This document shows positions 1 through 64,000 of a stretch of 64,000 nt of DNA, piece by piece. The position numbers and the translations under genes were made by a program. This DNA is from Gammaproteobacteria bacterium. Lineage in GTDB: Bacteria; Pseudomonadota; Gammaproteobacteria; SZUA-152. Numbering within the stretch: position 1 is the stretch's first letter; each line of letters begins with the position of its first letter. The notes under the pieces are model-generated. The model was not told the DNA's origin. It ran no database searches and saw only the letters and a program-made list of their open reading frames with translations. The stretch is taken from positions 32,334 to 96,333 of the forward strand of contig JAVVEP010000009.1 in NCBI GenBank assembly GCA_032250735.1. Reading direction: 5' to 3'.

Positions 1-1076
1 GCGGTGACTTCCACGTGGTGGCCAATCAGACCCTGTATATCCAGCTCGATATCGATGCCGACAAATCCCTGCACATTGTGCAAACGGGCAACGGTGGCTA
101 TCGGTTCCGCCCGGTGATCTTTGTGGACATCATCGACCAGCAGTTCAGCGGCAAGCTGGTGCGCCACTTTGGCTATGTGCAGAGCCTGGATGCGGCCAAT
201 AACCGCTTCAAATTATGCGATCAACCGATGGCGGATATGCCGACCACCACCGCGCTCAGCCTGGTGACGCAGAGTATCGATGGTTGTATCGAGGTGGTCG
301 CCGACGACGTCTCTGTGTTTGATCAGAACGGCGATCCTGCCGATAGGAGCGGCATTCAGGATGACGACATGCTGACCGTCATCGGCTTCGTACGCAGTTA
401 TGAAGAGCATGACGATGATGACGAAGAGACTGGTAGTACCAACAGTACCGATGCGGACAGCACCGATGCAGATAGCACCGATGCAGACGACCATACGATT
501 CGCCTGTATGCCGAAGTGATCGAGATGGGTGACCGTGACACCTTCGCCATCGTTGATGGCAGCGTTACCACCGAACCACAGACCGCCGCGGCGGCCTTTG
601 GTCTGGCGCTGGATGAGACCACGGATATTCAGGTGCAGCTACAGGCACAGGCCGGCACCCGGGTGTTTTCACGCAGCGGGCAGCGGCTGGACTACCGGGG
701 TATCGACCTGGGCCTGACGGCCTCGGTGGACGGCGTCTATTCCGCCACCGACAGCAGCCTCCTTAAGGCCGGCCTGGTGATTGTGGATAGCGCCAAGATC
801 GACAGCCTGCAGAAGCTGTCCGGCACGGTGCTGAGTGTCGATGCCGACTCCAGGCTTATTACCATCAGTAGCGACAGCGGCGACAAGCTGATCCGCCTGA
901 CCGACGACAGCCACATCTTCCTCATGCTGGGGGATGGTGCCGGCGCGCTGAGCACCGTGATCGACATCCTGGCCGTGCCCGTCGGTGCGGAACTGGATGT
1001 CTATGGCCATGCGGCTACCGACGGCTACTTCGATGCCAATACGGTCATCGTGGAGTCACCGGACACGACGCCATAG
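1..1076 (+). CDS. Hypothetical acidic repeat protein, 5'-truncated at the window edge. It contains STDAD x3 repeats and a D/E-rich tract.
   Basis: Long ORF whose frame is open to position 1 (GTG at 15, no upstream stop). A 15-bp in-frame tandem repeat x3 at 444-488 encodes STDADSTDADSTDAD. No recognisable catalytic motifs. A rho-independent terminator follows. Confidence 0.55.
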   Translation, partial: GDFHVVANQTLYIQLDIDADKSLHIVQTGNGGYRFRPVIFVDIIDQQFSGKLVRHFGYVQSLDAANNRFKLCDQPMADMPTTTALSLVTQSIDGCIEVVADDVSVFDQNGDPADRSGIQDDDMLTVIGFVRSYEEHDDDDEETGSTNSTDADSTDADSTDADDHTIRLYAEVIEMGDRDTFAIVDGSVTTEPQTAAAAFGLALDETTDIQVQLQAQAGTRVFSRSGQRLDYRGIDLGLTASVDGVYSATDSSLLKAGLVIVDSAKIDSLQKLSGTVLSVDADSRLITISSDSGDKLIRLTDDSHIFLMLGDGAGALSTVIDILAVPVGAELDVYGHAATDGYFDANTVIVESPDTTP

Positions 1077-1100
1077 ATCATCGCGTTCAGCATCAGCACG

Positions 1101-1132
1101 AAAAAGGGCCTGTTCTTCAGGCCCTTTTTTTT
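1101..1132 (+). terminator. Rho-independent terminator
   Basis: GC stem GGGCCTG/CAGGCCC followed by a T8 run, directly after the stop of the first ORF. Confidence 0.7.
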
Positions 1133-1243
1133 ACGGCAGCGCGCCCGGTTGTTCGTGTTGTTCGTATATTCCTGCCATCCCTGTGATCGCCCCTGCGTGA
1201 TACCGCGACACCACCTCACTCTGGCAGCCTCCAGCCCTTGAAT

Positions 1244-1258
1244 GTTCTCTGCTTGTTC
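1244..1258 (+). promoter_or_regulatory. GTTC-N7-GTTC direct repeat upstream of lexA, a candidate LexA operator of the type described for Alphaproteobacteria
   Basis: Exact GTTCtctgcttGTTC about 62 nt upstream of the lexA start. No CTGT-N8-ACAG gamma-type box is seen in the region. Confidence 0.35.
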
Positions 1259-1283
1259 TCTATGCTGTGTGCATCGCGTTTCT

Positions 1284-1319
1284 GACACAGTGAGTGACAC
1301 AGTGAGTGACACAGTGAAG
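1284..1319 (+). repeat. 12-bp direct repeat (gacacagtgagt) x3 abutting the lexA start codon
   Basis: Three tandem copies read directly from the sequence, ending 1 nt before the ATG at 1320. Possible operator or UTR element. Confidence 0.6.
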
Positions 1320-1931
1320 ATGCCCATGCTTACCCCCGGCCAGCGCAAAGCCCTGGATTTCATTAAAGATTACCTGTCGCGTGAGGGCTTTGCCCCGAGT
1401 CTCGCGGAGATCGCCGAGGGTCTCGGCACCCGCTCGCGTGGCTCCATGCACAAGCAAGTGCAGGCGCTGGCCGCGGCCGGCGCCATCCGCTTGATACCCG
1501 GTCGGCAACGGGGCATTGAACTGGTGGAGCCGTGGGACGACATCGAGCCCCACCGCTACAGCCTGCCCCTCCTGGGGCGCATTGCCGCCGGCCGGCCCAT
1601 CGAGGCGATCCCCGACGAGGACACCCTCAACCTGGCGGAATTCCTCCTCGGCCCCGACCGCTTTGCCCTGCGGGTGCAGGGTGACTCCATGATCGAGGCC
1701 GGGATCCTGGATGGTGATACGGTGATCATCAAGCGCGGCGAGACCGCCACCGATGGGGACATCGTGGTGGCGCTGATTGATGACGACGCGGCCACCCTGA
1801 AACGTTTTCACCGTCGCGTCGGCGGCAAGATCGAGCTGGCCCCCGAAAACCGCAGCCTGCGCCCCCTGGTGCTGGACGCCCATCGGGTGCGCATCCAGGG
1901 TGTGCTGGTCAGCCAACTCCGCACCTATTGA
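1320..1931 (+). CDS. lexA: LexA transcriptional repressor (S24 peptidase)
   Basis: N-terminal wHTH (GFAPSLAEIAEGLG) and C-terminal S24 motifs (GRIAAG, QGDSMIEAGILDGD, VALIDDDAATLKRF). The likely start is the ATG at 1320 or 1326; the track ORF begins at 1242. Confidence 0.92.
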   Translation: MPMLTPGQRKALDFIKDYLSREGFAPSLAEIAEGLGTRSRGSMHKQVQALAAAGAIRLIPGRQRGIELVEPWDDIEPHRYSLPLLGRIAAGRPIEAIPDEDTLNLAEFLLGPDRFALRVQGDSMIEAGILDGDTVIIKRGETATDGDIVVALIDDDAATLKRFHRRVGGKIELAPENRSLRPLVLDAHRVRIQGVLVSQLRTY

Positions 1932-1958
1932 TCCCCCGTCAGCAACGCAGGCCGTCAC

Positions 1959-3263
1959 GTGACTCGCACCGTCTTTCGCCCCTGGCGTCGCGCCATCATT
2001 CTGGTCGACATGAACGCCTTCTTTGCCTCGATCGAGCAGCTGGATCGCCCCGAGTGGCGCGGGCGTCCAGTGGCGGTGACCAATGGCCTGACCGGCACCT
2101 GCATCATCACCAGTTCGTACGAGGCCCGCGCCTGTGGCGTCAGGACTGGCATGCGGCTGAAAGAGGCGCGTCGATTGTGCCCCGCACTGATTCAGTCCCC
2201 GGCCCGGCCGGAACGCTATGCCGCCGTGTCATCCCGCATCATGTCGGCGCTCGATGCCATTTCGCCCGACATCGAAGTCTTTTCCGTCGACGAGGCCTTC
2301 CTGGACGTCACCCGCTGTCAGCGCCTGCTCGGCTCCCCCGAACACATCGCCCGGCTGACCAAGGAGATCGTGTTCCAGGCCTCGGGCATCCCCTGCTCGG
2401 TGGGGGTCAGTGGCGACAAGACCACCGCCAAGTATGCCGCCAAGCTCAACCGGCCCGACGGTTTAACCGTGATCCCGCCCTGGGAGGCGAAGGCGCGCCT
2501 GCGCGATGTGCCGGTGACCGAGCTCTGTGGCATCAATAAGGGGATCGGCGGGTTTCTTGCTGCACGCGGGGTTTACACCTGCGGTGACATGGAACGCCTG
2601 CCGATTGGTGTGCTGGCGCAGCGCTTCGGCAACCCGGGGCGGCGCATCTGGTACATGGCACAGGGGGCCGATCCGGAGCCCCTGCAACTCGGCCTGGCCG
2701 CGCCCAAAACCATGGGCCACGGCAAGGTCATGCCACCAAATACCCGCGCGGCGGGCGTCATCCTCACCTATCTATTACACATGAGCGAAAAGCTCGCCGC
2801 GCGCTTGCGACGCCATGCCATGGTGGCGCAGACCTTTTCCATCGCCCTCAACACACGCGAGGGATGGATCGGCAACAAGGCGCGCAGCGTAGTGCCCACC
2901 CAAAACGGCAAGACCATTGTGCAACTGTGCAAACGGGTGATCGGCGCCTGCTGGCGCGGCCAGGGGGTACATCAGGTGCAGGTCACCGCCCTGGATCCGC
3001 GCCCCCTGAACGGGCAGCTGGAGATGTTTGCAGCGGGCGCGGAGCCGGACCGGGAAAAGCAAACCCGGGCCCATGCGGCCATCGATACGATCAACGCCCG
3101 TTATGGTGAATTTACCCTGGCCCCCGCCCGCCTGCTCAACCGCTCCACCATGCCCAATGTCATTGCCCCGGCCTGGAAGCCTTACGGCCATCGACAGACC
3201 ATTCAGGATATCGAGGCCGACACACGGCGGGCCAATAAGGATGATGCGGACGCACCCGGCTAG
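1959..3263 (+). CDS. dinB: Y-family DNA polymerase (DinB/Pol IV-like), co-oriented immediately downstream of lexA
   Basis: ILVDMNAFFASIE catalytic-Asp motif, SYEARACGV, FSVDEAFLDVT, GVSGDKTTAKYAAKLNRPDG. GTG start 27 nt after the lexA stop. No imuA or dnaE2 partner in the window. Confidence 0.8.
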   Translation: MTRTVFRPWRRAIILVDMNAFFASIEQLDRPEWRGRPVAVTNGLTGTCIITSSYEARACGVRTGMRLKEARRLCPALIQSPARPERYAAVSSRIMSALDAISPDIEVFSVDEAFLDVTRCQRLLGSPEHIARLTKEIVFQASGIPCSVGVSGDKTTAKYAAKLNRPDGLTVIPPWEAKARLRDVPVTELCGINKGIGGFLAARGVYTCGDMERLPIGVLAQRFGNPGRRIWYMAQGADPEPLQLGLAAPKTMGHGKVMPPNTRAAGVILTYLLHMSEKLAARLRRHAMVAQTFSIALNTREGWIGNKARSVVPTQNGKTIVQLCKRVIGACWRGQGVHQVQVTALDPRPLNGQLEMFAAGAEPDREKQTRAHAAIDTINARYGEFTLAPARLLNRSTMPNVIAPAWKPYGHRQTIQDIEADTRRANKDDADAPG

Positions 3264-3525
3264 GGGGAGACGCTGATTACCCAGAGATGGCCAGCCCTCC
3301 AATAAACCCTATAAAAATAGGGAAATTTGGCCCGTATTGACCCACAATTTCGTATCGTTTAAGGTGTCCCTGCTAATTTTTTGGCCAAACATCTATTTCT
3401 AACATTCTACTATTGGGAGAGTCGCTATGAGCCTTGCTATTACTTTCTTTGTTGTGCTTTTGGGTACCGCTTTTCTGGGCATGTTTACCTCTTAAGACAC
3501 GCCTCTGCCGCCAGGCAGATTGCAG

Positions 3526-3568
3526 AAAAAAAGGCTGAAACAGTAAAAACTGTTCCAGCCTTTTTTTT
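3526..3568. terminator. Bidirectional rho-independent terminator
   Basis: A7-GGCTGAAACAG...CTGTTCCAGCC-T8: a hairpin flanked by an A-run and a T-run, sitting between convergent genes. Confidence 0.65.
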
Positions 3569-3623
3569 GTCCCGGATTTATGTGAGCCGCCAGGGATATT
3601 TTATTGCCGCGACCTGCGGGCCA

Positions 3624-4061
3624 TCACCGTGGCCTGAAATGCACCACCTCGCGGACGATCTCATCAAAGGGCAGCACATCAGAATCGGCAAAATGCTGAT
3701 CCCGGGCCTCCAGCACCGCAAACACATCCGGCCGGACCGGCGGATCACCCACATCGAGTTCCAGCAGTCGGCACAGCCCCAGCATTCCTCCGGCCTGCAC
3801 CTTCATTTCCTTGCCATGCGGCAGCACGGCCACCGGCCCCGCAGTATGCAGCGCGAATTGGGATTTTTGCCGCAGCAGCAACAGCCAGTCATTACAGCGC
3901 GCGGCATAGTGCGCGGAGGCACACATCACCACCTCCCGCTCGGCGATGTTCTTCCTTGATGCCTTTGAGCACTGTGTCTTTAAGGCCAGGATGGTTTTCT
4001 CGAAAACACAGGGGGCCGAGACCAGCGTATCGCGTACCGAGCGATATTCATTTTCATCCAT
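3624..4061 (-). CDS. Hypothetical 145-aa protein at the promoter-distal end of the hybrid-kinase operon (high-GC gene next to the low-GC kinase)
   Basis: Clean ORF ending just inside the terminator, 30 nt downstream of the kinase stop. No recognisable motifs. Confidence 0.4.
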   Translation of the reverse strand: MDENEYRSVRDTLVSAPCVFEKTILALKTQCSKASRKNIAEREVVMCASAHYAARCNDWLLLLRQKSQFALHTAGPVAVLPHGKEMKVQAGGMLGLCRLLELDVGDPPVRPDVFAVLEARDQHFADSDVLPFDEIVREVVHFRPR

Positions 4062-4091
4062 ACGCGGATACCGGAAATTTGTTACCGACGC

Positions 4092-6788
4092 TCATTGCGG
4101 CAGGCCATGGTCACCAATTCTTTCACGCAGATATCGGCTGACATCACGAAATTCATTTTCTATCGCAACAAACCGGTCGGCAATATCATCGGGCACTTTT
4201 CCCGCACGCACGGCATCCACGATATCTCGACACATGCCCGATAATGTTATGGCACCCAGGTTTGCACTACTGCCCTTTAATGAATGGGATACCGACTCAA
4301 TATCCGCCATATCCATTTTGGCCATCGCAGATCCAAGCTCTTTAATACGCTGCCGGGAATGTTCAATAAACAATTTTACCAGCTCGGTAAATTTATTCTC
4401 GTCCAGCAGTTCTTCCAGATCAGACAATACACCCATATCAAAATGTTGCTCGATTGCATCATGGGATAGTGAAGTAGCCTGGGGAAAGTTTTCTTCAGCC
4501 ACCGGAGTATCCGTTTCCAGATAACGCGAAAACACATCAATCACCGCATTGATCCGCATGGGCTTGACCAGAAAATCATCCATGCCTGACTCAAAACAGG
4601 CCTGGCGGTCCTGGTCGGATGCATTGGCCGTTAAGGCGATAATCGGGGTGCGTGACGAGCCATGGGTAAGCTCATAGACGCGAATCTTGCGTGTGGCCTC
4701 AAAGCCATCCATAACGGGCATCTGGCAATCCATTAACACCACATTGTAGTTATTGGCCTTGAACAGGGTGATCGCCTGCAGACCATCATTCGCGATATCC
4801 ACCATGAAACCCTGCTTCTGCAGGATGGACACGGTGACCTGCTGATTAACGGCATTGTCGTCGACCAACAGTACTGATATGCCTTTATGCGGAGGTACAA
4901 GCTGGTCAGCATTATTGGCGTGATGTGGAATAATTATTTCGTTACTGGCATGCATGCTGGAAAGCGCGGCAAGCAGTGGAGATTTCCGTATCGGCCGGGT
5001 GATGCTGGCGGAAAAATGGAAATGCTTGACCTTTTCGGCAAGGTCGCGTTCCGAAAGCCGGAAGATGCCAATCATGAATTTTGCAACAACGATACGTTTG
5101 CGCAGGCTGTAGATGTCAGTAACATTCAGTGATAGCAGTTTATCCACGTCCAGGATGGCCACATCAACTGAGGGAATATTTTTTCCAGCAACGATACCGG
5201 AAGGCGTAATAACATCACCGCCCCAATACTGGACAAGACTACCGATTGTTTTTTCCATCCCCCGGCTTTTGGTCAGAACAAATACCCTCAAGCCGGAAAA
5301 TATGCCCTTTTCACGGCGATTAGAGCGTCGCTCCGTGGCGGGCAAATTGGCCGTGAACCAGAAGGTGCTGCCTTTACCCTCTTCGGATTCAACACCAATT
5401 TCGCCACCAAACAGCTTCGTCATCTGCTCGCAGATGGCCAGGCCCAGCCCTGTCCCGCCGAATTTACGGGTGGTCGACTCATCGGCCTGCGTAAACGAAC
5501 CAAAGATTACTTTCTGCGCCGATTTGGGAATACCGATGCCGGTATCGATCACCGAAAACCTGAGCAGTCCAGAAACATCTGTCCCCTCATTATCCGCCCG
5601 TTTGAGCTCGACAATGATCTCGCCATCATGGGTGAACTTTATCGCATTGCTGATCAGGTTGTTCAGAATCTGTCGCAGGCGTGTCGGATCTCCCCGCACA
5701 TATTCAGGTACATCATTTTCGATACAGGCGGTAATTTCTATGCCCTTGTCCTGCACATTCTTGGCATAGAGCCCTACCACCTCTTCAAGAAGATGCCTGA
5801 TATCAAACTGAATGACTTCATAATCAATCTTGCCGGCCTCAATTTTAGAAAAATCGAGAACATCCTTAATAACAACCAATAGGGCCTCTGCGGAGTTATA
5901 CGCGGTATCAACAAAATATTTCTGTTCCGACACCAGCTTCGTTTCACGCAGCAGGTCCAGCATACCCAGTACACCTGTCATTGGCGTGCGTATCTCATGA
6001 CTCATATTTGCCAGAAAGGTGGATTTCGCCTTGGTGGCATCCTCTGCATTTTTATAGGCCAATGCCAATTCAGTGTTTTTCTGATTCAGCTCAAAGCTCT
6101 TATTCCTGACATTATTGATAACAAAGCGCGCGATAAGAATCCCGACGACCAGCACAATAATGCCGAGCGAAAACTGCATCAGTAAGATAAATCTAAAATC
6201 CTTCTGATTACTCTGAACGGCATCATCCGTGTATTGCTGCTGCAGGGTTGTCAACTCATCAAGTAGATCGAGCAAAAGCTTCTGCTTCTCCAGGCCATGA
6301 GTAATCGCTGCTGCGACGACATCCGCCGGAGCGTCCTGCATCAGCAGCTCTGCTGATCGCTGGTTGGCAGGCTGCGCCTCAGAGGCGACAATCGCCAGCC
6401 TTGCATGGATTTCCTTTTCCTTTTTATCCACACCAAGACTGACCAGCTCATCTCGCATGTTCCGGTACTCACCGGCATATGAATAAAACCGGAGTGACTC
6501 AGCATCTCGAACAAAGATGTCATCCGTCGCCAGCATGGTATAAATACTGATAGCCCTCTGACGAATGGCATCGCGCATACCGAACGCCAAAGCCACCTTC
6601 TTATTGTGGACTTCGACGATCTTTTCCATGTTGGTATTGAATTCTTTAAGCCGATAAAGACTGATCGCGGAAAGCACCAGCACCAGGACCAGCACCGCAC
6701 TAAACCCCATCTGTACCACATGCACCAGACGACGATGCTCATCCTGCTCGTGGTGAGACGCGATTATTGAGTTTTTCTGATGAACCAT
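4092..6788 (-). CDS. Hybrid sensor histidine kinase (periplasmic sensor, HisKA, HATPase, pseudo-REC, REC, Hpt), BarA/ArcB/TorS-like
   Basis: Two TM segments bracketing a periplasmic domain. H-box SHEIRTPMTGVLGML, N/G boxes (NLISNAIKFT, DTGIGI, GGTGLGLAI). REC VLLVDDNAVNQ...LMDCQMPVMDG. C-terminal Hpt HSLKGSSANLGA. The start is probably the ATG at 6788 (GAGAGA SD); the ORF is open to 6854. Confidence 0.85.
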   Translation of the reverse strand: MVHQKNSIIASHHEQDEHRRLVHVVQMGFSAVLVLVLVLSAISLYRLKEFNTNMEKIVEVHNKKVALAFGMRDAIRQRAISIYTMLATDDIFVRDAESLRFYSYAGEYRNMRDELVSLGVDKKEKEIHARLAIVASEAQPANQRSAELLMQDAPADVVAAAITHGLEKQKLLLDLLDELTTLQQQYTDDAVQSNQKDFRFILLMQFSLGIIVLVVGILIARFVINNVRNKSFELNQKNTELALAYKNAEDATKAKSTFLANMSHEIRTPMTGVLGMLDLLRETKLVSEQKYFVDTAYNSAEALLVVIKDVLDFSKIEAGKIDYEVIQFDIRHLLEEVVGLYAKNVQDKGIEITACIENDVPEYVRGDPTRLRQILNNLISNAIKFTHDGEIIVELKRADNEGTDVSGLLRFSVIDTGIGIPKSAQKVIFGSFTQADESTTRKFGGTGLGLAICEQMTKLFGGEIGVESEEGKGSTFWFTANLPATERRSNRREKGIFSGLRVFVLTKSRGMEKTIGSLVQYWGGDVITPSGIVAGKNIPSVDVAILDVDKLLSLNVTDIYSLRKRIVVAKFMIGIFRLSERDLAEKVKHFHFSASITRPIRKSPLLAALSSMHASNEIIIPHHANNADQLVPPHKGISVLLVDDNAVNQQVTVSILQKQGFMVDIANDGLQAITLFKANNYNVVLMDCQMPVMDGFEATRKIRVYELTHGSSRTPIIALTANASDQDRQACFESGMDDFLVKPMRINAVIDVFSRYLETDTPVAEENFPQATSLSHDAIEQHFDMGVLSDLEELLDENKFTELVKLFIEHSRQRIKELGSAMAKMDMADIESVSHSLKGSSANLGAITLSGMCRDIVDAVRAGKVPDDIADRFVAIENEFRDVSRYLRERIGDHGLPQ

Positions 6789-7076
6789 GTGTCTCTCAGT
6801 CGGTACAGCTAGCCCGGCCCTATAGGCTGGGGCCCGTCGGATTTTGGGAAGCAATCGCTAATCTATCAGATATTTCGCGCCAAGATCTTGCATACGCCAC
6901 GACAAGGCGTTATTAGTCTTGCATATCAATAGCTTATCAATTTTCCAGCATTCCCACTCCCTGATCGCTGTCGGCATTTATTGCCCGAAATGTGAAGTTT
7001 TCACCTTTCTTGCCGCTACTAGTCTGGAAGCAGGCTTCAGGCAAAAAATGACAATCGAAACAGGAATTTAGCGTAG

Positions 7077-8948
7077 ATGTCCGAGGTAACCGCAGTAGTT
7101 CAGGCACACACAACAGATGGCAGGCCGCAGCTTGCCGCCCTCATGCTGTTGGTCCTTGTGCTGTTTACAACAGCCTCACACGTCCATGCAGACGCAGCAA
7201 ATACCGCCGCACCGCATACACCGGTCAATGATGTGCGCGTACTGATCGATATATCCGGCAGTATGAAAACAAATGACCCGGCGAATTTGCGTCAACCGGC
7301 ACTCAATCTCTTCGTATCATTACTACCCAATGAGACACAGGCGGGTGTCTGGACCTTTGGACAATGGGTCAACATGCTCATTCCCCACGGTCCTGTCACG
7401 GCAGCGTGGAAGAACGATGCCAAGGCATCGGTACAGAAGATCAACTCAGCGGGACTTTTCACCAACATCGAGGATGCCATCAGACGATCCACATGGGACT
7501 GGCGAGACACACCCCCTACGTCGGGCTCGGAACGCAATCTTATCTTACTCACCGATGGACTGGTCGATATCGCACTCGATGAACAGGAAAATCGGGCATC
7601 GCGCCAGCGAATATTGCGGGAGCTCCTGCCCCTCCTGCAAAAAGCCGGCGTTACGATCCATGCGATTGCACTGTCCAATGAATCTGACCGGAATTTACTA
7701 GAACAGCTGACAACCGCGACCGGTGGCCGGTTTGAGGTCATTGAAACGGCAGAAAACCTGGAACGACTCTTTTTACGCCTGTTTGACAACGTGGCACAGG
7801 CAGACAGTCTTCCTTTAACCGATAACCGCGTAAAGGTAGACGACAGCATTAAGGAAATGACCTTTCTGGTGTTCCGGGGCGCGGCCGTAGAAGAAAGTAG
7901 CATCACCTCACCCGCAGGCGAAAAGTACGATATCAACAATAAACCACAAGATGTGACGTGGCATAAAGAATCGAATTACGACCTGGTGACAGTCAAAAAC
8001 CCTGCCGCTGGCTACTGGCAAATAAATACCAAAGAAGATCCTGACAACCGGGTGATGATTGTGACAGACCTCAAGTTGGTCAACACAAGATTGCCCGTCA
8101 CACTATCCGTCGGTGACAAACAGACACTCCACCTACACCTGGAAAATAGTGGCACCATGATTGATCAGCGCGATTTCCTGCACTTTGTCAAAGCGACACT
8201 TAACCAGGTCGCAATTGACACTGAAAACGAGGAAAAGAAGTGGAATTTAAAAATACTGGACAATGGAAAAGGCGTCGATAAAAAAGAAAAGGATGGTATT
8301 TATTCCATCGAGCTCAACGAGACCCTGATTGCCGGTGAACATGACATCGAGGTGGAGATCAACGGCACCACCTTCCGACGACAGTTCAGGAAACAGCTAA
8401 CTGTTTACGCTTACCCGGCAACAGCGAATATAGAACCCGTATCAAAAGAGGCATTCAGGGTAAGTGTATTGCCATACCAGACACTGATTGACACCGATGC
8501 AATGCAGGTAACGGCGGAACACAAGCTACCAAACGGTGAGATTAACAAGATAACGATCACACGGGTCAATCCGGCAGAATGGATGCAGGAGTTCACGACC
8601 AACGGAATTCCCGGCAAGCATGAAGTGACCATAGCGATATCCGGCTCCAGCAAGGATGGAAAACCACTGGAGGCAACACTCCCTCCACTCAGCATTGATA
8701 TCGATGGTGAGAAATCACCGCCTCCAGAAAGTAATAAGCCGGAAACTGAAGAACAGGTTGAGGGTATCGATAATAGCGTGACGAATACCGAAACAGAAGA
8801 AGAGCCCGTTAGCTGGGTGATGGTTTCTGTGAAAGTGGGACTATTTAACATTATTGTCATCGGAATTTTCTTTGCCGCCTACAAATATTCATCAAGCATT
8901 CGGAAAAAGCCTTTAAAGAAACAATCAGAGGAAGAGTCAGATGGCTAG
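7077..8948 (+). CDS. Secreted, C-terminally membrane-anchored von Willebrand factor A (VWA) domain protein
   Basis: N-terminal signal peptide (LLVLVLFTTASHVHA). MIDAS motif DISGSM followed by a VWA fold. Beta-rich middle region. C-terminal TM helix WVMVSVKVGLFNIIVIGIFFAAY followed by a KK-rich tail. Confidence 0.75.
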   Translation: MSEVTAVVQAHTTDGRPQLAALMLLVLVLFTTASHVHADAANTAAPHTPVNDVRVLIDISGSMKTNDPANLRQPALNLFVSLLPNETQAGVWTFGQWVNMLIPHGPVTAAWKNDAKASVQKINSAGLFTNIEDAIRRSTWDWRDTPPTSGSERNLILLTDGLVDIALDEQENRASRQRILRELLPLLQKAGVTIHAIALSNESDRNLLEQLTTATGGRFEVIETAENLERLFLRLFDNVAQADSLPLTDNRVKVDDSIKEMTFLVFRGAAVEESSITSPAGEKYDINNKPQDVTWHKESNYDLVTVKNPAAGYWQINTKEDPDNRVMIVTDLKLVNTRLPVTLSVGDKQTLHLHLENSGTMIDQRDFLHFVKATLNQVAIDTENEEKKWNLKILDNGKGVDKKEKDGIYSIELNETLIAGEHDIEVEINGTTFRRQFRKQLTVYAYPATANIEPVSKEAFRVSVLPYQTLIDTDAMQVTAEHKLPNGEINKITITRVNPAEWMQEFTTNGIPGKHEVTIAISGSSKDGKPLEATLPPLSIDIDGEKSPPPESNKPETEEQVEGIDNSVTNTETEEEPVSWVMVSVKVGLFNIIVIGIFFAAYKYSSSIRKKPLKKQSEEESDG

Positions 8949-9591
8949 CGCCGACCCCACTGCCGTGATCATACTTGGTGAGATTGTCGTATTGGAGACA
9001 ATCGCAATTATTGGCTTTGTCATCTTCTTTTTTGTGAGAAAGAAAAAAATAAAAGCACAACTCGGAAAAAGTAAAAGCGATTATCTCAAAAGTGTCAGCG
9101 ACAGGAAATCATCACTAAAGTCATCCTTCGAAGGGACACCGTACGCACAAATAAATAACATCGATCAGGTGGTCGATAATCTGGTTGAGCATGAAACAGC
9201 GTTTTTTCACTCCATTCTTGGAATTATCGAAAAAAATGACGGAACTGCCATTGGCAAAATAGACGACAATATTCATGCGCTAGTGAACCAATATACCCTG
9301 CTGATCAAGTCTGGCGATGCACTGGGCGCTGAAACCGAAGAGGAAAATCCCATTGTACCTGACATCGATAGCGCTATCGATGACTTATTGGCGGACGAAG
9401 CCGATGATGCCGAAGGCGACCCCGCATTTGATCTCAGCGAAGCAATTGTGGCGGATGATGAAATCGCCGAAATCCCCGATGAATTGCTGGCGGATGACAA
9501 TCAGGACGAGAGCGCCACAGCATCAGAGATCACCTCGGATGACCCAAGCGACCCCGAACAATCAAAATCGCCAACCGACAAGACCCACTAG
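8941..9591 (+). CDS. Small membrane protein with one N-terminal TM helix and a strongly acidic C-terminal tail
   Basis: An 8-nt overlap with the VWA gene suggests an operon. TM helix AVIILGEIVVLETIAIIGFVIFFFV. C-terminal D/E-rich repeats (DDLLADEADDAEGD...). Confidence 0.6.
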   Translation: MASADPTAVIILGEIVVLETIAIIGFVIFFFVRKKKIKAQLGKSKSDYLKSVSDRKSSLKSSFEGTPYAQINNIDQVVDNLVEHETAFFHSILGIIEKNDGTAIGKIDDNIHALVNQYTLLIKSGDALGAETEEENPIVPDIDSAIDDLLADEADDAEGDPAFDLSEAIVADDEIAEIPDELLADDNQDESATASEITSDDPSDPEQSKSPTDKTH

Positions 9592-9607
9592 ATCAAGGCA
9601 GTAAATA

Positions 9608-11248
9608 ATGAAAATCTGGAGCCTCAAAGGTAAAGACATACTGATCATTGATGATTTTCCTGGCATGCGCACAATGTTGAAGAACATGCTTGCCGTCTAC
9701 AATGCAAACAGTATAACCGATGCAGTCAATGGCGAAGAGGCAATAAAACTCATCTCTGAGAATCAGTATGACGTGATATTGTGTGACTACAATCTAGGGA
9801 ACGGTAAGGACGGACAGCAGGTGCTAGAGGAAGCGAAGGAAAGGGATCTTATCCCGTACTCCAGCATATACATCATGACGACGGCAGAAAATACCGCAGA
9901 GATGGTTATGGGTGCGGTGGAATACATCCCGGATGATTATCTGTCCAAGCCCTTCACCAAAGAGGTCCTTATAGCCAGGCTAAAGCGACTGGTTGAGAAA
10001 AAGGAAAATCTGAGAGAAATATCACAGGCGATACAGCAACGTGATTATCTGTCTGCCATCGATATCTGCGAAAAACTACTGGATAACAAACCAAAAAACC
10101 GGTATGAACTGCTTAAGACACAGGCGGAGTTGTATATAAAAGTAAAAGACTATGACAATGCGGAAGCCGTGGTTAACGCTGTTTTGCAAGAAAGGGAGAT
10201 ACCCTGGGCTTTGCTTTATCTTGGCCAGATACATTTCCACCGTGGAAAATATGATGAGGCGAGGTATATCTTCGAAGACCTATCAGCAGACAACCCTAAC
10301 TATCTGTTTGCACATGACTGGCTATCTATTGTCCATGAAAAGACCGGCGACCTGAAAAACTCGCAAGACGCTCTGATGAGGGCCATAGAAAAATCACCAA
10401 AGGCGATAAAGCGGCAGCAATCACTCGCGAGCATCGCCTTTAAGAATCAAGATCTGGATACCTCGGAAAAGGCCTACAAAAGAATAGTCAGAACAGGAAA
10501 ACATTCATGTTATTTTACCCCTGACGACTACTCAGGACTCGCCAGAGTATACATAAAAAAGGGCATGACCGCTGATGCCCTGAACACACTTAGCTCAATG
10601 AAAGAGTCATTCTGTCTCCCCAACTCAGATCTTAATCTCAAATATTATATACATGAGGCGGCCATACACAATGAAATGCTGAATAATGAAAAAACCGTAT
10701 CATCGCTGAATAAAATAATGGATATCTTCGAAGTGTCGCCAGGAGAAATGAACAGCAGCGATGCCATAGATATTGCGGAAATATGCTACGCCCACGGCAT
10801 GCATGATGCCGGGAATAAATTATCCTGTCATGCCATCAGGAACAACCATGATAATCAGGAGGCGATTGATGAAATCATCACGCGCCTGTCGGCATCTGGA
10901 TTGTCTATAGAAAACATTGACACGCTCATGGAAACGCGTGACGAAGTTGTCGAGCTGAATAACCGCGGCGTTAAACTCGCAACAAACGGAAACATTCAGG
11001 AGTCGATATCACTGTTCGTCAAGGCGGCGGCCGCCATGGCTGAAAATAAAGTGATAAATCTCAATGCCGCTCAGTCCCTGATAATGTTCATGAAACAGGC
11101 TGGCCCGACACATGCCCTGCTAAACGAAACCAAGAAATATCTGGACCGCGTATCATTCGATGGTAAACCCAGTGACAAATACAGGATGCTAACGAAACTC
11201 TATCGAGAACAGAAAAAATCTGCCGACAAACAGTCGAGCCAGAGCTAA
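9608..11248 (+). CDS. Response regulator with an N-terminal receiver domain and a C-terminal TPR-like repeat region
   Basis: REC motifs ILIIDDFPGM, phospho-acceptor region DVILCDYNLG, SKPF. A ~400-aa helical-repeat region follows, with no DNA-binding domain. Confidence 0.8.
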   Translation: MKIWSLKGKDILIIDDFPGMRTMLKNMLAVYNANSITDAVNGEEAIKLISENQYDVILCDYNLGNGKDGQQVLEEAKERDLIPYSSIYIMTTAENTAEMVMGAVEYIPDDYLSKPFTKEVLIARLKRLVEKKENLREISQAIQQRDYLSAIDICEKLLDNKPKNRYELLKTQAELYIKVKDYDNAEAVVNAVLQEREIPWALLYLGQIHFHRGKYDEARYIFEDLSADNPNYLFAHDWLSIVHEKTGDLKNSQDALMRAIEKSPKAIKRQQSLASIAFKNQDLDTSEKAYKRIVRTGKHSCYFTPDDYSGLARVYIKKGMTADALNTLSSMKESFCLPNSDLNLKYYIHEAAIHNEMLNNEKTVSSLNKIMDIFEVSPGEMNSSDAIDIAEICYAHGMHDAGNKLSCHAIRNNHDNQEAIDEIITRLSASGLSIENIDTLMETRDEVVELNNRGVKLATNGNIQESISLFVKAAAAMAENKVINLNAAQSLIMFMKQAGPTHALLNETKKYLDRVSFDGKPSDKYRMLTKLYREQKKSADKQSSQS

Positions 11249-11253
11249 TCGAA

Positions 11254-11946
11254 ATGCATAACACAAACGAGAGTATAGACTTTTCGACAGTGCTGGCCGG
11301 CTCCGTGCATGACATGAAAAATTCCCTGGCCATGTTGCTTGGTTCCATTTCAGAGATCACAAACCACTGCAATCCTCAATCATGTCCGATGTATGACACA
11401 TTCAATCGAATGCAGCATGAGGCCCAACGCGTAAATCGCGATCTGATTCTATTACTAACACTCTACAAGATGGACAAGGGGCAGTATTTTTTCAATATTG
11501 ACGAAGTCAATATGAATGAATTTCTTGAAGAGGTTATTATTGACTATAAAGACCTGTTACAGAATTACAATATAAAGATATCGCTTGAATGCGACCCTGA
11601 TTTGGTTGGATATCTTGACCGCAACCTTGTCTCCAGCATTATAAAAACCATTATTAGCAATGCCTATCAATACACAACAGACAGTATCGTAATCAATGTC
11701 ACCAGCGACGACGGCTATACGAAAATTTCGGTGATCGATAACGGATGCGGCTACCCGGAGCAAATGCTGATCGATGGAACGCCAGATTCAAATACGGTCA
11801 ATTTTGAAACCGGCAGCACAGGACTGGGGCTGTATTTCTCCTCACGCGTTGCAAATCTGCACAAAAGCAAGACGAGAAAAGGTTATATCCGAATCAGCAA
11901 TAAAACCAATCCACAGGGCGGCTGTTTTAGCATTTATCTCCCGTAA
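11254..11946 (+). CDS. Soluble histidine kinase (HisKA plus HATPase_c, no sensor or TM)
   Basis: H-box SVHDMKNSLAML, N-box ISNAYQYT, G1 DNGCGYP, G2 GSTGLGLYF. 6-nt spacing from the REC-TPR gene. Confidence 0.75.
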   Translation: MHNTNESIDFSTVLAGSVHDMKNSLAMLLGSISEITNHCNPQSCPMYDTFNRMQHEAQRVNRDLILLLTLYKMDKGQYFFNIDEVNMNEFLEEVIIDYKDLLQNYNIKISLECDPDLVGYLDRNLVSSIIKTIISNAYQYTTDSIVINVTSDDGYTKISVIDNGCGYPEQMLIDGTPDSNTVNFETGSTGLGLYFSSRVANLHKSKTRKGYIRISNKTNPQGGCFSIYLP

Positions 11947-12008
11947 TCGTTACACAAGCACATACAACACATGTTTTATCACCTTAATTAGAAGTAATCA
12001 TAAACACT

Positions 12009-14360
12009 ATGAATGATAAAAATCTGGACCTAAACACCGCCTCTACAACGCCTCTTATCATTACTGGCTTTGTAACAATGTTATTGATTATCGCCTTGAT
12101 TATCGGTTTCTGGCTTAAAAGTCTGGCTGACAACAAAGAGTCGTTAGAAGAAATGGCCTCTGAATCCATTGAGGTGCGCACGATATCCCGGCTTATCTTT
12201 TCAGTTCATCAACAGATCGTCACCCTTGGCGATCTCTCCGCTGCGCCATCATCAGAGGCGAAAGAGGATTCATTCAGACAATATTTAAATAACCGGGATA
12301 TCATGCATGGCCTACGCCAGGACATCTCCAACTCACCAATGGAAGACAAGGAACTTACAATATGGCATCATACCAATAGCCTATTGGAAAGCCTGGAAGA
12401 ATCCGAGAATCGGGCGATCACCCTGAAAAATAGCGGAGACCAGGATGCCGCATATAAATTATTGATCAATAATGTCTCTGATGAACAGCATCAATCCATC
12501 ACCCAACTACCCGGCTTACTGAATAAATTACTCACCACATCTCGTGATGAGATAACCAACATTATCGCGACGTCTGACAGGAAAAACAAAACAACTTATA
12601 TTCTTGTCATATTTCTCAGTTTCGCCGCCGTATCTCTCGGCATATTCACTATTTTCGTGGTAAAAAAGACCAGTTCCAGAGAGACTCAGTTAGTCGATCA
12701 AGGAAAACGCATCCAGCTTTTGTACGAGGCCACATCCAACTCAGGCCTTAGCCTGGATGACCGCATCACCGAAACATTGAAACTCGGCTGTCGTGTACTG
12801 GGTATGGAAATCGGTAAACTCGGCTGCCAGGATCCCGAAAACAATAAATCCACCTTCCTGAACACTATCGCACCACCTGAATTGCCCGCGAAAAGGGGAT
12901 TGGTACTTCCGCTTGATAAGACATTTTGCAATATCACCTTCTCTACCGATGGCCCAATTGCTATCCACCATGTAAGCACTTCATCCTATAAGGATCACCC
13001 CGCCGCCGAGTTTCTGGGTATGGAGGCCTACATTGGCACTACCATCTACGTGCACGACAAAAAATTTGGCACCGTCAATTTCTCGAATCGAAAACCCATG
13101 TCAAAATCCTTCACTCGGGCGGATATTGATTTTGTTAATCTGCTGGGTAAATGGATAAGCGTCACCATGGAGCAAATCATTATCCAGGAAGAGCTCCAAA
13201 AATCGAAAGAAGCGGCAGAATCGTCGAATCAGGCCAAAACCACATTCCTGGCGAATATGAGCCATGAAATCAGAACGCCGCTGACGGCCATCCTGGGTTA
13301 CTCAGAAATGCTTCTCGATGAGGGCCAATCACAGGAAGACATGGAACATGAAATAAAATCCATTATCGCCAGCGGTTCGCATTTACAAAAGATCATCAAT
13401 GATATCCTTGACTTGTCCAAGATCGAGGCCGGCCAGCTTATTATTGAAGATAAGATGATATCCCCCGTGACGTTTGCCAATGAATTGAGCACGATAATCG
13501 CCACACGCGCTCATGACAAGGGGCTCGCATTCAATATCGAATACCACTTTCCTCTGCCAAAATTTATCAATACCGACCCCACCAGGCTCAAGCAAATCCT
13601 CATCAACCTGTGCAGCAATGCCATAAAGTTCACCGACACGGGTCATGTTACCTTATCGCTAACGTACGTGGCTGACGTCAACCAACTGGAGATCACTGTT
13701 TCGGATTCCGGCATAGGCATCAGTGAAAAAGAGCAACTCAAATTATTCAAACCCTTTTCACAGGCAGACGAATCCACTACCCGCATCTACGGCGGAACAG
13801 GCCTGGGACTCTGTATCTCGAAGCAGCTGGCGACGCGATTGGGCGGCGATATCTCTATCAACAGCACCAAGGGTCAAGGCAGTCAATTCATCACCCTTAT
13901 TGATATTGGCATTGATGCAGATGACATCGAGTTTATCACTGATATCAACGCGGATGATCACACGCCGGACAACATCACGCTGGCCACTGTAGCGAAGCTA
14001 CAGGGGCACATTTTGCTGGCGGAAGATAACCTCGAGAACCAGGCGCTCATCTCAAAATACGTCACCAAACTGGGACCCACTGTCGATATTGCATCAAATG
14101 GTCAGGATGCCATCGATAAAATATTTACTCATCACTATGATTTGATCTTGATGGATATGCAAATGCCCGTCATGGATGGCCTGTCAGCAACGCGTCATCT
14201 ACGCGCAATCGGAAATACGACAGCCATTATCAGCCTGACGGCGAACGCCATGCTGGAAGACAGAAAGAAATGCCTTGAGGCTGGGGCAAATGACTATCTT
14301 TCCAAACCGATCGAGTTCAAGGAATTCTATTCCACATTGAAAAAATATCTAGCGAAATAG
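12009..14360 (+). CDS. Hybrid sensor histidine kinase (TM, GAF-like, HisKA, HATPase, C-terminal REC)
   Basis: TM helices near the N-terminus. H-box NMSHEIRTPLTAILGYSEML. N/G boxes (LINLCSNAIKFT, DSGIGI, GGTGLGLCIS). REC ILLAEDNLENQ...LMDMQMPVMDG. Confidence 0.85.
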   Translation: MNDKNLDLNTASTTPLIITGFVTMLLIIALIIGFWLKSLADNKESLEEMASESIEVRTISRLIFSVHQQIVTLGDLSAAPSSEAKEDSFRQYLNNRDIMHGLRQDISNSPMEDKELTIWHHTNSLLESLEESENRAITLKNSGDQDAAYKLLINNVSDEQHQSITQLPGLLNKLLTTSRDEITNIIATSDRKNKTTYILVIFLSFAAVSLGIFTIFVVKKTSSRETQLVDQGKRIQLLYEATSNSGLSLDDRITETLKLGCRVLGMEIGKLGCQDPENNKSTFLNTIAPPELPAKRGLVLPLDKTFCNITFSTDGPIAIHHVSTSSYKDHPAAEFLGMEAYIGTTIYVHDKKFGTVNFSNRKPMSKSFTRADIDFVNLLGKWISVTMEQIIIQEELQKSKEAAESSNQAKTTFLANMSHEIRTPLTAILGYSEMLLDEGQSQEDMEHEIKSIIASGSHLQKIINDILDLSKIEAGQLIIEDKMISPVTFANELSTIIATRAHDKGLAFNIEYHFPLPKFINTDPTRLKQILINLCSNAIKFTDTGHVTLSLTYVADVNQLEITVSDSGIGISEKEQLKLFKPFSQADESTTRIYGGTGLGLCISKQLATRLGGDISINSTKGQGSQFITLIDIGIDADDIEFITDINADDHTPDNITLATVAKLQGHILLAEDNLENQALISKYVTKLGPTVDIASNGQDAIDKIFTHHYDLILMDMQMPVMDGLSATRHLRAIGNTTAIISLTANAMLEDRKKCLEAGANDYLSKPIEFKEFYSTLKKYLAK

Positions 14361-14462
14361 ACTAGTATGGCAAGCGGAACATTCACTTGCATATTTAACG
14401 AGCTCTAGCAAAGTCACGCAATAGCTTGACCCAGCCTGGTCGAAAATACGATCATTTACCCC

Positions 14463-15602
14463 ATGCACCCGATCAACCACACACTCGCCGCAGAATTCCC
14501 TCTGCGCGATGATGTCATTTATCTCAACCATGCCGCCGTGTCTCCCTGGCCGGTACGGACAAAAAATGCGGTCGTACAATTTGCGCAAGAAAATGTCGTA
14601 CAGGGATCCAGGAATTATCTGCAGTGGCTTGATACCGAGACGCGGCTACGGCAGCATATGCGCCAGCTCATCAATGCCGGCTCCGCTGACGATATCGCGC
14701 TATTAAAAAACACCTCTGAGGCACTCTCGGTTGTGGCCTTTGGCCTGGACTGGCAGGCCGGCGAAAACATTGTCAGTTTCTCCGGTGAATTTCCGTCTAA
14801 TCGCGTGGTATGGGAAGCGCTGTCCCCCAAAGGGGTCGAGCTGCGTAAGGCTGATCTCACAGCAGACGACCCCGAGCAGGCCCTGTTTGATAGCGTGGAC
14901 AAACACACCCGCCTGATTGCGATCAGCTCGGTACAGTATGCCACGGGCCTGCAACTCGACCTCCGGCGCATTGGTGATTTCTGCCGAAAAAATAATATCC
15001 TGTTCTGTGTTGACGCCATTCAAGGCATTGGGGCGTTGCAATTTGACGTGCAGGAGATTCAGGCGGATTTCGTGATGGCGGATGGACACAAGTGGATGCT
15101 CGGACCAGAGGGTGTTGCCTTATTCTATTGCCGGCCCGAACGGCGTGAAGCCTTGACCCTGCATCAGTTTGGCTGGCATATGACGGACGCCTTCACCGCA
15201 TACGATAAAGAGCAATGGAAACCCGCGACTACGGCCCGGCGTTTTGAGTGTGGCAGCCCCAACATGCTGGGCATTCATGCCCTTGAAGCCAGCCTTTCGC
15301 TGTTATTGGAGACCGGCATGCAAACGGTGGAAGCAATGGTGACGCAGAATAGCGACTATCTATTCGAGGGAATTAAGGCATCGAAACAGCTTGAACTATT
15401 GACCGATTGTACGCCCGGGCGATATGCCGGCATTGTGACGTTTCGTCATCGTCACACCGACAATGACACACTGTTCTCGGCACTCACGGAGCAGGGGGTG
15501 ATGTGCGCGCAACGCGGTGGTGGCATACGCTTTTCACCGCATTTTTATACGCCGAGGGATAAACTGCGTCAGGCGCTAGACATTGCGGCGGCAGTGACCT
15601 GA
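14463..15602 (+). CDS. Class V aminotransferase (PLP-dependent; cysteine desulfurase / isopenicillin-N-epimerase-like)
   Basis: DVIYLNHAAVSPWP N-terminus. PLP-lysine region ADFVMADGHKWMLGPEGVALFY. Confidence 0.75.
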   Translation: MHPINHTLAAEFPLRDDVIYLNHAAVSPWPVRTKNAVVQFAQENVVQGSRNYLQWLDTETRLRQHMRQLINAGSADDIALLKNTSEALSVVAFGLDWQAGENIVSFSGEFPSNRVVWEALSPKGVELRKADLTADDPEQALFDSVDKHTRLIAISSVQYATGLQLDLRRIGDFCRKNNILFCVDAIQGIGALQFDVQEIQADFVMADGHKWMLGPEGVALFYCRPERREALTLHQFGWHMTDAFTAYDKEQWKPATTARRFECGSPNMLGIHALEASLSLLLETGMQTVEAMVTQNSDYLFEGIKASKQLELLTDCTPGRYAGIVTFRHRHTDNDTLFSALTEQGVMCAQRGGGIRFSPHFYTPRDKLRQALDIAAAVT

Positions 15603-15624
15603 TCGTATTGCGGGTATATCCGTG

Positions 15625-16443
15625 CTACGCCTGCGCACCAAAACGTTTGAAATAATTTTCCGTGGTCTTTTCTGCAATCTGCTCCCACGAGCTGTCGCGC
15701 AAGCTCGCAATACACTCTGCCACCTGGCGAACATAGGCGGGCTGATTGGGCTTTCCCCGAAAGGGCACCGGCGCAAGATAGGGTGAATCGGTCTCCACCA
15801 GCATGCGCTCGATGGGAATATTCCTGGCGACCTCCTTCAGCTCTTTGGCCGAATTAAAGGTGACAATCCCCGAGAATGAAATATCGAAATTGAGATCCAG
15901 GGCCCGCTTGGCAATGTCCCAGTTTTCCACGAAGCAGTGCATCACGCCGCCGACTTCATCGGCGCCCTCTTCCCTTAACATCCGCAGGGTGTCCTCGGTG
16001 GCATCGCGCATATGGATAATCAACGGCTTGCGTACGGCCCGCGATGCGGCGATGTGCTGACGGAAGCGTTCCCGCTGCCATTCCAGCTCACCCGCCTCGC
16101 CTTCTTCACAGCGGAAATAATCCAGCCCTGTTTCACCAATGGCCACCACCTCGGGCTCCGCTGCCAGGGCGATTAATTCGCCGCTGCTGGGATCATGTCC
16201 TGTCTGCGAGGTGGGGTGTACGCCGACGGAAACCGAAATCTGCGGATAGCTTTTGGCCATTTGCAACAGCGCGGGGTAGTGCTCAAGATCAATGGACACG
16301 CACAGAAAGTGCCCCACACCCTGCGCGGCGGCATGTTGCAGGGCGCCGTTTAGATCACCATTCCAGGGGGACAGATCCAGCCGGTCAAGGTGACAGTGGG
16401 AATCGACCAACGGTGTGGTTGTAATTGAAGATGGGATGGACAC
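15625..16443 (-). CDS. tatD: TatD-family metal-dependent DNase/hydrolase
   Basis: LVDSHCHLD N-terminal His motif. Conserved holB-pilZ-tatD synteny. Confidence 0.85.
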   Translation of the reverse strand: MSIPSSITTTPLVDSHCHLDRLDLSPWNGDLNGALQHAAAQGVGHFLCVSIDLEHYPALLQMAKSYPQISVSVGVHPTSQTGHDPSSGELIALAAEPEVVAIGETGLDYFRCEEGEAGELEWQRERFRQHIAASRAVRKPLIIHMRDATEDTLRMLREEGADEVGGVMHCFVENWDIAKRALDLNFDISFSGIVTFNSAKELKEVARNIPIERMLVETDSPYLAPVPFRGKPNQPAYVRQVAECIASLRDSSWEQIAEKTTENYFKRFGAQA

Positions 16444-16506
16444 AGGCGCTACCGTGATACGGACAAGGTCGCCGACACGACGACGGGGTGAGACAGACGA
16501 AAGTGG

Positions 16507-16857
16507 CTACATGGTATGCGTCTGCCGATCAGACTTCAATGCACCGGCGAGATAAGTTTCGATCTTGTTGCGCACCGCGCCATTGTCCTGGTTGCTGAAT
16601 TGCACCCCGATACCGGCGATACGCGCACCCTGGGCACCGGTCGGCGTCACCCAGACGATCTTGCCGGCCACCGGAAGCTTCTCGGTTTCTTCCATCAGGG
16701 TGAGCAGCATGAAGACTTCGTCACCCAGTTTGTATTGCTTGTTGGTGGGGATAAACAGCCCGCCGAATTTCACAAAGGGCATATAGGCCGCATACAGCGA
16801 GCTCTTGTCCTTGATCGCCAACGAAAGAATACCGCCTTGTCGAAAATCTCCGCTCAT
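16507..16857 (-). CDS. pilZ: Type IV pilus assembly protein PilZ (PA2960-type, non-c-di-GMP-binding PilZ)
   Basis: 116 aa located between holB and tatD, exactly as in Pseudomonas. PilZ-fold sequence (KFGGLFIPT...IVWVTPTG). Confidence 0.8.
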   Translation of the reverse strand: MSGDFRQGGILSLAIKDKSSLYAAYMPFVKFGGLFIPTNKQYKLGDEVFMLLTLMEETEKLPVAGKIVWVTPTGAQGARIAGIGVQFSNQDNGAVRNKIETYLAGALKSDRQTHTM

Positions 16858-16910
16858 ATTTCCCGCTCACTCCCGATATCATTTTTTCCGCCGGTCGCCC
16901 GGCATCAACG

Positions 16911-16982
16911 CCGACGGCTCTCGACTAACGCTGACGGCTCTCGATTAGCGCTGACGGCTCTCGATTAGCGCTGACGGCTCCA
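16911..16982. repeat. 20-bp tandem repeat (gctgacggctctcgattagc), about 3.6 copies, overlapping the holB stop codon
   Basis: Directly visible in the sequence. The TAA stop of holB lies inside repeat copy 3. Confidence 0.7.
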
Positions 16983-17960
16983 GCAGATCATCAGCTCGTC
17001 CATCGCCAGCTGGGGATTTAATTGTCCGCCTGCCCAGCGCGTATAGTCGGTGATCTGTTCCAGGTAGGCAAACAGCGCCTTCAGTTCCAGGCCACCGACC
17101 AGTTTTTGCAGTTGCGGCCGTAGGTCACCATTAGAAATAGCGTCCGGATCCATGCCCGACTTGAGCCGGATCAGGTCCATGGTCCAGCTGGCCAGCCACT
17201 GGGTTGCCTGGGGTATACCCAGTTCCGACCACTGTTTCGCGCAGGCCAGTGGATCCCCCTTGCCCATGCGCAGAGCGGCCCATCGCTCCATCAGCTCGCT
17301 GCGGATGGCCAGCCCGCCGCTCTCACACAGAGCCAGTGCGCCCAGGGGCGCGCCATCGCTCAGCATTAGCAGCTCCTTGAGGCCAATCGCGGGTGCCTTG
17401 CCCTCGAGGCTGGCCAGCTGTGCGGCCAGCCAGGGCTCACTGGTCTCCGCCGCCGGCCGCTGAAAGATCACCTGCTGGCAACGGCTGCGAATGGTCGGCA
17501 ACAACAGCGATGGCTGGCTGCTGATCAGGATCAGCAGGGCATCGTCACTCGGCTCCTCGAGGGTCTTCAACAGGCTATTGGCCGAAAACCGGTTCATGGC
17601 CTCGGCGGGATTGATCAGCACGACCTGGCGCCCACTGTATTGGCCCTTGAGGGCCAGAAAATCGCCCACCGCGCGAATACTATCCACCGGGATGGCCTTG
17701 CCCTTTTCTTTCGGCTCGATCTCCAGCAGGTCAGGGTGGGTACCCGCCGCCAGCAGCCCGCAACCCTGGCAGCGACCGCAGGCGCGGCCGTCATCCTGTG
17801 GCGACTGGCACATCAAGCTCTGGGTCAGCGCCTCGGCCAGTACCGCCTTGCCGTAGCCGACCGCACCGCTGAACAACAGCGCGTGCGGCAGCGTGCCGGA
17901 TCGCAGCCGACCGATGAGGTCGTCCCACAGCGACTGTTGCCAGGGTAAGGGTGCGGCCAT
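16965..17960 (-). CDS. holB: DNA polymerase III subunit delta'
   Basis: LLFSGAVGYGK P-loop-like region, Zn-finger CGRCQGCGLL, clamp-loader fold. Lies next to tmk. Confidence 0.9.
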   Translation of the reverse strand: MAAPLPWQQSLWDDLIGRLRSGTLPHALLFSGAVGYGKAVLAEALTQSLMCQSPQDDGRACGRCQGCGLLAAGTHPDLLEIEPKEKGKAIPVDSIRAVGDFLALKGQYSGRQVVLINPAEAMNRFSANSLLKTLEEPSDDALLILISSQPSLLLPTIRSRCQQVIFQRPAAETSEPWLAAQLASLEGKAPAIGLKELLMLSDGAPLGALALCESGGLAIRSELMERWAALRMGKGDPLACAKQWSELGIPQATQWLASWTMDLIRLKSGMDPDAISNGDLRPQLQKLVGGLELKALFAYLEQITDYTRWAGGQLNPQLAMDELMICWSRQR

Positions 17961-17963
17961 CTA

Positions 17964-19710
<1,747 letters not shown>

Positions 19711-19714
<4 letters not shown>

Positions 19715-20562
19715 GCGCCGACTCCGCTGTCCTGCTCCAGGGCCGCACGCAGACGACGGGTCAGCGGCCCGGGCGCATAGTCGTGTTGCTCGAACTGGCG
19801 CACCGGCCAGATGCCGATCAGGCTGTTGCAGACAAACACTTCCGTGGCCTGCTGCAGATCCGTCAGTTGCAGTTCGGTCTCGCGACAGGGAATGTCGAGC
19901 TGTCTGGCAAGCGCCAGAATGCGCTCACGGGTCACCCCCCGCACGCCACAACGGGAAAGGCTGGGGGTCAGCAAGATCGGCGGCGCGCCTGCGGGCGCCT
20001 GTACACAAAACAGATTGCTCATGGTTCCCTCAATAATATTATTATGATTATCCATCAGCAGCCCCTCGGCAATCGCGGGGTCGTCCCACTCCGCCCGCGC
20101 CAGCACCTGCTCCAGGCGATTGAGGTGCTTGATGCCGGCCAGGGCCGGATTGTCGCCGAGGCGCATCGTGCACAGCCGCAGCCGGATGCCCTGAGTCGCA
20201 TGACTGGCGGGAAATTCCGGCACGGGGAAGACCGCCAACACCCGCGTCGGCTCACCCACACCCCTGGCACCATAACCCCGCCCTCCGCTTCCTCGGGTCA
20301 CGGTGATCTTCAGCACGCCGCACTCACTGTCCCCGGACTCACCACACAGCTGCTCGGCCTCGGTACGCAGCAAGGCGAGGTCCGGCGGGGTGATGCCCAG
20401 ACGCTCACAGCCACTGACCAGGCGCGCCATGTGTCGCGGCCAGTGTTGCGGCTGTCCCTGAGCGATGCGCAGCGTCTCAAACACGCCATCGCCGTACTGG
20501 AAACCACGATCCAGCACCGAGAGTTGTTGCGTCGGATGTCCGTTGATTAATATGCCGGCCAC
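19711..20562 (-). CDS. pabC: Aminodeoxychorismate lyase (class IV aminotransferase fold)
   Basis: LDRGFQYGDGVFETL N-terminus, PLP fold IV. Adjacent to pabB and mltG. Confidence 0.85.
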
Positions 20563-20678
20563 TGGGTCTGCTCATCCTGTCGATTACGGGTCGCTGACAC
20601 GGGATCGTAGCGTCTCGTCAGAAGCGGTTAGGATAACACAAGCCGATGCCGACACCGGGGCAACCGCGGCGTGTCGCT

Positions 20679-22070
20679 TCAGCCCCGTGGCGTGTCATCG
20701 GCCAGCGCCAGCAACAGACCACGGGCCTTGGCACGGGTCTCCTCCAGCTCGTTCTGCGGCACCGAGTCGGCAACGATGCCCGCCCCCGCACGCAGCATCA
20801 GCTGTCGTCCCGACAGGGTGATGGTGCGAATCAGGATATTCAGATCCAGACGGCCGTCATGATTGAGGTAGCCCATGGAACCGGTGTAGGCCCCACGGCC
20901 CTCGGCCTCCAGCTCGGCGATAATCTCCATGCAGCGGACCTTGGGGCAACCGGTGATGGTGCCGCCGGGAAATACCGCGCGGATCACCTGCCCGGGCGTC
21001 ACGCCGGGGCGCAGACGGCCGCGCACATTGGAGACAATGTGATGCACATGGGTATAACTCTCCAACACCATCAGCTCGTTGACCTCGACACTACCGGGCA
21101 CGCAGACGCGGCCGAGATCATTGCGCTCGAGGTCAATGAGCATAATGTGCTCGGCACGCTCCTTGGGATGGGCCAGCAGCTCGTCCTGCAGGGCATGATC
21201 GTCGGCGGCATGCGCCGCCCGCGGACGGGTGCCGGCGATGGGGCGCGTCTCCACCCGCTGCCCATGAGTGACGCGCACCAAACGTTCCGGCGACGAGCTG
21301 ATCACGGCGGCATCGCCGATCACCGCCAACCCGGCAAAGGGGGCCGGATTTTGCGCACACAGCTGCTGATAGATATCCGCCGCCGTCACCTTTGCATCAC
21401 ACTCCCCCTGCCAGGCCCGCGACAGATTCACCTGAAACACATCGCCATCCACGATGTACTGCTTGATCCGCTCCACGCCCTGTAGATAACGCGATGGCGG
21501 GTCCTCGGTCAGCGCAACGTGAAGGCCTTTCAGTACCGCAGGCGGGAACGGCGTCGCCGTGCAATCCCGCTGCAGGACATCAAGCAGGTCGGCCTGATCC
21601 GCCTCGCTCAGCAGCCAGGTCTGCTGGCGCTGATGATCGATGATCACCGCCGCGGGGATGCGAGCGGCATAGGCCACCGGCAAGGCCGTCTTGGCCGCCG
21701 GCAGATCCAGACTGGGCTCGACCTGCCCGGCCAGCTCGTAGGCCAGAAACAGAAACCAGCCCCCGGTGAAGGGCAGTCCATCGGCAGGGGCTGGCGCGAC
21801 GCTGGAAGACGCATCGCGCCAACGGGCATCGAGCCGGTCGAGAAAGTCCCCGGCCGCGGAGGACGTAGCCGTGGCCAAGGCGTCCGCACGCAGGGTCTCT
21901 CCGGGGAAGGCGAACAGAATGTCGAAATGGGCATCCGCCGCGCCGTGCGCGACACTCTGCAACAGGAAGGGATAACGCTGGGGATTACGCCGATGCAGCG
22001 CGAGCAGATCAAGCGTCGCATCCAGCACCCGGATGCAGGGACTCGCGTTTGCCTGCGTTGCATGAGCCAT
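20679..22070 (-). CDS. pabB: Aminodeoxychorismate synthase component I (chorismate-binding enzyme)
   Basis: SPERLVRV, LIDLERNDLGRV, GGTITGCPKVRCMEIIAELE, GAYTGSMGY motifs. The start is trimmed to the ATG at 22070 so that it does not overlap fabF. Confidence 0.82.
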   Translation of the reverse strand: MAHATQANASPCIRVLDATLDLLALHRRNPQRYPFLLQSVAHGAADAHFDILFAFPGETLRADALATATSSAAGDFLDRLDARWRDASSSVAPAPADGLPFTGGWFLFLAYELAGQVEPSLDLPAAKTALPVAYAARIPAAVIIDHQRQQTWLLSEADQADLLDVLQRDCTATPFPPAVLKGLHVALTEDPPSRYLQGVERIKQYIVDGDVFQVNLSRAWQGECDAKVTAADIYQQLCAQNPAPFAGLAVIGDAAVISSSPERLVRVTHGQRVETRPIAGTRPRAAHAADDHALQDELLAHPKERAEHIMLIDLERNDLGRVCVPGSVEVNELMVLESYTHVHHIVSNVRGRLRPGVTPGQVIRAVFPGGTITGCPKVRCMEIIAELEAEGRGAYTGSMGYLNHDGRLDLNILIRTITLSGRQLMLRAGAGIVADSVPQNELEETRAKARGLLLALADDTPRG

Positions 22071-22099
22071 GGGCCGGCGCTGCTCGAATCGCTTGCGGG

Positions 22100-23341
22100 C
22101 TAGTCCGGCTTGCGGAAGATCAGCGTACCGTTGGTGCCACCAAAACCGAAGGAGTTGGACATGGCGATATCGATTTTCATCGGCCGCGCGGCACCCGGCA
22201 CATAATCCAGATCGCATTCCGGATCCGGATGATCCAGGTTGATGGTCGGCGGTGCGACCTGGTCACGAATCGCCAGCGCCGTGAACACCGCCTCAATGCC
22301 GCCCGCCGCGCCGAGCAGGTGCCCGGTCATGGATTTGGTGGAGCTGACCGCGACATTGTAGGCGTGCTCGCCGAAGGCGGTTTTCATCGCCTGGGTCTCG
22401 CCCACATCACCCGCGGGCGTGGAGGTGCCGTGGGCATTGATGTAGTCCACCTGCTGCGGATTGATGCCGGCATTTTTCAGCGCCAGCTTCATACAACGTG
22501 CGGCACCTTCGCCACCCTGTGAGGGCGAGGTCATGTGATAGGCGTCACCGCTCATGCCGAAGCCGATGACTTCCGCGTAAATTTTTGCGCCGCGCGCCTT
22601 GGCGGTTTCGTACTCTTCCAGCACCACCACACCCGCACCGTCACTGAGCACGAAGCCGTCACGGTCCTTGTCCCACGGCCGACTGGCGGCCTGCGGGTCA
22701 TCATTGCGGGCGGAGAGCGCACGCGCTGCGGCAAAGCCGCCCAGACCGGTGGTGGAGGTCGCCATTTCCGCGCCGCCGGCGATCATCACATCGGCGTCAC
22801 CGTATTCGATAAGGCGCGCGGCATCGCCAATGCAATGCGTGGCGGTGGCACAGGCGGTGGTGATCGCATAGTTCGGACCCTTCATGCCGTAAACAATCGA
22901 CAGGTTGCCCGAGATCATATTGATGATGTTGCTGGGCACAAAGAACGGTGAAATCTTGCGCGGCCCACCCTTGAGAAAGGCATCGTGTCCCTTTTCAATA
23001 CCGGTAAGTCCACCGATCCCCGAACCGATGGCGACGCCAATCCGTTCGGCATTTTCCTCGGTCACTTCCAGCCCCGAATCCTGCACGGCCTGCATACCGG
23101 CGGCAATGCCGTAGTGGATAAACGGATCCATCTTCTTGGCATCCTTGCCGGAGATGTATTCGGTGATATCAAAATCGCGAATGGAACCGCCAAAGCGCAC
23201 CGGAAAGTCACTGACATCAAAATGGGTCAGTGGCGCAATGCCACTCTTGCCGGCCAATATGTTTGCCCAGGAATCAGCGACATTCAGTCCCACGGGGGAG
23301 ACCATGCCCAGTCCGGTAATCACTACGCGTCGTTTAGTCAC
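22100..23341 (-). CDS. fabF: 3-oxoacyl-ACP synthase II
   Basis: [12 protein letters not shown]-terminus, active-site Cys region ([13 protein letters not shown]), His-His region ([11 protein letters not shown]). Confidence 0.93.
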
Positions 23342-23605
23342 TGCACTCTCTCGCTGCTGTTTTTACGGATGGTTTACGACGGCCTTACAAGGTACGGGTA
23401 GGCAACCGGTCAGGATCAACCCTGCCCCGCCTGCCCCCTGCCACTGCAAAACCGATGGTATCAACATAGAAAAGGCCGCAACCACTTATCAGCAGTCTTG
23501 CGGCCTCAGTAACCGACATTCATCGTCGGTCACACTTTTTTCTCGCACCAGGCCCCTTCCTAACCAAAATGAGCCTTCAGAAAACAAACCTGGCGGAAAA
23601 CAAAC

Positions 23606-23845
23606 CTAGCTTTCGGTGTGGGCGGTAACGTAATCCGTTGCCTGCTTTACCGTGGTGATTTTTTCGGCGTCTTCATCAGGAATTTCGGTATCAAATTCCT
23701 CTTCCAATGCCATCACTAACTCTACAGTGTCCAGGGAATCGGCACCCAGATCGTCAACAAATGATGACTCGCTGCTGACTTCTTCTTCCTTAACGCCAAG
23801 TTGTTCAACAACGATTTTCTTGACCCGTTCCTCAATGGTGCTCAT
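23606..23845 (-). CDS. acpP: Acyl carrier protein
   Basis: [18 protein letters not shown] phosphopantetheine-attachment Ser motif. 79 aa. Confidence 0.95.
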
Positions 23846-24007
23846 CTCGGATAAATCCTCCCAAAGTTTTTACAATGCAGCCCCTAGCCGCGTGGCGGTA
23901 TTCTAGAGAAAACGTCGCCGGGTTACAAGCAAAAAAACCCTTTAACATTGTGCTGCAACCTGTTGATAAATAAAAAATTATACATTTCAAACAAAATCCG
24001 CCGAGGA

Positions 24008-24775
24008 TTAAGCCATGTACATTCCACCATTCACGTGCAACGTTTCGCCGGAGATGTAGGCCGCGCCCGGCGAGGCCAGAAAGGCCACTGCGGCTGCAAT
24101 CTCCTCAGGCTGTCCCAAACGATTGAGGGGAATACCGGTCAGCAGCGCCTCACGTTGCGCATCGGGCAGGGCGCGCGTCATGTCCGTGTCGATAAAGCCA
24201 GGCGCGACGGCATTGACGGTAATCCCGCGTGCGCCGACTTCGCGCGCCAGCGATTTGGTAAAACCGATCAAGCCCGCCTTGGCAGCCGCATAATTGGTCT
24301 GTCCCGCATTGCCGGCGGCCCCCACGACGGAGCTGATGCTGATGATGCGACCCTTGCGCGCCTTGGTCATTGCCCGCAGGCAGGCCTTGGACAAGCGATA
24401 CACCGAGGTGAGATTGGTATCGATGATGTCCTGCCATTCGTCTTCCTTCATGCGCATCAACAGGTTGTCGCGCGTGATGCCCGCGTTGTTGACCAGAATG
24501 CTGGGGGCGCCAAAGGCCTCGGTCACGGCGGACACGACCTGGCTGACGGAATCGGCATCCGTCACGTTCAACGCCATGCCCTGCCCCCTGATATTCTGCG
24601 CCGCAAAGTAGGCCGTGATCGCATCGGCGCCCGTCGCCGATGTCGCGGTGCCGACAATGGTCGCGCCCATATTGCCCAGCGCCAGGGCGATAGCCTGACC
24701 AATACCACGACTGGCTCCCGTCACCAGGGCAACTTCACCCTCCAGACTGTTTTTCATCTGCTCAGTGTTTGACAT
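24008..24775 (-). CDS. fabG: 3-oxoacyl-ACP reductase (SDR)
   Basis: VTGASRGIG Rossmann motif, YAAAKAG catalytic Tyr-Lys. Confidence 0.93.
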   Translation of the reverse strand: MSNTEQMKNSLEGEVALVTGASRGIGQAIALALGNMGATIVGTATSATGADAITAYFAAQNIRGQGMALNVTDADSVSQVVSAVTEAFGAPSILVNNAGITRDNLLMRMKEDEWQDIIDTNLTSVYRLSKACLRAMTKARKGRIISISSVVGAAGNAGQTNYAAAKAGLIGFTKSLAREVGARGITVNAVAPGFIDTDMTRALPDAQREALLTGIPLNRLGQPEEIAAAVAFLASPGAAYISGETLHVNGGMYMA

Positions 24776-24777
24776 CG

Positions 24778-25719
24778 TTAGTCTCCCCCCTGAATGGCCT
24801 GCAAGGCCGTGTTAAAGCCGGCTACATCGGATGTCGTGTAGGCGGCCATGTCTCGATTGATGCGTTTATTCAGCCCTGCCAGCACCTTGCCCGGGCCACA
24901 TTCGACCAGCTGTTGAATGCCCTGACCAGCGATGGCATTGATGGTTTCCACCCAGCGCACCGGACAAAACAGCTGGCGTCGGAGCGCGTCACGGATGGCG
25001 TCTACGTCGCTCTCGGCGGTGACATCGACATTATTTAATACCGCAATCGTCGGCGTGTTAATCGTGATCTCGGCCAGGCGTGTCGCCAACTGCTCGGCGG
25101 CCGGCAGCATCAGACTGCAATGCGATGGCACGCTCACCGGCAACATCAGGGCACGTTTCGCACCGGCCTGTTTGGCGCCCTCAACCGCGCGCTCGACCGC
25201 AGCGGCATGGCCCGCGATAACCACCTGGCCCGGTGAATTAAAATTCACCGCGCTCACCACCTCGCCCCCGGCGGCACTAGTGCATACCGCGATCACCTGT
25301 TCGTCCTTCAGGCCCAGTATCGCCGCCATCGCGCCGACCCCCGCCGGTACCGCCTGTTGCATAAAACGCCCACGATCTTCAACCAGCTTGACCCCGTCGG
25401 CCAGGGACAGGCTGCCGGCGGCGACCAGGGCGCTGTATTCGCCCAGGCTGTGGCCCGCCATGACAGCCGGCCTGAGGTCGGTCTGCGACTGCCATAAACG
25501 CCACACCGCAATACCGCCCGTCAGCATCGCCGGCTGGGTGATGTGTGTCTTGCCAAGCTCATCTTCAGGGCCATCCTGGATCCGCTGCCAGAGATCATAG
25601 TCCAGCGCATCACTGGCCTCCTGAAATGTCTGTTTGATCTGCGGATGCAGCGCGGCAAGTTCTGCCAACATACCCACGGACTGTGAACCCTGACCGGGAA
25701 AAACCAATGCGAAGCTCAT
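24778..25719 (-). CDS. fabD: Malonyl-CoA:ACP transacylase
   Basis: FPGQGSQ, GHSLGEYSAL active-site Ser motif. Confidence 0.93.
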   Translation of the reverse strand: MSFALVFPGQGSQSVGMLAELAALHPQIKQTFQEASDALDYDLWQRIQDGPEDELGKTHITQPAMLTGGIAVWRLWQSQTDLRPAVMAGHSLGEYSALVAAGSLSLADGVKLVEDRGRFMQQAVPAGVGAMAAILGLKDEQVIAVCTSAAGGEVVSAVNFNSPGQVVIAGHAAAVERAVEGAKQAGAKRALMLPVSVPSHCSLMLPAAEQLATRLAEITINTPTIAVLNNVDVTAESDVDAIRDALRRQLFCPVRWVETINAIAGQGIQQLVECGPGKVLAGLNKRINRDMAAYTTSDVAGFNTALQAIQGGD

Positions 25720-25875
25720 GTCTTAATTCCTGAAATTTTTACGGACAATCTACAACCACTGTAAAAATGGCCTGACTGTCACCTGAATTCGTGGCTTAAC
25801 CGTGGATTCAGGTGTTACTTTTCTCTGCGAACTCAATGTCGTGCTTAACTTACGTCTTGGCCGGTAGCCCATCAA

Positions 25876-26868
25876 TCAATAACGCAACAGGGCCGAGCCC
25901 CAGGTAAAACCGCCACCGAAGGCTTCCAGCAAAATGGTCTCACCGCGCTGAATGCGGCCATCACGCACCGCCACATTGAGCGCCAGCGGCACGGACGCCG
26001 ACGAGGTATTGCCATGTTCGGCAACGGTGACCACCACGTGGTCCGGACTCATCTTCAGTTTTTTGGCAGTGGCATTAATGATGCGGATATTGGCCTGATG
26101 CGGCACCAGCCAGTCAATGTCTGACTTTTTCATGTTATTTGCGGCCAGCGTTTCATCAACGATACGCCCCAGGGTATTCACCGCCGTTTTAAATACTTCG
26201 TTACCCTGCATGGTGACATGTGCCTTGCCGTTACTGCCCTCGGGAAAGCCCTCGGATATACCGCCGGTGGTCGACAATAATTCCTTGTACTGGCCGTCGG
26301 CATGCAGATGCGTCGACAGGATTCCCGGTTCGTCACTGGCGCCAAGCACGACGGCGCCCGCACCGTCACCAAACAATACACAGGTACCGCGATCGGTCCA
26401 GTCCACAATGCGCGACATGGTTTCCGCACCCACTACCAGGGCAAGTTTATGGCTGCCGCTTTTTATAAATTTGTCCGCGACACCGAGTGCGTAAACGAAA
26501 CCGGTACACACCGCCTGAATATCAAAGGCCGCACAGCCGTGGATATCCAGCCGTTGCTGTAACAGGCAGGCGGTACTCGGAAACACACGATCCGGTGTCG
26601 TGGTCGCAACAATAATTAGATCGATCTCTTGCGGAGCAATACCCGCAGCCTCAATCGCCTGACGCGCGGCATGCTCGGCCAGGTCACAGGTGGTTTCGTC
26701 ATCAGCGGCGATATGGCGCTTTTTAATCCCGGTGCGCTCTGTAATCCACTGATCCGATGTGTCCACCAGTGTTTCGAGGTCGTGATTGGTCAACACCTTC
26801 TCCGGCAGATAGCCGCCAGTACCCAGAATTTTGGAATAGATAGGAGACTCCTTAGCGGCGCTCATCAA
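25876..26868 (-). CDS. fabH: 3-oxoacyl-ACP synthase III
   Basis: Active-site Cys region [19 protein letters not shown] motif. 4-nt overlap with plsX. Confidence 0.93.
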
Positions 26869-27905
26869 TCGCTCTGCCTTCGAGCCATTGCCTCTTCCAC
26901 GTGTTTACTGATGCGTTCAGGGATATTTTTATCAACTTCCACTAGCGCCTCACGAATCGCGCTGGCGTAGGCCAATACATCCGCGCCACCATGGCTTTTA
27001 ACGACAATACCGGTGAGCCCCACCAGGCTCGCGCCATTATAGCGCCGAGGATCGATCCGCTGTTTCAGGGCCTTTAGCACCGGTAAGGCGATCAACCCTG
27101 CACAACGGGTAAAAATATTGCGCCTGAATTCTTCGCGTAAAAAGTGGCTGATCATTTTTGCCACGCCTTCTGCGGTTTTCAGTGAGACGTTGCCGACAAA
27201 ACCGTCACACACCACCACATCCACCTTGCCATTAAAAATGTCATCACCTTCGACAAAACCGATGTAGTTAAGGTCGCTGCTCGCCAAAATGCGCGCCGCC
27301 TCTTTTACGCGCTCGTTACCCTTTACCTCTTCTTCACCGATATTCAGCAGACCAATCGTCGGCGACTCTATATTCTCCACCGCGCTGGTCAGCACCGAAC
27401 CCATCACCGCAAACTCGAAAAGATTGTCCGCGCTGGTGTCAACATTGGCGCCCAGATCCAGCATGTGGGTATGGCCTTTCAGGCTCGGCAGTGTGGAGAT
27501 AATGGCGGGCCGATCGATCCCTGGCAGGGTTTTCAGCACGAAACGCGCCGTCGCCATCAGGGCTCCGGTATTGCCGGCACTCACGCAGGCCCTGGCCTGC
27601 CCCTCCTTGACCATGTTGATGGCCACGCGCATCGAGGAATCTTTTTTGGTCCGCAATGCAACGGAAGGCTTTTCATCCATTGTCACCTGTTGCGAGGCAT
27701 GCTGAATGGATAACCGTGACGAGATAGAGGATGTGGCAGCCTGCTTGTGTGTCGCCAGCTCTTGTTCCAACACCGACTCATCACCCACCAGGATAATGCG
27801 CAGCTGTGGGGATTCCGCCAAAATTTGCAGCGCAGCGGGCACCACGACCGATGGGCCGTGATCACCACCCATAGCATCAAGCGCGATGGAAAATTCTAGG
27901 CTCAT
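26865..27905 (-). CDS. plsX: Phosphate:acyl-ACP acyltransferase
   Basis: [13 protein letters not shown]-terminus typical of PlsX. Conserved rpmF-plsX-fabH order. Confidence 0.92.
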
Positions 27906-28068
27906 ATGGATTTTTTGATGTTATTTTGTAATACGAGGACGCGACAGACACCGCGTCACAGATTCTCAGCGTGTTAAACAGCGCTGAGAATCTGAACCGT
28001 GCAGTTGAACAACGGTGGGTATAGTGTGCCCATAACCGTTAATTGTTGTCTATTGCGCTAACGAAGTG

Positions 28069-28251
28069 TTATTCGCCGCTGGTGGAACCCGTTACCTTGC
28101 GGCCACGATAATAACCATCGGCACTCACGTGATGACGACGATGTGTTTCACCGGTAGTTGGTTCAATCGACAGGGTCGCCGGTTTCAACGCATCATGTGA
28201 ACGACGCATGCCGCGACGTGAAGGGGTTACTTTGCTCTTTTGCACTGCCAT
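28069..28251 (-). CDS. rpmF: 50S ribosomal protein L32
   Basis: [23 protein letters not shown], 60 aa. Confidence 0.95.
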
Positions 28252-28279
28252 TGTTAAATCCTCTTCTTTACAGGTTCCC

Positions 28280-28825
28280 TCAATCGTCGTGTGACGACTG
28301 AGAGGTTTTCAATTGTGCCAGTACAGCAAACGGATTTTCGCGCTGCGGTGCTGACCCATCCTCGGTATTAAGGAATGCTTCGCCTTTCGGGCAATCTTTT
28401 ATTTCATGCATTGCCACCTGTGGCAGGGCAAGAATCAATTCGTCTTCAATGATCGACTCAACACTGGTCTCTTCATCCGGCAAGACCAGTAACGGGTCAT
28501 AATTTTCCGGCAGCTGCTGTGCCGCCTGTCTGGACTTCACCAGGGCCAGGTTAAGCACCAGGCTGACCGGAAACGCCAGCTCTTCCATACAGCGCTGACA
28601 TTGCAATGGCAACACTGCCTGCAGTGTCCCCGTCAGCCCCGGAACTCCACCCTCGTCAACACCAAAATTCAGCACGTAATCAACCCGACATCGACCCAGC
28701 ACCACAAGGTCGTCCGTGATTAACAACGGGATCAGTCGCGGCAAGCTCGATACTGGCAGATGACCTGCCAGCGTACGGTGCTGCGCTGCCAGTTCAAAAG
28801 GCTCAATAATATCCATAACAACCAC
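28280..28825 (-). CDS. yceD: YceD/DUF177 family protein (large-subunit rRNA accumulation protein)
   Basis: Conserved position upstream of rpmF. CxxC...CxxC pairs. Confidence 0.8.
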
Positions 28826-29183
28826 TACTCATCGACCCACGACAGGCCAAACAGGCTGCATCCACCGCAAGGCGGCTCGAACCAAACGCGCGATTTTAAG
28901 TGGGATTCGGTTTCCTGTCAAAGCCTTAGCGCCGAATGTGGCAGGGGAATCCCCATCAACACCGCTGGCCGGGCGCCGGGCTGGCTTGACGCACTGTTTG
29001 TGATCCGCAATAGTCGGTGGGGTGATTCCGGTCAGGTTTTTTGACGGCCTGCCACTATTAATCAGATGCGCGTGCGAAACGGTCTCTGGATTGACTCCGG
29101 GCATCACAAAAACTTAATAATTACCATTAAAAACAATGCGTTGAAATAACGCTCCGACTCACGCCCTAAACGACGGGTTTGCC

Positions 29184-30602
29184 ATGATCAAGAAAGTCCT
29201 CATCGCCAATCGCGGTGAAATTGCGGTGCGTATTGTCCGTGCCTGTGCGGAGCTCGGTATCAAATCCGTGGCGATCTATACGGATGCGGATCGCTATTCG
29301 CTGCACGTCAAAAAGGCCAACGAGGCCTACAATCTCGGGCCCGACTCCGTTTCCGGCTACCTGAATGTGCACCGCATCGTCAATCTGGCCATCGCGACCG
29401 GCTGTGATGCCTTGCACCCGGGCTATGGGTTTCTCTCCGAGAACCCGCTGTTGGCCGAGGCCTGTGAGAGACGCGGCATCCATTTTATCGGCCCAACGGC
29501 CGAGGTAATTCGCCGTCTGGGCGACAAGCTGCAGGCCCGCGCCGCGATGATCGAGGCTGGCGTGCCGGTCACCCCCGGCAGTGAAAACAACCTGCAGTCC
29601 GTCAAGGAGGCACTCACCATCGCTGAACAGATCGGCTACCCGGTGATGTTGAAGGCCACCAACGGCGGCGGCGGGCGCGGTATTCGTCGCTGCGCGGATG
29701 CCGATGAACTTAATCGGAATTTTGACCGCGTGGTCTCGGAGGTCAGCAAGACCTTTGGCGCCCCCGAGGTGTTTCTGGAAAAGTGCATCGACAACCCCCG
29801 CCACATCGAGGTGCAGGTGCTGGGCGATCAACACGGCAAGATCATTCATCTGTTCGAGCGAGACTGCTCCATCCAGCGCCGTCACCAGAAGCTCATCGAG
29901 ATCGCGCCATCGCCGCAGCTCAATGACGAGCAGCGCAAGTACATCGGCAAGCTGGCCGTCACGGCGGCCCGCTCCGTGGGCTACACCAATGCCGGCACCA
30001 TCGAGTTTCTACTAACGGAGAATGATGAATTTTACTTCATGGAGGTGAACACCCGCCTGCAGGTGGAGCACACCATCACCGAACAGATCACCGGTATCGA
30101 TATTGTGCAGGAACAGATCCGCATCGCGGCCGGACTGAAATTGCGCTACAGCCAGCGCGATGTGAAGCGTCGCGGCTTTGCCATGGAATTTCGCATCAAC
30201 GCCGAAGACCCGAAGAATGATTTTCTGCCCAGCTTCGGCCGCGTCACCCGCTATTTCGCCCCGGGCGGACCCGGGGTGCGTACCGATGCGGCGATTTATA
30301 CGGGTTATGAAATCCCCCCCTACTACGATTCCATGTGCGCCAAGCTCATCGTCTGGGCGCTGGACTGGGATTCGCTGCTGGACCGTGCCAACCGCGCCCT
30401 GAATGACATCGGGGTGTACGGCGTCAAAACGACCATCCCGTACCAGCTGGAGATTCTGAAATCGGCGCATTTTCAATCCGGCAAGTTCGACACCTCGTTT
30501 GTCGAATCACACCCGGAGCTGATCAATTATTCGGTGCGCCCCTCATCACGCCACCTTGCCGCCGCCATTGGCGCCGCCGTCGCCGCCCACATGGGCCTCT
30601 GA
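29184..30602 (+). CDS. pycA: Biotin carboxylase subunit of a two-subunit pyruvate carboxylase (AccC-like)
   Basis: KVLIANRGEIAVRI N-terminus, ATP-grasp motifs. Followed by a carboxyltransferase/biotinyl subunit. Confidence 0.85.
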   Translation: MIKKVLIANRGEIAVRIVRACAELGIKSVAIYTDADRYSLHVKKANEAYNLGPDSVSGYLNVHRIVNLAIATGCDALHPGYGFLSENPLLAEACERRGIHFIGPTAEVIRRLGDKLQARAAMIEAGVPVTPGSENNLQSVKEALTIAEQIGYPVMLKATNGGGGRGIRRCADADELNRNFDRVVSEVSKTFGAPEVFLEKCIDNPRHIEVQVLGDQHGKIIHLFERDCSIQRRHQKLIEIAPSPQLNDEQRKYIGKLAVTAARSVGYTNAGTIEFLLTENDEFYFMEVNTRLQVEHTITEQITGIDIVQEQIRIAAGLKLRYSQRDVKRRGFAMEFRINAEDPKNDFLPSFGRVTRYFAPGGPGVRTDAAIYTGYEIPPYYDSMCAKLIVWALDWDSLLDRANRALNDIGVYGVKTTIPYQLEILKSAHFQSGKFDTSFVESHPELINYSVRPSSRHLAAAIGAAVAAHMGL

Positions 30603-30649
30603 CGTCTAGGCACTTGGCACTATCTTTTAAACCGCACCAGGAAAGAACC

Positions 30650-32476
30650 ATGTCGAAAGTCTACATTACCGATACCGTGCTACGGGATGCGCACCAATCA
30701 TTACTGGCAACCCGGATGCGCACCGAAGACATGCTGCCCATCTGCAGCAAGCTCGACGCCATCGGGTATTGGTCGCTCGAAATGTGGGGCGGCGCTACCT
30801 TTGACGCCTGCATCCGTTTCCTCAAAGAAGACCCCTGGGAACGGCTGCGGCAATTGCGCGCCGCGCTGCCCAATACCCGTCTGCAGATGCTGTTACGTGG
30901 CCAAAATCTGCTGGGCTACCGACACTACTCCGATGACGTGGCCCGCGCCTTTGTGAAATGCGCCGCCGACAATGGGATTGATGTGTTCCGGATCTTCGAT
31001 GCGCTCAACGATGTACGCAACCTGCAGGTCTCCATCGAGGCCGTCAAGGCGGCCGGCAAGCACGCCCAGGGCGCCATCAGTTACACCATCAGCCCCGTGC
31101 ATTCCATCGAACAGAATGTCGAGATGGCCGTAACACTGCAGAACATGGGCTGCGACAGTATCGCCATTAAGGACATGGCCGGCCTGCTCACGCCCATGGC
31201 CACCGCCGAACTGGTCAAGGCCCTGGTGGCTGCCGTCGATATCCCCGTGCACCTGCATTCGCACGCCACCGCCGGTCTGGCCAGCATGTGTCAACTCAAG
31301 GCCATTGAGAACGGCTGTCGTCACATCGACACTGCCATCTCGCCCCTGTCCGGCGGCACCAGTCATCCGCCGACGGAGAGCATGGTGGCCGCGGTGCGCG
31401 ACACCGAATACGACACCGGCATCGATCTCGCCGCCCTGCAGGAGATCGGCTTTTACTTCTTCGAGATCCGCAAAAAATATCACCAGTTCGAGAGTGAATT
31501 CACCGGCATCGATACCCGCGTACAAAACAATCAGGTACCCGGCGGGATGATCTCCAACCTTTCCAACCAGCTTAAGGAACAGGGCGCGCTCGACCACATG
31601 AATGCCGTGCTGGACGAAATTCCCCGCGTGCGCGCCGACCTTGGCTACCCACCGCTGGTCACTCCCACCTCGCAAATCGTCGGCACCCAGGCCCTGCTCA
31701 ACGTGCTCTCTGATTCGCGCTATCAAAACATCACCAATGAAGTGAAACTGTATCTGCAGGGGAAATACGGCAAGCCGCCTGCGGAGGTGGATGCCACGGT
31801 GCGACAGAAGGCCATCGGCAATGAAACGGTCATCACCTGTCGCCCCGCCGATTTACTAAATCCGGAGATGACCCGCTTACGCGGCGAGATCGGTGAACTC
31901 GCGAAATCCGAAGAAGACGTGTTGACCTACGCCATGTTCCCGGACATCGGCCGTGAATTCCTCGAACACCGTCAGGCCGGCACCCTGGTGCCAGAAATGC
32001 TGGAGCCCCTGCCCGGCCATTCTCAGTCCTATTGTGCGGCTGCAACGGAATTTAACATTGGGCTGCACGGTGAGAACTACCACATCAAGGTCACCGGTAC
32101 CGGCTATAAGCAGGACGACAAACGCGCCTTCTTCATCAATGTAGATGGCTCACCGGAAGAGGTGATGGTCGAATCACTGGACGAAGTGATGACGGTGGGC
32201 GCGGCCAACCAGCCCACCGCCACCAGCAAGGCCAAGGGCAGCAGTCGTCCCAAGGCCACTGAGCCGGGGCATGTCACCGCCTCCATGCCCGGGATTATTG
32301 TCGAGGTGCTGGTGGCCGTGGGCGATGAAGTCGCTGCGGGCGATCCCGTCCTCGTGACCGAAGCGATGAAAATGGAAACCGAGGTACAGGCCCCCATAGC
32401 AGGCACCATCAAGGCGATACACGCCAAAAAAGGCGACAGCGTCAACCCGGATGAGGCCCTGGTGGAGATTGGATAA
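30650..32476 (+). CDS. pycB: Pyruvate carboxylase subunit B / oxaloacetate decarboxylase alpha-like (carboxyltransferase plus C-terminal biotinyl domain)
   Basis: TIM-barrel carboxyltransferase motifs (RDAHQSL, HxHxH region HLHSHATAG). C-terminal EAMKMETEV biotinyl-lysine motif. Start set at the ATG at 30650 behind an AGGAAAG SD. Confidence 0.85.
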   Translation: MSKVYITDTVLRDAHQSLLATRMRTEDMLPICSKLDAIGYWSLEMWGGATFDACIRFLKEDPWERLRQLRAALPNTRLQMLLRGQNLLGYRHYSDDVARAFVKCAADNGIDVFRIFDALNDVRNLQVSIEAVKAAGKHAQGAISYTISPVHSIEQNVEMAVTLQNMGCDSIAIKDMAGLLTPMATAELVKALVAAVDIPVHLHSHATAGLASMCQLKAIENGCRHIDTAISPLSGGTSHPPTESMVAAVRDTEYDTGIDLAALQEIGFYFFEIRKKYHQFESEFTGIDTRVQNNQVPGGMISNLSNQLKEQGALDHMNAVLDEIPRVRADLGYPPLVTPTSQIVGTQALLNVLSDSRYQNITNEVKLYLQGKYGKPPAEVDATVRQKAIGNETVITCRPADLLNPEMTRLRGEIGELAKSEEDVLTYAMFPDIGREFLEHRQAGTLVPEMLEPLPGHSQSYCAAATEFNIGLHGENYHIKVTGTGYKQDDKRAFFINVDGSPEEVMVESLDEVMTVGAANQPTATSKAKGSSRPKATEPGHVTASMPGIIVEVLVAVGDEVAAGDPVLVTEAMKMETEVQAPIAGTIKAIHAKKGDSVNPDEALVEIG

Positions 32477-32524
32477 ACACGGACGGCATCGACAGACCCC
32501 GATCAACACACCAGTACAGTACAA

Positions 32525-32687
32525 GGGCGCAATAAACGAAGGGCATTGCGCCCTGTAGGAGCCCAGCCCTCTCGGCGATTCCCTTCCAACAATCGCACCC
32601 TCTCAACCCATCGGCCAGGGGGGCTGCCCTCCTACACAGTGCCGTAGTGCCGTAGGGCGCAATAACCGAAGGGCATTGCGCCGTATG
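32525..32687. repeat. Pair of REP-like hairpin elements (GGGCGCAATAAmCGAAGGGCATTGCGCC) between convergent genes
   Basis: Two ~28-bp near-identical copies at 32525-32559 and 32655-32687, each with a GCGCAAT/ATTGCGC stem. Likely terminator or REP structures. Confidence 0.6.
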
Positions 32688-32718
32688 CCTCTCCGTCTAT
32701 CTCACATTAGAATGAAAC

Positions 32719-33258
32719 TTATGCCGCGGTGGGTTTACGTTTCACACTGCGCTTCTTTTTCGAAGCCCTGGCCTTTTTGGCAAGCTTGCTCGCAAAATCG
32801 GCTTCCCATTTTGCCTGGAATTTCGCGATCGCCGCCGCCTTGGCCTCTTCCATCTTGCGCTCGAACTCAGCCGCCTTAATCGCCTCGTTCAGCGATTTTT
32901 GTGCGGCGCTGGCCTTGGCCTTGCCGGCAGAAACGGCGGCCTTGCCTTTCATCAGCGCCTGCTTTGCGGATGCCACTGCACGCTTGGCAGCGGCGGTCTC
33001 TTTTCGGGCGGCCGCGCGCACGGCGCCTTCCAGCTTCAGCACATGCGTTGCCAGATTTTCTTCCGCAGCAACCACCTTCGCCGCTAGAGTATCCGCTGCA
33101 TTCAAAGCGCTATTAACCACTTTCAATGTTTTCTCATGCGTCTTACTTAGGGGTTTCGATGCGGCGACCCGTGCCGGGGTGCGTTTGGCTACGCGGCGGG
33201 CCTTTGGTTTTACTTTTGATTTGGCTTTTGCTTTGGTTTTAGTTTTTCTTTTAACCAC
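32719..33258 (-). CDS. Lys/Ala-rich histone H1-like / AlgP-PhaF-like nucleoid or granule-associated protein
   Basis: KRKTKTKAKAKSKVKPKARR basic N-terminus, Ala-rich helical body, KKARASKKKRSVKRK C-terminus. GTG start behind a GGAGA SD (the track ORF extends to 33327). Confidence 0.65.
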   Translation of the reverse strand: MVKRKTKTKAKAKSKVKPKARRVAKRTPARVAASKPLSKTHEKTLKVVNSALNAADTLAAKVVAAEENLATHVLKLEGAVRAAARKETAAAKRAVASAKQALMKGKAAVSAGKAKASAAQKSLNEAIKAAEFERKMEEAKAAAIAKFQAKWEADFASKLAKKARASKKKRSVKRKPTAA

Positions 33259-33392
33259 GACATTCTCCTTGATGGACACTGAAAACGTGACGAAATAAAA
33301 GTGTATCCGCTTTTTTCTCAATAACAAGTTAAATATGATTTCGGTGACTTGCCTGAAACCGGGTTAAGCAAACCGAAACCTTTTCTGGATAT

Positions 33393-34883
33393 TCACGCAT
33401 CCACCAAAAGATCGTTCGTAATCGACTCTGCGTAATGCAGCAATGCGTCCAGTATGTGCTGTTGCTTTTGATCCAGATCCGAGGTCTGTTTTAGCAGCGC
33501 AATGCGTTCACGCAATTCAGACAGGCTAAGGCCTGCGCCATGACTATTCATCGTCAGGCGTTGCAGCCTGAATTCATCCCAGCGCCTGTTTTCGTCTTCA
33601 CTGAGAAACTCCGGATAATTGCGCGCCCGATACCGAAACAGCATTTCCGACAGGCGCTGATCCTGAAAGGGCAGATCCAGGCTCGCCAGTTGTTGCGGAA
33701 CGGTCTGACGAACGATCTCCATTCGGTCTCGATCATCATTGGAAAAGAATCCACCGCTGTAAAGCATGAAGTCCGGGTCATCCACGGCCTCGAAACTTCG
33801 GCTCTCCTTATAGACGGCCTGCAGATTTCTGGAAAAATCCGCATGTGCCAACAGCACTGCCAGGTTTTGCTGTGCGCGCGTCACATTGAGTTGCCATTTC
33901 TCGGCCGCCGCAGCGGTTAGGGTAGTGACCGGAACCAGGACCGGACTCTTGTTGATATGCACCGTCTTGACCGGCAGCCTGGCGCAGCCCTCGGGCAATG
34001 CATCCTGTCGGGTAAACAGGCGCTCCGCCATTTCATCCGGACGCAGTGCCAAAAAGGGCTGCGGCGAAACGCTCAGGTCATAGACAATGAGTTCATTTTT
34101 ATTGACAGGGTGTGCCGCCAGCGGGGCGACCAGTGCGATACAGCCGCGCTCCGCAGGATACATGGAGGAAACATGCAGCACCGGCGCCGGCCTGGCGATA
34201 TTGAGCAGTTGGGCGACGCTCTGTTTGGAGCGATGGCGGTAGACATAATCATATAATCTGGGTTGTTTTTCTTTTATCAGCCGCGCCATGGCAATCGTCG
34301 CCTGCACGTCCGACAAGGCATCATGCGCCGCCTCGTGGCTGATGCCATTGATCGCCGTCAGCTGTTCCAGTCGAAAGCTGGTTTTTCCGTCCGCATGGGT
34401 TGGCCACCGTATGCCTTCGGGACGCAGCGCATGGGTCAGTCGCAGCATATCGATAATGTCCCAGCGCGAATTGCCGTTTTGCCATTCACGGGCGTAGGGG
34501 TCGTAAAAATTACGGTACAGGGTGGTGCGGGTCACCTCGTCGTCAAACCGGATATTGTTATAACCCACCACGCAGGTGTTGGGCTGCGAAAACTCGGCAT
34601 GGATCTGACGGATGAACTCGGCCTCGGGAACTCCCTCGGCCAGGGCCTTTTGCGGCGTAATCCCGGTAACCAGGCACGCCTCTGGCGCCGGTAAAAAATC
34701 ATTGGCCGGGCGACAATACAGGCTTAGCGGTTCGCCAATGATATTGAAATCGAGATCGGTACGAATGCCCGCAAACTGTGCCGGCCGATCGCGACGGGGG
34801 TCGACACCAAATGTTTCATAGTCGTGCCAATACAGTGTGGGTCCGGAATATCCGGACTGGCCCTGCCGCTTATGTGTGGCCAC
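33393..34883 (-). CDS. sbcB: Exodeoxyribonuclease I
   Basis: YWHDYETFGVDP DEDDh exonuclease motif I. Typical length for ExoI. Confidence 0.9.
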   Translation of the reverse strand: MATHKRQGQSGYSGPTLYWHDYETFGVDPRRDRPAQFAGIRTDLDFNIIGEPLSLYCRPANDFLPAPEACLVTGITPQKALAEGVPEAEFIRQIHAEFSQPNTCVVGYNNIRFDDEVTRTTLYRNFYDPYAREWQNGNSRWDIIDMLRLTHALRPEGIRWPTHADGKTSFRLEQLTAINGISHEAAHDALSDVQATIAMARLIKEKQPRLYDYVYRHRSKQSVAQLLNIARPAPVLHVSSMYPAERGCIALVAPLAAHPVNKNELIVYDLSVSPQPFLALRPDEMAERLFTRQDALPEGCARLPVKTVHINKSPVLVPVTTLTAAAAEKWQLNVTRAQQNLAVLLAHADFSRNLQAVYKESRSFEAVDDPDFMLYSGGFFSNDDRDRMEIVRQTVPQQLASLDLPFQDQRLSEMLFRYRARNYPEFLSEDENRRWDEFRLQRLTMNSHGAGLSLSELRERIALLKQTSDLDQKQQHILDALLHYAESITNDLLVDA

Positions 34884-34933
34884 AGTCTCTCCCCAGATGC
34901 CTGTCAGGCGCCTAATAGTCTCTTACTAAGAAA

Positions 34934-35047
34934 GCGCATGGAAAGGATACCCTTCAATCAAGACACGCTGAGAATACATCCGTGTACGCTCGACAGCAGC
35001 ATCCTTGCTGCTGACGGTCTTGATTGAAGGGTATCCTTTCCATGTGA
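34934..35047. mobile_element. MITE-like element, copy 1 (~108 bp core with 27-bp perfect terminal inverted repeats CATGGAAAGGATACCCTTCAATCAAGA)
   Basis: Intergenic between sbcB and the PP2C gene. Near-identical copy at 50708-50815 with the internal segment inverted. Confidence 0.7.
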
Positions 35048-35092
35048 CTCAATAAAATAATAAGCCGGTTTTATGAATCCATGCCGCAGAGC

Positions 35093-35827
35093 TTAATCCG
35101 CGGTTGAAACGGTGTCCTCTGCGGGGCCTGCCACCAGCAACACCGTGATGTTATCCGCACCACCATTATCCAGTGACTTCTGAATCAGCAGGTCAGTTTT
35201 CTGCTTTTCATTGAGTTCCAGACCCAGAATTTCGGCAATCTCCGCATCGGAAACCTCACCCGTCAGGCCATCACTGCATAACAGCAACTGTTGTCCCTGA
35301 CACAGCCTTCCCTGCACGCGGCCGACCTGCATGGTCTGCAAATCCGACATGCCGATGGCCTGGGTGATGTAATTGCGCTGCGGATGCACCCGCGCCTCGG
35401 CCAGTGTGATGCTGCCATCATCCACCAGCGCCTGCACCAGGGAATGATCCTTGGTGATCTGGGTCAATGCGGTGCCGTCCCAGAGATAGGCGCGGCTGTC
35501 GCCCACCCAGACGATTTCAAAGTTTTCCTGATCCATTTTCAGGGCGAGTGCGGTAGAGCCCATGCCCGGCTTTCCTTCACCCCGATCCGCCGCCTTGCGT
35601 ACGGCATGGTGCGCCTGTACCAGGGCATCCGCCATCGGCCGCCCCGCACGAATTTCGGCGCACACGCACTCCACCACGATGCGGCTGGCGATCTCCCCGC
35701 CCTCATGGCCACCCATACCATCGGCCAGCACACCAAAGTTATACTCAGTATCGATGCAATAGGCATCTTCATTGTGCTGCCTCACATTACCGACGTGAGT
35801 CAGATGACCGCAATTCCTGAATGCCAT
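35093..35827 (-). CDS. PP2C-family Ser/Thr protein phosphatase
   Basis: HVGNVRQHNEDA, LADGMGGHEGGEIAS metal-binding motifs, DNITVLLV C-terminal motif. Confidence 0.88.
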   Translation of the reverse strand: MAFRNCGHLTHVGNVRQHNEDAYCIDTEYNFGVLADGMGGHEGGEIASRIVVECVCAEIRAGRPMADALVQAHHAVRKAADRGEGKPGMGSTALALKMDQENFEIVWVGDSRAYLWDGTALTQITKDHSLVQALVDDGSITLAEARVHPQRNYITQAIGMSDLQTMQVGRVQGRLCQGQQLLLCSDGLTGEVSDAEIAEILGLELNEKQKTDLLIQKSLDNGGADNITVLLVAGPAEDTVSTAD

Positions 35828-35875
35828 AAATCAATTCATCTCCACCAAAGCTATCGCAAAACGCATCGTAAAAGG

Positions 35876-37966
35876 TCAGGGCCGATCGAACAACCGATAG
35901 GCCTGACTGTCAATAAACACCTCCACTAACAGTGGATCAATCTTGCCGTGCGCGGCCTCATGCTTGAGGAGATCCAGCGCCTTGTCGACACTGAGGCTCC
36001 GTTTGTAGGGCCGATCCCCCGCCGTTAAGGCATCAAAAATATCGGCCACAGTCATCACCCTCGCCGGGATCGGAATCTCGTCCCCCTTCAGGCCCTGCGG
36101 ATAACCGCTGCCATCCAGCTTTTCGTGATGGGCGTGGGCAATATCCGCCACCGCGGCCAGCGATCCCGTCCAGGGAATATGGCTCAGGAAGGAAAAGGTA
36201 TGACTGACGTGTGACTGAATATCCAGCCGCTCATCGGGTGTCAGACTGCCGCGGGCCAGGGTCAACGCCTCAAACTCCGCCGTATTGAGCAAAGCCACAG
36301 CCTCGCCCTGTTCACCGGGAAATACGAAATCGGCGACCGCCTGTAGTTCGCCGTTGACCTGATCATCAATCACCGACGGTTCATTGGCGTGTCTGATGAT
36401 CGCCATGAAACGTTGCAGGCGTCCCGCCTCCAGTTTCAATCGCGCCTCCACCGCGCCCCGGTGCCGCCTGAACTCGGCCGGCGACAGCTCACTGTGCTGA
36501 TAAACCAGTTCGCGATAGGCCTGCCGCTCCAGACTCGCCCGCGCATAACGGAATCTTTCCTGCAAAACGTCCAGCTGCGAATGATACAGCTTTCGGGCCT
36601 TGATCAGCACATGTTCCCGCACCCCCACCTTGCCAAAGTCATGCAGCAGGGCCGCGTAGCGCAGTTCCCGGATTTGCTCCAGGCTAAAGCGGATATCACG
36701 CAGCGCCTGATGCTGGCTACCATCCACCGCCTGCGCCAGGCGCTGGGAATATTCCGCCACCCGAAACGAATGCCCCGCCGTGGCGGGATCGCGTTCCTCA
36801 ATGGCGTGTACCGAGGCCGTTACAAAACCCTCGAACAGCTGTTCAATATCTTCGTAGAGGCCAAAATTCTTGAGCGCGACCGCGACTTGCGCGCCGATGC
36901 CGGTCAGGATCTGCAGGTCTTCCTGGTCAAATGAATGCGTCTGGCGATGGGTGTCGATCTGGATCAAACCGATGACCTCGGCCTCCACCAGCAAGGGCAC
37001 GCACATCACGCTACGCAGCCCCAGCTGCGAGATAGACTCTTGCCCCTTAAAGCGCTGATCATCCATCACATCGGTGGAAAGAATACTGCGCCGCTGTCCG
37101 ACCACCTCGTCAACGATGACCTCGGACAGCACCAGCACCGTGTTCTCCGCGCCGGGCGTGCGGGTCGAGGCGGCCGCCGGATGAAACCCGGCCACCCCCT
37201 CGCCACGCCTGTCGCGCAGCACCACAAAGGCCCGTTCTGCGGTGGGGAAGATGTCAAAAATCACCGCCATGATCCTGGCAAACAGGGCCTCCCGGCTGCT
37301 CTCCGTACCCAGCCCAATACTGACCTGCACCATGGCGCGCAGGCGTCGCAGCAGCTGGCTGTTGCTCTCGGTGGTATCGGTCTGCGCGATATGCAGCTGT
37401 TCCATCACCTCGGAGACATCCAGCACGGCGCTGATCTCCGGTGAGGTCATTTCGGGGGCGCGAAACAGCATCGAGACATCTGCCGCCCTCTCACCGTCTG
37501 CATTGGCGGGAGTGAGGGAGAAATCAAAAAACTCCTCATTGCGCCCGATCTCGGAGGGATAGTCGGAGGAATAACCTGAGGAACGCTCCGAGGAACCCGG
37601 CGCCTGCGCCACGGCAGCGGGACGAAAACGTAGATAGACCCCGCCGACCTGAATATTGCTGCCATCACGCAACACATAGGGGGTACCGGGGGTCAGCCGA
37701 AAGGCATTCAGAAACGTGCCATTGGTCGAGTGCGTATCTTCCAGATAAAACCGACCATTGCTCTGAAATATCCGCGCGTGGTACCGGCTGACCCGGCTAT
37801 CCGACAGGCCGATGCTGTCTTCGGGCAGACTGAAATCCTCGTCATTGCGACCGATGAGGGTTTCCGCCGCCAGCGTGAAATACCGCTGTGCCGGGGCGCC
37901 ACCGCGCACCTCCAGGTAGGCCGATGCCGGTCGTCGGGGTACCGCGTCGGTCATGTGTGTCATCAT
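35876..37966 (-). CDS. FHA-GAF-HD-GYP multidomain protein (putative phosphothreonine-regulated c-di-GMP phosphodiesterase)
   Basis: N-terminal FHA (RVSRYHARI...DTHSTNGTFLN), central GAF, C-terminal HD-GYP (ALLHDFGKV, HHEKLDGSGYPQG). Confidence 0.8.
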   Translation of the reverse strand: MMTHMTDAVPRRPASAYLEVRGGAPAQRYFTLAAETLIGRNDEDFSLPEDSIGLSDSRVSRYHARIFQSNGRFYLEDTHSTNGTFLNAFRLTPGTPYVLRDGSNIQVGGVYLRFRPAAVAQAPGSSERSSGYSSDYPSEIGRNEEFFDFSLTPANADGERAADVSMLFRAPEMTSPEISAVLDVSEVMEQLHIAQTDTTESNSQLLRRLRAMVQVSIGLGTESSREALFARIMAVIFDIFPTAERAFVVLRDRRGEGVAGFHPAAASTRTPGAENTVLVLSEVIVDEVVGQRRSILSTDVMDDQRFKGQESISQLGLRSVMCVPLLVEAEVIGLIQIDTHRQTHSFDQEDLQILTGIGAQVAVALKNFGLYEDIEQLFEGFVTASVHAIEERDPATAGHSFRVAEYSQRLAQAVDGSQHQALRDIRFSLEQIRELRYAALLHDFGKVGVREHVLIKARKLYHSQLDVLQERFRYARASLERQAYRELVYQHSELSPAEFRRHRGAVEARLKLEAGRLQRFMAIIRHANEPSVIDDQVNGELQAVADFVFPGEQGEAVALLNTAEFEALTLARGSLTPDERLDIQSHVSHTFSFLSHIPWTGSLAAVADIAHAHHEKLDGSGYPQGLKGDEIPIPARVMTVADIFDALTAGDRPYKRSLSVDKALDLLKHEAAHGKIDPLLVEVFIDSQAYRLFDRP

Positions 37967-38197
37967 CTGTTGTCACCCTGTTGTCCTGTGGCCAGGCGCG
38001 AGGTCAGTTGACCTTGCGCGGCGTTACTTGTGCGGCGTTCATTGTCGAAGAATAATCGACCCACCGTCGAACGCGTAGCGACGGCCCGATCATCCACCTA
38101 CGGCAACCCTGTAAACTGATGTTTTTCATAATATTAAATCGTTATACTCAATCCGGCCTGCCCGATACAGCCCGCGCCGTTGAATTCAGTGATTTTA

Positions 38198-38382
38198 CTC
38201 AGAGCCTGTGAAAGAACCGTTGGCCGTAGCGAGGGCGTCGATTTTCGAGCGAAACAAGGCGCGCACCATGAAAACAAGGGAGTTTGGTGGACCAAATGAC
38301 CGCCGTTTTCATGGTGCGCAACGCCGTTGCAGCCGAAAAGCGACGTCCGCAGTAGGTCGACGATTTTTTCACAGGCTCTCAG
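38198..38382. repeat. 185-bp nested imperfect inverted repeat in a 537-bp divergent intergenic region
   Basis: Outer 16-bp inverted repeat (CTCAGAGCCTGTGAAA / TTTCACAGGCTCTCAG). Inner perfect 15-bp inverted repeat (GCGCACCATGAAAAC / GTTTTCATGGTGCGC). Central TTTGGTGGACCAAA palindrome. The arms are about 70-75% complementary. Confidence 0.65.
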
Positions 38383-38503
38383 GCATATCAGCCCGATTCG
38401 CGTATACTAAAAACCCTCTCCTGGAGATGGATATTGGCACACTGACTACGTTTATTGTCGCGTCACACACAATTCGATAACACATCGCACAAAAGGCCAT
38501 GCC

Positions 38504-38998
38504 GTGGATAACAACACTTTAAAGGTTCCGAAAAAACTCCGCCCGGTCACCCTCTGGGTTCATCCGGAGGGTCGCGTGATTGGCGCGATCTATCTGCGCA
38601 CGCAAAGCCCGCACCATGCCGGCAGCGAACAGCCACTGGAGGCACTGAATCTGTGTCAGAGTTTTCTGGTCTTTAATCGTGACGAGGCACCCGAGTTGCG
38701 ATTTTATAACATCAAATCGGTGACCCGCGTTGAATATGAGGCCACCGAGGAGGACCAGCAGGCTACCAAAACCAATCCCATGCGTTGCCACTTGCAGTTA
38801 ATGGATGGCGCCTATATCGCCGGCACGATACGCGAATCACTGCCACCGAATCATGCCCGCCTGCTGGACTACCTGAATCGTGCGGATGAAACCTTCATCA
38901 AGATTCATATAGATGACGGACTGATCTACCTCGTCAATAAATCCTACATCAACCATGTCCAGGTCGATCAGCTCGGTGATGACGAGGGAGAGGGCTAG
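38504..38998 (+). CDS. Hypothetical 164-aa protein, first gene of the kinase / PilT-like operon arm
   Basis: Clean ORF 57 nt upstream of the kinase gene. No confident motif. A PilZ-like region (DGAYIAG) is speculative. Confidence 0.45.
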   Translation: MDNNTLKVPKKLRPVTLWVHPEGRVIGAIYLRTQSPHHAGSEQPLEALNLCQSFLVFNRDEAPELRFYNIKSVTRVEYEATEEDQQATKTNPMRCHLQLMDGAYIAGTIRESLPPNHARLLDYLNRADETFIKIHIDDGLIYLVNKSYINHVQVDQLGDDEGEG

Positions 38999-39055
38999 CT
39001 TGCGCCACGCCGTCTTCCCATCGCGCGTGAGCCAGACAGCGCAGACGCTTGCCGG

Positions 39056-41575
39056 GTGTCGGTCCGGCCACGGTTGCCGCGCATGAGCCTGTTATCGGGA
39101 TTTCAGGCCGGTCGGGCAATCAACACCCTGCTCGCCGACGATGCCGGCGCCAGCGCGGAAGGCAAGCGCGCCCTGTACCGGCTCAAGCAGATCGGCGAGC
39201 CGGCCATTCCCCGGCTGATTGAGGCCCTCGGCAGTCCACAAAACACCGCCACCCTGGAGCAGTTGCTGATCGGCTTTGTGCGCAACAGCACCCTGCACGC
39301 CTTTGTCGTCGGCCTGAGCGCGGGCGACCAACGCATCGTGGATGGGGTAACCCGTATCCTCAAGCGCTCGAAGGAGTTCAACCCCAACGACCTACTCCCC
39401 TATTTCAGTCAGCCCATTGGCGAGGCCGAGGTCTCCAAGACGGCCCTGGGCGAGATACTCACCAGCCACGCCGAGCGCATCAACCCCACGACCCTGCTGG
39501 GCCTGCTGGATCACGTCGACAGCAAGGTGCGCCCCATGCTGTATCGATTGCTGGACACCATCGCCACCGAGGCCCTGGTGCCGGACCTCATCCAGCGCCT
39601 CGACAGCCCGCAGACCCTGGTGCGCACCCACCTGCTCAATCTGCTGGCCCGTTTCGATACCGCGGCCAGTCGCGAGGGACTGGTAAAGGGGCTCGGCGAT
39701 AGCAATAAGTCCGTGCGTCAGGCGGCCCTCAATGGGCTGGCCACGCTGCAGGCGACGGAACATGTGGCGGACATCTGCCAGCTATTGAGCGACCCCGACC
39801 TCACGGTGCAGTCGGCCGCCATCGAGACCCTGGCCAAGATTCAGTCGCCGGACACGGTCAAACACCTGATCACGGTGCTGCAGGATGAATCGGAATACGT
39901 GCGCCGCGCCGCGGTGGAGGTACTCAACGAGGTCGGTGACCAGAATGCGGTGAAAGACCTGCTCAACGCGCTGCGTGACGTGGACTGGTGGGTGAAGGTG
40001 CGGGCCGCCGATGCCCTGGGGGCAATCGGCGGACCCAAGGTTTTCGATGCGGTGCTGGCCCTGATCAAGGACAAGGACGAATTTCTGCGCCGCACCGCGG
40101 TGGAGATTCTGAACACCGGCAAAGACCCGCGCGCCCTGGACCGCCTCATCGAGGCCCTGCGCGACGAAGACTGGTGGGTGCGAGAGCGGGCGGTGGACGC
40201 CCTCGCCGCCATTGGTGACGCCCGCGCCGTGCCGCACCTGATCACCATGCTGGAGGAAAATCCCGAGGCCGGCCAGGTGGTAATCCGCGCCCTCGCCACG
40301 CTGGGCGATCGGCAGGCGATCAATCCCCTGCTCCGCCAGCTCGACAAGGCCGACAACACGCTGCGCAAAGAGGCGCTGAAGGCGCTGGAGAGTCTCACCG
40401 ATGACACCTCCGCACAGGCGGTGCAGGAGGCCGTGACCCAGCTCATCCATACCCGGGGCGACGAGGTCGGCAGCGCCGCCGACGAGACGGTGCGCAGTCT
40501 GATTCAGCGTTTTGGCGACCGCGCCAGCCCTGCCTCCCGTGGCGCGTCCGCCGTCGCGCCACCGGTCGCCCGCCCGTCGACGGAGGTGATGGATCTGCCC
40601 ACCCAGGCCTTCGACAGCCGCGCGCCCCAGCCGGACAGCTCGGGGCAAACCCAGTCCATGCCGCTCGATGCCACCAGGGCGACCGACAGTGAAACCACGC
40701 CACTCACCCACTATCTTGACCCCTCGCGACTGGTGCCCAATACGATCCTGGCGGAACGCTATCACGTGATCCGCAAGATTGGCGAGGGCGCCTTTGGCGT
40801 CGTGTGGCTGGTGGAAGACGTGATGGTGGGTGATGAATTCATCCTCAAGTTCCTCAATCCCCAGTTTGCCGCCGACCAGAACATGATCGAGCGTTTCATG
40901 CACGAGCTGCGCTACGCCCGCAAGATCACCCACGAAAACATCATCCGCATCTACGACCTGGTCACCGTGGGCGATTCCTACGCGATTTCCATGGAATACT
41001 TTCCCAGCCACTCGCTGGCGGACGAGCTGCGGGAGCACAAAACACGGCACACCACCTTTGATCTGCCGCGCGGCATCCACGTGATTTCCTGCATCTGCCG
41101 CGGTATGGCCCAGGCCCAGGCCCAGGCGGTGGTGCACCGTGACCTGAAACCCGCCAACATCCTCATCGACGAGAACGACGAGCTGAAGATCGTGGATTTC
41201 GGTCTGGCCGCCGCCGCCCGCAAGGCGGATTCCCGGCTCACCAAGAGCGGCATACTGGTGGGCACCCCGACCTACATGGCGCCCGAACAGGTGCGGGGAC
41301 GCACCATCGATTCGCGTACCGATATCTACACCCTGGGGATCATCATGTATGAAATGTTCGCCGGCCAGGCGCCGTACACCGGCGACGAGTCCATGGCGAT
41401 CCTGTTTCAGCACGTGGAAGGCAAGGCCATCCCGCCCCGTGAGATCAATGCCGACATTCCGCCCGCGCTGGAACAGGTGATCATCAAGGCCATGGCCGTC
41501 GACCCCGAACAGCGTTTTCAAACCTTCGACGCGCTGCGCCTGCAACTGGAAACCATCTGCAAGGATGCATGCTAA
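39056..41575 (+). CDS. Hanks-type Ser/Thr protein kinase with an N-terminal HEAT / PBS-lyase repeat array
   Basis: About 450 aa of HEAT-like repeats (DWWVKVRAADALGAIG, DWWVRERAVDALAAIG). C-terminal kinase: GEGAFGVVW, ILK (VAIK-type), HRDLKPANIL, DFGLAA, GTPTYMAPE. Confidence 0.88.
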   Translation: MSVRPRLPRMSLLSGFQAGRAINTLLADDAGASAEGKRALYRLKQIGEPAIPRLIEALGSPQNTATLEQLLIGFVRNSTLHAFVVGLSAGDQRIVDGVTRILKRSKEFNPNDLLPYFSQPIGEAEVSKTALGEILTSHAERINPTTLLGLLDHVDSKVRPMLYRLLDTIATEALVPDLIQRLDSPQTLVRTHLLNLLARFDTAASREGLVKGLGDSNKSVRQAALNGLATLQATEHVADICQLLSDPDLTVQSAAIETLAKIQSPDTVKHLITVLQDESEYVRRAAVEVLNEVGDQNAVKDLLNALRDVDWWVKVRAADALGAIGGPKVFDAVLALIKDKDEFLRRTAVEILNTGKDPRALDRLIEALRDEDWWVRERAVDALAAIGDARAVPHLITMLEENPEAGQVVIRALATLGDRQAINPLLRQLDKADNTLRKEALKALESLTDDTSAQAVQEAVTQLIHTRGDEVGSAADETVRSLIQRFGDRASPASRGASAVAPPVARPSTEVMDLPTQAFDSRAPQPDSSGQTQSMPLDATRATDSETTPLTHYLDPSRLVPNTILAERYHVIRKIGEGAFGVVWLVEDVMVGDEFILKFLNPQFAADQNMIERFMHELRYARKITHENIIRIYDLVTVGDSYAISMEYFPSHSLADELREHKTRHTTFDLPRGIHVISCICRGMAQAQAQAVVHRDLKPANILIDENDELKIVDFGLAAAARKADSRLTKSGILVGTPTYMAPEQVRGRTIDSRTDIYTLGIIMYEMFAGQAPYTGDESMAILFQHVEGKAIPPREINADIPPALEQVIIKAMAVDPEQRFQTFDALRLQLETICKDAC

Positions 41576-42669
41576 TGGCCAGAATTGACGCCTTTTTGAA
41601 GCTCGGCCGTGAACAGGGTTGCACCGATATCCACTTCGCAGTGGGCATGCCGCCGCTGCTGCGCAGCATGGGCGAGCTGCTGCCCATCAAGTATCGCGAA
41701 CTCTCCGAACAGGAGCTGGCGAGTCTGATCGATGACATCATCGACCCGCAACAGAGGGCGCAGTTCGAGAACGGCAAGGACATCGATTTTGCCTACCAGA
41801 GCCATGAGGTCGGGCGCTTTCGGGTCAGCCTGTTTCGTAAAACCAGCGGCATCGGTGCGGCCTTTCGACTGGTCAACACCGACATCCCCAGTCTGGACGA
41901 TCTGGGCATGCCGCCGGCGGTGGCCAAATTTATTGACACCCATCAGGGCCTGGTGCTGGTCACCGGCGCCACCGGCACCGGCAAGTCCACCACCCTCGCC
42001 TCGATGCTGGACCTGCTAAACCGCACCCGGCGCCTGAACATCATTACCCTGGAAGACCCCATCGAGCACATCCACCACAGCCAGAAATCGCTGGTGGTGC
42101 AACGGGAGATCGGCACCCATGTGAACAGCTTTGCCAACGGTCTGAGAGCGGCGCTGCGCGAGGACCCCGACGTGATCCTGGTCGGCGAGCTACGCGACCC
42201 CGAGACCATCCTGATGGCGATGACCGCCGCCGAGACCGGCCACCTGGTACTGGGGACCCTGCACACCACCTCCGCCACCAAAACCATTGACCGGATTATC
42301 GATGCCACACCGACCGCGCAAAAGGCCCAGGCGAGTAACTTTCTCGCCCAGCACCTGCGCGGCGTGATCAGCCAGAAACTGGTCAAGAGCCCCGACGGGC
42401 GCAGCCGCAAGGCCATCGTCGAGGTGTTTATCAATACCCCCGCGATCGCCAATCTCATCAATACCGGCAAGATCTTCCAGATCCCCTCGATCCTGCAGAC
42501 CGGGCGCGACAAGGGCATGCAGACCATGGATCAGGCCCTGCTGGAGGCGGTGCAGAACAAGACCATCGATCCCGATGAGGCCTATCTGCACGCCACCGAC
42601 AAACAGCAATTCCAGCGCTTCGTGACCAACCCCGAGCTGCTGCCCCAGGTCAACCTGGCGATCAGCTGA
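41569..42669 (+). CDS. PilT/PilU-family type IV pilus retraction ATPase, paralog 1
   Basis: Walker A GATGTGKSTT, Asp box, TIEDPIE, Walker B DVILVGELRD, His box, AIANLI motif. The start overlaps the kinase stop by 7 nt. Confidence 0.85.
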   Translation: MLMARIDAFLKLGREQGCTDIHFAVGMPPLLRSMGELLPIKYRELSEQELASLIDDIIDPQQRAQFENGKDIDFAYQSHEVGRFRVSLFRKTSGIGAAFRLVNTDIPSLDDLGMPPAVAKFIDTHQGLVLVTGATGTGKSTTLASMLDLLNRTRRLNIITLEDPIEHIHHSQKSLVVQREIGTHVNSFANGLRAALREDPDVILVGELRDPETILMAMTAAETGHLVLGTLHTTSATKTIDRIIDATPTAQKAQASNFLAQHLRGVISQKLVKSPDGRSRKAIVEVFINTPAIANLINTGKIFQIPSILQTGRDKGMQTMDQALLEAVQNKTIDPDEAYLHATDKQQFQRFVTNPELLPQVNLAIS

Positions 42670-42671
42670 GC

Positions 42672-43760
42672 ATGAGCCGCGTCGACGCCTTTCTGGAGCT
42701 GCTGGTCAAACAGTCCGGCTCCGACCTGCACCTGGTTTCAGGCAATCCCCCGCGGATACGCCTGTACGGCGAGATCCACCCCATCAAATACCGCGAACTG
42801 ACCGAGAGCGAAACCGAAGACCTGCTGTTCGAGATCATGCCGCAACGGGTCAAAACGGTGTTGGCCGAAAAGGGCGGGGCCGATTTTTCCTACCAGCTGC
42901 CCGATGTGGCCCGTTTTCGCGTCAATGTGTTTCGCCACCTCGGCGGCATTGGCGCGGTGTTCCGGGCCATCCCCAACCAGATCACGCCCCTGGAGGAGCT
43001 GCGCATGCCGGCGGTGCTGAAGACCCTGGCCCGCCAGCGCAAGGGGCTGATTCTGGTGGCCGGCCCCACCGGCTCGGGCAAATCCACCACCCTCGCGGCG
43101 ATCATCGACTTCATCAATCGGGAGCGCAAAGGCCACATCATCACCATCGAAGACCCGGTGGAACACCTGCACAGCAACAAGACCTGCCTGATGAGCCAGC
43201 GGGAGCTGGGCGATCACACCGAGGGCTTCGCCCAGGCGCTGCGTTCCGCCCTGCGCGAGGACCCCGACGTGATCCTGGTGGGAGAAATGCGCGACCTGGA
43301 GACCATCAGCCTGGCCGTGACCGCCGCCGAGATGGGTATCCTGATCCTCGCGACCCTGCACACCAATGGCGCCGCCGCCGCCATCGACCGGATCATCAAC
43401 GTCTTCCCGCCGGGCGAAGAACCCTATATCCGCACCATGCTGTCCACCTCGCTGTGCGGGGTGATCTCCCAGCAACTGGTAAAAACGGCCGATAATCGTG
43501 GCAGACTTGCAGCGGTAGAGACTCTGATTAATAATTCCGCTGCGTCGAACATGATCCGCGAGGGGAAAACCGAGCAGCTGGAGAACGTGATTCAGGCCGG
43601 GGCGCTACAGGGGATGCAGACGATCGACACCGCGCTACGCCGCCTGCTCGATGAAAAATTGATTACCGGCGAAGAGGCCTACCGAAAGGCCCGCCAGAAA
43701 TCAAACTTTGAACAATATAGGGAACACGATGAATCACTCAAGCCGATCACCCGCCAATGA
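42672..43760 (+). CDS. PilT/PilU-family type IV pilus retraction ATPase, paralog 2
   Basis: GPTGSGKSTT, TIEDPVE, DVILVGEMRDLETI, ASNMIREGK. 2 nt after the previous stop. Confidence 0.85.
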   Translation: MSRVDAFLELLVKQSGSDLHLVSGNPPRIRLYGEIHPIKYRELTESETEDLLFEIMPQRVKTVLAEKGGADFSYQLPDVARFRVNVFRHLGGIGAVFRAIPNQITPLEELRMPAVLKTLARQRKGLILVAGPTGSGKSTTLAAIIDFINRERKGHIITIEDPVEHLHSNKTCLMSQRELGDHTEGFAQALRSALREDPDVILVGEMRDLETISLAVTAAEMGILILATLHTNGAAAAIDRIINVFPPGEEPYIRTMLSTSLCGVISQQLVKTADNRGRLAAVETLINNSAASNMIREGKTEQLENVIQAGALQGMQTIDTALRRLLDEKLITGEEAYRKARQKSNFEQYREHDESLKPITRQ

Positions 43761-44541
43761 CAGACGGACCCATGCACCGGTCTCCCTCCACAGCGGGCGG
43801 GATGCGGCCTCTCCCGGCGTGTCGCCGGAAGCGGGACAGGTCGGTGACGTCGCCGCCCGCGCCCCTGAGGCGCGGCGTCGACTGATCCTCACCCTGGAAG
43901 GCAAGATCATCCGCGAAATTCCCGTTACCGGCCGTCCCATCAGCATCGGGCGCAAACATGACAACGACATTCAGCTGAATGACCTGACCCTGAGCGGACG
44001 GCATGCGCAGATCTCCAGCGTGCCCGATTATGTCTTTATCGAAGACCTGGGCAGCACCAACGGCACCCTGGTCAACGGCAATCACGTGAAGAAGGTGGCG
44101 CTGGAACACGGCGACATTGTCCAGATCGGCCACCACCAGTTGACCTATATGCAGGAGTCGGAGAACAGCTACGAACCCACCATGTTCATCAAGGCCGAAT
44201 TCGACGAGACGCAGTTCATCTATGCCGACGACATCGCCACCCACGTGGTCAAGGGACTGCCACTGGGCGGATTCCGGACCGTGGGTGGCCCCGGCACAAA
44301 GTGTGTGATGGAGCTGCGTAAAACCTACAACACGATCGGCTTTCAGGGTAAGCGCGTGGCACTGATCACCCGTGGCACCGGCGGCTATTACATCACCTCC
44401 GTTGCCGGCACCCGCAGTCGTAGAACCTCCGACATACCCCTGCTGAACAATGCCGTTATCAACACCGAACTGACGCTGCTAAAGGAAAACGACATTATCA
44501 ACATCGCCGGCTTTGAGGTGCAGTTTTATTTTTTAAACTAG
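43708..44541 (+). CDS. FHA-domain protein (N-terminal FHA, uncharacterised C-terminal domain), paralog A
   Basis: FHA: ISIGRKHDNDIQLNDLTLSGRHAQI...EDLGSTNGTLVNG. The C-terminal domain is shared with the next ORF. The start is ambiguous (43708 or 43729) and overlaps the ATPase end. Confidence 0.75.
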   Translation: MNNIGNTMNHSSRSPANDRRTHAPVSLHSGRDAASPGVSPEAGQVGDVAARAPEARRRLILTLEGKIIREIPVTGRPISIGRKHDNDIQLNDLTLSGRHAQISSVPDYVFIEDLGSTNGTLVNGNHVKKVALEHGDIVQIGHHQLTYMQESENSYEPTMFIKAEFDETQFIYADDIATHVVKGLPLGGFRTVGGPGTKCVMELRKTYNTIGFQGKRVALITRGTGGYYITSVAGTRSRRTSDIPLLNNAVINTELTLLKENDIINIAGFEVQFYFLN

Positions 44542-44677
44542 CTGCCCGAGTTAAACGCCGAGTCCAGTCTGTGAGCCCAGAGTTGCAACCAGAACCAGCC
44601 TCAAACCCGACTCACCGAAATTCAACCATGCCACATAAGAAAGTGTGGCGAGCTGAACCTCGCAAGGATTTGCACGC

Positions 44678-45355
44678 ATGAACAGTAAACTCATCCTGAC
44701 CCTGGATGGCGAAATCATCAATGAATATGCGCTCGATCGCGCACATCTCAGCATTGGCCGGAAACACGGTAATGACATCCAGCTCAATGACCTGACCGTC
44801 AGTGGCCGTCATGCCATGATCAGTTCATCACTGCCGGAGCAGGTGTTTGCCGAAGACCTGGGCAGCACCAACGGCACCCTGGTCAATGGCAATCACATCA
44901 AAAAGACCTCGCTGCAACACGGCGACATCATTCAGGTGGGACACCACCAGTTCACGTTTCTGAATGAGGGCGAGGCCCGCTATGAGCCCACCATGTTTAT
45001 CAAGGCCGAGTTGGATGATACGCAGATGGTATTGCCCGACTGGGAGTCCCGCGCCGAGACCATCAAGGGTCAGCCGCTGGCGGGTCTACGAACCTTGAAC
45101 GGTCCCCTTGCCCGTACCGTGATGGAACTGCGTAAACCGTTCAGTACCCTCGGCTTCCAGGGCCACAAACTGGCGCTGATCAGCCGGGGCTTAAACAGCT
45201 ATTCCATCAGCCCGGTGCATGCCTCCAAGCATCGCCGCGGCACAGACACCCCCTTACTCAACGGCGAACCTCTTGGTGCATTGCCCGTCGAGCTCAAGCC
45301 CGACGACACCATCAGCATCGCCGGCTTTGAAGTGGCGTTTTATTACATCCATTAG
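44678..45355 (+). CDS. FHA-domain protein, paralog B (same architecture as 43708-44541)
   Basis: FHA: LSIGRKHGNDIQLNDLTVSGRHAMI...EDLGSTNGTLVNG. Conserved C-terminus TMFIKAE.D.TQ...MELRK...GFQG...ISIAGFEV.FY. Confidence 0.78.
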   Translation: MNSKLILTLDGEIINEYALDRAHLSIGRKHGNDIQLNDLTVSGRHAMISSSLPEQVFAEDLGSTNGTLVNGNHIKKTSLQHGDIIQVGHHQFTFLNEGEARYEPTMFIKAELDDTQMVLPDWESRAETIKGQPLAGLRTLNGPLARTVMELRKPFSTLGFQGHKLALISRGLNSYSISPVHASKHRRGTDTPLLNGEPLGALPVELKPDDTISIAGFEVAFYYIH

Positions 45356-45472
45356 TGGTTAGGTGACACCGGAGCCATGGAATTGGCACGGAGCAGCAGG
45401 GTCTCGTGCCGACCTGGCTGGGATTCAGACCAGGGTCTGTCGGCGCGGACGCAAGAAAGTCACACGCCCCAT

Positions 45473-46933
45473 CTATTTTGCGTACGGATTGGCACCCGCC
45501 GGCAGGGTCTGTTGCGCGGAGGATTTCTGCATTGCCGGCACCTTGTTCGCCGTCACAATTTCTATCGAGCGCAGCGACTCCAGCTCCGCGATACTGGCCT
45601 CGAGCGACACCGCCTCGGTAATACCTTGTTGCAGGAATTCGGATAACTGCGGATACAGCGCCACCGCCTCATCAACACGCGCATCGCTGCCCGGTCGGTA
45701 GGCGCCAACGCTAATGAGATCCCGGTGCTGACGGTAGGTTGAATACCACTGCTTGAACTGACGCGTGGCATCCTGGTGTTCCGGCGTGGTGATCTCCGTC
45801 ATGGCGCGACTGATGGAGGCCTCGACATCAATCGCAGGATAGTGGCCGGAATCCGCCAGCTCACGTGACAACACGATATGCCCATCGAGAATCGCACGCG
45901 CCGCATCCGCAATCGGGTCCTGCTGATCATCCCCCTCCGTCAACACGGTATAGAATGCCGTGATCGAACCACCGCCCGTATCACCGTTACCGGCCCGCTC
46001 CACCAGCTGCGGAATTTTCGCAAACACAGAAGGTGGATAACCTTTAGTAGCCGGTGGCTCGCCAATCGCCAGTGCCACCTCACGCTGTGCCTGGGCATAG
46101 CGCGTCAGGGAGTCCATCAACAAAAGTACATTGAGTCCCTGGTCCCGGAAATATTCCGCGATACGTGTCGCCAGGGTGGCGCCATGCAGGCGTAAAACCG
46201 GGGCGTCATCCGCCGGTGATGCCACCACCACGGCGCGCGACATGCCTTCCTCGCCCAGAATGTTTTCAATGAATTCCTTGACTTCGCGACCGCGTTCACC
46301 GATCAGCCCAACCACGATCACATCCGCCGTGGTGTATTTTGTCATCATGCCAAGCAGCACGCTTTTACCCACACCACTACCCGCAAACAGACCCATGCGT
46401 TGACCGCGCCCCACACTCAACAGGGCATTGATCGCACGGATACCTACATCCAGTTTCTCGCGAATCGGCTGCCGCGCCAGCGGATTGATGGCACGCCCCG
46501 CCAACGGCACACGGTCACTGGTGCTGATGGCCCCCTTCCCGTCCAGAGGATTGCCCGCGCCGTCCAGCACGCGCCCCAATAGTTCAGGGCCGACGGCGAC
46601 ATCATATACTTCCTTGCTGGGCACAACGCGGGCGTTTGGCAGAATGCCGTGCATGCGCCCGACGGGCATTAAATAGAGTTTTTCACCGGAAAACCCGACC
46701 ACCTCTGCCTCGATGTCCGTACCGTCAGGCCCCTCCACCAGGCAGCGCGAACCCACAGGGGCATGGCAACCAACGGCCTCCAGGGTGAGGCCGACCATCC
46801 GCGTCAGATGGCCTTCGACGATCAGCTTTGGACGATCAACCAGCCGCTCCACCGCGGCAAGACGTTTGGCCCACAGCCCACTGCGGTTGACCGCACTGAG
46901 CGTGTCATCACTGTCATGGATGGAGTCGCCCAT
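45473..46933 (-). CDS. fliI: Flagellum-specific ATPase FliI
   Basis: Walker A GSGVGKS, T3SS ATPase fold. The ORF is open to 46975; the start is set at the ATG at 46933 to avoid running into fliH. Confidence 0.9.
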
Positions 46934-46940
46934 CGCTCGG

Positions 46941-47624
46941 TTATTCGTCGTCCGCCGGCGCGGCAGGTGTCGCATCGCGGCCCCGCGCGTCGGCCAGCAA
47001 CGGCGCGACCACCGCAGTCAGTCGCTTTTCCAGCGTCGCCTCAATCTGCGACACCCTGGTGAGAATTCTGCAATCACCACGCATCAGGCTGGGGTCTTCC
47101 ACCAACGACCAGTTTTGGTCGGCGCCTGACTGCGCGATCGACTCACGCATCAGCAGCACATCATCCGGGTGCAGACAGACTTTGACATCCTGTGAACCGA
47201 TGGGGAGCACCGCCAGGGCCTCGCGAACCACACCGACGACCTGGCCTGGGTCCGCCTTGAGCTCACGCCGCACCAACTGTCTGGCAATAGACAGCGCAAG
47301 GCTTACCAGCTGCTGTTCAACCGCTTCATCCAGCCGATCAAGCGGATGACTGAGTGAATCGAGCATCGTGGTTAATAATTTTTCCTTGGTGGCGATTTCC
47401 GCCTTGCCGGATGCCATGCCTTCCTGCCGGCCCTTCTGAAAACCGGCATCGTATGCTTCCTTGTAGGCCTGCTTCTGAATACGTTCGATCTGCTCTGCCG
47501 TCATCAGGCCCGGCGCCTTGCCATGACGGGCATCCTTTACGGCGGCGGAGACATCTTCAACGATCGGCAGATCCCAGCATTCAAAGCCGTGCGCAGCATC
47601 GCGGGGTATTACCCTGGAGGTCAT
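46941..47624 (-). CDS. fliH: Flagellar assembly protein FliH
   Basis: Position between fliG and fliI. FliH-like coiled-coil plus C-terminal domain. Confidence 0.8.
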
Positions 47625-48637
47625 TACACGTACTCCTCGCCACCCGAACCACCGAGCGCAATATCACCGGCATCCGCCAGACGGCGGGCAACGGAAAGTA
47701 TTTCTTTCTGTGCGCCCTCCACTTCACTCAGGCGCACCGGGCCCTTCGCCTCAAGGTCGTCACGCAGCATTTCGGCCGCGCGTTTTGACATGTTGCGGAA
47801 AATCTTCTCCTTCAGTTCATCATCCGTTCCCTTGAGGGCAAGCACCAGCGACTCGGATGAGATCTCCCGCAGAATGGTCTGGATATCACGGTCATCGACG
47901 GCATTGAGGTTGTCAAACACAAACATCAGGTCCTGAATATTCTGACCCAGGTCGGCATCGATCTCCTTCACGCTGTCCATCAGTTCACCTTCCAGCGCAC
48001 TATCGATGAAGTTGAGAATATTTGCCGCTGCCTTGATGCCGCCAACGCTGGACGATTTGACATTGTTCTTGCCGGTAAACTGTTTCTCCATAATGTCATT
48101 CAGCTCATTCAGCGCAGCTGGCTGGATGCCATCCAGCGTGGCGATACGCATCAGCACGTCAACGCGAATCTTTTCGGGAAACAGCGACAGCACTTCGGCG
48201 GACTGGTCGGGCTCAAGATAGGACAGCACAATGGCAATGATCTGCGGATGCTCCAGACGAATAATCTCGGCAACCGCCCGCGAGTCCATCCACTTGAGGG
48301 TTTCCAGACCTTTGGTATTTCCACCCTGTAAAATCCGATCGATGATATTATCCGCCTTGTCATCGCCCAACGCCTTTCTCAGCACCGTGCGCACATATTC
48401 GTCCGTGCCCAGGCCCAGACCGGTCTCTTCCAGGACCGTGGTGCAGAATTCGTTCAGCACCGACGTCACCTGGCCGCGGGTTACATTCTTTAGCTGCGCC
48501 ATCGCTGCACCCAGGGTTTGCACCTCCTTGGGGTCCATGTGTTTCAACACTTCCGAGGCCGACGCCTCACCGAGACTCATTAACAGTATCGCGGCACGAT
48601 CAACACCACGTACCTCATTATTTTTTTGATCAGCCAT
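47624..48637 (-). CDS. fliG: Flagellar motor switch protein FliG
   Basis: AAILLMSLGE..., torque-generating C-terminal domain. Canonical position. Confidence 0.9.
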   Translation of the reverse strand: MADQKNNEVRGVDRAAILLMSLGEASASEVLKHMDPKEVQTLGAAMAQLKNVTRGQVTSVLNEFCTTVLEETGLGLGTDEYVRTVLRKALGDDKADNIIDRILQGGNTKGLETLKWMDSRAVAEIIRLEHPQIIAIVLSYLEPDQSAEVLSLFPEKIRVDVLMRIATLDGIQPAALNELNDIMEKQFTGKNNVKSSSVGGIKAAANILNFIDSALEGELMDSVKEIDADLGQNIQDLMFVFDNLNAVDDRDIQTILREISSESLVLALKGTDDELKEKIFRNMSKRAAEMLRDDLEAKGPVRLSEVEGAQKEILSVARRLADAGDIALGGSGGEEYV

Positions 48638-50273
48638 CCGATGCCACCCAGTTTTTAACAACCTGCGCCACTAGTTTTGGATCCTGCTCAACGGCCGCGT
48701 TTGCCGTTAGCAGATTTTGCTCATAACTGCCCGGCGCCTTGATGGCGAGGTTTTCGGGTTTCGCACCCAGCGTCAGCGTATCGTCAGACATCGCCCGTTC
48801 ATTATTACCAAATGCAGCGACCGGCATCATCTTGGACTGGGTGGCCAGCTGCCTCAGGATAGGCTTGAGCACACCGAACAATAACAACATCACCAACAAT
48901 GCACCCAGGGATTTCTTGGCAACATCCTGCGCCCAGCCCTGCTCCCAGAGAGGCACTTCCGGTAGCTCTTCCGGCGTAACAGGCATGGTGAAGGATGAAT
49001 TCATGATGTTCAGGGTATCACCACGCTGGGCATTAAAGCCGACCGCCTCCTTGACCAGATTGCTCAGTCGATCCAGCTCTTCCGGCGTGCGCTGTGTCCG
49101 GGTCAACGAACCATCGGCCGCCGTTATCAGGGAATCATCCACCACCACGGCGACTGAGAGGCGGCGGAGACGCCCCATGGAAAAACGGGTATGGCTGATC
49201 GTCTTGTCCAGTTCGTAGTTTTTGATTTCCTTGCGATGCGAGTTGCTGGAACCATTTGCGCCGCCGTTAACGCCACCCTCGACACCCCCATTGACAAGCT
49301 CTGGTGCGGTCGCCGCGCCCGGAGGCTGGTTGGACAAGGCACCAGGAATCCCGCCATTCATGCTGCCACCCGATGACTGCTCGACCAGGGTCTGATTACT
49401 CCGCAGGGCCGGGGTATCCGGGTTAAAGCTCTCCTGGGTCTGCTCACTCATGGTGAAATCGATATCCGCGGTCACCTGTGCGCGAACGGACTCCGAACCC
49501 AGAATCGGTGTGAGCAGGCGCTCGATGCGATCGATATAACTGTTTTCCAGCCGGCTGGCATACTCAAACTGTGCGCCGGTCTTTGCCATCTTCTGGGTCG
49601 ATTCACCACGCGACAGCAGGTTGCCTCGTTGGTCCACGATAGTGACGTTCGAGATATTCATATCCGCAACACTGGATGAGACCATGTGCATAATCGATGA
49701 CACCTGCCCTTCATCCAGGTTTCTTCCCGGAAACAGGTTGACCACCACGGAGGCACTCGCATTCTTTCGATTGCGCACAAACACTGACTGCTGTGGCACC
49801 GCCAGATGCACTCTGGCATTTTTGACATTGCTCAGGCTGGAGATGGTCCGCGCCAGTTCAATCTCCAGCGCGCGCTGGTAACGCGCCTTTTCCATAAATT
49901 GCGAAACGCCAAAATTATTTTTTTCGTCCAGCGCGTCAAAACCGGCACTCACGCCTTTTGGCAGTCCCATCGACGCCAGCTTGATTCGTGCATCATGAAT
50001 ACTGCTGGTGGGCACCAGAATCGCCCCTGTCGCCTGATCCAGTTTTGCCTCAAACCCGTTCTGCTGAAGTGCATCCAGCACCGTGCTGACATCCTGCTCT
50101 TCAAGCGCGCCGTACAGCACGCCAAAACTGGGCGCCCATGACCAGAGCACAATCGTAACGCCCAGGGCGACGCTGGCGGCAAGGCCCAGCATGATCCCGA
50201 TCTGTCGGAAGGCATGCAGGCCACTCAAACCAGTGAACCCCGCGGATACTTCTTCGGCTTTTACCAGTGCCAT
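48630..50273 (-). CDS. fliF: Flagellar M-ring protein FliF
   Basis: 547 aa, two TM helices, secretin/YscJ-like domain. Canonical position. Confidence 0.9.
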   Translation of the reverse strand: MALVKAEEVSAGFTGLSGLHAFRQIGIMLGLAASVALGVTIVLWSWAPSFGVLYGALEEQDVSTVLDALQQNGFEAKLDQATGAILVPTSSIHDARIKLASMGLPKGVSAGFDALDEKNNFGVSQFMEKARYQRALEIELARTISSLSNVKNARVHLAVPQQSVFVRNRKNASASVVVNLFPGRNLDEGQVSSIMHMVSSSVADMNISNVTIVDQRGNLLSRGESTQKMAKTGAQFEYASRLENSYIDRIERLLTPILGSESVRAQVTADIDFTMSEQTQESFNPDTPALRSNQTLVEQSSGGSMNGGIPGALSNQPPGAATAPELVNGGVEGGVNGGANGSSNSHRKEIKNYELDKTISHTRFSMGRLRRLSVAVVVDDSLITAADGSLTRTQRTPEELDRLSNLVKEAVGFNAQRGDTLNIMNSSFTMPVTPEELPEVPLWEQGWAQDVAKKSLGALLVMLLLFGVLKPILRQLATQSKMMPVAAFGNNERAMSDDTLTLGAKPENLAIKAPGSYEQNLLTANAAVEQDPKLVAQVVKNWVASDG

Positions 50274-50328
50274 AATTGACCTTTACCCATCATTAATGAT
50301 TACGAATTTGACAACATTACCGGCTACG

Positions 50329-50649
50329 CTAAACCTGCATTGCCATGATTTCCTTGTAGGCGCCCAACAGTTTATTTCTAACCTGAAGCGTCGCCTCAAA
50401 GGCGATGCCCGATTTCTGTTTCGCGATCATCACCTCGGCAAGGCTGACGGCTGGATCACCCATCACAAAGGCATCGCCTAGCCGCCCGGCCTCCTGCTGG
50501 ACTTCATTGACACTGTTGATGCTCTTCATCAGCATTGAACTAAAGTCACTGCCGGCGGGGCCACTCTCCTGTAGTTGCGGCGTACCCTGCGCCGCCGCGG
50601 CCATGGCCCGCATCTGGGTGATCAATTGACTGGTATCGATTTCATTCAT
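50329..50649 (-). CDS. fliE: Flagellar hook-basal body protein FliE
   Basis: 106 aa with FliE C-terminal motif (AEVMIAKQKSGIAFEATLQVRNKL). Confidence 0.88.
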   Translation of the reverse strand: MNEIDTSQLITQMRAMAAAAQGTPQLQESGPAGSDFSSMLMKSINSVNEVQQEAGRLGDAFVMGDPAVSLAEVMIAKQKSGIAFEATLQVRNKLLGAYKEIMAMQV

Positions 50650-50707
50650 CGTTGTTCTCCTACTTCAATATACAGGAAGCTGATTACCGCTTTTTACTAA
50701 CAAGGCG

Positions 50708-50815
50708 CATGGAAAGGATACCCTTCAATCAAGACCGTCAGCAGCAGGGATGCTGCTGTCGAGCGTACACGGATGTATTCTCAGCGCGTCTTGATTGAAG
50801 GGTATCCTTTTCATG
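50708..50815. mobile_element. MITE-like element, copy 2 (same 27-bp terminal inverted repeats as copy 1, 1 mismatch in one repeat; internal region in opposite orientation)
   Basis: Intergenic between fleR and fliE. The flanks also resemble those of copy 1 for about 15 bp. Confidence 0.7.
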
Positions 50816-50850
50816 TGATGCAATAATAATTCATTACAAAAAAGCAAAAT

Positions 50851-52212
50851 CTATGCCGTTTCCGCCCCATAACGCCCGGGAACGGTCATGCCGATTTCCC
50901 GCATTCGTGCCAGTTTGTAACGCAGGGTCCGCTGGCTGATCCCCAGCTTGTCGGCGGCCGTTTGCCGATTGCCGTGATCGGCCTGCAGCACGGCCAGAAT
51001 TCTGTTGTATTCATGATTCTTCATTTCATTGCCCAGCGTGCTTGGCTCGCCGTTACCCATCACATCCAGGCCAGCCTCATCGGCCGACAGGTTTTCAAAC
51101 TGCACATCACTGGCGGTGATCTTGTCGCCGTTACTCAGTATCAGGGCGCGCTGCACGACGTTGTCCAGCTCACGCACATTGCCGGGCCATTGATGCGCCA
51201 TCAGGCGCTCACACGCCGCGGTGGTTAGCTCCGGCAACGGTGCCTGGCTGGACTGAAAGTGTTTCTCGATAAGCTTCCTGCTCAGCGGCAGGATGTCACC
51301 GGTACGCTCACGCAAGGCGGGAATCTGGATGGGGAATACATTCAGGCGGTAAAACAGATCTTCGCGAAAACGGCCTTCGTTGACCTCGGTGCGCATCAGG
51401 CGGTTGGACGTCGCCAGTACGCGGACATCCAGCGCCATGGTTTTCTGTCCACCCAGGCGTTCCACCTCCCGCTCCTGCAGGACCCGCAGCAGCTTTGCCT
51501 GCAGGGCCGCATCCATTTCCGAGATCTCGTCCAGCAATAACGTGCCGCCCTGGGCCAGTTCGAACTTTCCCGGGCAGGCCTTGTAGGCCCCGGTGAAGGC
51601 GCCCTTCTCGTAGCCGAACAACGTGGCTTCCAGCATGTTCTCGGGGATCGCGGCACAGTTGATCGCGACAAAGGGTTTGTCCGCACGCGATGAATTGTTG
51701 TGAATGAATCGCGCCAGCACCTCTTTGCCGACGCCACTTTCACCGGTCAGCATGATGGTGGCATCACTCTCGGCCACCCGTCGTACCAGTTCCACCAGCT
51801 CCTTACTGCGCAGATCCTCGGCGACCATCGTGTCGGTCGCGATATTGCGTGTGCCGACATAGCGGCTCACCATGGTGGCCAGCACTTCGGCCTCGAAGGG
51901 TTTGCTCAGATAATCCACAGCACCATCGCGCATCGCCTCAACGGCCATCTGAATGGAACCATAGGCGGTCATTAACATCACCGGCAGATCCTGCCATTGC
52001 GCCTTGATCTGCTTCAGCAGCTCATGGCCATCCATGCCGGGCATCTGGATGTCGGTAATCACCATATCCACCATTTTCCGGCGGAGGATTTCCAGGGCCT
52101 CGACACCATCGTTCGCGGTCTCGGTGCCATAACCCGCCAGTGCCAGGGTATCGCACAGCGCGATCTGCAAATCCGCATCATCTTCAACCACGAGTATTAC
52201 TGCTTGAGTCAT
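50851..52212 (-). CDS. fleR: Sigma-54-dependent flagellar response regulator FleR/FlrC
   Basis: REC (ILVVEDDADL...DIQMPGMDG), AAA+ sigma-54 activator (GESGVGKE, GAFTGA-type ESELFGHEKGAFTGA), C-terminal HTH. Confidence 0.9.
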   Translation of the reverse strand: MTQAVILVVEDDADLQIALCDTLALAGYGTETANDGVEALEILRRKMVDMVITDIQMPGMDGHELLKQIKAQWQDLPVMLMTAYGSIQMAVEAMRDGAVDYLSKPFEAEVLATMVSRYVGTRNIATDTMVAEDLRSKELVELVRRVAESDATIMLTGESGVGKEVLARFIHNNSSRADKPFVAINCAAIPENMLEATLFGYEKGAFTGAYKACPGKFELAQGGTLLLDEISEMDAALQAKLLRVLQEREVERLGGQKTMALDVRVLATSNRLMRTEVNEGRFREDLFYRLNVFPIQIPALRERTGDILPLSRKLIEKHFQSSQAPLPELTTAACERLMAHQWPGNVRELDNVVQRALILSNGDKITASDVQFENLSADEAGLDVMGNGEPSTLGNEMKNHEYNRILAVLQADHGNRQTAADKLGISQRTLRYKLARMREIGMTVPGRYGAETA

Positions 52213-52236
52213 ACAACCTCCTGAAATTCGGGCGTG

Positions 52237-53430
52237 CTAATTTTGTATGCCGGCGATCGGCAGCTGAACAATCGGCAGTTGAACAATGAAACGGCTTCCC
52301 TGGCCTTCGATCGAGTCCACCCGCACGCTGCCTCCATGAGCGCGTGCCACTGCCTGCACAACCGCCAGGCCAAGGCCGGTGCCGTCATTACGGGTGGTGA
52401 AAAAGGGCTTAAACAGGTCTTTCTGAATATGCTTGGGGATGCCAGGGCCGTCGTCGATGACCGACAGCTCCACGGTGTCGCCCATGCCGTCATCGGCATG
52501 CAGGTGTAGCGTTCCCTGTTTGCCGATGGCCTGAATCGCGTTGTTGGCAAGATTCAGCAATGCGCTGCCGAGAATGCGGGGATTGCCTTTGACCTGGCGG
52601 TCCGGCGTGTCACTGCTGACCACCAGCGTGATATCACGCTGTTCGCACATGGCCGCCACCGCGCTGGAGAGATCCGTCAATAGCGCCTGCAGGCTGATGC
52701 TTTCCTCGCCGCTGTAGCCGGAACGTGAAAACATCAGCATGTCGGTGATCAGTGCCTCGAGCTGACGCAGCTGGCCCATGACCTTGTCCACAATGCGGGA
52801 GCGATGCGCGTTATCGAGGTGGGAATTTTTGAGCTGGGCGGCAAACAGCAGGCTGGATGCCAGGGGGGTGCGGATCTGATGGGCCAGGCCCGCGGCCATT
52901 TCACCCATGGCAATCAGCCGCTGGTGTTGGCCCAGGTGTTCCTGCAATTCACGGGTCTCGGTGAGATCGGTAATCAGCAGCACCTGGCCGGGCTGGCCGT
53001 CACTCAGGGGGCAGGTGGAAATGCTGGCGCGCCGGCCGTCACGTAATGAGATCTCATGGCCATCATCGGAACGCGGCGCAAACACCCGGGCGATAACCGT
53101 GGCCCAGCTCTCGCCCTGCAACGGCTCACCCAGCAACTGTCTGGCGGCGGGATTACACTCGCTGATACAGCCGGCCCCATCCAGCACCACCACGCCGGCT
53201 GGCAGGGCGGTGAGGATCGCATCCAGGCGTGCGGCCCGGAAGGCCACTTCACCCGAGGTGTTGGCGGCCTCCTGGGCCCGTGACTGTTGGGTATTGCTGA
53301 GCTCGCTGTGCAGCTGGGTTACGCTGTCTTCGAGCTGGTGATAGGACGCTTCCAGGTGTTCGGAAACGCGATTGAATATCCGGAAACTCTCTTCCAGGTC
53401 CTGGATGTGTTGTGCTTGAGTCGATGCCAT
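52237..53430 (-). CDS. fleS: Flagellar sensor histidine kinase FleS/FlrB (PAS, HisKA, HATPase)
   Basis: PAS region, H-box AHQIRTPLAS, G boxes DDGPGIP, GTGLGLAV. Confidence 0.88.
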   Translation of the reverse strand: MASTQAQHIQDLEESFRIFNRVSEHLEASYHQLEDSVTQLHSELSNTQQSRAQEAANTSGEVAFRAARLDAILTALPAGVVVLDGAGCISECNPAARQLLGEPLQGESWATVIARVFAPRSDDGHEISLRDGRRASISTCPLSDGQPGQVLLITDLTETRELQEHLGQHQRLIAMGEMAAGLAHQIRTPLASSLLFAAQLKNSHLDNAHRSRIVDKVMGQLRQLEALITDMLMFSRSGYSGEESISLQALLTDLSSAVAAMCEQRDITLVVSSDTPDRQVKGNPRILGSALLNLANNAIQAIGKQGTLHLHADDGMGDTVELSVIDDGPGIPKHIQKDLFKPFFTTRNDGTGLGLAVVQAVARAHGGSVRVDSIEGQGSRFIVQLPIVQLPIAGIQN

Positions 53431-53510
53431 GACACGCCTTGCCTTTCAGTAACAAACTGTCTGTGTTTGAAGGGGTGGCCAAAAGCCGCCGCCGGGTTTC
53501 ATCACAGAAA

Positions 53511-53526
53511 AGCAAATTGCGTGCCT
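53511..53526 (-). promoter_or_regulatory. Sigma-54 (-24/-12) promoter match upstream of fleS
   Basis: Minus-strand sequence aGGCACgcaatTTGCt, matching TGGCAC-N5-TTGCW. About 80 nt upstream of the fleS start. Confidence 0.55.
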
Positions 53527-53580
53527 AAATTACGACTTCCTTAATTATCAATAAGTTATAACCGGATGGATTTTGCCGGG

Positions 53581-55020
53581 TCAAATTCCCGTCACGGTTT
53601 CGCCGCGTTGCAGGCCATATTTCCGCAGTTTTTCCACCAGGGTCGTGCGCCGCATCTTGAGCCGCTTTGCGGCATGGGCGACGACGCCGTCGGCCTCGTC
53701 CAGGGCCTGCTTGATGAGGGAGCATTCCATGGTGCTGATGTGCTCCTTGAGATCCAGCCCCTCGCGCGGCAGGCGTGACGAGGTCTGGAAGTCCGTGCTG
53801 GACACCAGGTGCGGCTCAAAATTCATCACCGGAAGGTCCTGGGTCATGGGGCTGCCCGCCGGACGGAATTTCGCCGGCAAGTCGCCCACATCGACAATCC
53901 CATACGGATACATGATGACCATGCGTTCCAGCAGATTCGACAGCTCGCGCACATTGCCCGGCCACCGGTACTGACACAGCGCCATCATGGTTGCCGGCGT
54001 AAACCGCACGGAGCCACGCTTTTCATGTTCCATGCGGGCGATCAACTCGTTGACCAGCAGCGGAATGTCGTCGATACGATCGCGCAACGGCGGCATATCA
54101 ATGGGGAAGACATTGAGGCGGTAGAACAGGTCTTCGCGGAACTTGCCTTCCTTGATCAGCTCTTCCAGATTTTGATGGGTGGCCGCAACCACCCGGACAT
54201 CGGCGGTTAATTCTTTTGTGCCACCCACGCGCTCGAAGATGCGTTCCTGCAGAACTCGTAGCAATTTGACCTGCATGTTCATCGGCATATCACCGATCTC
54301 ATCCAGAAACAGGGTGCCGCCCTCCGCCATTTCAAAGCGCCCACGGCGGGCGCTGATGGCGCCGGTAAAGGCGCCCTTTTCATGGCCAAACAGCTCGCTT
54401 TCCAGCAATTCAGCGGGGATCGCGCCGCAGTTGATGGGCACGAAGGCCTTATTACGACGGGAAGAATGGTAGTGCAGATTGCGGGCAACCACTTCCTTGC
54501 CGGTGCCCGACTCACCCAGAATCAGCACCGTGGCCTCCGACTCGGCCACCTGCTCGATCAGTTTACGCACCTCCACCACGCCCCGGCTGTTGCCGACCAG
54601 ACTGCGGAAAAGCTCGAGATTGATACCGCCGCCCCCACCCCGTTTGCGCCCCAGATTAAACACCTCCGCCCGTTGCAGCACATCGGACAGTTCGGAATAG
54701 CGCATCGGTAGGTTAAGCAGGGCAAAGGCAGACTGAACCGTCTCCTTGGGCAGGGGTGACTCGCCATTGTCGGGAACCAGCAACACCAGAGGTGTCTGCT
54801 CCGATTTTGCCTTGATCGCCTCAAACAGCTCGGTCAATTGTTGGGTAGAACCACAATTGCCCAACAACACGACCTCAACACTGCCGTTAATCTTGTCGAG
54901 CGCCTGCTGACTATCAGTGACACTTACCGCTCCCTGGGCAACAAACTCCAATATAGCCGCGAGTTTTTGACGCTGCTGGTCATCATCTTCAACCAGCAAC
55001 AACGTCATTGAATCAGGCAT
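53581..55020 (-). CDS. fleQ: Sigma-54-dependent flagellar master regulator FleQ/FlrA
   Basis: Degenerate N-terminal REC, AAA+ (GESGTGKE, ESELFGHEKGAFTGA), C-terminal HTH. Confidence 0.88.
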   Translation of the reverse strand: MPDSMTLLLVEDDDQQRQKLAAILEFVAQGAVSVTDSQQALDKINGSVEVVLLGNCGSTQQLTELFEAIKAKSEQTPLVLLVPDNGESPLPKETVQSAFALLNLPMRYSELSDVLQRAEVFNLGRKRGGGGGINLELFRSLVGNSRGVVEVRKLIEQVAESEATVLILGESGTGKEVVARNLHYHSSRRNKAFVPINCGAIPAELLESELFGHEKGAFTGAISARRGRFEMAEGGTLFLDEIGDMPMNMQVKLLRVLQERIFERVGGTKELTADVRVVAATHQNLEELIKEGKFREDLFYRLNVFPIDMPPLRDRIDDIPLLVNELIARMEHEKRGSVRFTPATMMALCQYRWPGNVRELSNLLERMVIMYPYGIVDVGDLPAKFRPAGSPMTQDLPVMNFEPHLVSSTDFQTSSRLPREGLDLKEHISTMECSLIKQALDEADGVVAHAAKRLKMRRTTLVEKLRKYGLQRGETVTGI

Positions 55021-55202
55021 CGTCTCCTCCCCGGATAAGACCACTTACCGCTAAAAATTGTGTGAATCTCGAATTCGCGGGTAAGTTATACACCATATCC
55101 TGATAATGTCAAAATACTGGCGCTGTCTTTATATAAAAAAAGGGGTGTAAAAACGGGGGCCTAGCGGATATTGCTCGACCGAGTCGGGAACTTTGCGCGG
55201 TA

Positions 55203-55766
55203 TCAGCTTTCGCTTGCGCTGCGCGACAGGGCAATGGCGCGGCGATGCTGGCGAAAGATCAGCTTGTCGAACTGTGCCTGCACCAGTCCACCCTGAGGGT
55301 GCAACGCCACCGAAAAACCGGTCTCCGTCGTCGTGGACACACTCCCATACAGCACCAGGGCCTGCGGGAAACGGGTATCCAGAAACAGCCGCAGCCGCAG
55401 CAGATCGCCCGCACCCGGCACACTCGGGGGCCTTAGCTCGGTCAGCGACAAGGCGTGACTGGAGATCGTCACCACCGCGACCTCCGGTATCTTCGCCTGC
55501 TGATGCAGCAATTCGCCCAGCATGCCGAGGATGAGATCCAGTTTGGCATCCAGGTGGGAGGACTCGGTCAGGGCCTGGGGGGATTTCTCCAGATCGTGCG
55601 GGATTTCTTCGAGGACATTCAGCGCGTTCAGCAGACGTAAATTGGCACTGGCGGTTTGCGATTGGGTACGGTCAAGCGGCAGCGACGGGATTTTGCACCA
55701 GTCAACAGGCACCACTGCCTGAAACCTTATTCCATCCGAGAGCGCCTGGGTGTGATCGTCTGACAT
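55203..55766 (-). CDS. Hypothetical protein in the fliS-fleQ interval (flagellar-cluster accessory protein)
   Basis: ORF lying between fliT-like and fleQ genes. No recognisable motif. Confidence 0.45.
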   Translation of the reverse strand: MSDDHTQALSDGIRFQAVVPVDWCKIPSLPLDRTQSQTASANLRLLNALNVLEEIPHDLEKSPQALTESSHLDAKLDLILGMLGELLHQQAKIPEVAVVTISSHALSLTELRPPSVPGAGDLLRLRLFLDTRFPQALVLYGSVSTTTETGFSVALHPQGGLVQAQFDKLIFRQHRRAIALSRSASES

Positions 55767-55918
55767 GCGCTGAAGGGTAAACAGGCGGATTCGAAAACAC
55801 AAGTCTGCGCTACAGCAGTGAAAGCTAGTGCTTTGGGAGTGCGAAGTTGGGGCGGTGTCGCATCCACGTCTTTTTTGCACCACAGTAGATGCCGACGTGG
55901 CAGACGATGATGCAGTCG

Positions 55919-56245
55919 TTACCGGATTCCATCGTTACCGGAGGTTGAGTCCTGGATAGTCTGATAAGCCGTATTGGCCTTGCCTGAGGTCTGCATCAGC
56001 AGAATCGCCTGTTGCAACACCGGCATCTGGGCCTGTACCAGGCTCTGGGTTTGTTCATCCAGCGCAAGCACTTCCCTTGCAAGCGCGATCCTGCCGGAAA
56101 TACCCTGTGCAAAAATCTCATTAAACAGCGGGAGTCTGGATTGTTCGAGCTTGGTCAATTGATCCCAATCACCGCTTGTGGCGCACTGCAACATCTCGCG
56201 CGACAGACTGAGCAGACATTCATCGGGAGTGAGCGTAGATTCCAT
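55919..56245 (-). CDS. fliT: FliT-like flagellar export chaperone
   Basis: About 108 aa, helical, GDWDQL...LEQSRLPLF pattern like FliT. Position downstream of fliS. Confidence 0.55.
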   Translation of the reverse strand: MESTLTPDECLLSLSREMLQCATSGDWDQLTKLEQSRLPLFNEIFAQGISGRIALAREVLALDEQTQSLVQAQMPVLQQAILLMQTSGKANTAYQTIQDSTSGNDGIR

Positions 56246-56293
56246 ATTGAAAATAATGTTGAATAATTTCGAGGAGAAATTACTCTAGCCTTA

Positions 56294-56716
56294 CTAGCGA
56301 GATGCCAAAACTTGATCGCCAATACCATCCCAGCCAGATTTTATTTCGGTTAACAACGAAACAACTTCATCAAGCAGAGCAACATTATTTTCCGCGTGCG
56401 CCTTCAAAAGACACACAGCCATATGCTCGTATAACGCATGAAGTTTTTTCGCCAGATCACCACCTTCTTCCATATTCAAAGAGCTATTCAGCCCATCCGT
56501 TATGATTGCAATAGCAATTTTTATATGCTCTCCCTTGGCGGAAATATTCCCATCTATCATGAATTGCTTGGCTTTCAAGGTTGAATCAATAGCCTTGGAA
56601 AGTAATTTTGCAATTAATTCATATGGAGTCGCCCCTAGCACTGAGGCATCTAACTGTACCGACTGATAGGCATTAACCGCCGTTTTCATACTTTCCATCC
56701 CAATCTCCATCAGCAA
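56294..56716 (-). CDS. fliS: Flagellar export chaperone FliS
   Basis: AYQSVQLDASVLGATPYELIAKLL conserved FliS N-terminus. Confidence 0.9.
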   Translation of the reverse strand: MLMEIGMESMKTAVNAYQSVQLDASVLGATPYELIAKLLSKAIDSTLKAKQFMIDGNISAKGEHIKIAIAIITDGLNSSLNMEEGGDLAKKLHALYEHMAVCLLKAHAENNVALLDEVVSLLTEIKSGWDGIGDQVLASR

Positions 56717-56789
56717 TTTATTTATAGTTTTTTTGCCTGATAATAGTAGTAATATTTATTCAACAAAGGAATGATCAAATTTTTCATCG

Positions 56790-58223
56790 CTATGAAGAAA
56801 GACCTAGACTGTCAAGTTGTTGTGACAAGGCGCTATTCGTTGAATTCAGGCTTGCCACCAATACATCAAGAGCAGTAAACCGCGCTCGCAATCGTTCCTC
56901 AGTTCTGGATAGCGCACCTTCAATAGACTCCTGTCGATCATCCAGTATGCTGATTCTGTCCTTAAAGGCATTGGTCCGAGCGTCAATACTGCCGTTATAG
57001 GCCAACATCTCTGACACGACAGTGTCGAGTCGTGTCGCATAACCATCGGCAGAAGAAAATAAATCTACAACATTGTTACTATTGGCCTGTATGGCAGCAT
57101 CCAGTTTCGTCTCATCCAGAGCCAACTTTCCACCAGCTTGAAAAGAAACGCCAACGCTTGAGAGAGTCGTGTATGAACCCGTTACTCCCGTCGGAATTTT
57201 GTTCAGCTCGGCACGGATACTCGACATAATTTGACGTGTCAAAGAATCACTTGCCAGGGCACCCGCTTCACCACCGCCAACGCCAGAATCTATTTGCGTC
57301 TTAATTTCTGCCTGCAGGCCATTATAGGCATCAACAAAAGCCTTGACTGCCTCCTTGGCTTTACCGGTATCTTGCGATACGGATAGTGTCACTGTGCTTC
57401 CTGCTGTCACTCCGGCCAATTCCAGCGTCACGCCTTCAATTACATCCGTTACCGTGTTTGAAGATTTAGTAATCGATATCCCATCAACTTTAAAGTTTGC
57501 ATCCTGGGCTATTGATGTTTGTGCAAGGTTTTGTGCCCCCGCAGGGTCATAATTCAGCAGGCTTGTTAAAGTTGCATCTCCAGAAACCACAATCTGCATG
57601 CTCTGATCTGCCCCACTGTTCGTTGAGCTCAGCACCAGGCGATAGGGGTTAGCCGCATCGCCATCGTTTACAATAGTTGCGGTTACTCCTCCATTGGCCG
57701 AGTTAATCGCATCGCGAATGCCTTCCAACGTATTATTGCTACTATCAATGACTACATCAAATGAAGGGTCCGCATTGGACGTGAACGTTGCGCCGGAAGT
57801 TGTGCCTAAATTGATGGTGAGTGTTGTGGATGTGCCGGCACCAATAGATGCGGTCGCATCAGCCTGCCCGGCCGCCACAAGTTTTTGTGATTTGGCGAGC
57901 TGTGTTAGATCTGTTATTGAATAATTACCCGGTACCGCGCCACTGGTTCCCGTCGCCTTAATGATGCTGGAGTCTGACGACGTGGCAGAACTAGCCTGAA
58001 AAGTCGTGCTCGTGACCAGGCCATCAAGTGCGGATTGAAATGACGAAAGGGAGCTTTTAATCGTGCCTAGTGCGGATATTTTGGCATCAAAACTGGTTTT
58101 CTGTGCGATAAGCCGATCGAGAGGGATCCTTTCAACCTGCATCAATTGAGTGACGAGACCAGAAAGGTTGAGACTTGAGCCAATGCCCTGAGAAGTGATC
58201 GTACCAAAACCAAACGTAGCCAT
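56790..58223 (-). CDS. fliD: Flagellar filament cap protein FliD
   Basis: N-terminal (ISGLV...FDAKISALG) and C-terminal (FTALDVLVASLNS) FliD domains. Confidence 0.88.
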   Translation of the reverse strand: MATFGFGTITSQGIGSSLNLSGLVTQLMQVERIPLDRLIAQKTSFDAKISALGTIKSSLSSFQSALDGLVTSTTFQASSATSSDSSIIKATGTSGAVPGNYSITDLTQLAKSQKLVAAGQADATASIGAGTSTTLTINLGTTSGATFTSNADPSFDVVIDSSNNTLEGIRDAINSANGGVTATIVNDGDAANPYRLVLSSTNSGADQSMQIVVSGDATLTSLLNYDPAGAQNLAQTSIAQDANFKVDGISITKSSNTVTDVIEGVTLELAGVTAGSTVTLSVSQDTGKAKEAVKAFVDAYNGLQAEIKTQIDSGVGGGEAGALASDSLTRQIMSSIRAELNKIPTGVTGSYTTLSSVGVSFQAGGKLALDETKLDAAIQANSNNVVDLFSSADGYATRLDTVVSEMLAYNGSIDARTNAFKDRISILDDRQESIEGALSRTEERLRARFTALDVLVASLNSTNSALSQQLDSLGLSS

Positions 58224-58240
58224 TATCAGATCCCCCTACT

Positions 58241-58288
58241 CAGAACTACAACCAGAACTACAACCAGAACTACAACCAGAACTACAAG
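58241..58288. repeat. 12-bp tandem repeat (cagaactacaac) x4 in the flaG-fliD intergenic region / fliD 5' leader
   Basis: Directly visible in the sequence. Lies 18 nt upstream of the fliD start on the coding strand. Confidence 0.7.
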
Positions 58289-58335
58289 TTATACATGACA
58301 CATAAGCAATATATGCATGTTACATGCCATTATAA

Positions 58336-58755
58336 CTATACCTTTTCCTCAAGCATGGTTCCGCGCTGGAACTCATCTAATGTGCGGGCAATAGCCACCA
58401 TCGCCTCCGATGGAAACTGCCGGATCAGTTCACCTGTTTCCTTATCCTCGATTCGAACAACATTAATATCGGTACCATTTACAACGGTAAATTTCAGGTC
58501 ACTAAATCGTGCCTGTAACGACACATTGGCCTGTGAGACAAGCTGATCCAGTTCCTTTGAAGTGGGTTGTGCGGAGGGGGAATTTTGCTGTGGAGTATCG
58601 CCGGTTGTCGGCTGGTCTGCTGAATGCACACCGACCTGCCTCATAGCCGGCAAAGCCTTGCCATTCACCGCTGGGCTGCTGCTTTCTGAGGCTACTGCCT
58701 CCTTTACCACAGGTGGCGACATTGTGCCCATCTGGGTCAGGTTAGAGATATTCAT
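58336..58755 (-). CDS. flaG: Flagellar protein FlaG
   Basis: C-terminal FlaG motif (LKFTVVNGTDINVVRIEDKETGELIRQFPSEAMV). Position downstream of flagellin. Confidence 0.85.
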   Translation of the reverse strand: MNISNLTQMGTMSPPVVKEAVASESSSPAVNGKALPAMRQVGVHSADQPTTGDTPQQNSPSAQPTSKELDQLVSQANVSLQARFSDLKFTVVNGTDINVVRIEDKETGELIRQFPSEAMVAIARTLDEFQRGTMLEEKV

Positions 58756-58844
58756 ACCGGATCTCCTACTTCTCCTGCTGCCATAGCCCAGCCATGTTTT
58801 ACCATGACCAGGCTATGTTACTGCAGAGTCCTACTTAGCTCTTA

Positions 58845-59543
58845 TTACCTTAAGAGGGCCAACACGTTTTGTGGAATCGAGTTGGCCTGAGCCACCATCG
58901 CCGTACCAGCCTGCATCAGGATTTGGCCACGTGCCAGGTTCGCTGTTTCCATTGCAAAATCCGTATCCATGATACGACTGCGTTCAGCCGATTTGGCCTC
59001 ACGCGATGCCTCAAACCGTTGGATGGTAAACTCGGCAACAGCCATTGTGGCACCATGCCCCGCACGAGTCGCCGCAGTGGCAGTTAGTGCAACTCCTGCA
59101 GCTGTCGCGGCTGCAGCACCATTTGACGCGGTCAGGCTAGCGACGGTAGAGGCGGTAGAACCAGTGATATTCGCCAGCTCTGTCACCAATGCTGTGTATT
59201 CCGTATTGATATTTGCAACCTGAGCTTGGCCGTTGGTACCTTGCGCCTGCACCGCCAGCTCATTCATGCGTTGCAAAATATCCGTTGCCACACCCAAGCC
59301 TGCATCTGAGTTCTGCGCGCTAGAGATTTTGTCAGCCTCGTTTCTCATCTGCACACTCAGCGAACGAATGTCAGACTGCAGCGTCATGCCGACAGCCAGA
59401 CCAGCAGCATCGTCACGCGCACTGTTTACACGCAGACCAGAAGACAAACGTTCTAGCGAGGTGGCCAGACCCAGAGAGTTTTTATTAAGGTTACGCTGGG
59501 CGTTTAAAGACATTAGATTGGTATTGATGATACTAGCAGCCAT
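58845..59543 (-). CDS. fliC: Flagellin (minimal, 232 aa; essentially D0/D1 only)
   Basis: Conserved N-terminus (IINTNLMSLNAQRNLN...LSSGLRVNSARDDAAG) and C-terminus (QILMQAGTAMVAQANSIPQNVLALLR). A sigma-28 promoter lies upstream. Confidence 0.9.
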   Translation of the reverse strand: MAASIINTNLMSLNAQRNLNKNSLGLATSLERLSSGLRVNSARDDAAGLAVGMTLQSDIRSLSVQMRNEADKISSAQNSDAGLGVATDILQRMNELAVQAQGTNGQAQVANINTEYTALVTELANITGSTASTVASLTASNGAAAATAAGVALTATAATRAGHGATMAVAEFTIQRFEASREAKSAERSRIMDTDFAMETANLARGQILMQAGTAMVAQANSIPQNVLALLR

Positions 59544-59660
59544 TGTAGGTGCTCCTATTTATACCCCACTGGCGCGACTTATGCGGACCAGGATACGGGG
59601 TGCTTCATATTCAGCGGATATATCTCCTAAGTCTGGAAATATTTACCGCTCCCATACCCT

Positions 59661-59688
59661 ATTACGGCTCCCGCCAAAAAAGCTTTAA
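59661..59688 (-). promoter_or_regulatory. Sigma-28 (FliA) promoter for flagellin
   Basis: Minus-strand TAAAGCTT-N11-GCCGTAAT, matching TAAAGTTT-N11-GCCGATAA. About 115 nt upstream of the fliC ATG. Confidence 0.65.
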
Positions 59689-59831
59689 TCTATTTACGAA
59701 TAAATCTCCTGGACATTGGAAGAGAAGGGAAGAGAAGGGACGGTTAGAGACCCTTAGAAGTGGCATACAATTTGCTTAATATGCAAGCATTATATTTATA
59801 ATCTGTCAGGATAATTTAGGGGTGGGGTAAT

Positions 59832-62345
59832 TTGACCGAAATCGATAAAACTCAGCAAATGGATTCTGGCAATACTGTCTGCAATGCATTCGGCGAGTGC
59901 TACCTGTTCGCTATCAACCGCAATCTCTTCGAGAACACCTGTGCTAACACCGTGTTCCAGACCCAATACGGTGAGTCACTTTTCCAGAAAGATACCTTTT
60001 ATGTGATTCCAGGGACCGACAGTGGTCTTCTCTTCCAGTATGTGAAAAAGCATGGCATTCCGGCCGGCAGCCGTTATCTCTTTGTGGAATTGCCTCACGT
60101 ACTGGTCTTATTGGGCGATCTCGGTAGCCAAGAGCCGGAACTACAAATAACCAGCGATACACACTGGCTGGCGCAGGCCAAGGCAATGGGGGCAGAAAAC
60201 TACGCCTTGCTGGGCCAACTGACGCTGATGCGTTCACGCGGGGTACTGCATGGCCATTACCCCGATTACCCGCACTTCTGGAGTCGTCTCAAGGGAGAAT
60301 TCGATGCCTTCTCCTGGCAGTATGCCCTGGTCCAGAATGCCCACTATTTCACGATGCGCCAGATCGAGAACCTGACAGAGAATCAGGTGCCGGCACTCTG
60401 CCTGAAGGACAGCTTCCGCGGCAAAACCGCAGTCCTGCTGGCTGGCGGACCATCACTGGATGAACTGTTGCCCTGGGTGCGGCAACACCGCAAAAACCTG
60501 CTGGTAATCGCTGTGTCCCGTGTCAGCCGTGCACTGATTCAGGCCGGCATCCAGCCCGACATCAGCGTATCAATCGACCCCCAGCCCATCAACCTGGAAG
60601 TCAGCCGGGACATGCTCGAATTTCAGGACGGTACGTTACTGGTGAACAACACCCATTTGACCCCCTACCTGTTGTCGAGCTGGGGGGGTGAAAAAGTATT
60701 CATCGGACAACGCTACCCATGGAGCACCCCGCAGGAACCGGAAAACCTGCCGCCCATTGAAGGCCCTACCGTCACCGAAAGTGCATTTTCATTTGTCGTT
60801 GAAACAGGTGTTACGCAAATTATTTTAGGTGGCGCTGACTTCTGCTTTAGTCAGAGTGGGTATACCCATGCTAGCGGTACTGCAGAGCACGCCTTAGGGC
60901 CCAGGCCCATGGCGGGGAACCTGCAAGTGACGACCAACAGCGGTGTATCGGCGAACACCTCGGCCACGCTTCTAAAGGCCGCCCAATATATCGATACCCA
61001 ATCTCAGAATGCGATGGCGCGTGGTTGTCGAACAGTGAACCCGGCAGCCGGAGCCATGCGTCTGCTCCATGTTGACTATGCAGCATTAAATACTATCCAG
61101 ATCACCCCGATGGAGATACCGGCACGTAAGATTATCGCTGACTGCGTACCCCCCTCCGATGCCAGAGTTAGAATTAGCTACTACAAAGAAATACTAAGTG
61201 AGGTAGATCATGTGCTCACCGAACTGAGTATCATTAAAGGGCTGGCGAACAAAGCATTAATATATAACCACAAATTAATCGCCAAGAAAGAAAAAGGGAG
61301 TGAGATTCATAATAAAGCAAAAATAAAGCATGTTGAGAAACAGCTCGACGGCAAATATATATCAACTTCAACATTCATCAAACATTTTGGCGTACGTCGA
61401 TTTCTCCTACTCCTCAGGCCAACTCACCGAAACACTCAGGATATCGAGTATAAAAAAAACCAGCACTATTTCCAGGCATTCATCGAAACCAGTGATGAAA
61501 TCCTGGATATGCTCCGTTTGACTAGAACCCGTATCTTAAGTCGTGTGGAGGAAGAGAGCCCCAAACCCGATGTGCGGCACCTCATTGAACAATGGCGGCG
61601 CGATCAACAGCCTGGACGCGCTATAAATTGGGCAAGATACCATGCAGCTTACGTAAGCCACCTACCAATTGCAGAGCAACAGTTATTGCATGATTACCAG
61701 GAGTCAATCGCGGACGTGGTGGCGGAGATTGCTCAAGATCACTCAGCCCTCATCGAACGGGGGGCCTCACTTGGTGGCGCACCAGATCGAGCATATGAGT
61801 ATTTTCAATGCCAGAATCAGCAAGGTTTACAACGTTTGCTGGCTGGCTTAGAGAAAAATCACAAGCCGGATCAGGCCGTTCTTTTGATACCATTAATACG
61901 CGGTTACATAGCCGAGCTCGAAGGTGACGACACATCTGCAATCACCGCGTATGAATCCATTGCAAGCGGCCCTGCATACCTAAATGCACTCAAGCGAAGA
62001 TTAATGCTGTATTCCAATGCAGGGAAGAATGACGCAGCTATCGACGCATTGAAGACAATGTCCGGCCTGAACTCCTCATTTACCCCACTGTACGCCGACA
62101 TGCTTCTATTAACGGGAAATATCGATGAGGCTATGAATGTTTACACCGATTATTTACTGGACCACCCTAATGACCTGGACACAGTATTAAAGGCAGGTAA
62201 ATTATTCTGGCAATGTGATATGCCCCAAGGGGCAGATTGGGCAGTGCGCTATATTCTCGAGAAAGACCCACACAATCAGAATGCACAACGATTCCTGATT
62301 AAAATAGAGAAAAACACGCCAGAAAGTTTCGCCGACAACGTATAA
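59832..62345 (+). CDS. maf: Motility accessory factor (Maf / DUF115, MptE-like) with a C-terminal TPR-like region; putative flagellin glycosyltransferase
   Basis: TAVLLAGGPSLDEL motif typical of DUF115/Maf proteins. 837 aa, low GC, adjacent to flagellin. TPR-like C-terminus. Confidence 0.7.
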   Translation: MTEIDKTQQMDSGNTVCNAFGECYLFAINRNLFENTCANTVFQTQYGESLFQKDTFYVIPGTDSGLLFQYVKKHGIPAGSRYLFVELPHVLVLLGDLGSQEPELQITSDTHWLAQAKAMGAENYALLGQLTLMRSRGVLHGHYPDYPHFWSRLKGEFDAFSWQYALVQNAHYFTMRQIENLTENQVPALCLKDSFRGKTAVLLAGGPSLDELLPWVRQHRKNLLVIAVSRVSRALIQAGIQPDISVSIDPQPINLEVSRDMLEFQDGTLLVNNTHLTPYLLSSWGGEKVFIGQRYPWSTPQEPENLPPIEGPTVTESAFSFVVETGVTQIILGGADFCFSQSGYTHASGTAEHALGPRPMAGNLQVTTNSGVSANTSATLLKAAQYIDTQSQNAMARGCRTVNPAAGAMRLLHVDYAALNTIQITPMEIPARKIIADCVPPSDARVRISYYKEILSEVDHVLTELSIIKGLANKALIYNHKLIAKKEKGSEIHNKAKIKHVEKQLDGKYISTSTFIKHFGVRRFLLLLRPTHRNTQDIEYKKNQHYFQAFIETSDEILDMLRLTRTRILSRVEEESPKPDVRHLIEQWRRDQQPGRAINWARYHAAYVSHLPIAEQQLLHDYQESIADVVAEIAQDHSALIERGASLGGAPDRAYEYFQCQNQQGLQRLLAGLEKNHKPDQAVLLIPLIRGYIAELEGDDTSAITAYESIASGPAYLNALKRRLMLYSNAGKNDAAIDALKTMSGLNSSFTPLYADMLLLTGNIDEAMNVYTDYLLDHPNDLDTVLKAGKLFWQCDMPQGADWAVRYILEKDPHNQNAQRFLIKIEKNTPESFADNV

Positions 62346-62366
62346 CTTATTAATCTGCCATTGTTA

Positions 62367-63356
62367 CTATTGCTTTTCTTTGCGCAGCATGTGTTGGTCA
62401 AACAGGCTGTTTTTCTTCATGCAAGGCGCACCATCACGCATCAAATCCTTACGCATAGAATTATTGAAACGCTCAGTCGTTATGCCACGGTTGACAGAGT
62501 CAAGGAACGTTGCACTACTGTCAGGGTCTTTGGCAATAAGATATCGCAATGATACTCGTTCGTTGGATCCAATATTTGGCTCAGTTCCATGAATGGTACA
62601 CGCATGCCATAGCGCAACATTCCCAGCACTACCAGTAATGACCTGTTGTATGGCTTCAACGCTCTGCCCCGACTTGCCGTGCACATAACGCCAACGATTA
62701 CTTGTTTCGTCAGCCAGGTCTATATCATGCGGAAACCCATCAACGCCTAGCCGGAATGAACCCGGAAGTAAATTTAGAGGCGCGGCATTTTCAGACACAT
62801 CATGTAGATACACATAGAGCGTGATAAAGTCGATATCCCGGTCTGCAAAATCAATGACGTCCTGATGAAAATCAATACCGTAGAAATAGGTTACATCCCG
62901 ATATTCAGGGCGAACGTAAGGCCCAAGATTATTAACCGGATTTTCACGAATTCGATCGAGTATCCAACGAGGTATCCACTCCTCTGGGACGCCACATATT
63001 ATTTTTTTTCTGATGATGCTATAGCCATTCCCAAGCAAGTTTCTTAACAATGAAGTAATCTCATCAGTATTTTCTATTGCTTGAGCAAAATCATCGTAGT
63101 TATCCAGAAGATTGAATCCCGGCTTAGGATTTACTCCGTTAAATACCGGGCTGCGAAGAAACGATTCTTCGTCCATAAACATCGCTGGTGAAAATTGCTT
63201 CTCAGATCTTATTTTTGCAAGCAGATCGGCGCATGTATTTACATCGACAACACTTCCTAGATCGACATAACCCTGCTTGCCAAACTGTTCCAGATTTTTC
63301 TCGATTTTGGTCATGACACTTTTCTCTCTGCTTACCGTATCCGTCACGCGGGCCAT
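62367..63356 (-). CDS. PhyH-like Fe(II)/2-oxoglutarate-dependent dioxygenase family protein
   Basis: HQD facial-triad motif (FHQDVIDF) and distal His (WHACTIHG). Low-GC island beside maf. Confidence 0.55.
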   Translation of the reverse strand: MARVTDTVSREKSVMTKIEKNLEQFGKQGYVDLGSVVDVNTCADLLAKIRSEKQFSPAMFMDEESFLRSPVFNGVNPKPGFNLLDNYDDFAQAIENTDEITSLLRNLLGNGYSIIRKKIICGVPEEWIPRWILDRIRENPVNNLGPYVRPEYRDVTYFYGIDFHQDVIDFADRDIDFITLYVYLHDVSENAAPLNLLPGSFRLGVDGFPHDIDLADETSNRWRYVHGKSGQSVEAIQQVITGSAGNVALWHACTIHGTEPNIGSNERVSLRYLIAKDPDSSATFLDSVNRGITTERFNNSMRKDLMRDGAPCMKKNSLFDQHMLRKEKQ

Positions 63357-64000
63357 ACGCCATTAAATTGTCCAGAACGATCAACTATGGCATGGGACAA
63401 TCTCCCGCAACCAACTTTCTTTGTCATTGAACGATTCCGTAGCACCACTAATTCGCCAGCAGATATAATCAGTGGCCGCCGATAGCGGCCACAGACTTCG
63501 TATCCGTTACTCTCGAATTCAGTGATGATCATATCCGAGGTCACCTGTTCAACAACTCCTATCTCATCACTATCACTGTCCGTTTTCATCGGCTTCCCAT
63601 TGATAGTGTTCAGCGAGACGACATATTTCACGTCAAGCCTTGCAACTTTATTGATATAGTTACGCACAACGTGCGGCTCCATTTCCTGGAAGGAGTAAGC
63701 ATTACAAAATACGTCAAATGGGCCTGATAATTTCTCGATTTCCCACGATGGCAGCGACCCACCCCTTAACCTCTTCGCTATATCATCTATCGAAATTAAC
63801 TCACAATCCCGTGAGTTCTGATAGTCCAGCACGGAGTCTTTTCCGAACAGAGTCTGAAGATAATAACTGGAGACCGCGACGAGTGGCGGAATATCGAGAT
63901 TGAGGTAGAAATTCCGCTCATCCTGCGCAAGAACGATCTCACCCAACGCGCCAAAGCCGCCACCGATCTCGAGAAACCGGGAAGGAGCTGAGTCAAGATG
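63344..64000 (-). CDS. Class I SAM-dependent methyltransferase, N-terminal end cut by the window edge
   Basis: The frame is open to 64000. Motif I LEIGGGFGALGE is encoded at ~63960-63995. The track ORF 'start' at 63946 is an internal TTG. Confidence 0.6.
   Translation of the reverse strand, partial: HLDSAPSRFLEIGGGFGALGEIVLAQDERNFYLNLDIPPLVAVSSYYLQTLFGKDSVLDYQNSRDCELISIDDIAKRLRGGSLPSWEIEKLSGPFDVFCNAYSFQEMEPHVVRNYINKVARLDVKYVVSLNTINGKPMKTDSDSDEIGVVEQVTSDMIITEFESNGYEVCGRYRRPLIISAGELVVLRNRSMTKKVGCGRLSHAIVDRSGQFNGVWPA

Follow-up and report, generated by a model that had tools for sequence, protein, structure and literature searches.

A predicted second, divergent FHA fold in tandem FHA proteins encoded beside a PilT-like ATPase pair

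Two adjacent genes in the window (the whole 64,000-nucleotide stretch of DNA analyzed here) encode paralogous proteins, FHA-A and FHA-B, each of which combines a canonical N-terminal FHA domain (N-FHA), a linker with conserved threonines, and a C-terminal domain of about 95 residues. Sequence profiles and a structure model indicate that this last domain is a divergent FHA fold, homologous to FHA, which we call psiFHA. On balance, we favor a reading of both proteins as two-domain phospho-signaling adaptors (FHA, conserved Thr linker, psiFHA), wired as proposed below into the conserved gene module in which they lie. The genes and domains are collected in Table 1.

Table 1. Genes of the module and domains of FHA-A and FHA-B, in window coordinates
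Feature	Position	Strand	Evidence
PP2C-type Ser/Thr phosphatase	35093..35827	-	Pfam PP2C_2 6.8e-13
FHA-GAF-HD-GYP, predicted c-di-GMP phosphodiesterase	35876..37966	-	Pfam FHA 3.5e-18, GAF, HD_5 1.2e-35
p164, 164-aa DUF6812 protein	38504..38998	+	Syntenic; first gene of the + strand operon
HEAT-repeat and Hanks-type Ser/Thr kinase fusion, 839 aa	39056..41575	+	HEAT_2 4.6e-54, Pkinase 5.5e-52; syntenic
PilT-family ATPase a (PilTa)	41569..42669	+	TIGR01420, 421.8 bits (cutoff 319.1); syntenic in all loci
PilT-family ATPase b (PilTb)	42672..43760	+	TIGR01420, 446.6 bits (cutoff 319.1)
FHA-A, upstream paralogue	43708..44541	+	ORF list; 277 aa counted from the mechanical TTG start
FHA-A N-terminal tail, about 50 aa, S/T/P/Q-rich	43729..43875	+	Alignment of 22 A-type orthologues
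FHA-A canonical FHA, aa 57-149; G81-R82, S96..H99, N118	43876..44154	+	Pfam PF00498 E 1e-20
FHA-A inter-domain motif YEPTMFIKAEFDETQ, aa 155-169, two conserved Thr	44170..44214	+	Invariant columns, 76-sequence alignment
FHA-A psiFHA, aa 182-277	44251..44538	+	Aligned with FHA-B psiFHA and wider family (A4)
FHA-B, downstream paralogue, 225 aa	44678..45355	+	ORF list
FHA-B canonical FHA, aa 1-96; G27-R28, S42..H45, N65, T67	44678..44965	+	PF00498 E 7.6e-22
FHA-B inter-domain motif YEPTMFIKAELDDTQ, aa 102-116; T105/T115 candidate phospho-acceptors	44981..45025	+	
FHA-B psiFHA, aa 130-225; G159-F160 in place of G-R	45065..45352	+	hhalign, A4 profile, AF2/Foldseek

RESULTS

Two paralogues with a canonical N-terminal FHA domain

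The original prediction described the two ORFs as tandem paralogues, and pairwise alignment bears this out. The BLASTP alignment of the two proteins starts at the first FHA strand, extends to the C-terminal residue, and has 126/222 identities (57%), 73% positives, 2 gaps, and an E value of 1e-91. The likeness is not compositional, as identity is still 49% when just the C-terminal halves are compared. The residue skeleton quoted for the shared C-terminal region (TMFIKAE.D.TQ, MELRK, GFQG, ALI.RG, LLN, and ISIAGFEV.FY) is likewise real and is kept across 76 relatives. At least 150 close homologues of FHA-B, about 225 aa in length, were retrieved, and the A-type proteins form a monophyletic clade (40/40 neighbor-joining bootstraps).

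FHA-A probably starts at the ATG at 43729 rather than at the TTG at 43708; this ATG is preceded by a ribosome-binding site (GGGAA), and its methionine is kept in all orthologues. With this start, the protein would have 270 aa, and its gene would overlap the 3' end of the upstream PilT gene by 32 nt. For FHA-B, a ribosome-binding site (AAGGA) lies 9 nt 5' of the ATG. The N-terminal tail of FHA-A, which FHA-B lacks, is conserved in length and variable in sequence among the 22 A-type orthologues and may serve as a disordered phospho-acceptor.

As had been predicted, both proteins begin with an FHA domain. Pfam finds one such domain per protein, spanning residues 78-141 of FHA-A and 25-88 of FHA-B, with PF00498 scores of 74.3 and 78.0 bits, respectively, against a gathering cutoff of 20.7. 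The phosphothreonine (pThr)-binding residues of N-FHA are invariant in 22/22 A-type sequences, and G27, R28, S42, H45, N65, and T67 (FHA-B numbering) are identical in 76/76 relatives. In Foldseek, the full-length FHA-B model matched the FHA domains of GarA and OdhI at about 33% identity, with a target-normalized TM score (TMt) of 0.82 to 0.91. All matches in this search were to single FHA domains and fell on the N-terminal domain; a tandem-FHA template was not among them.

The C-terminal domain is a predicted divergent FHA fold

The C-terminal half (∼125 aa) retrieved nothing from Pfam or NCBIfam, and nothing from PDB sequences when a single sequence or a narrow profile was used. The Pfam FHA HMM gave no match to this region in the window proteins, and only 3/28 relatives reached even an E value of 0.1. 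No PilZ family was matched in Pfam scans at E values up to 10, and none was present among the Foldseek matches listed. The original prediction had left the domain unassigned. That view does not hold: the region aligns to FHA by profile-profile comparison, by profile search of PDB sequences, and by predicted fold, and alignment to a second FHA is the very outcome that had been named beforehand as counting against it. A broad psiFHA profile aligned with the family's own N-FHA profile in hhalign at 97.4% (E value of 9.2e-12) over 83 columns, with a 13-residue deletion following the G-R position, and the narrow family profile aligned with its own FHA in register (P value of 3e-4). When PDB sequences were searched with the A4 profile (hmmsearch), whole-domain alignments to OdhI (E value of 6.3e-4) and GarA (E value of 1.7e-3) were obtained. 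The homology was detectable only because the family had been widened, by a search of representatives of 1.84 billion proteins, which alone gave enough diversity.

The AF2 model points in the same direction, with the moderate confidence of a mean pLDDT of 72-73 (72 for psiFHA itself, with a core of 80-90). Its predicted topology is that of an FHA-type beta-sandwich. All 50 of the Foldseek matches listed against the PDB are FHA domains; the best has an E value of 3.3e-5, TMt reaches 0.73, and 13 matches fall at E values of 1e-3 or lower.

The predicted domain departs from canonical FHA at the pocket. The segment comprising the beta3-beta4 and beta4-beta5 phosphate-binding loops is 9 to 13 residues shorter, and all 76 module relatives have F or Y at position 160, the equivalent of the phosphate-binding arginine. 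Among the same relatives, position 169 varies (S, T, A, or N), and no conserved equivalent of the pocket Ser or His was found. The residue register between psiFHA and FHA is ambiguous, as HMMER and hhalign place the deletion differently. Given the uniform replacement of Arg by an aromatic residue and the shortened loops, canonical pThr binding by psiFHA is unlikely.

A conserved threonine motif links the two domains

Between FHA and psiFHA, the linker carries an invariant ExTMF[IV][KR]AE...DETQ. All 76 relatives share T105, M106, F107, A110, and E111, and 73/76 have Thr at position 115. T115 also aligns with a motif of the wider family, [DE]FE[KR]TM[VI][LI], in which Thr is present in 60/75 sequences. 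Both threonines occur in an E-x-T-M/Q-hydrophobic context with an aliphatic residue at pT+3. The linker is probably a kinase acceptor site and FHA ligand. Residues 106-111 of FHA-B are modeled as a beta-strand at a pLDDT of only about 63 (full-length AF2 model); thus, the motif could instead be structural.

The FHA genes close a conserved kinase/PilT module

The placement of the FHA pair directly 3' of the PilT-like pair, also part of the original prediction, was confirmed at the locus, where a Ser/Thr kinase gene precedes the PilT genes. The operon-like module belongs to one gammaproteobacterial lineage and is conserved in 53 uncultured gammaproteobacterial loci in the order PP2C, HD-GYP (in roughly half of the loci), p164, HEAT-kinase, PilTa, PilTb, and one or two FHA-psiFHA genes. 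This synteny is drawn from the loci of homologues, as the exact FHA-B sequence of the window is absent from the gene-position index. In the 53 genome loci and in two further loci (L001 and L002), the genes from p164 to FHA-psiFHA lie on one strand with short gaps, and PP2C lies on the opposite strand. The FHA-psiFHA gene is always directly 3' of PilTb, down to about 45% protein identity with that of the window. Tandem duplication does not define the arrangement, as 32 more distant loci have the same module with a single FHA-psiFHA gene; duplication is confined to nearer relatives. In the window and in L001, the module has sbcB and a pyruvate carboxylase gene as neighbors, a stable chromosomal position. 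Genes for a secretin, pilin, or platform protein were not found beside it, and our literature search retrieved no paper describing a PilT/FHA/kinase/PP2C/HEAT module.

PilTb retains an intact Walker A motif (GPTGSGKST), Walker B motif, and His box and is present in every locus that covers its position; the catalytic motifs of the PilT pair are conserved in 53 orthologues. PP2C adjoins the module in most of the loci that extend far enough to include its position, and the PP2C of the window is 68% identical to that of L001. The FHA-GAF-HD-GYP protein, whose gene is divergently transcribed, has its own canonical FHA domain and is found in 25/53 genome loci and in the window; it is absent from L001. 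All p164 orthologues examined (15/15) match PF20660 (DUF6812; best E value of 4.6e-7), and by eye the protein appears to consist of two DUF6812-like repeats; against the PDB, it gave only chance-level matches and no relative. When the HEAT-kinase linker was searched for conserved Thr docking sites, no Thr proved invariant, and the linker was variable with many gaps.

The FHA-psiFHA architecture extends beyond the PilT module

The wider FHA-psiFHA family comprises 505 cluster representatives at 50% identity. It has no model in NCBIfam or in the 2025 Pfam copy searched, and no member has a solved structure. In the three contexts examined for it, the gene directly follows a PP2C gene, and once also a CHASE2-kinase gene, among radA/dnaB housekeeping genes and with no PilT neighbors; psiFHA is therefore not an intrinsically PilT-binding domain. 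A PP2C, a kinase, or both adjoin FHA-psiFHA in every context examined (53 module loci and the three wider-family members). The PilT-module subfamily has invariant additions of its own, namely, the YEPTMFIKAE insert and the aromatic residue at position 160. A ClpP-psiFHA fusion also exists (P0153).

Proposed mechanism

In the wiring that we propose, the HEAT-kinase would write pThr marks and PP2C would erase them. N-FHA would read these marks, for which the candidate sites are on the kinase, at T105/T115 of the linker, or in the S/T-rich tail of FHA-A, and psiFHA would provide a phospho-independent docking surface. Kinase activity would be coupled to the PilT-like motors through the adaptors, and the FHA-gated c-di-GMP branch (HD-GYP) would run in parallel. 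As T105 lies only about 10 residues past the FHA core, its binding would more likely occur in trans, with A paired to B or with molecules arranged head to tail, as in TIFA or Rv1747; for T115, a cis switch of the GarA/OdhI type would be sterically possible. The idea of a pThr-dependent adaptor, put forward in the original prediction, fits the conserved gene neighborhood and the full conservation of the pThr-binding residues of N-FHA, and gene order suggests that the PilT ATPases are what the adaptors bind. More tentatively, the proteins may represent an undescribed, widespread proteobacterial class of kinase/PP2C switch, in which the linker is phosphorylated and read by the FHA domain of the same protein or of its paralogue and psiFHA holds a client (here, the PilT-like pair without pilus genes); we regard this broader reading as conceivable and somewhat doubtful.

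Alternative explanations

The empty searches with a single protein or a narrow profile would suit a C-terminal domain of ∼125 aa that is new and unrelated to known folds. This is very improbable, as the hhalign alignment, the hmmsearch matches to OdhI and GarA, and the exclusively FHA fold matches all contradict it. A different possibility is that both domains read pThr, psiFHA through a noncanonical pocket built, for example, from the invariant R152, K153, R170, and N195, so that each protein would be a bivalent cross-linker like Rv1747. Several basic residues and N195 are indeed invariant in psiFHA, HMMER aligns its I-[ST]-R and L-N-G with S-R-R-H and L-N-G-T of OdhI, and the wider family has K, R, or H where the Arg would lie; Rv1747 is reported to show that a Thr linker and two FHA domains can cooperate (PMC8339232). 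Against this, every one of the 76 PilT-module members has Phe or Tyr as the Arg equivalent, position 169 varies, the Ser/His loop segment is shortened, and a His equivalent is lacking; we consider a second pThr reader distinctly improbable.

A less remote alternative concerns the target. FHA-A and FHA-B could be generic partners or substrates of the kinase and PP2C that act on the HD-GYP branch or on a target encoded elsewhere, their position after the PilT genes being one of operon convenience. The PP2C operons of the wider family, which in the three contexts examined have no PilT nearby and may or may not include a kinase, agree with this reading, as does the ClpP-psiFHA fusion. We nevertheless think it unlikely, because the gene never leaves its place directly after PilTb even at about 45% identity, because the invariant insert and aromatic residue are peculiar to the PilT-module subfamily, and because FHA is fused to PilT/VirB11-like ATPases in class III CpaF (PMC12019362). 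Finally, the module might be an antiphage defense or secretion system with the FHA proteins as sensors. The kinase domain matches PADLOC models PD-T4-6 and mad6, and PP2C weakly matches PDC-M21C, but these matches cover generic kinase and phosphatase catalytic domains only. FHA-psiFHA, p164, and HD-GYP have no PADLOC match, and the PilT proteins have weak P-loop matches only. The locus by sbcB and pyruvate carboxylase is stable and not a variable island, and secretin, pilin, and platform genes are not adjacent. With PADLOC returning just generic kinase, PP2C, and P-loop matches, we reject a defense system as hardly credible.

DISCUSSION

The analysis defines a sequence family that combines a canonical FHA domain, a conserved Thr motif, and a second FHA domain predicted to be pThr blind. 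One branch of this family belongs to a module of eight genes, among them two for PilT-type ATPases and, at about half of the loci, one for an FHA-gated HD-GYP enzyme. Bacterial FHA proteins are, to our knowledge, the main known readers of Hanks-kinase signals, and few outside Actinobacteria and type VI secretion have an assigned role. If the proposed wiring is true, the module would offer a tractable case in which Ser/Thr phosphorylation governs both PilT-family motors and c-di-GMP turnover, and a second, independent phospho-switch of the GarA or Rv1747 kind outside Actinobacteria. Should the broader switch-class reading be true, it would add a new pThr- and c-di-GMP-linked control of a PilT-type motor. 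The psiFHA alignment could also seed a domain model that annotates several hundred protein clusters whose C-terminal halves are unannotated.

Comparison with known systems

GarA and OdhI are actinobacterial FHA regulators switched by PknG/PknB. They resemble FHA-A and FHA-B in being small stand-alone FHA proteins, and they provide the solved structures nearest to both N-FHA and psiFHA. Their flanking segment also contains a conserved E-x-T motif (VETTSVFRAD in GarA, YEPTMFIKAE here), although the 3 identities between YEPTMFIKAE and GarA ETTSVFRAD in a 9-mer carry no statistical weight. In both cases, the kinase carries a scaffold of helical repeats, which are of the TPR type in PknG and of the HEAT type in the present module. 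The systems differ in the placement of the E-x-T-x-hydrophobic-hydrophobic-[KR]-A-[DE] string, which is N-terminal to FHA in GarA/OdhI and C-terminal here, in the second, degenerate FHA present here, in lineage, and in likely targets (tricarboxylic acid cycle enzymes versus PilT-like ATPases). The OdhI equivalog model NF041660 scored 54.1 and 53.0 bits against a cutoff of 200, with the FHA core alone aligning, and identity with OdhI was rejected.

In type VI secretion, the PpkA/PppA/Fha1 (TagH-type) system gates an ATPase-powered machine through a co-encoded Hanks kinase, PP2C, and FHA adaptor. The module described here likewise encodes a kinase, PP2C, and FHA adaptor together, but the C-terminal domain of Fha1 is unlike that of the FHA-psiFHA proteins. 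Identification of FHA-A and FHA-B as TagH/Fha1 was also rejected, as TIGR03354 (VI_FHA) gave 37.5 and 31.1 bits against a cutoff of 120.25 and the module contains no type VI secretion genes.

In Mycobacterium tuberculosis Rv1747, pThr is bound by both FHA domains, and these form one polypeptide with an ABC transporter. FHA-A and FHA-B, in contrast, are free-standing, and their second domain has lost the Arg as well as the loops. The regulatory module of Rv1747 is reported to consist of FHA-1, a linker with T152/T210 as acceptors for the cognate Hanks kinase, and FHA-2, an arrangement that shares with FHA-A and FHA-B two FHA folds in one polypeptide and a Thr-acceptor linker and that controls an ATPase-driven machine (PMC8339232). 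EssC of type VII secretion has N-terminal tandem FHA-fold beta-sandwiches without pThr-recognition residues, in association with a P-loop ATPase of the PilT/FtsK class (PMC4925161). Neither domain of EssC is canonical, and the two are covalently joined to the ATPase and a membrane segment; FHA-A and FHA-B keep a fully canonical first domain, and the ATPases are encoded by genes of their own. In class III CpaF of the Tad pilus, a disordered segment connects an N-terminal FHA domain with a hexameric ATPase of the PilT/VirB11 family (PMC12019362), a fusion that provides a precedent for joint action of FHA and this superfamily of ATPases. Whereas CpaF is a single-FHA fusion, the module described here has separate genes, an added psiFHA, and ATPases of the PilT/PilU type (TIGR01420).

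Two tandem FHA paralogues and their C-terminal region

FHA-A and FHA-B align end to end with 126/222 identities (57%; BLASTP E value of 1e-91), and their C-terminal halves by themselves share 49% identity. Each protein contains a single N-terminal FHA domain recognized by Pfam (E values of 1e-20 for FHA-A and 7.6e-22 for FHA-B). Past this domain, the Pfam scan returned no domain match in either protein, and NCBIfam yielded only subthreshold matches to the FHA core. The original prediction of two tandem FHA paralogues with a shared C-terminal region is thus accurate.

The start of FHA-A is most likely the ATG at 43729 rather than the mechanical TTG, because the corresponding Met is kept in 22/22 A-type orthologues and the peptide upstream of it, NNIGN(K/T)M, is PilTb coding sequence, conserved only as such in another frame. 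GGGAA precedes this ATG. Positions 43708-43760 are shared by the FHA-A frame and the 3'-terminal part of the PilTb gene. Ahead of its FHA core, FHA-A carries an S/T/P/Q-rich tail of ∼50 amino acids, the length of which is conserved while the sequence is not; FHA-B is without this tail. A 136-nt intergenic spacer (44542-44677) separates the two genes; all other plus-strand junctions from the kinase gene onward are overlapping or ≤3 nt (see the table).

Genes of the FHA-psiFHA module in the window
Feature	Position	Strand	Remark
PP2C	35093-35827	-	Module member
FHA-GAF-HD-GYP protein	35876-37966	-	HD and GYP motifs intact; divergently transcribed from module
p164 (164 aa)	38504-38998	+	First plus-strand gene of module
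HEAT-Ser/Thr kinase	39056-41575	+	Module member
PilTa	41569-42669	+	TIGR01420 above cutoff
PilTb	42672-43760	+	TIGR01420 above cutoff
FHA-A	43708-44541	+	ORF, 277 aa from mechanical TTG start
FHA-B	44678-45355	+	ORF, 225 aa

The C-terminal domain is a degenerate FHA domain

Neither a single sequence nor a narrow family profile of the C-terminal half retrieved a relative among PDB sequences. At least 150 clusters make up the close family; their ∼225-aa proteins all come from uncultured Gammaproteobacteria and have FHA as the sole annotation. A homologue (P0068) also occurs in a cultured organism, Kaarinaea lacus. When its C-terminal-half profile was compared with its own N-terminal FHA domain, the alignment was weak (P value of 3e-4) but in a sensible register (ALIS, LLNG, D-I-I-x-I-A-G, and F-x-F). 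Remote homology went undetected at this level because the sequences are too uniform. The family was widened to 505 proteins by searching 1.84 billion cluster representatives exhaustively with an HMM (E value cutoff of ≤1e-3). A few close relatives aside, these are 200 to 420 aa long and possess a Pfam-recognized N-terminal FHA domain, followed by a low-complexity linker of variable length and the unannotated C-terminal domain of ∼90 aa seen in the window proteins.

With this diversity available, three independent results converged on FHA. The C-domain profile aligned to the N-terminal FHA profile by hhalign over 83 columns, i.e., the whole domain (97.4% probability; E value of 9.2e-12). Searched against PDB sequences by hmmsearch, it retrieved the OdhI and GarA FHA domains at full length (E values of 6.3e-4 to 4.6e-3). 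The AlphaFold2 model of the C-terminal half from the window is all-beta (mean pLDDT of 72, with a core of 80 to 90 and a disordered linker). Foldseek comparison of this model with the PDB gave 13 matches at an E value of ≤1e-3; FHA domains accounted for 50/50 of the matches listed, with GarA/OdhI at the top (E value of 3.3e-5; target TM score of up to 0.73). The original prediction had considered the domain unrecognized and had named alignment to a second FHA as evidence against that view. The C-terminal region does align to FHA, and the domain is instead a degenerate member of this fold, here termed psiFHA (aa 130-225 of FHA-B). Residues R152, K153, R170, Y175, N195, and D210 would form a conserved surface on it.

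In canonical FHA domains, the segment after the conserved Gly-Arg comprises the beta3-beta4 loop, beta4, and the Ser/His-bearing beta4-beta5 loop. In psiFHA, this segment is shorter by 9 to 13 residues. The position of the gap differs between the hhalign and HMMER alignments, and an equivalent of the His is absent under both. Among the 76 aligned sequences of the PilT-linked subfamily (the FHA-psiFHA proteins of the module), the Arg-equivalent position (F160, FHA-B numbering) is Phe or Tyr in 76/76, and the sole candidate for the Ser, position 169, is S, T, A, or N. In the N-terminal FHA domain (N-FHA), G27, R28, S42, H45, N65, and T67 are kept in 76/76. Given the shortened segment, the missing His, the Phe/Tyr substitution, and the variable position 169, we regard psiFHA as an FHA homologue that, judging from sequence, is very probably incapable of canonical phosphothreonine (pThr) binding. 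The Arg position is occupied by K, R, or H in psiFHA domains of the wider family, where residual phospho-binding is possible.

The interdomain linker contains conserved threonines

Besides the N-FHA pocket, the most invariant stretch is an interdomain motif, Y-E-P-T105-M-F-[IV]-[KR]-A-E-x-D-E-T115-Q. T105, M106, F107, A110, and E111 are each invariant (76/76 sequences), and position 115 is Thr in 73/76. The corresponding motif of the wider family, [DE]-F-E-[KR]-T-M-[VI]-[LI], aligns with the T115 copy and contains the Thr in 60/75 sequences; the T105 copy is an addition particular to the PilT-linked subfamily. Both T105 and T115 are followed at +3 by an aliphatic residue, a preference of many FHA domains. 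The linker string also resembles the GarA/OdhI acceptor VETTSVFRAD (PMC8546545) over 9 residues, a likeness that we regard only as a lead. A purely structural role for the motif is also possible, since residues 106 to 111 form a strand of modest confidence in the full-length AlphaFold2 model.

A conserved kinase, phosphatase, and PilT module

One genome per species was scanned, and gene order was mapped by tblastn. The survey yielded 53 loci, every one from a metagenome-assembled genome assigned to Ectothiorhodospiraceae, Chromatiales, Thiohalomonadales, Thioalkalispiraceae, or unclassified Gammaproteobacteria. Gene order was identical in all loci with a long enough contig: PP2C and, where present, the FHA-GAF-HD-GYP gene on the minus strand, and p164, the HEAT-Ser/Thr kinase, PilTa, PilTb, and FHA-psiFHA on the plus strand. 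In the window, the kinase domain covers aa ∼560-839 of its ORF. The FHA-GAF-HD-GYP gene is present in 25/53 genome loci and in the window and is missing from the related locus L001; its product suggests that c-di-GMP is a second output, read by a further canonical FHA domain. Both PilT-like ATPases retain their catalytic motifs. All p164 orthologues (15/15) match PF20660 (DUF6812) and share 28 invariant residues; inspection of the sequence suggests that p164 is built from two DUF6812-like repeats, and it has no relative in the PDB. PADLOC reported nothing specific for the module.

The window and L001 share their upstream flank, with sbcB and pyruvate carboxylase genes. The downstream flank varies, with flagellar fliE-fliI genes in the window versus ykuD and nqr genes in L001; thus, the flagellar neighborhood is incidental. 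Based on ORF translations, this minus-strand cluster (45473-52212) encodes fliI, fliH, fliG, fliF, and fliE along with a probable sigma-54-type response regulator. Elsewhere in the window, a stretch of low GC content (∼4000-15600; 43 to 53% versus ∼60% in the remainder) may be a horizontally acquired signaling island; its products are two hybrid histidine kinases, one VWA-domain protein, one response-regulator-TPR protein, and one HATPase_c fragment.

Duplication history and the wider family

The A-then-B pair occurs in 22 loci (the nearer relatives and the window), and 32 more distant loci have a single FHA-psiFHA gene at the equivalent position of the module. The second copy is therefore a lineage-specific elaboration outside the definition of the system. 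In neighbor-joining analysis, the A clade was monophyletic in 40/40 bootstraps. One near-clade locus (L014) contains only a B-type gene (9692-10390; 74% identity to FHA-B), directly after PilTb; it grouped with B in 37/40 bootstraps and with A and B together in 27/40. This topology, with moderate node support, is consistent with a duplication at the root of the nearer clade, after which A would have evolved faster and gained its N-terminal tail. L014 implies either that the A paralogue was lost secondarily or that it arose only after the L014 lineage had split off.

In all three wider-family contexts examined (loci L056-L062), which are unrelated to one another, the FHA-psiFHA gene directly follows a PP2C gene and lies next to and opposite radA; dnaB, rplI, rpsR, and possibly rpsF adjoin in two of the three, and a CHASE2-kinase gene lies upstream in one. 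None of these contexts has a PilT gene nearby. Thus, the FHA-psiFHA architecture is a general partner of Hanks-kinase/PP2C signaling, which the lineage of the window recruited into a PilT-containing operon. The housekeeping-like position beside radA and dnaB could point to a core function in the cell. One wider-family protein (P0153; 309 aa) has a ClpP-like protease domain (PF00574; E value of 2e-22) fused to a C-terminal psiFHA; hence, psiFHA can be combined with modules besides canonical FHA.

Proposed mechanism and comparison with known systems

The analysis established domain identities, conservation patterns, and gene linkage. Beyond these, we infer a scheme in which the HEAT-kinase writes and PP2C erases pThr marks that would be read by the canonical FHA domains of FHA-A, FHA-B, and the HD-GYP protein. 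Candidate acceptor sites are the threonines of the linker and possibly the S/T-rich tail of FHA-A, to which N-FHA would bind once they are phosphorylated. The psiFHA domain would offer a surface for docking regardless of phosphorylation, the cotranscribed PilT-like ATPases being its most plausible partners. FHA core termini lie opposite the binding loops. As T105 is only ∼10 residues past the end of the core, binding in trans would be likelier at this site, through A-B pairing or head-to-tail chains as modeled on TIFA and Rv1747, and T115 could be reached in cis, as in GarA/OdhI.

FHA-A and FHA-B are plausible, putative adaptors for the PilT-like ATPases. Searchable literature contained no description of the FHA-psiFHA family or the eight-gene module, and both appear undescribed. 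There is precedent for the individual elements. Class III CpaF proteins have FHA domains fused to PilT/VirB11-type ATPases (PMC12019362); thus, nature makes use of this pairing. In EssC, tandem FHA folds that lack the pThr residues are joined to a related ATPase (PMC4925161).
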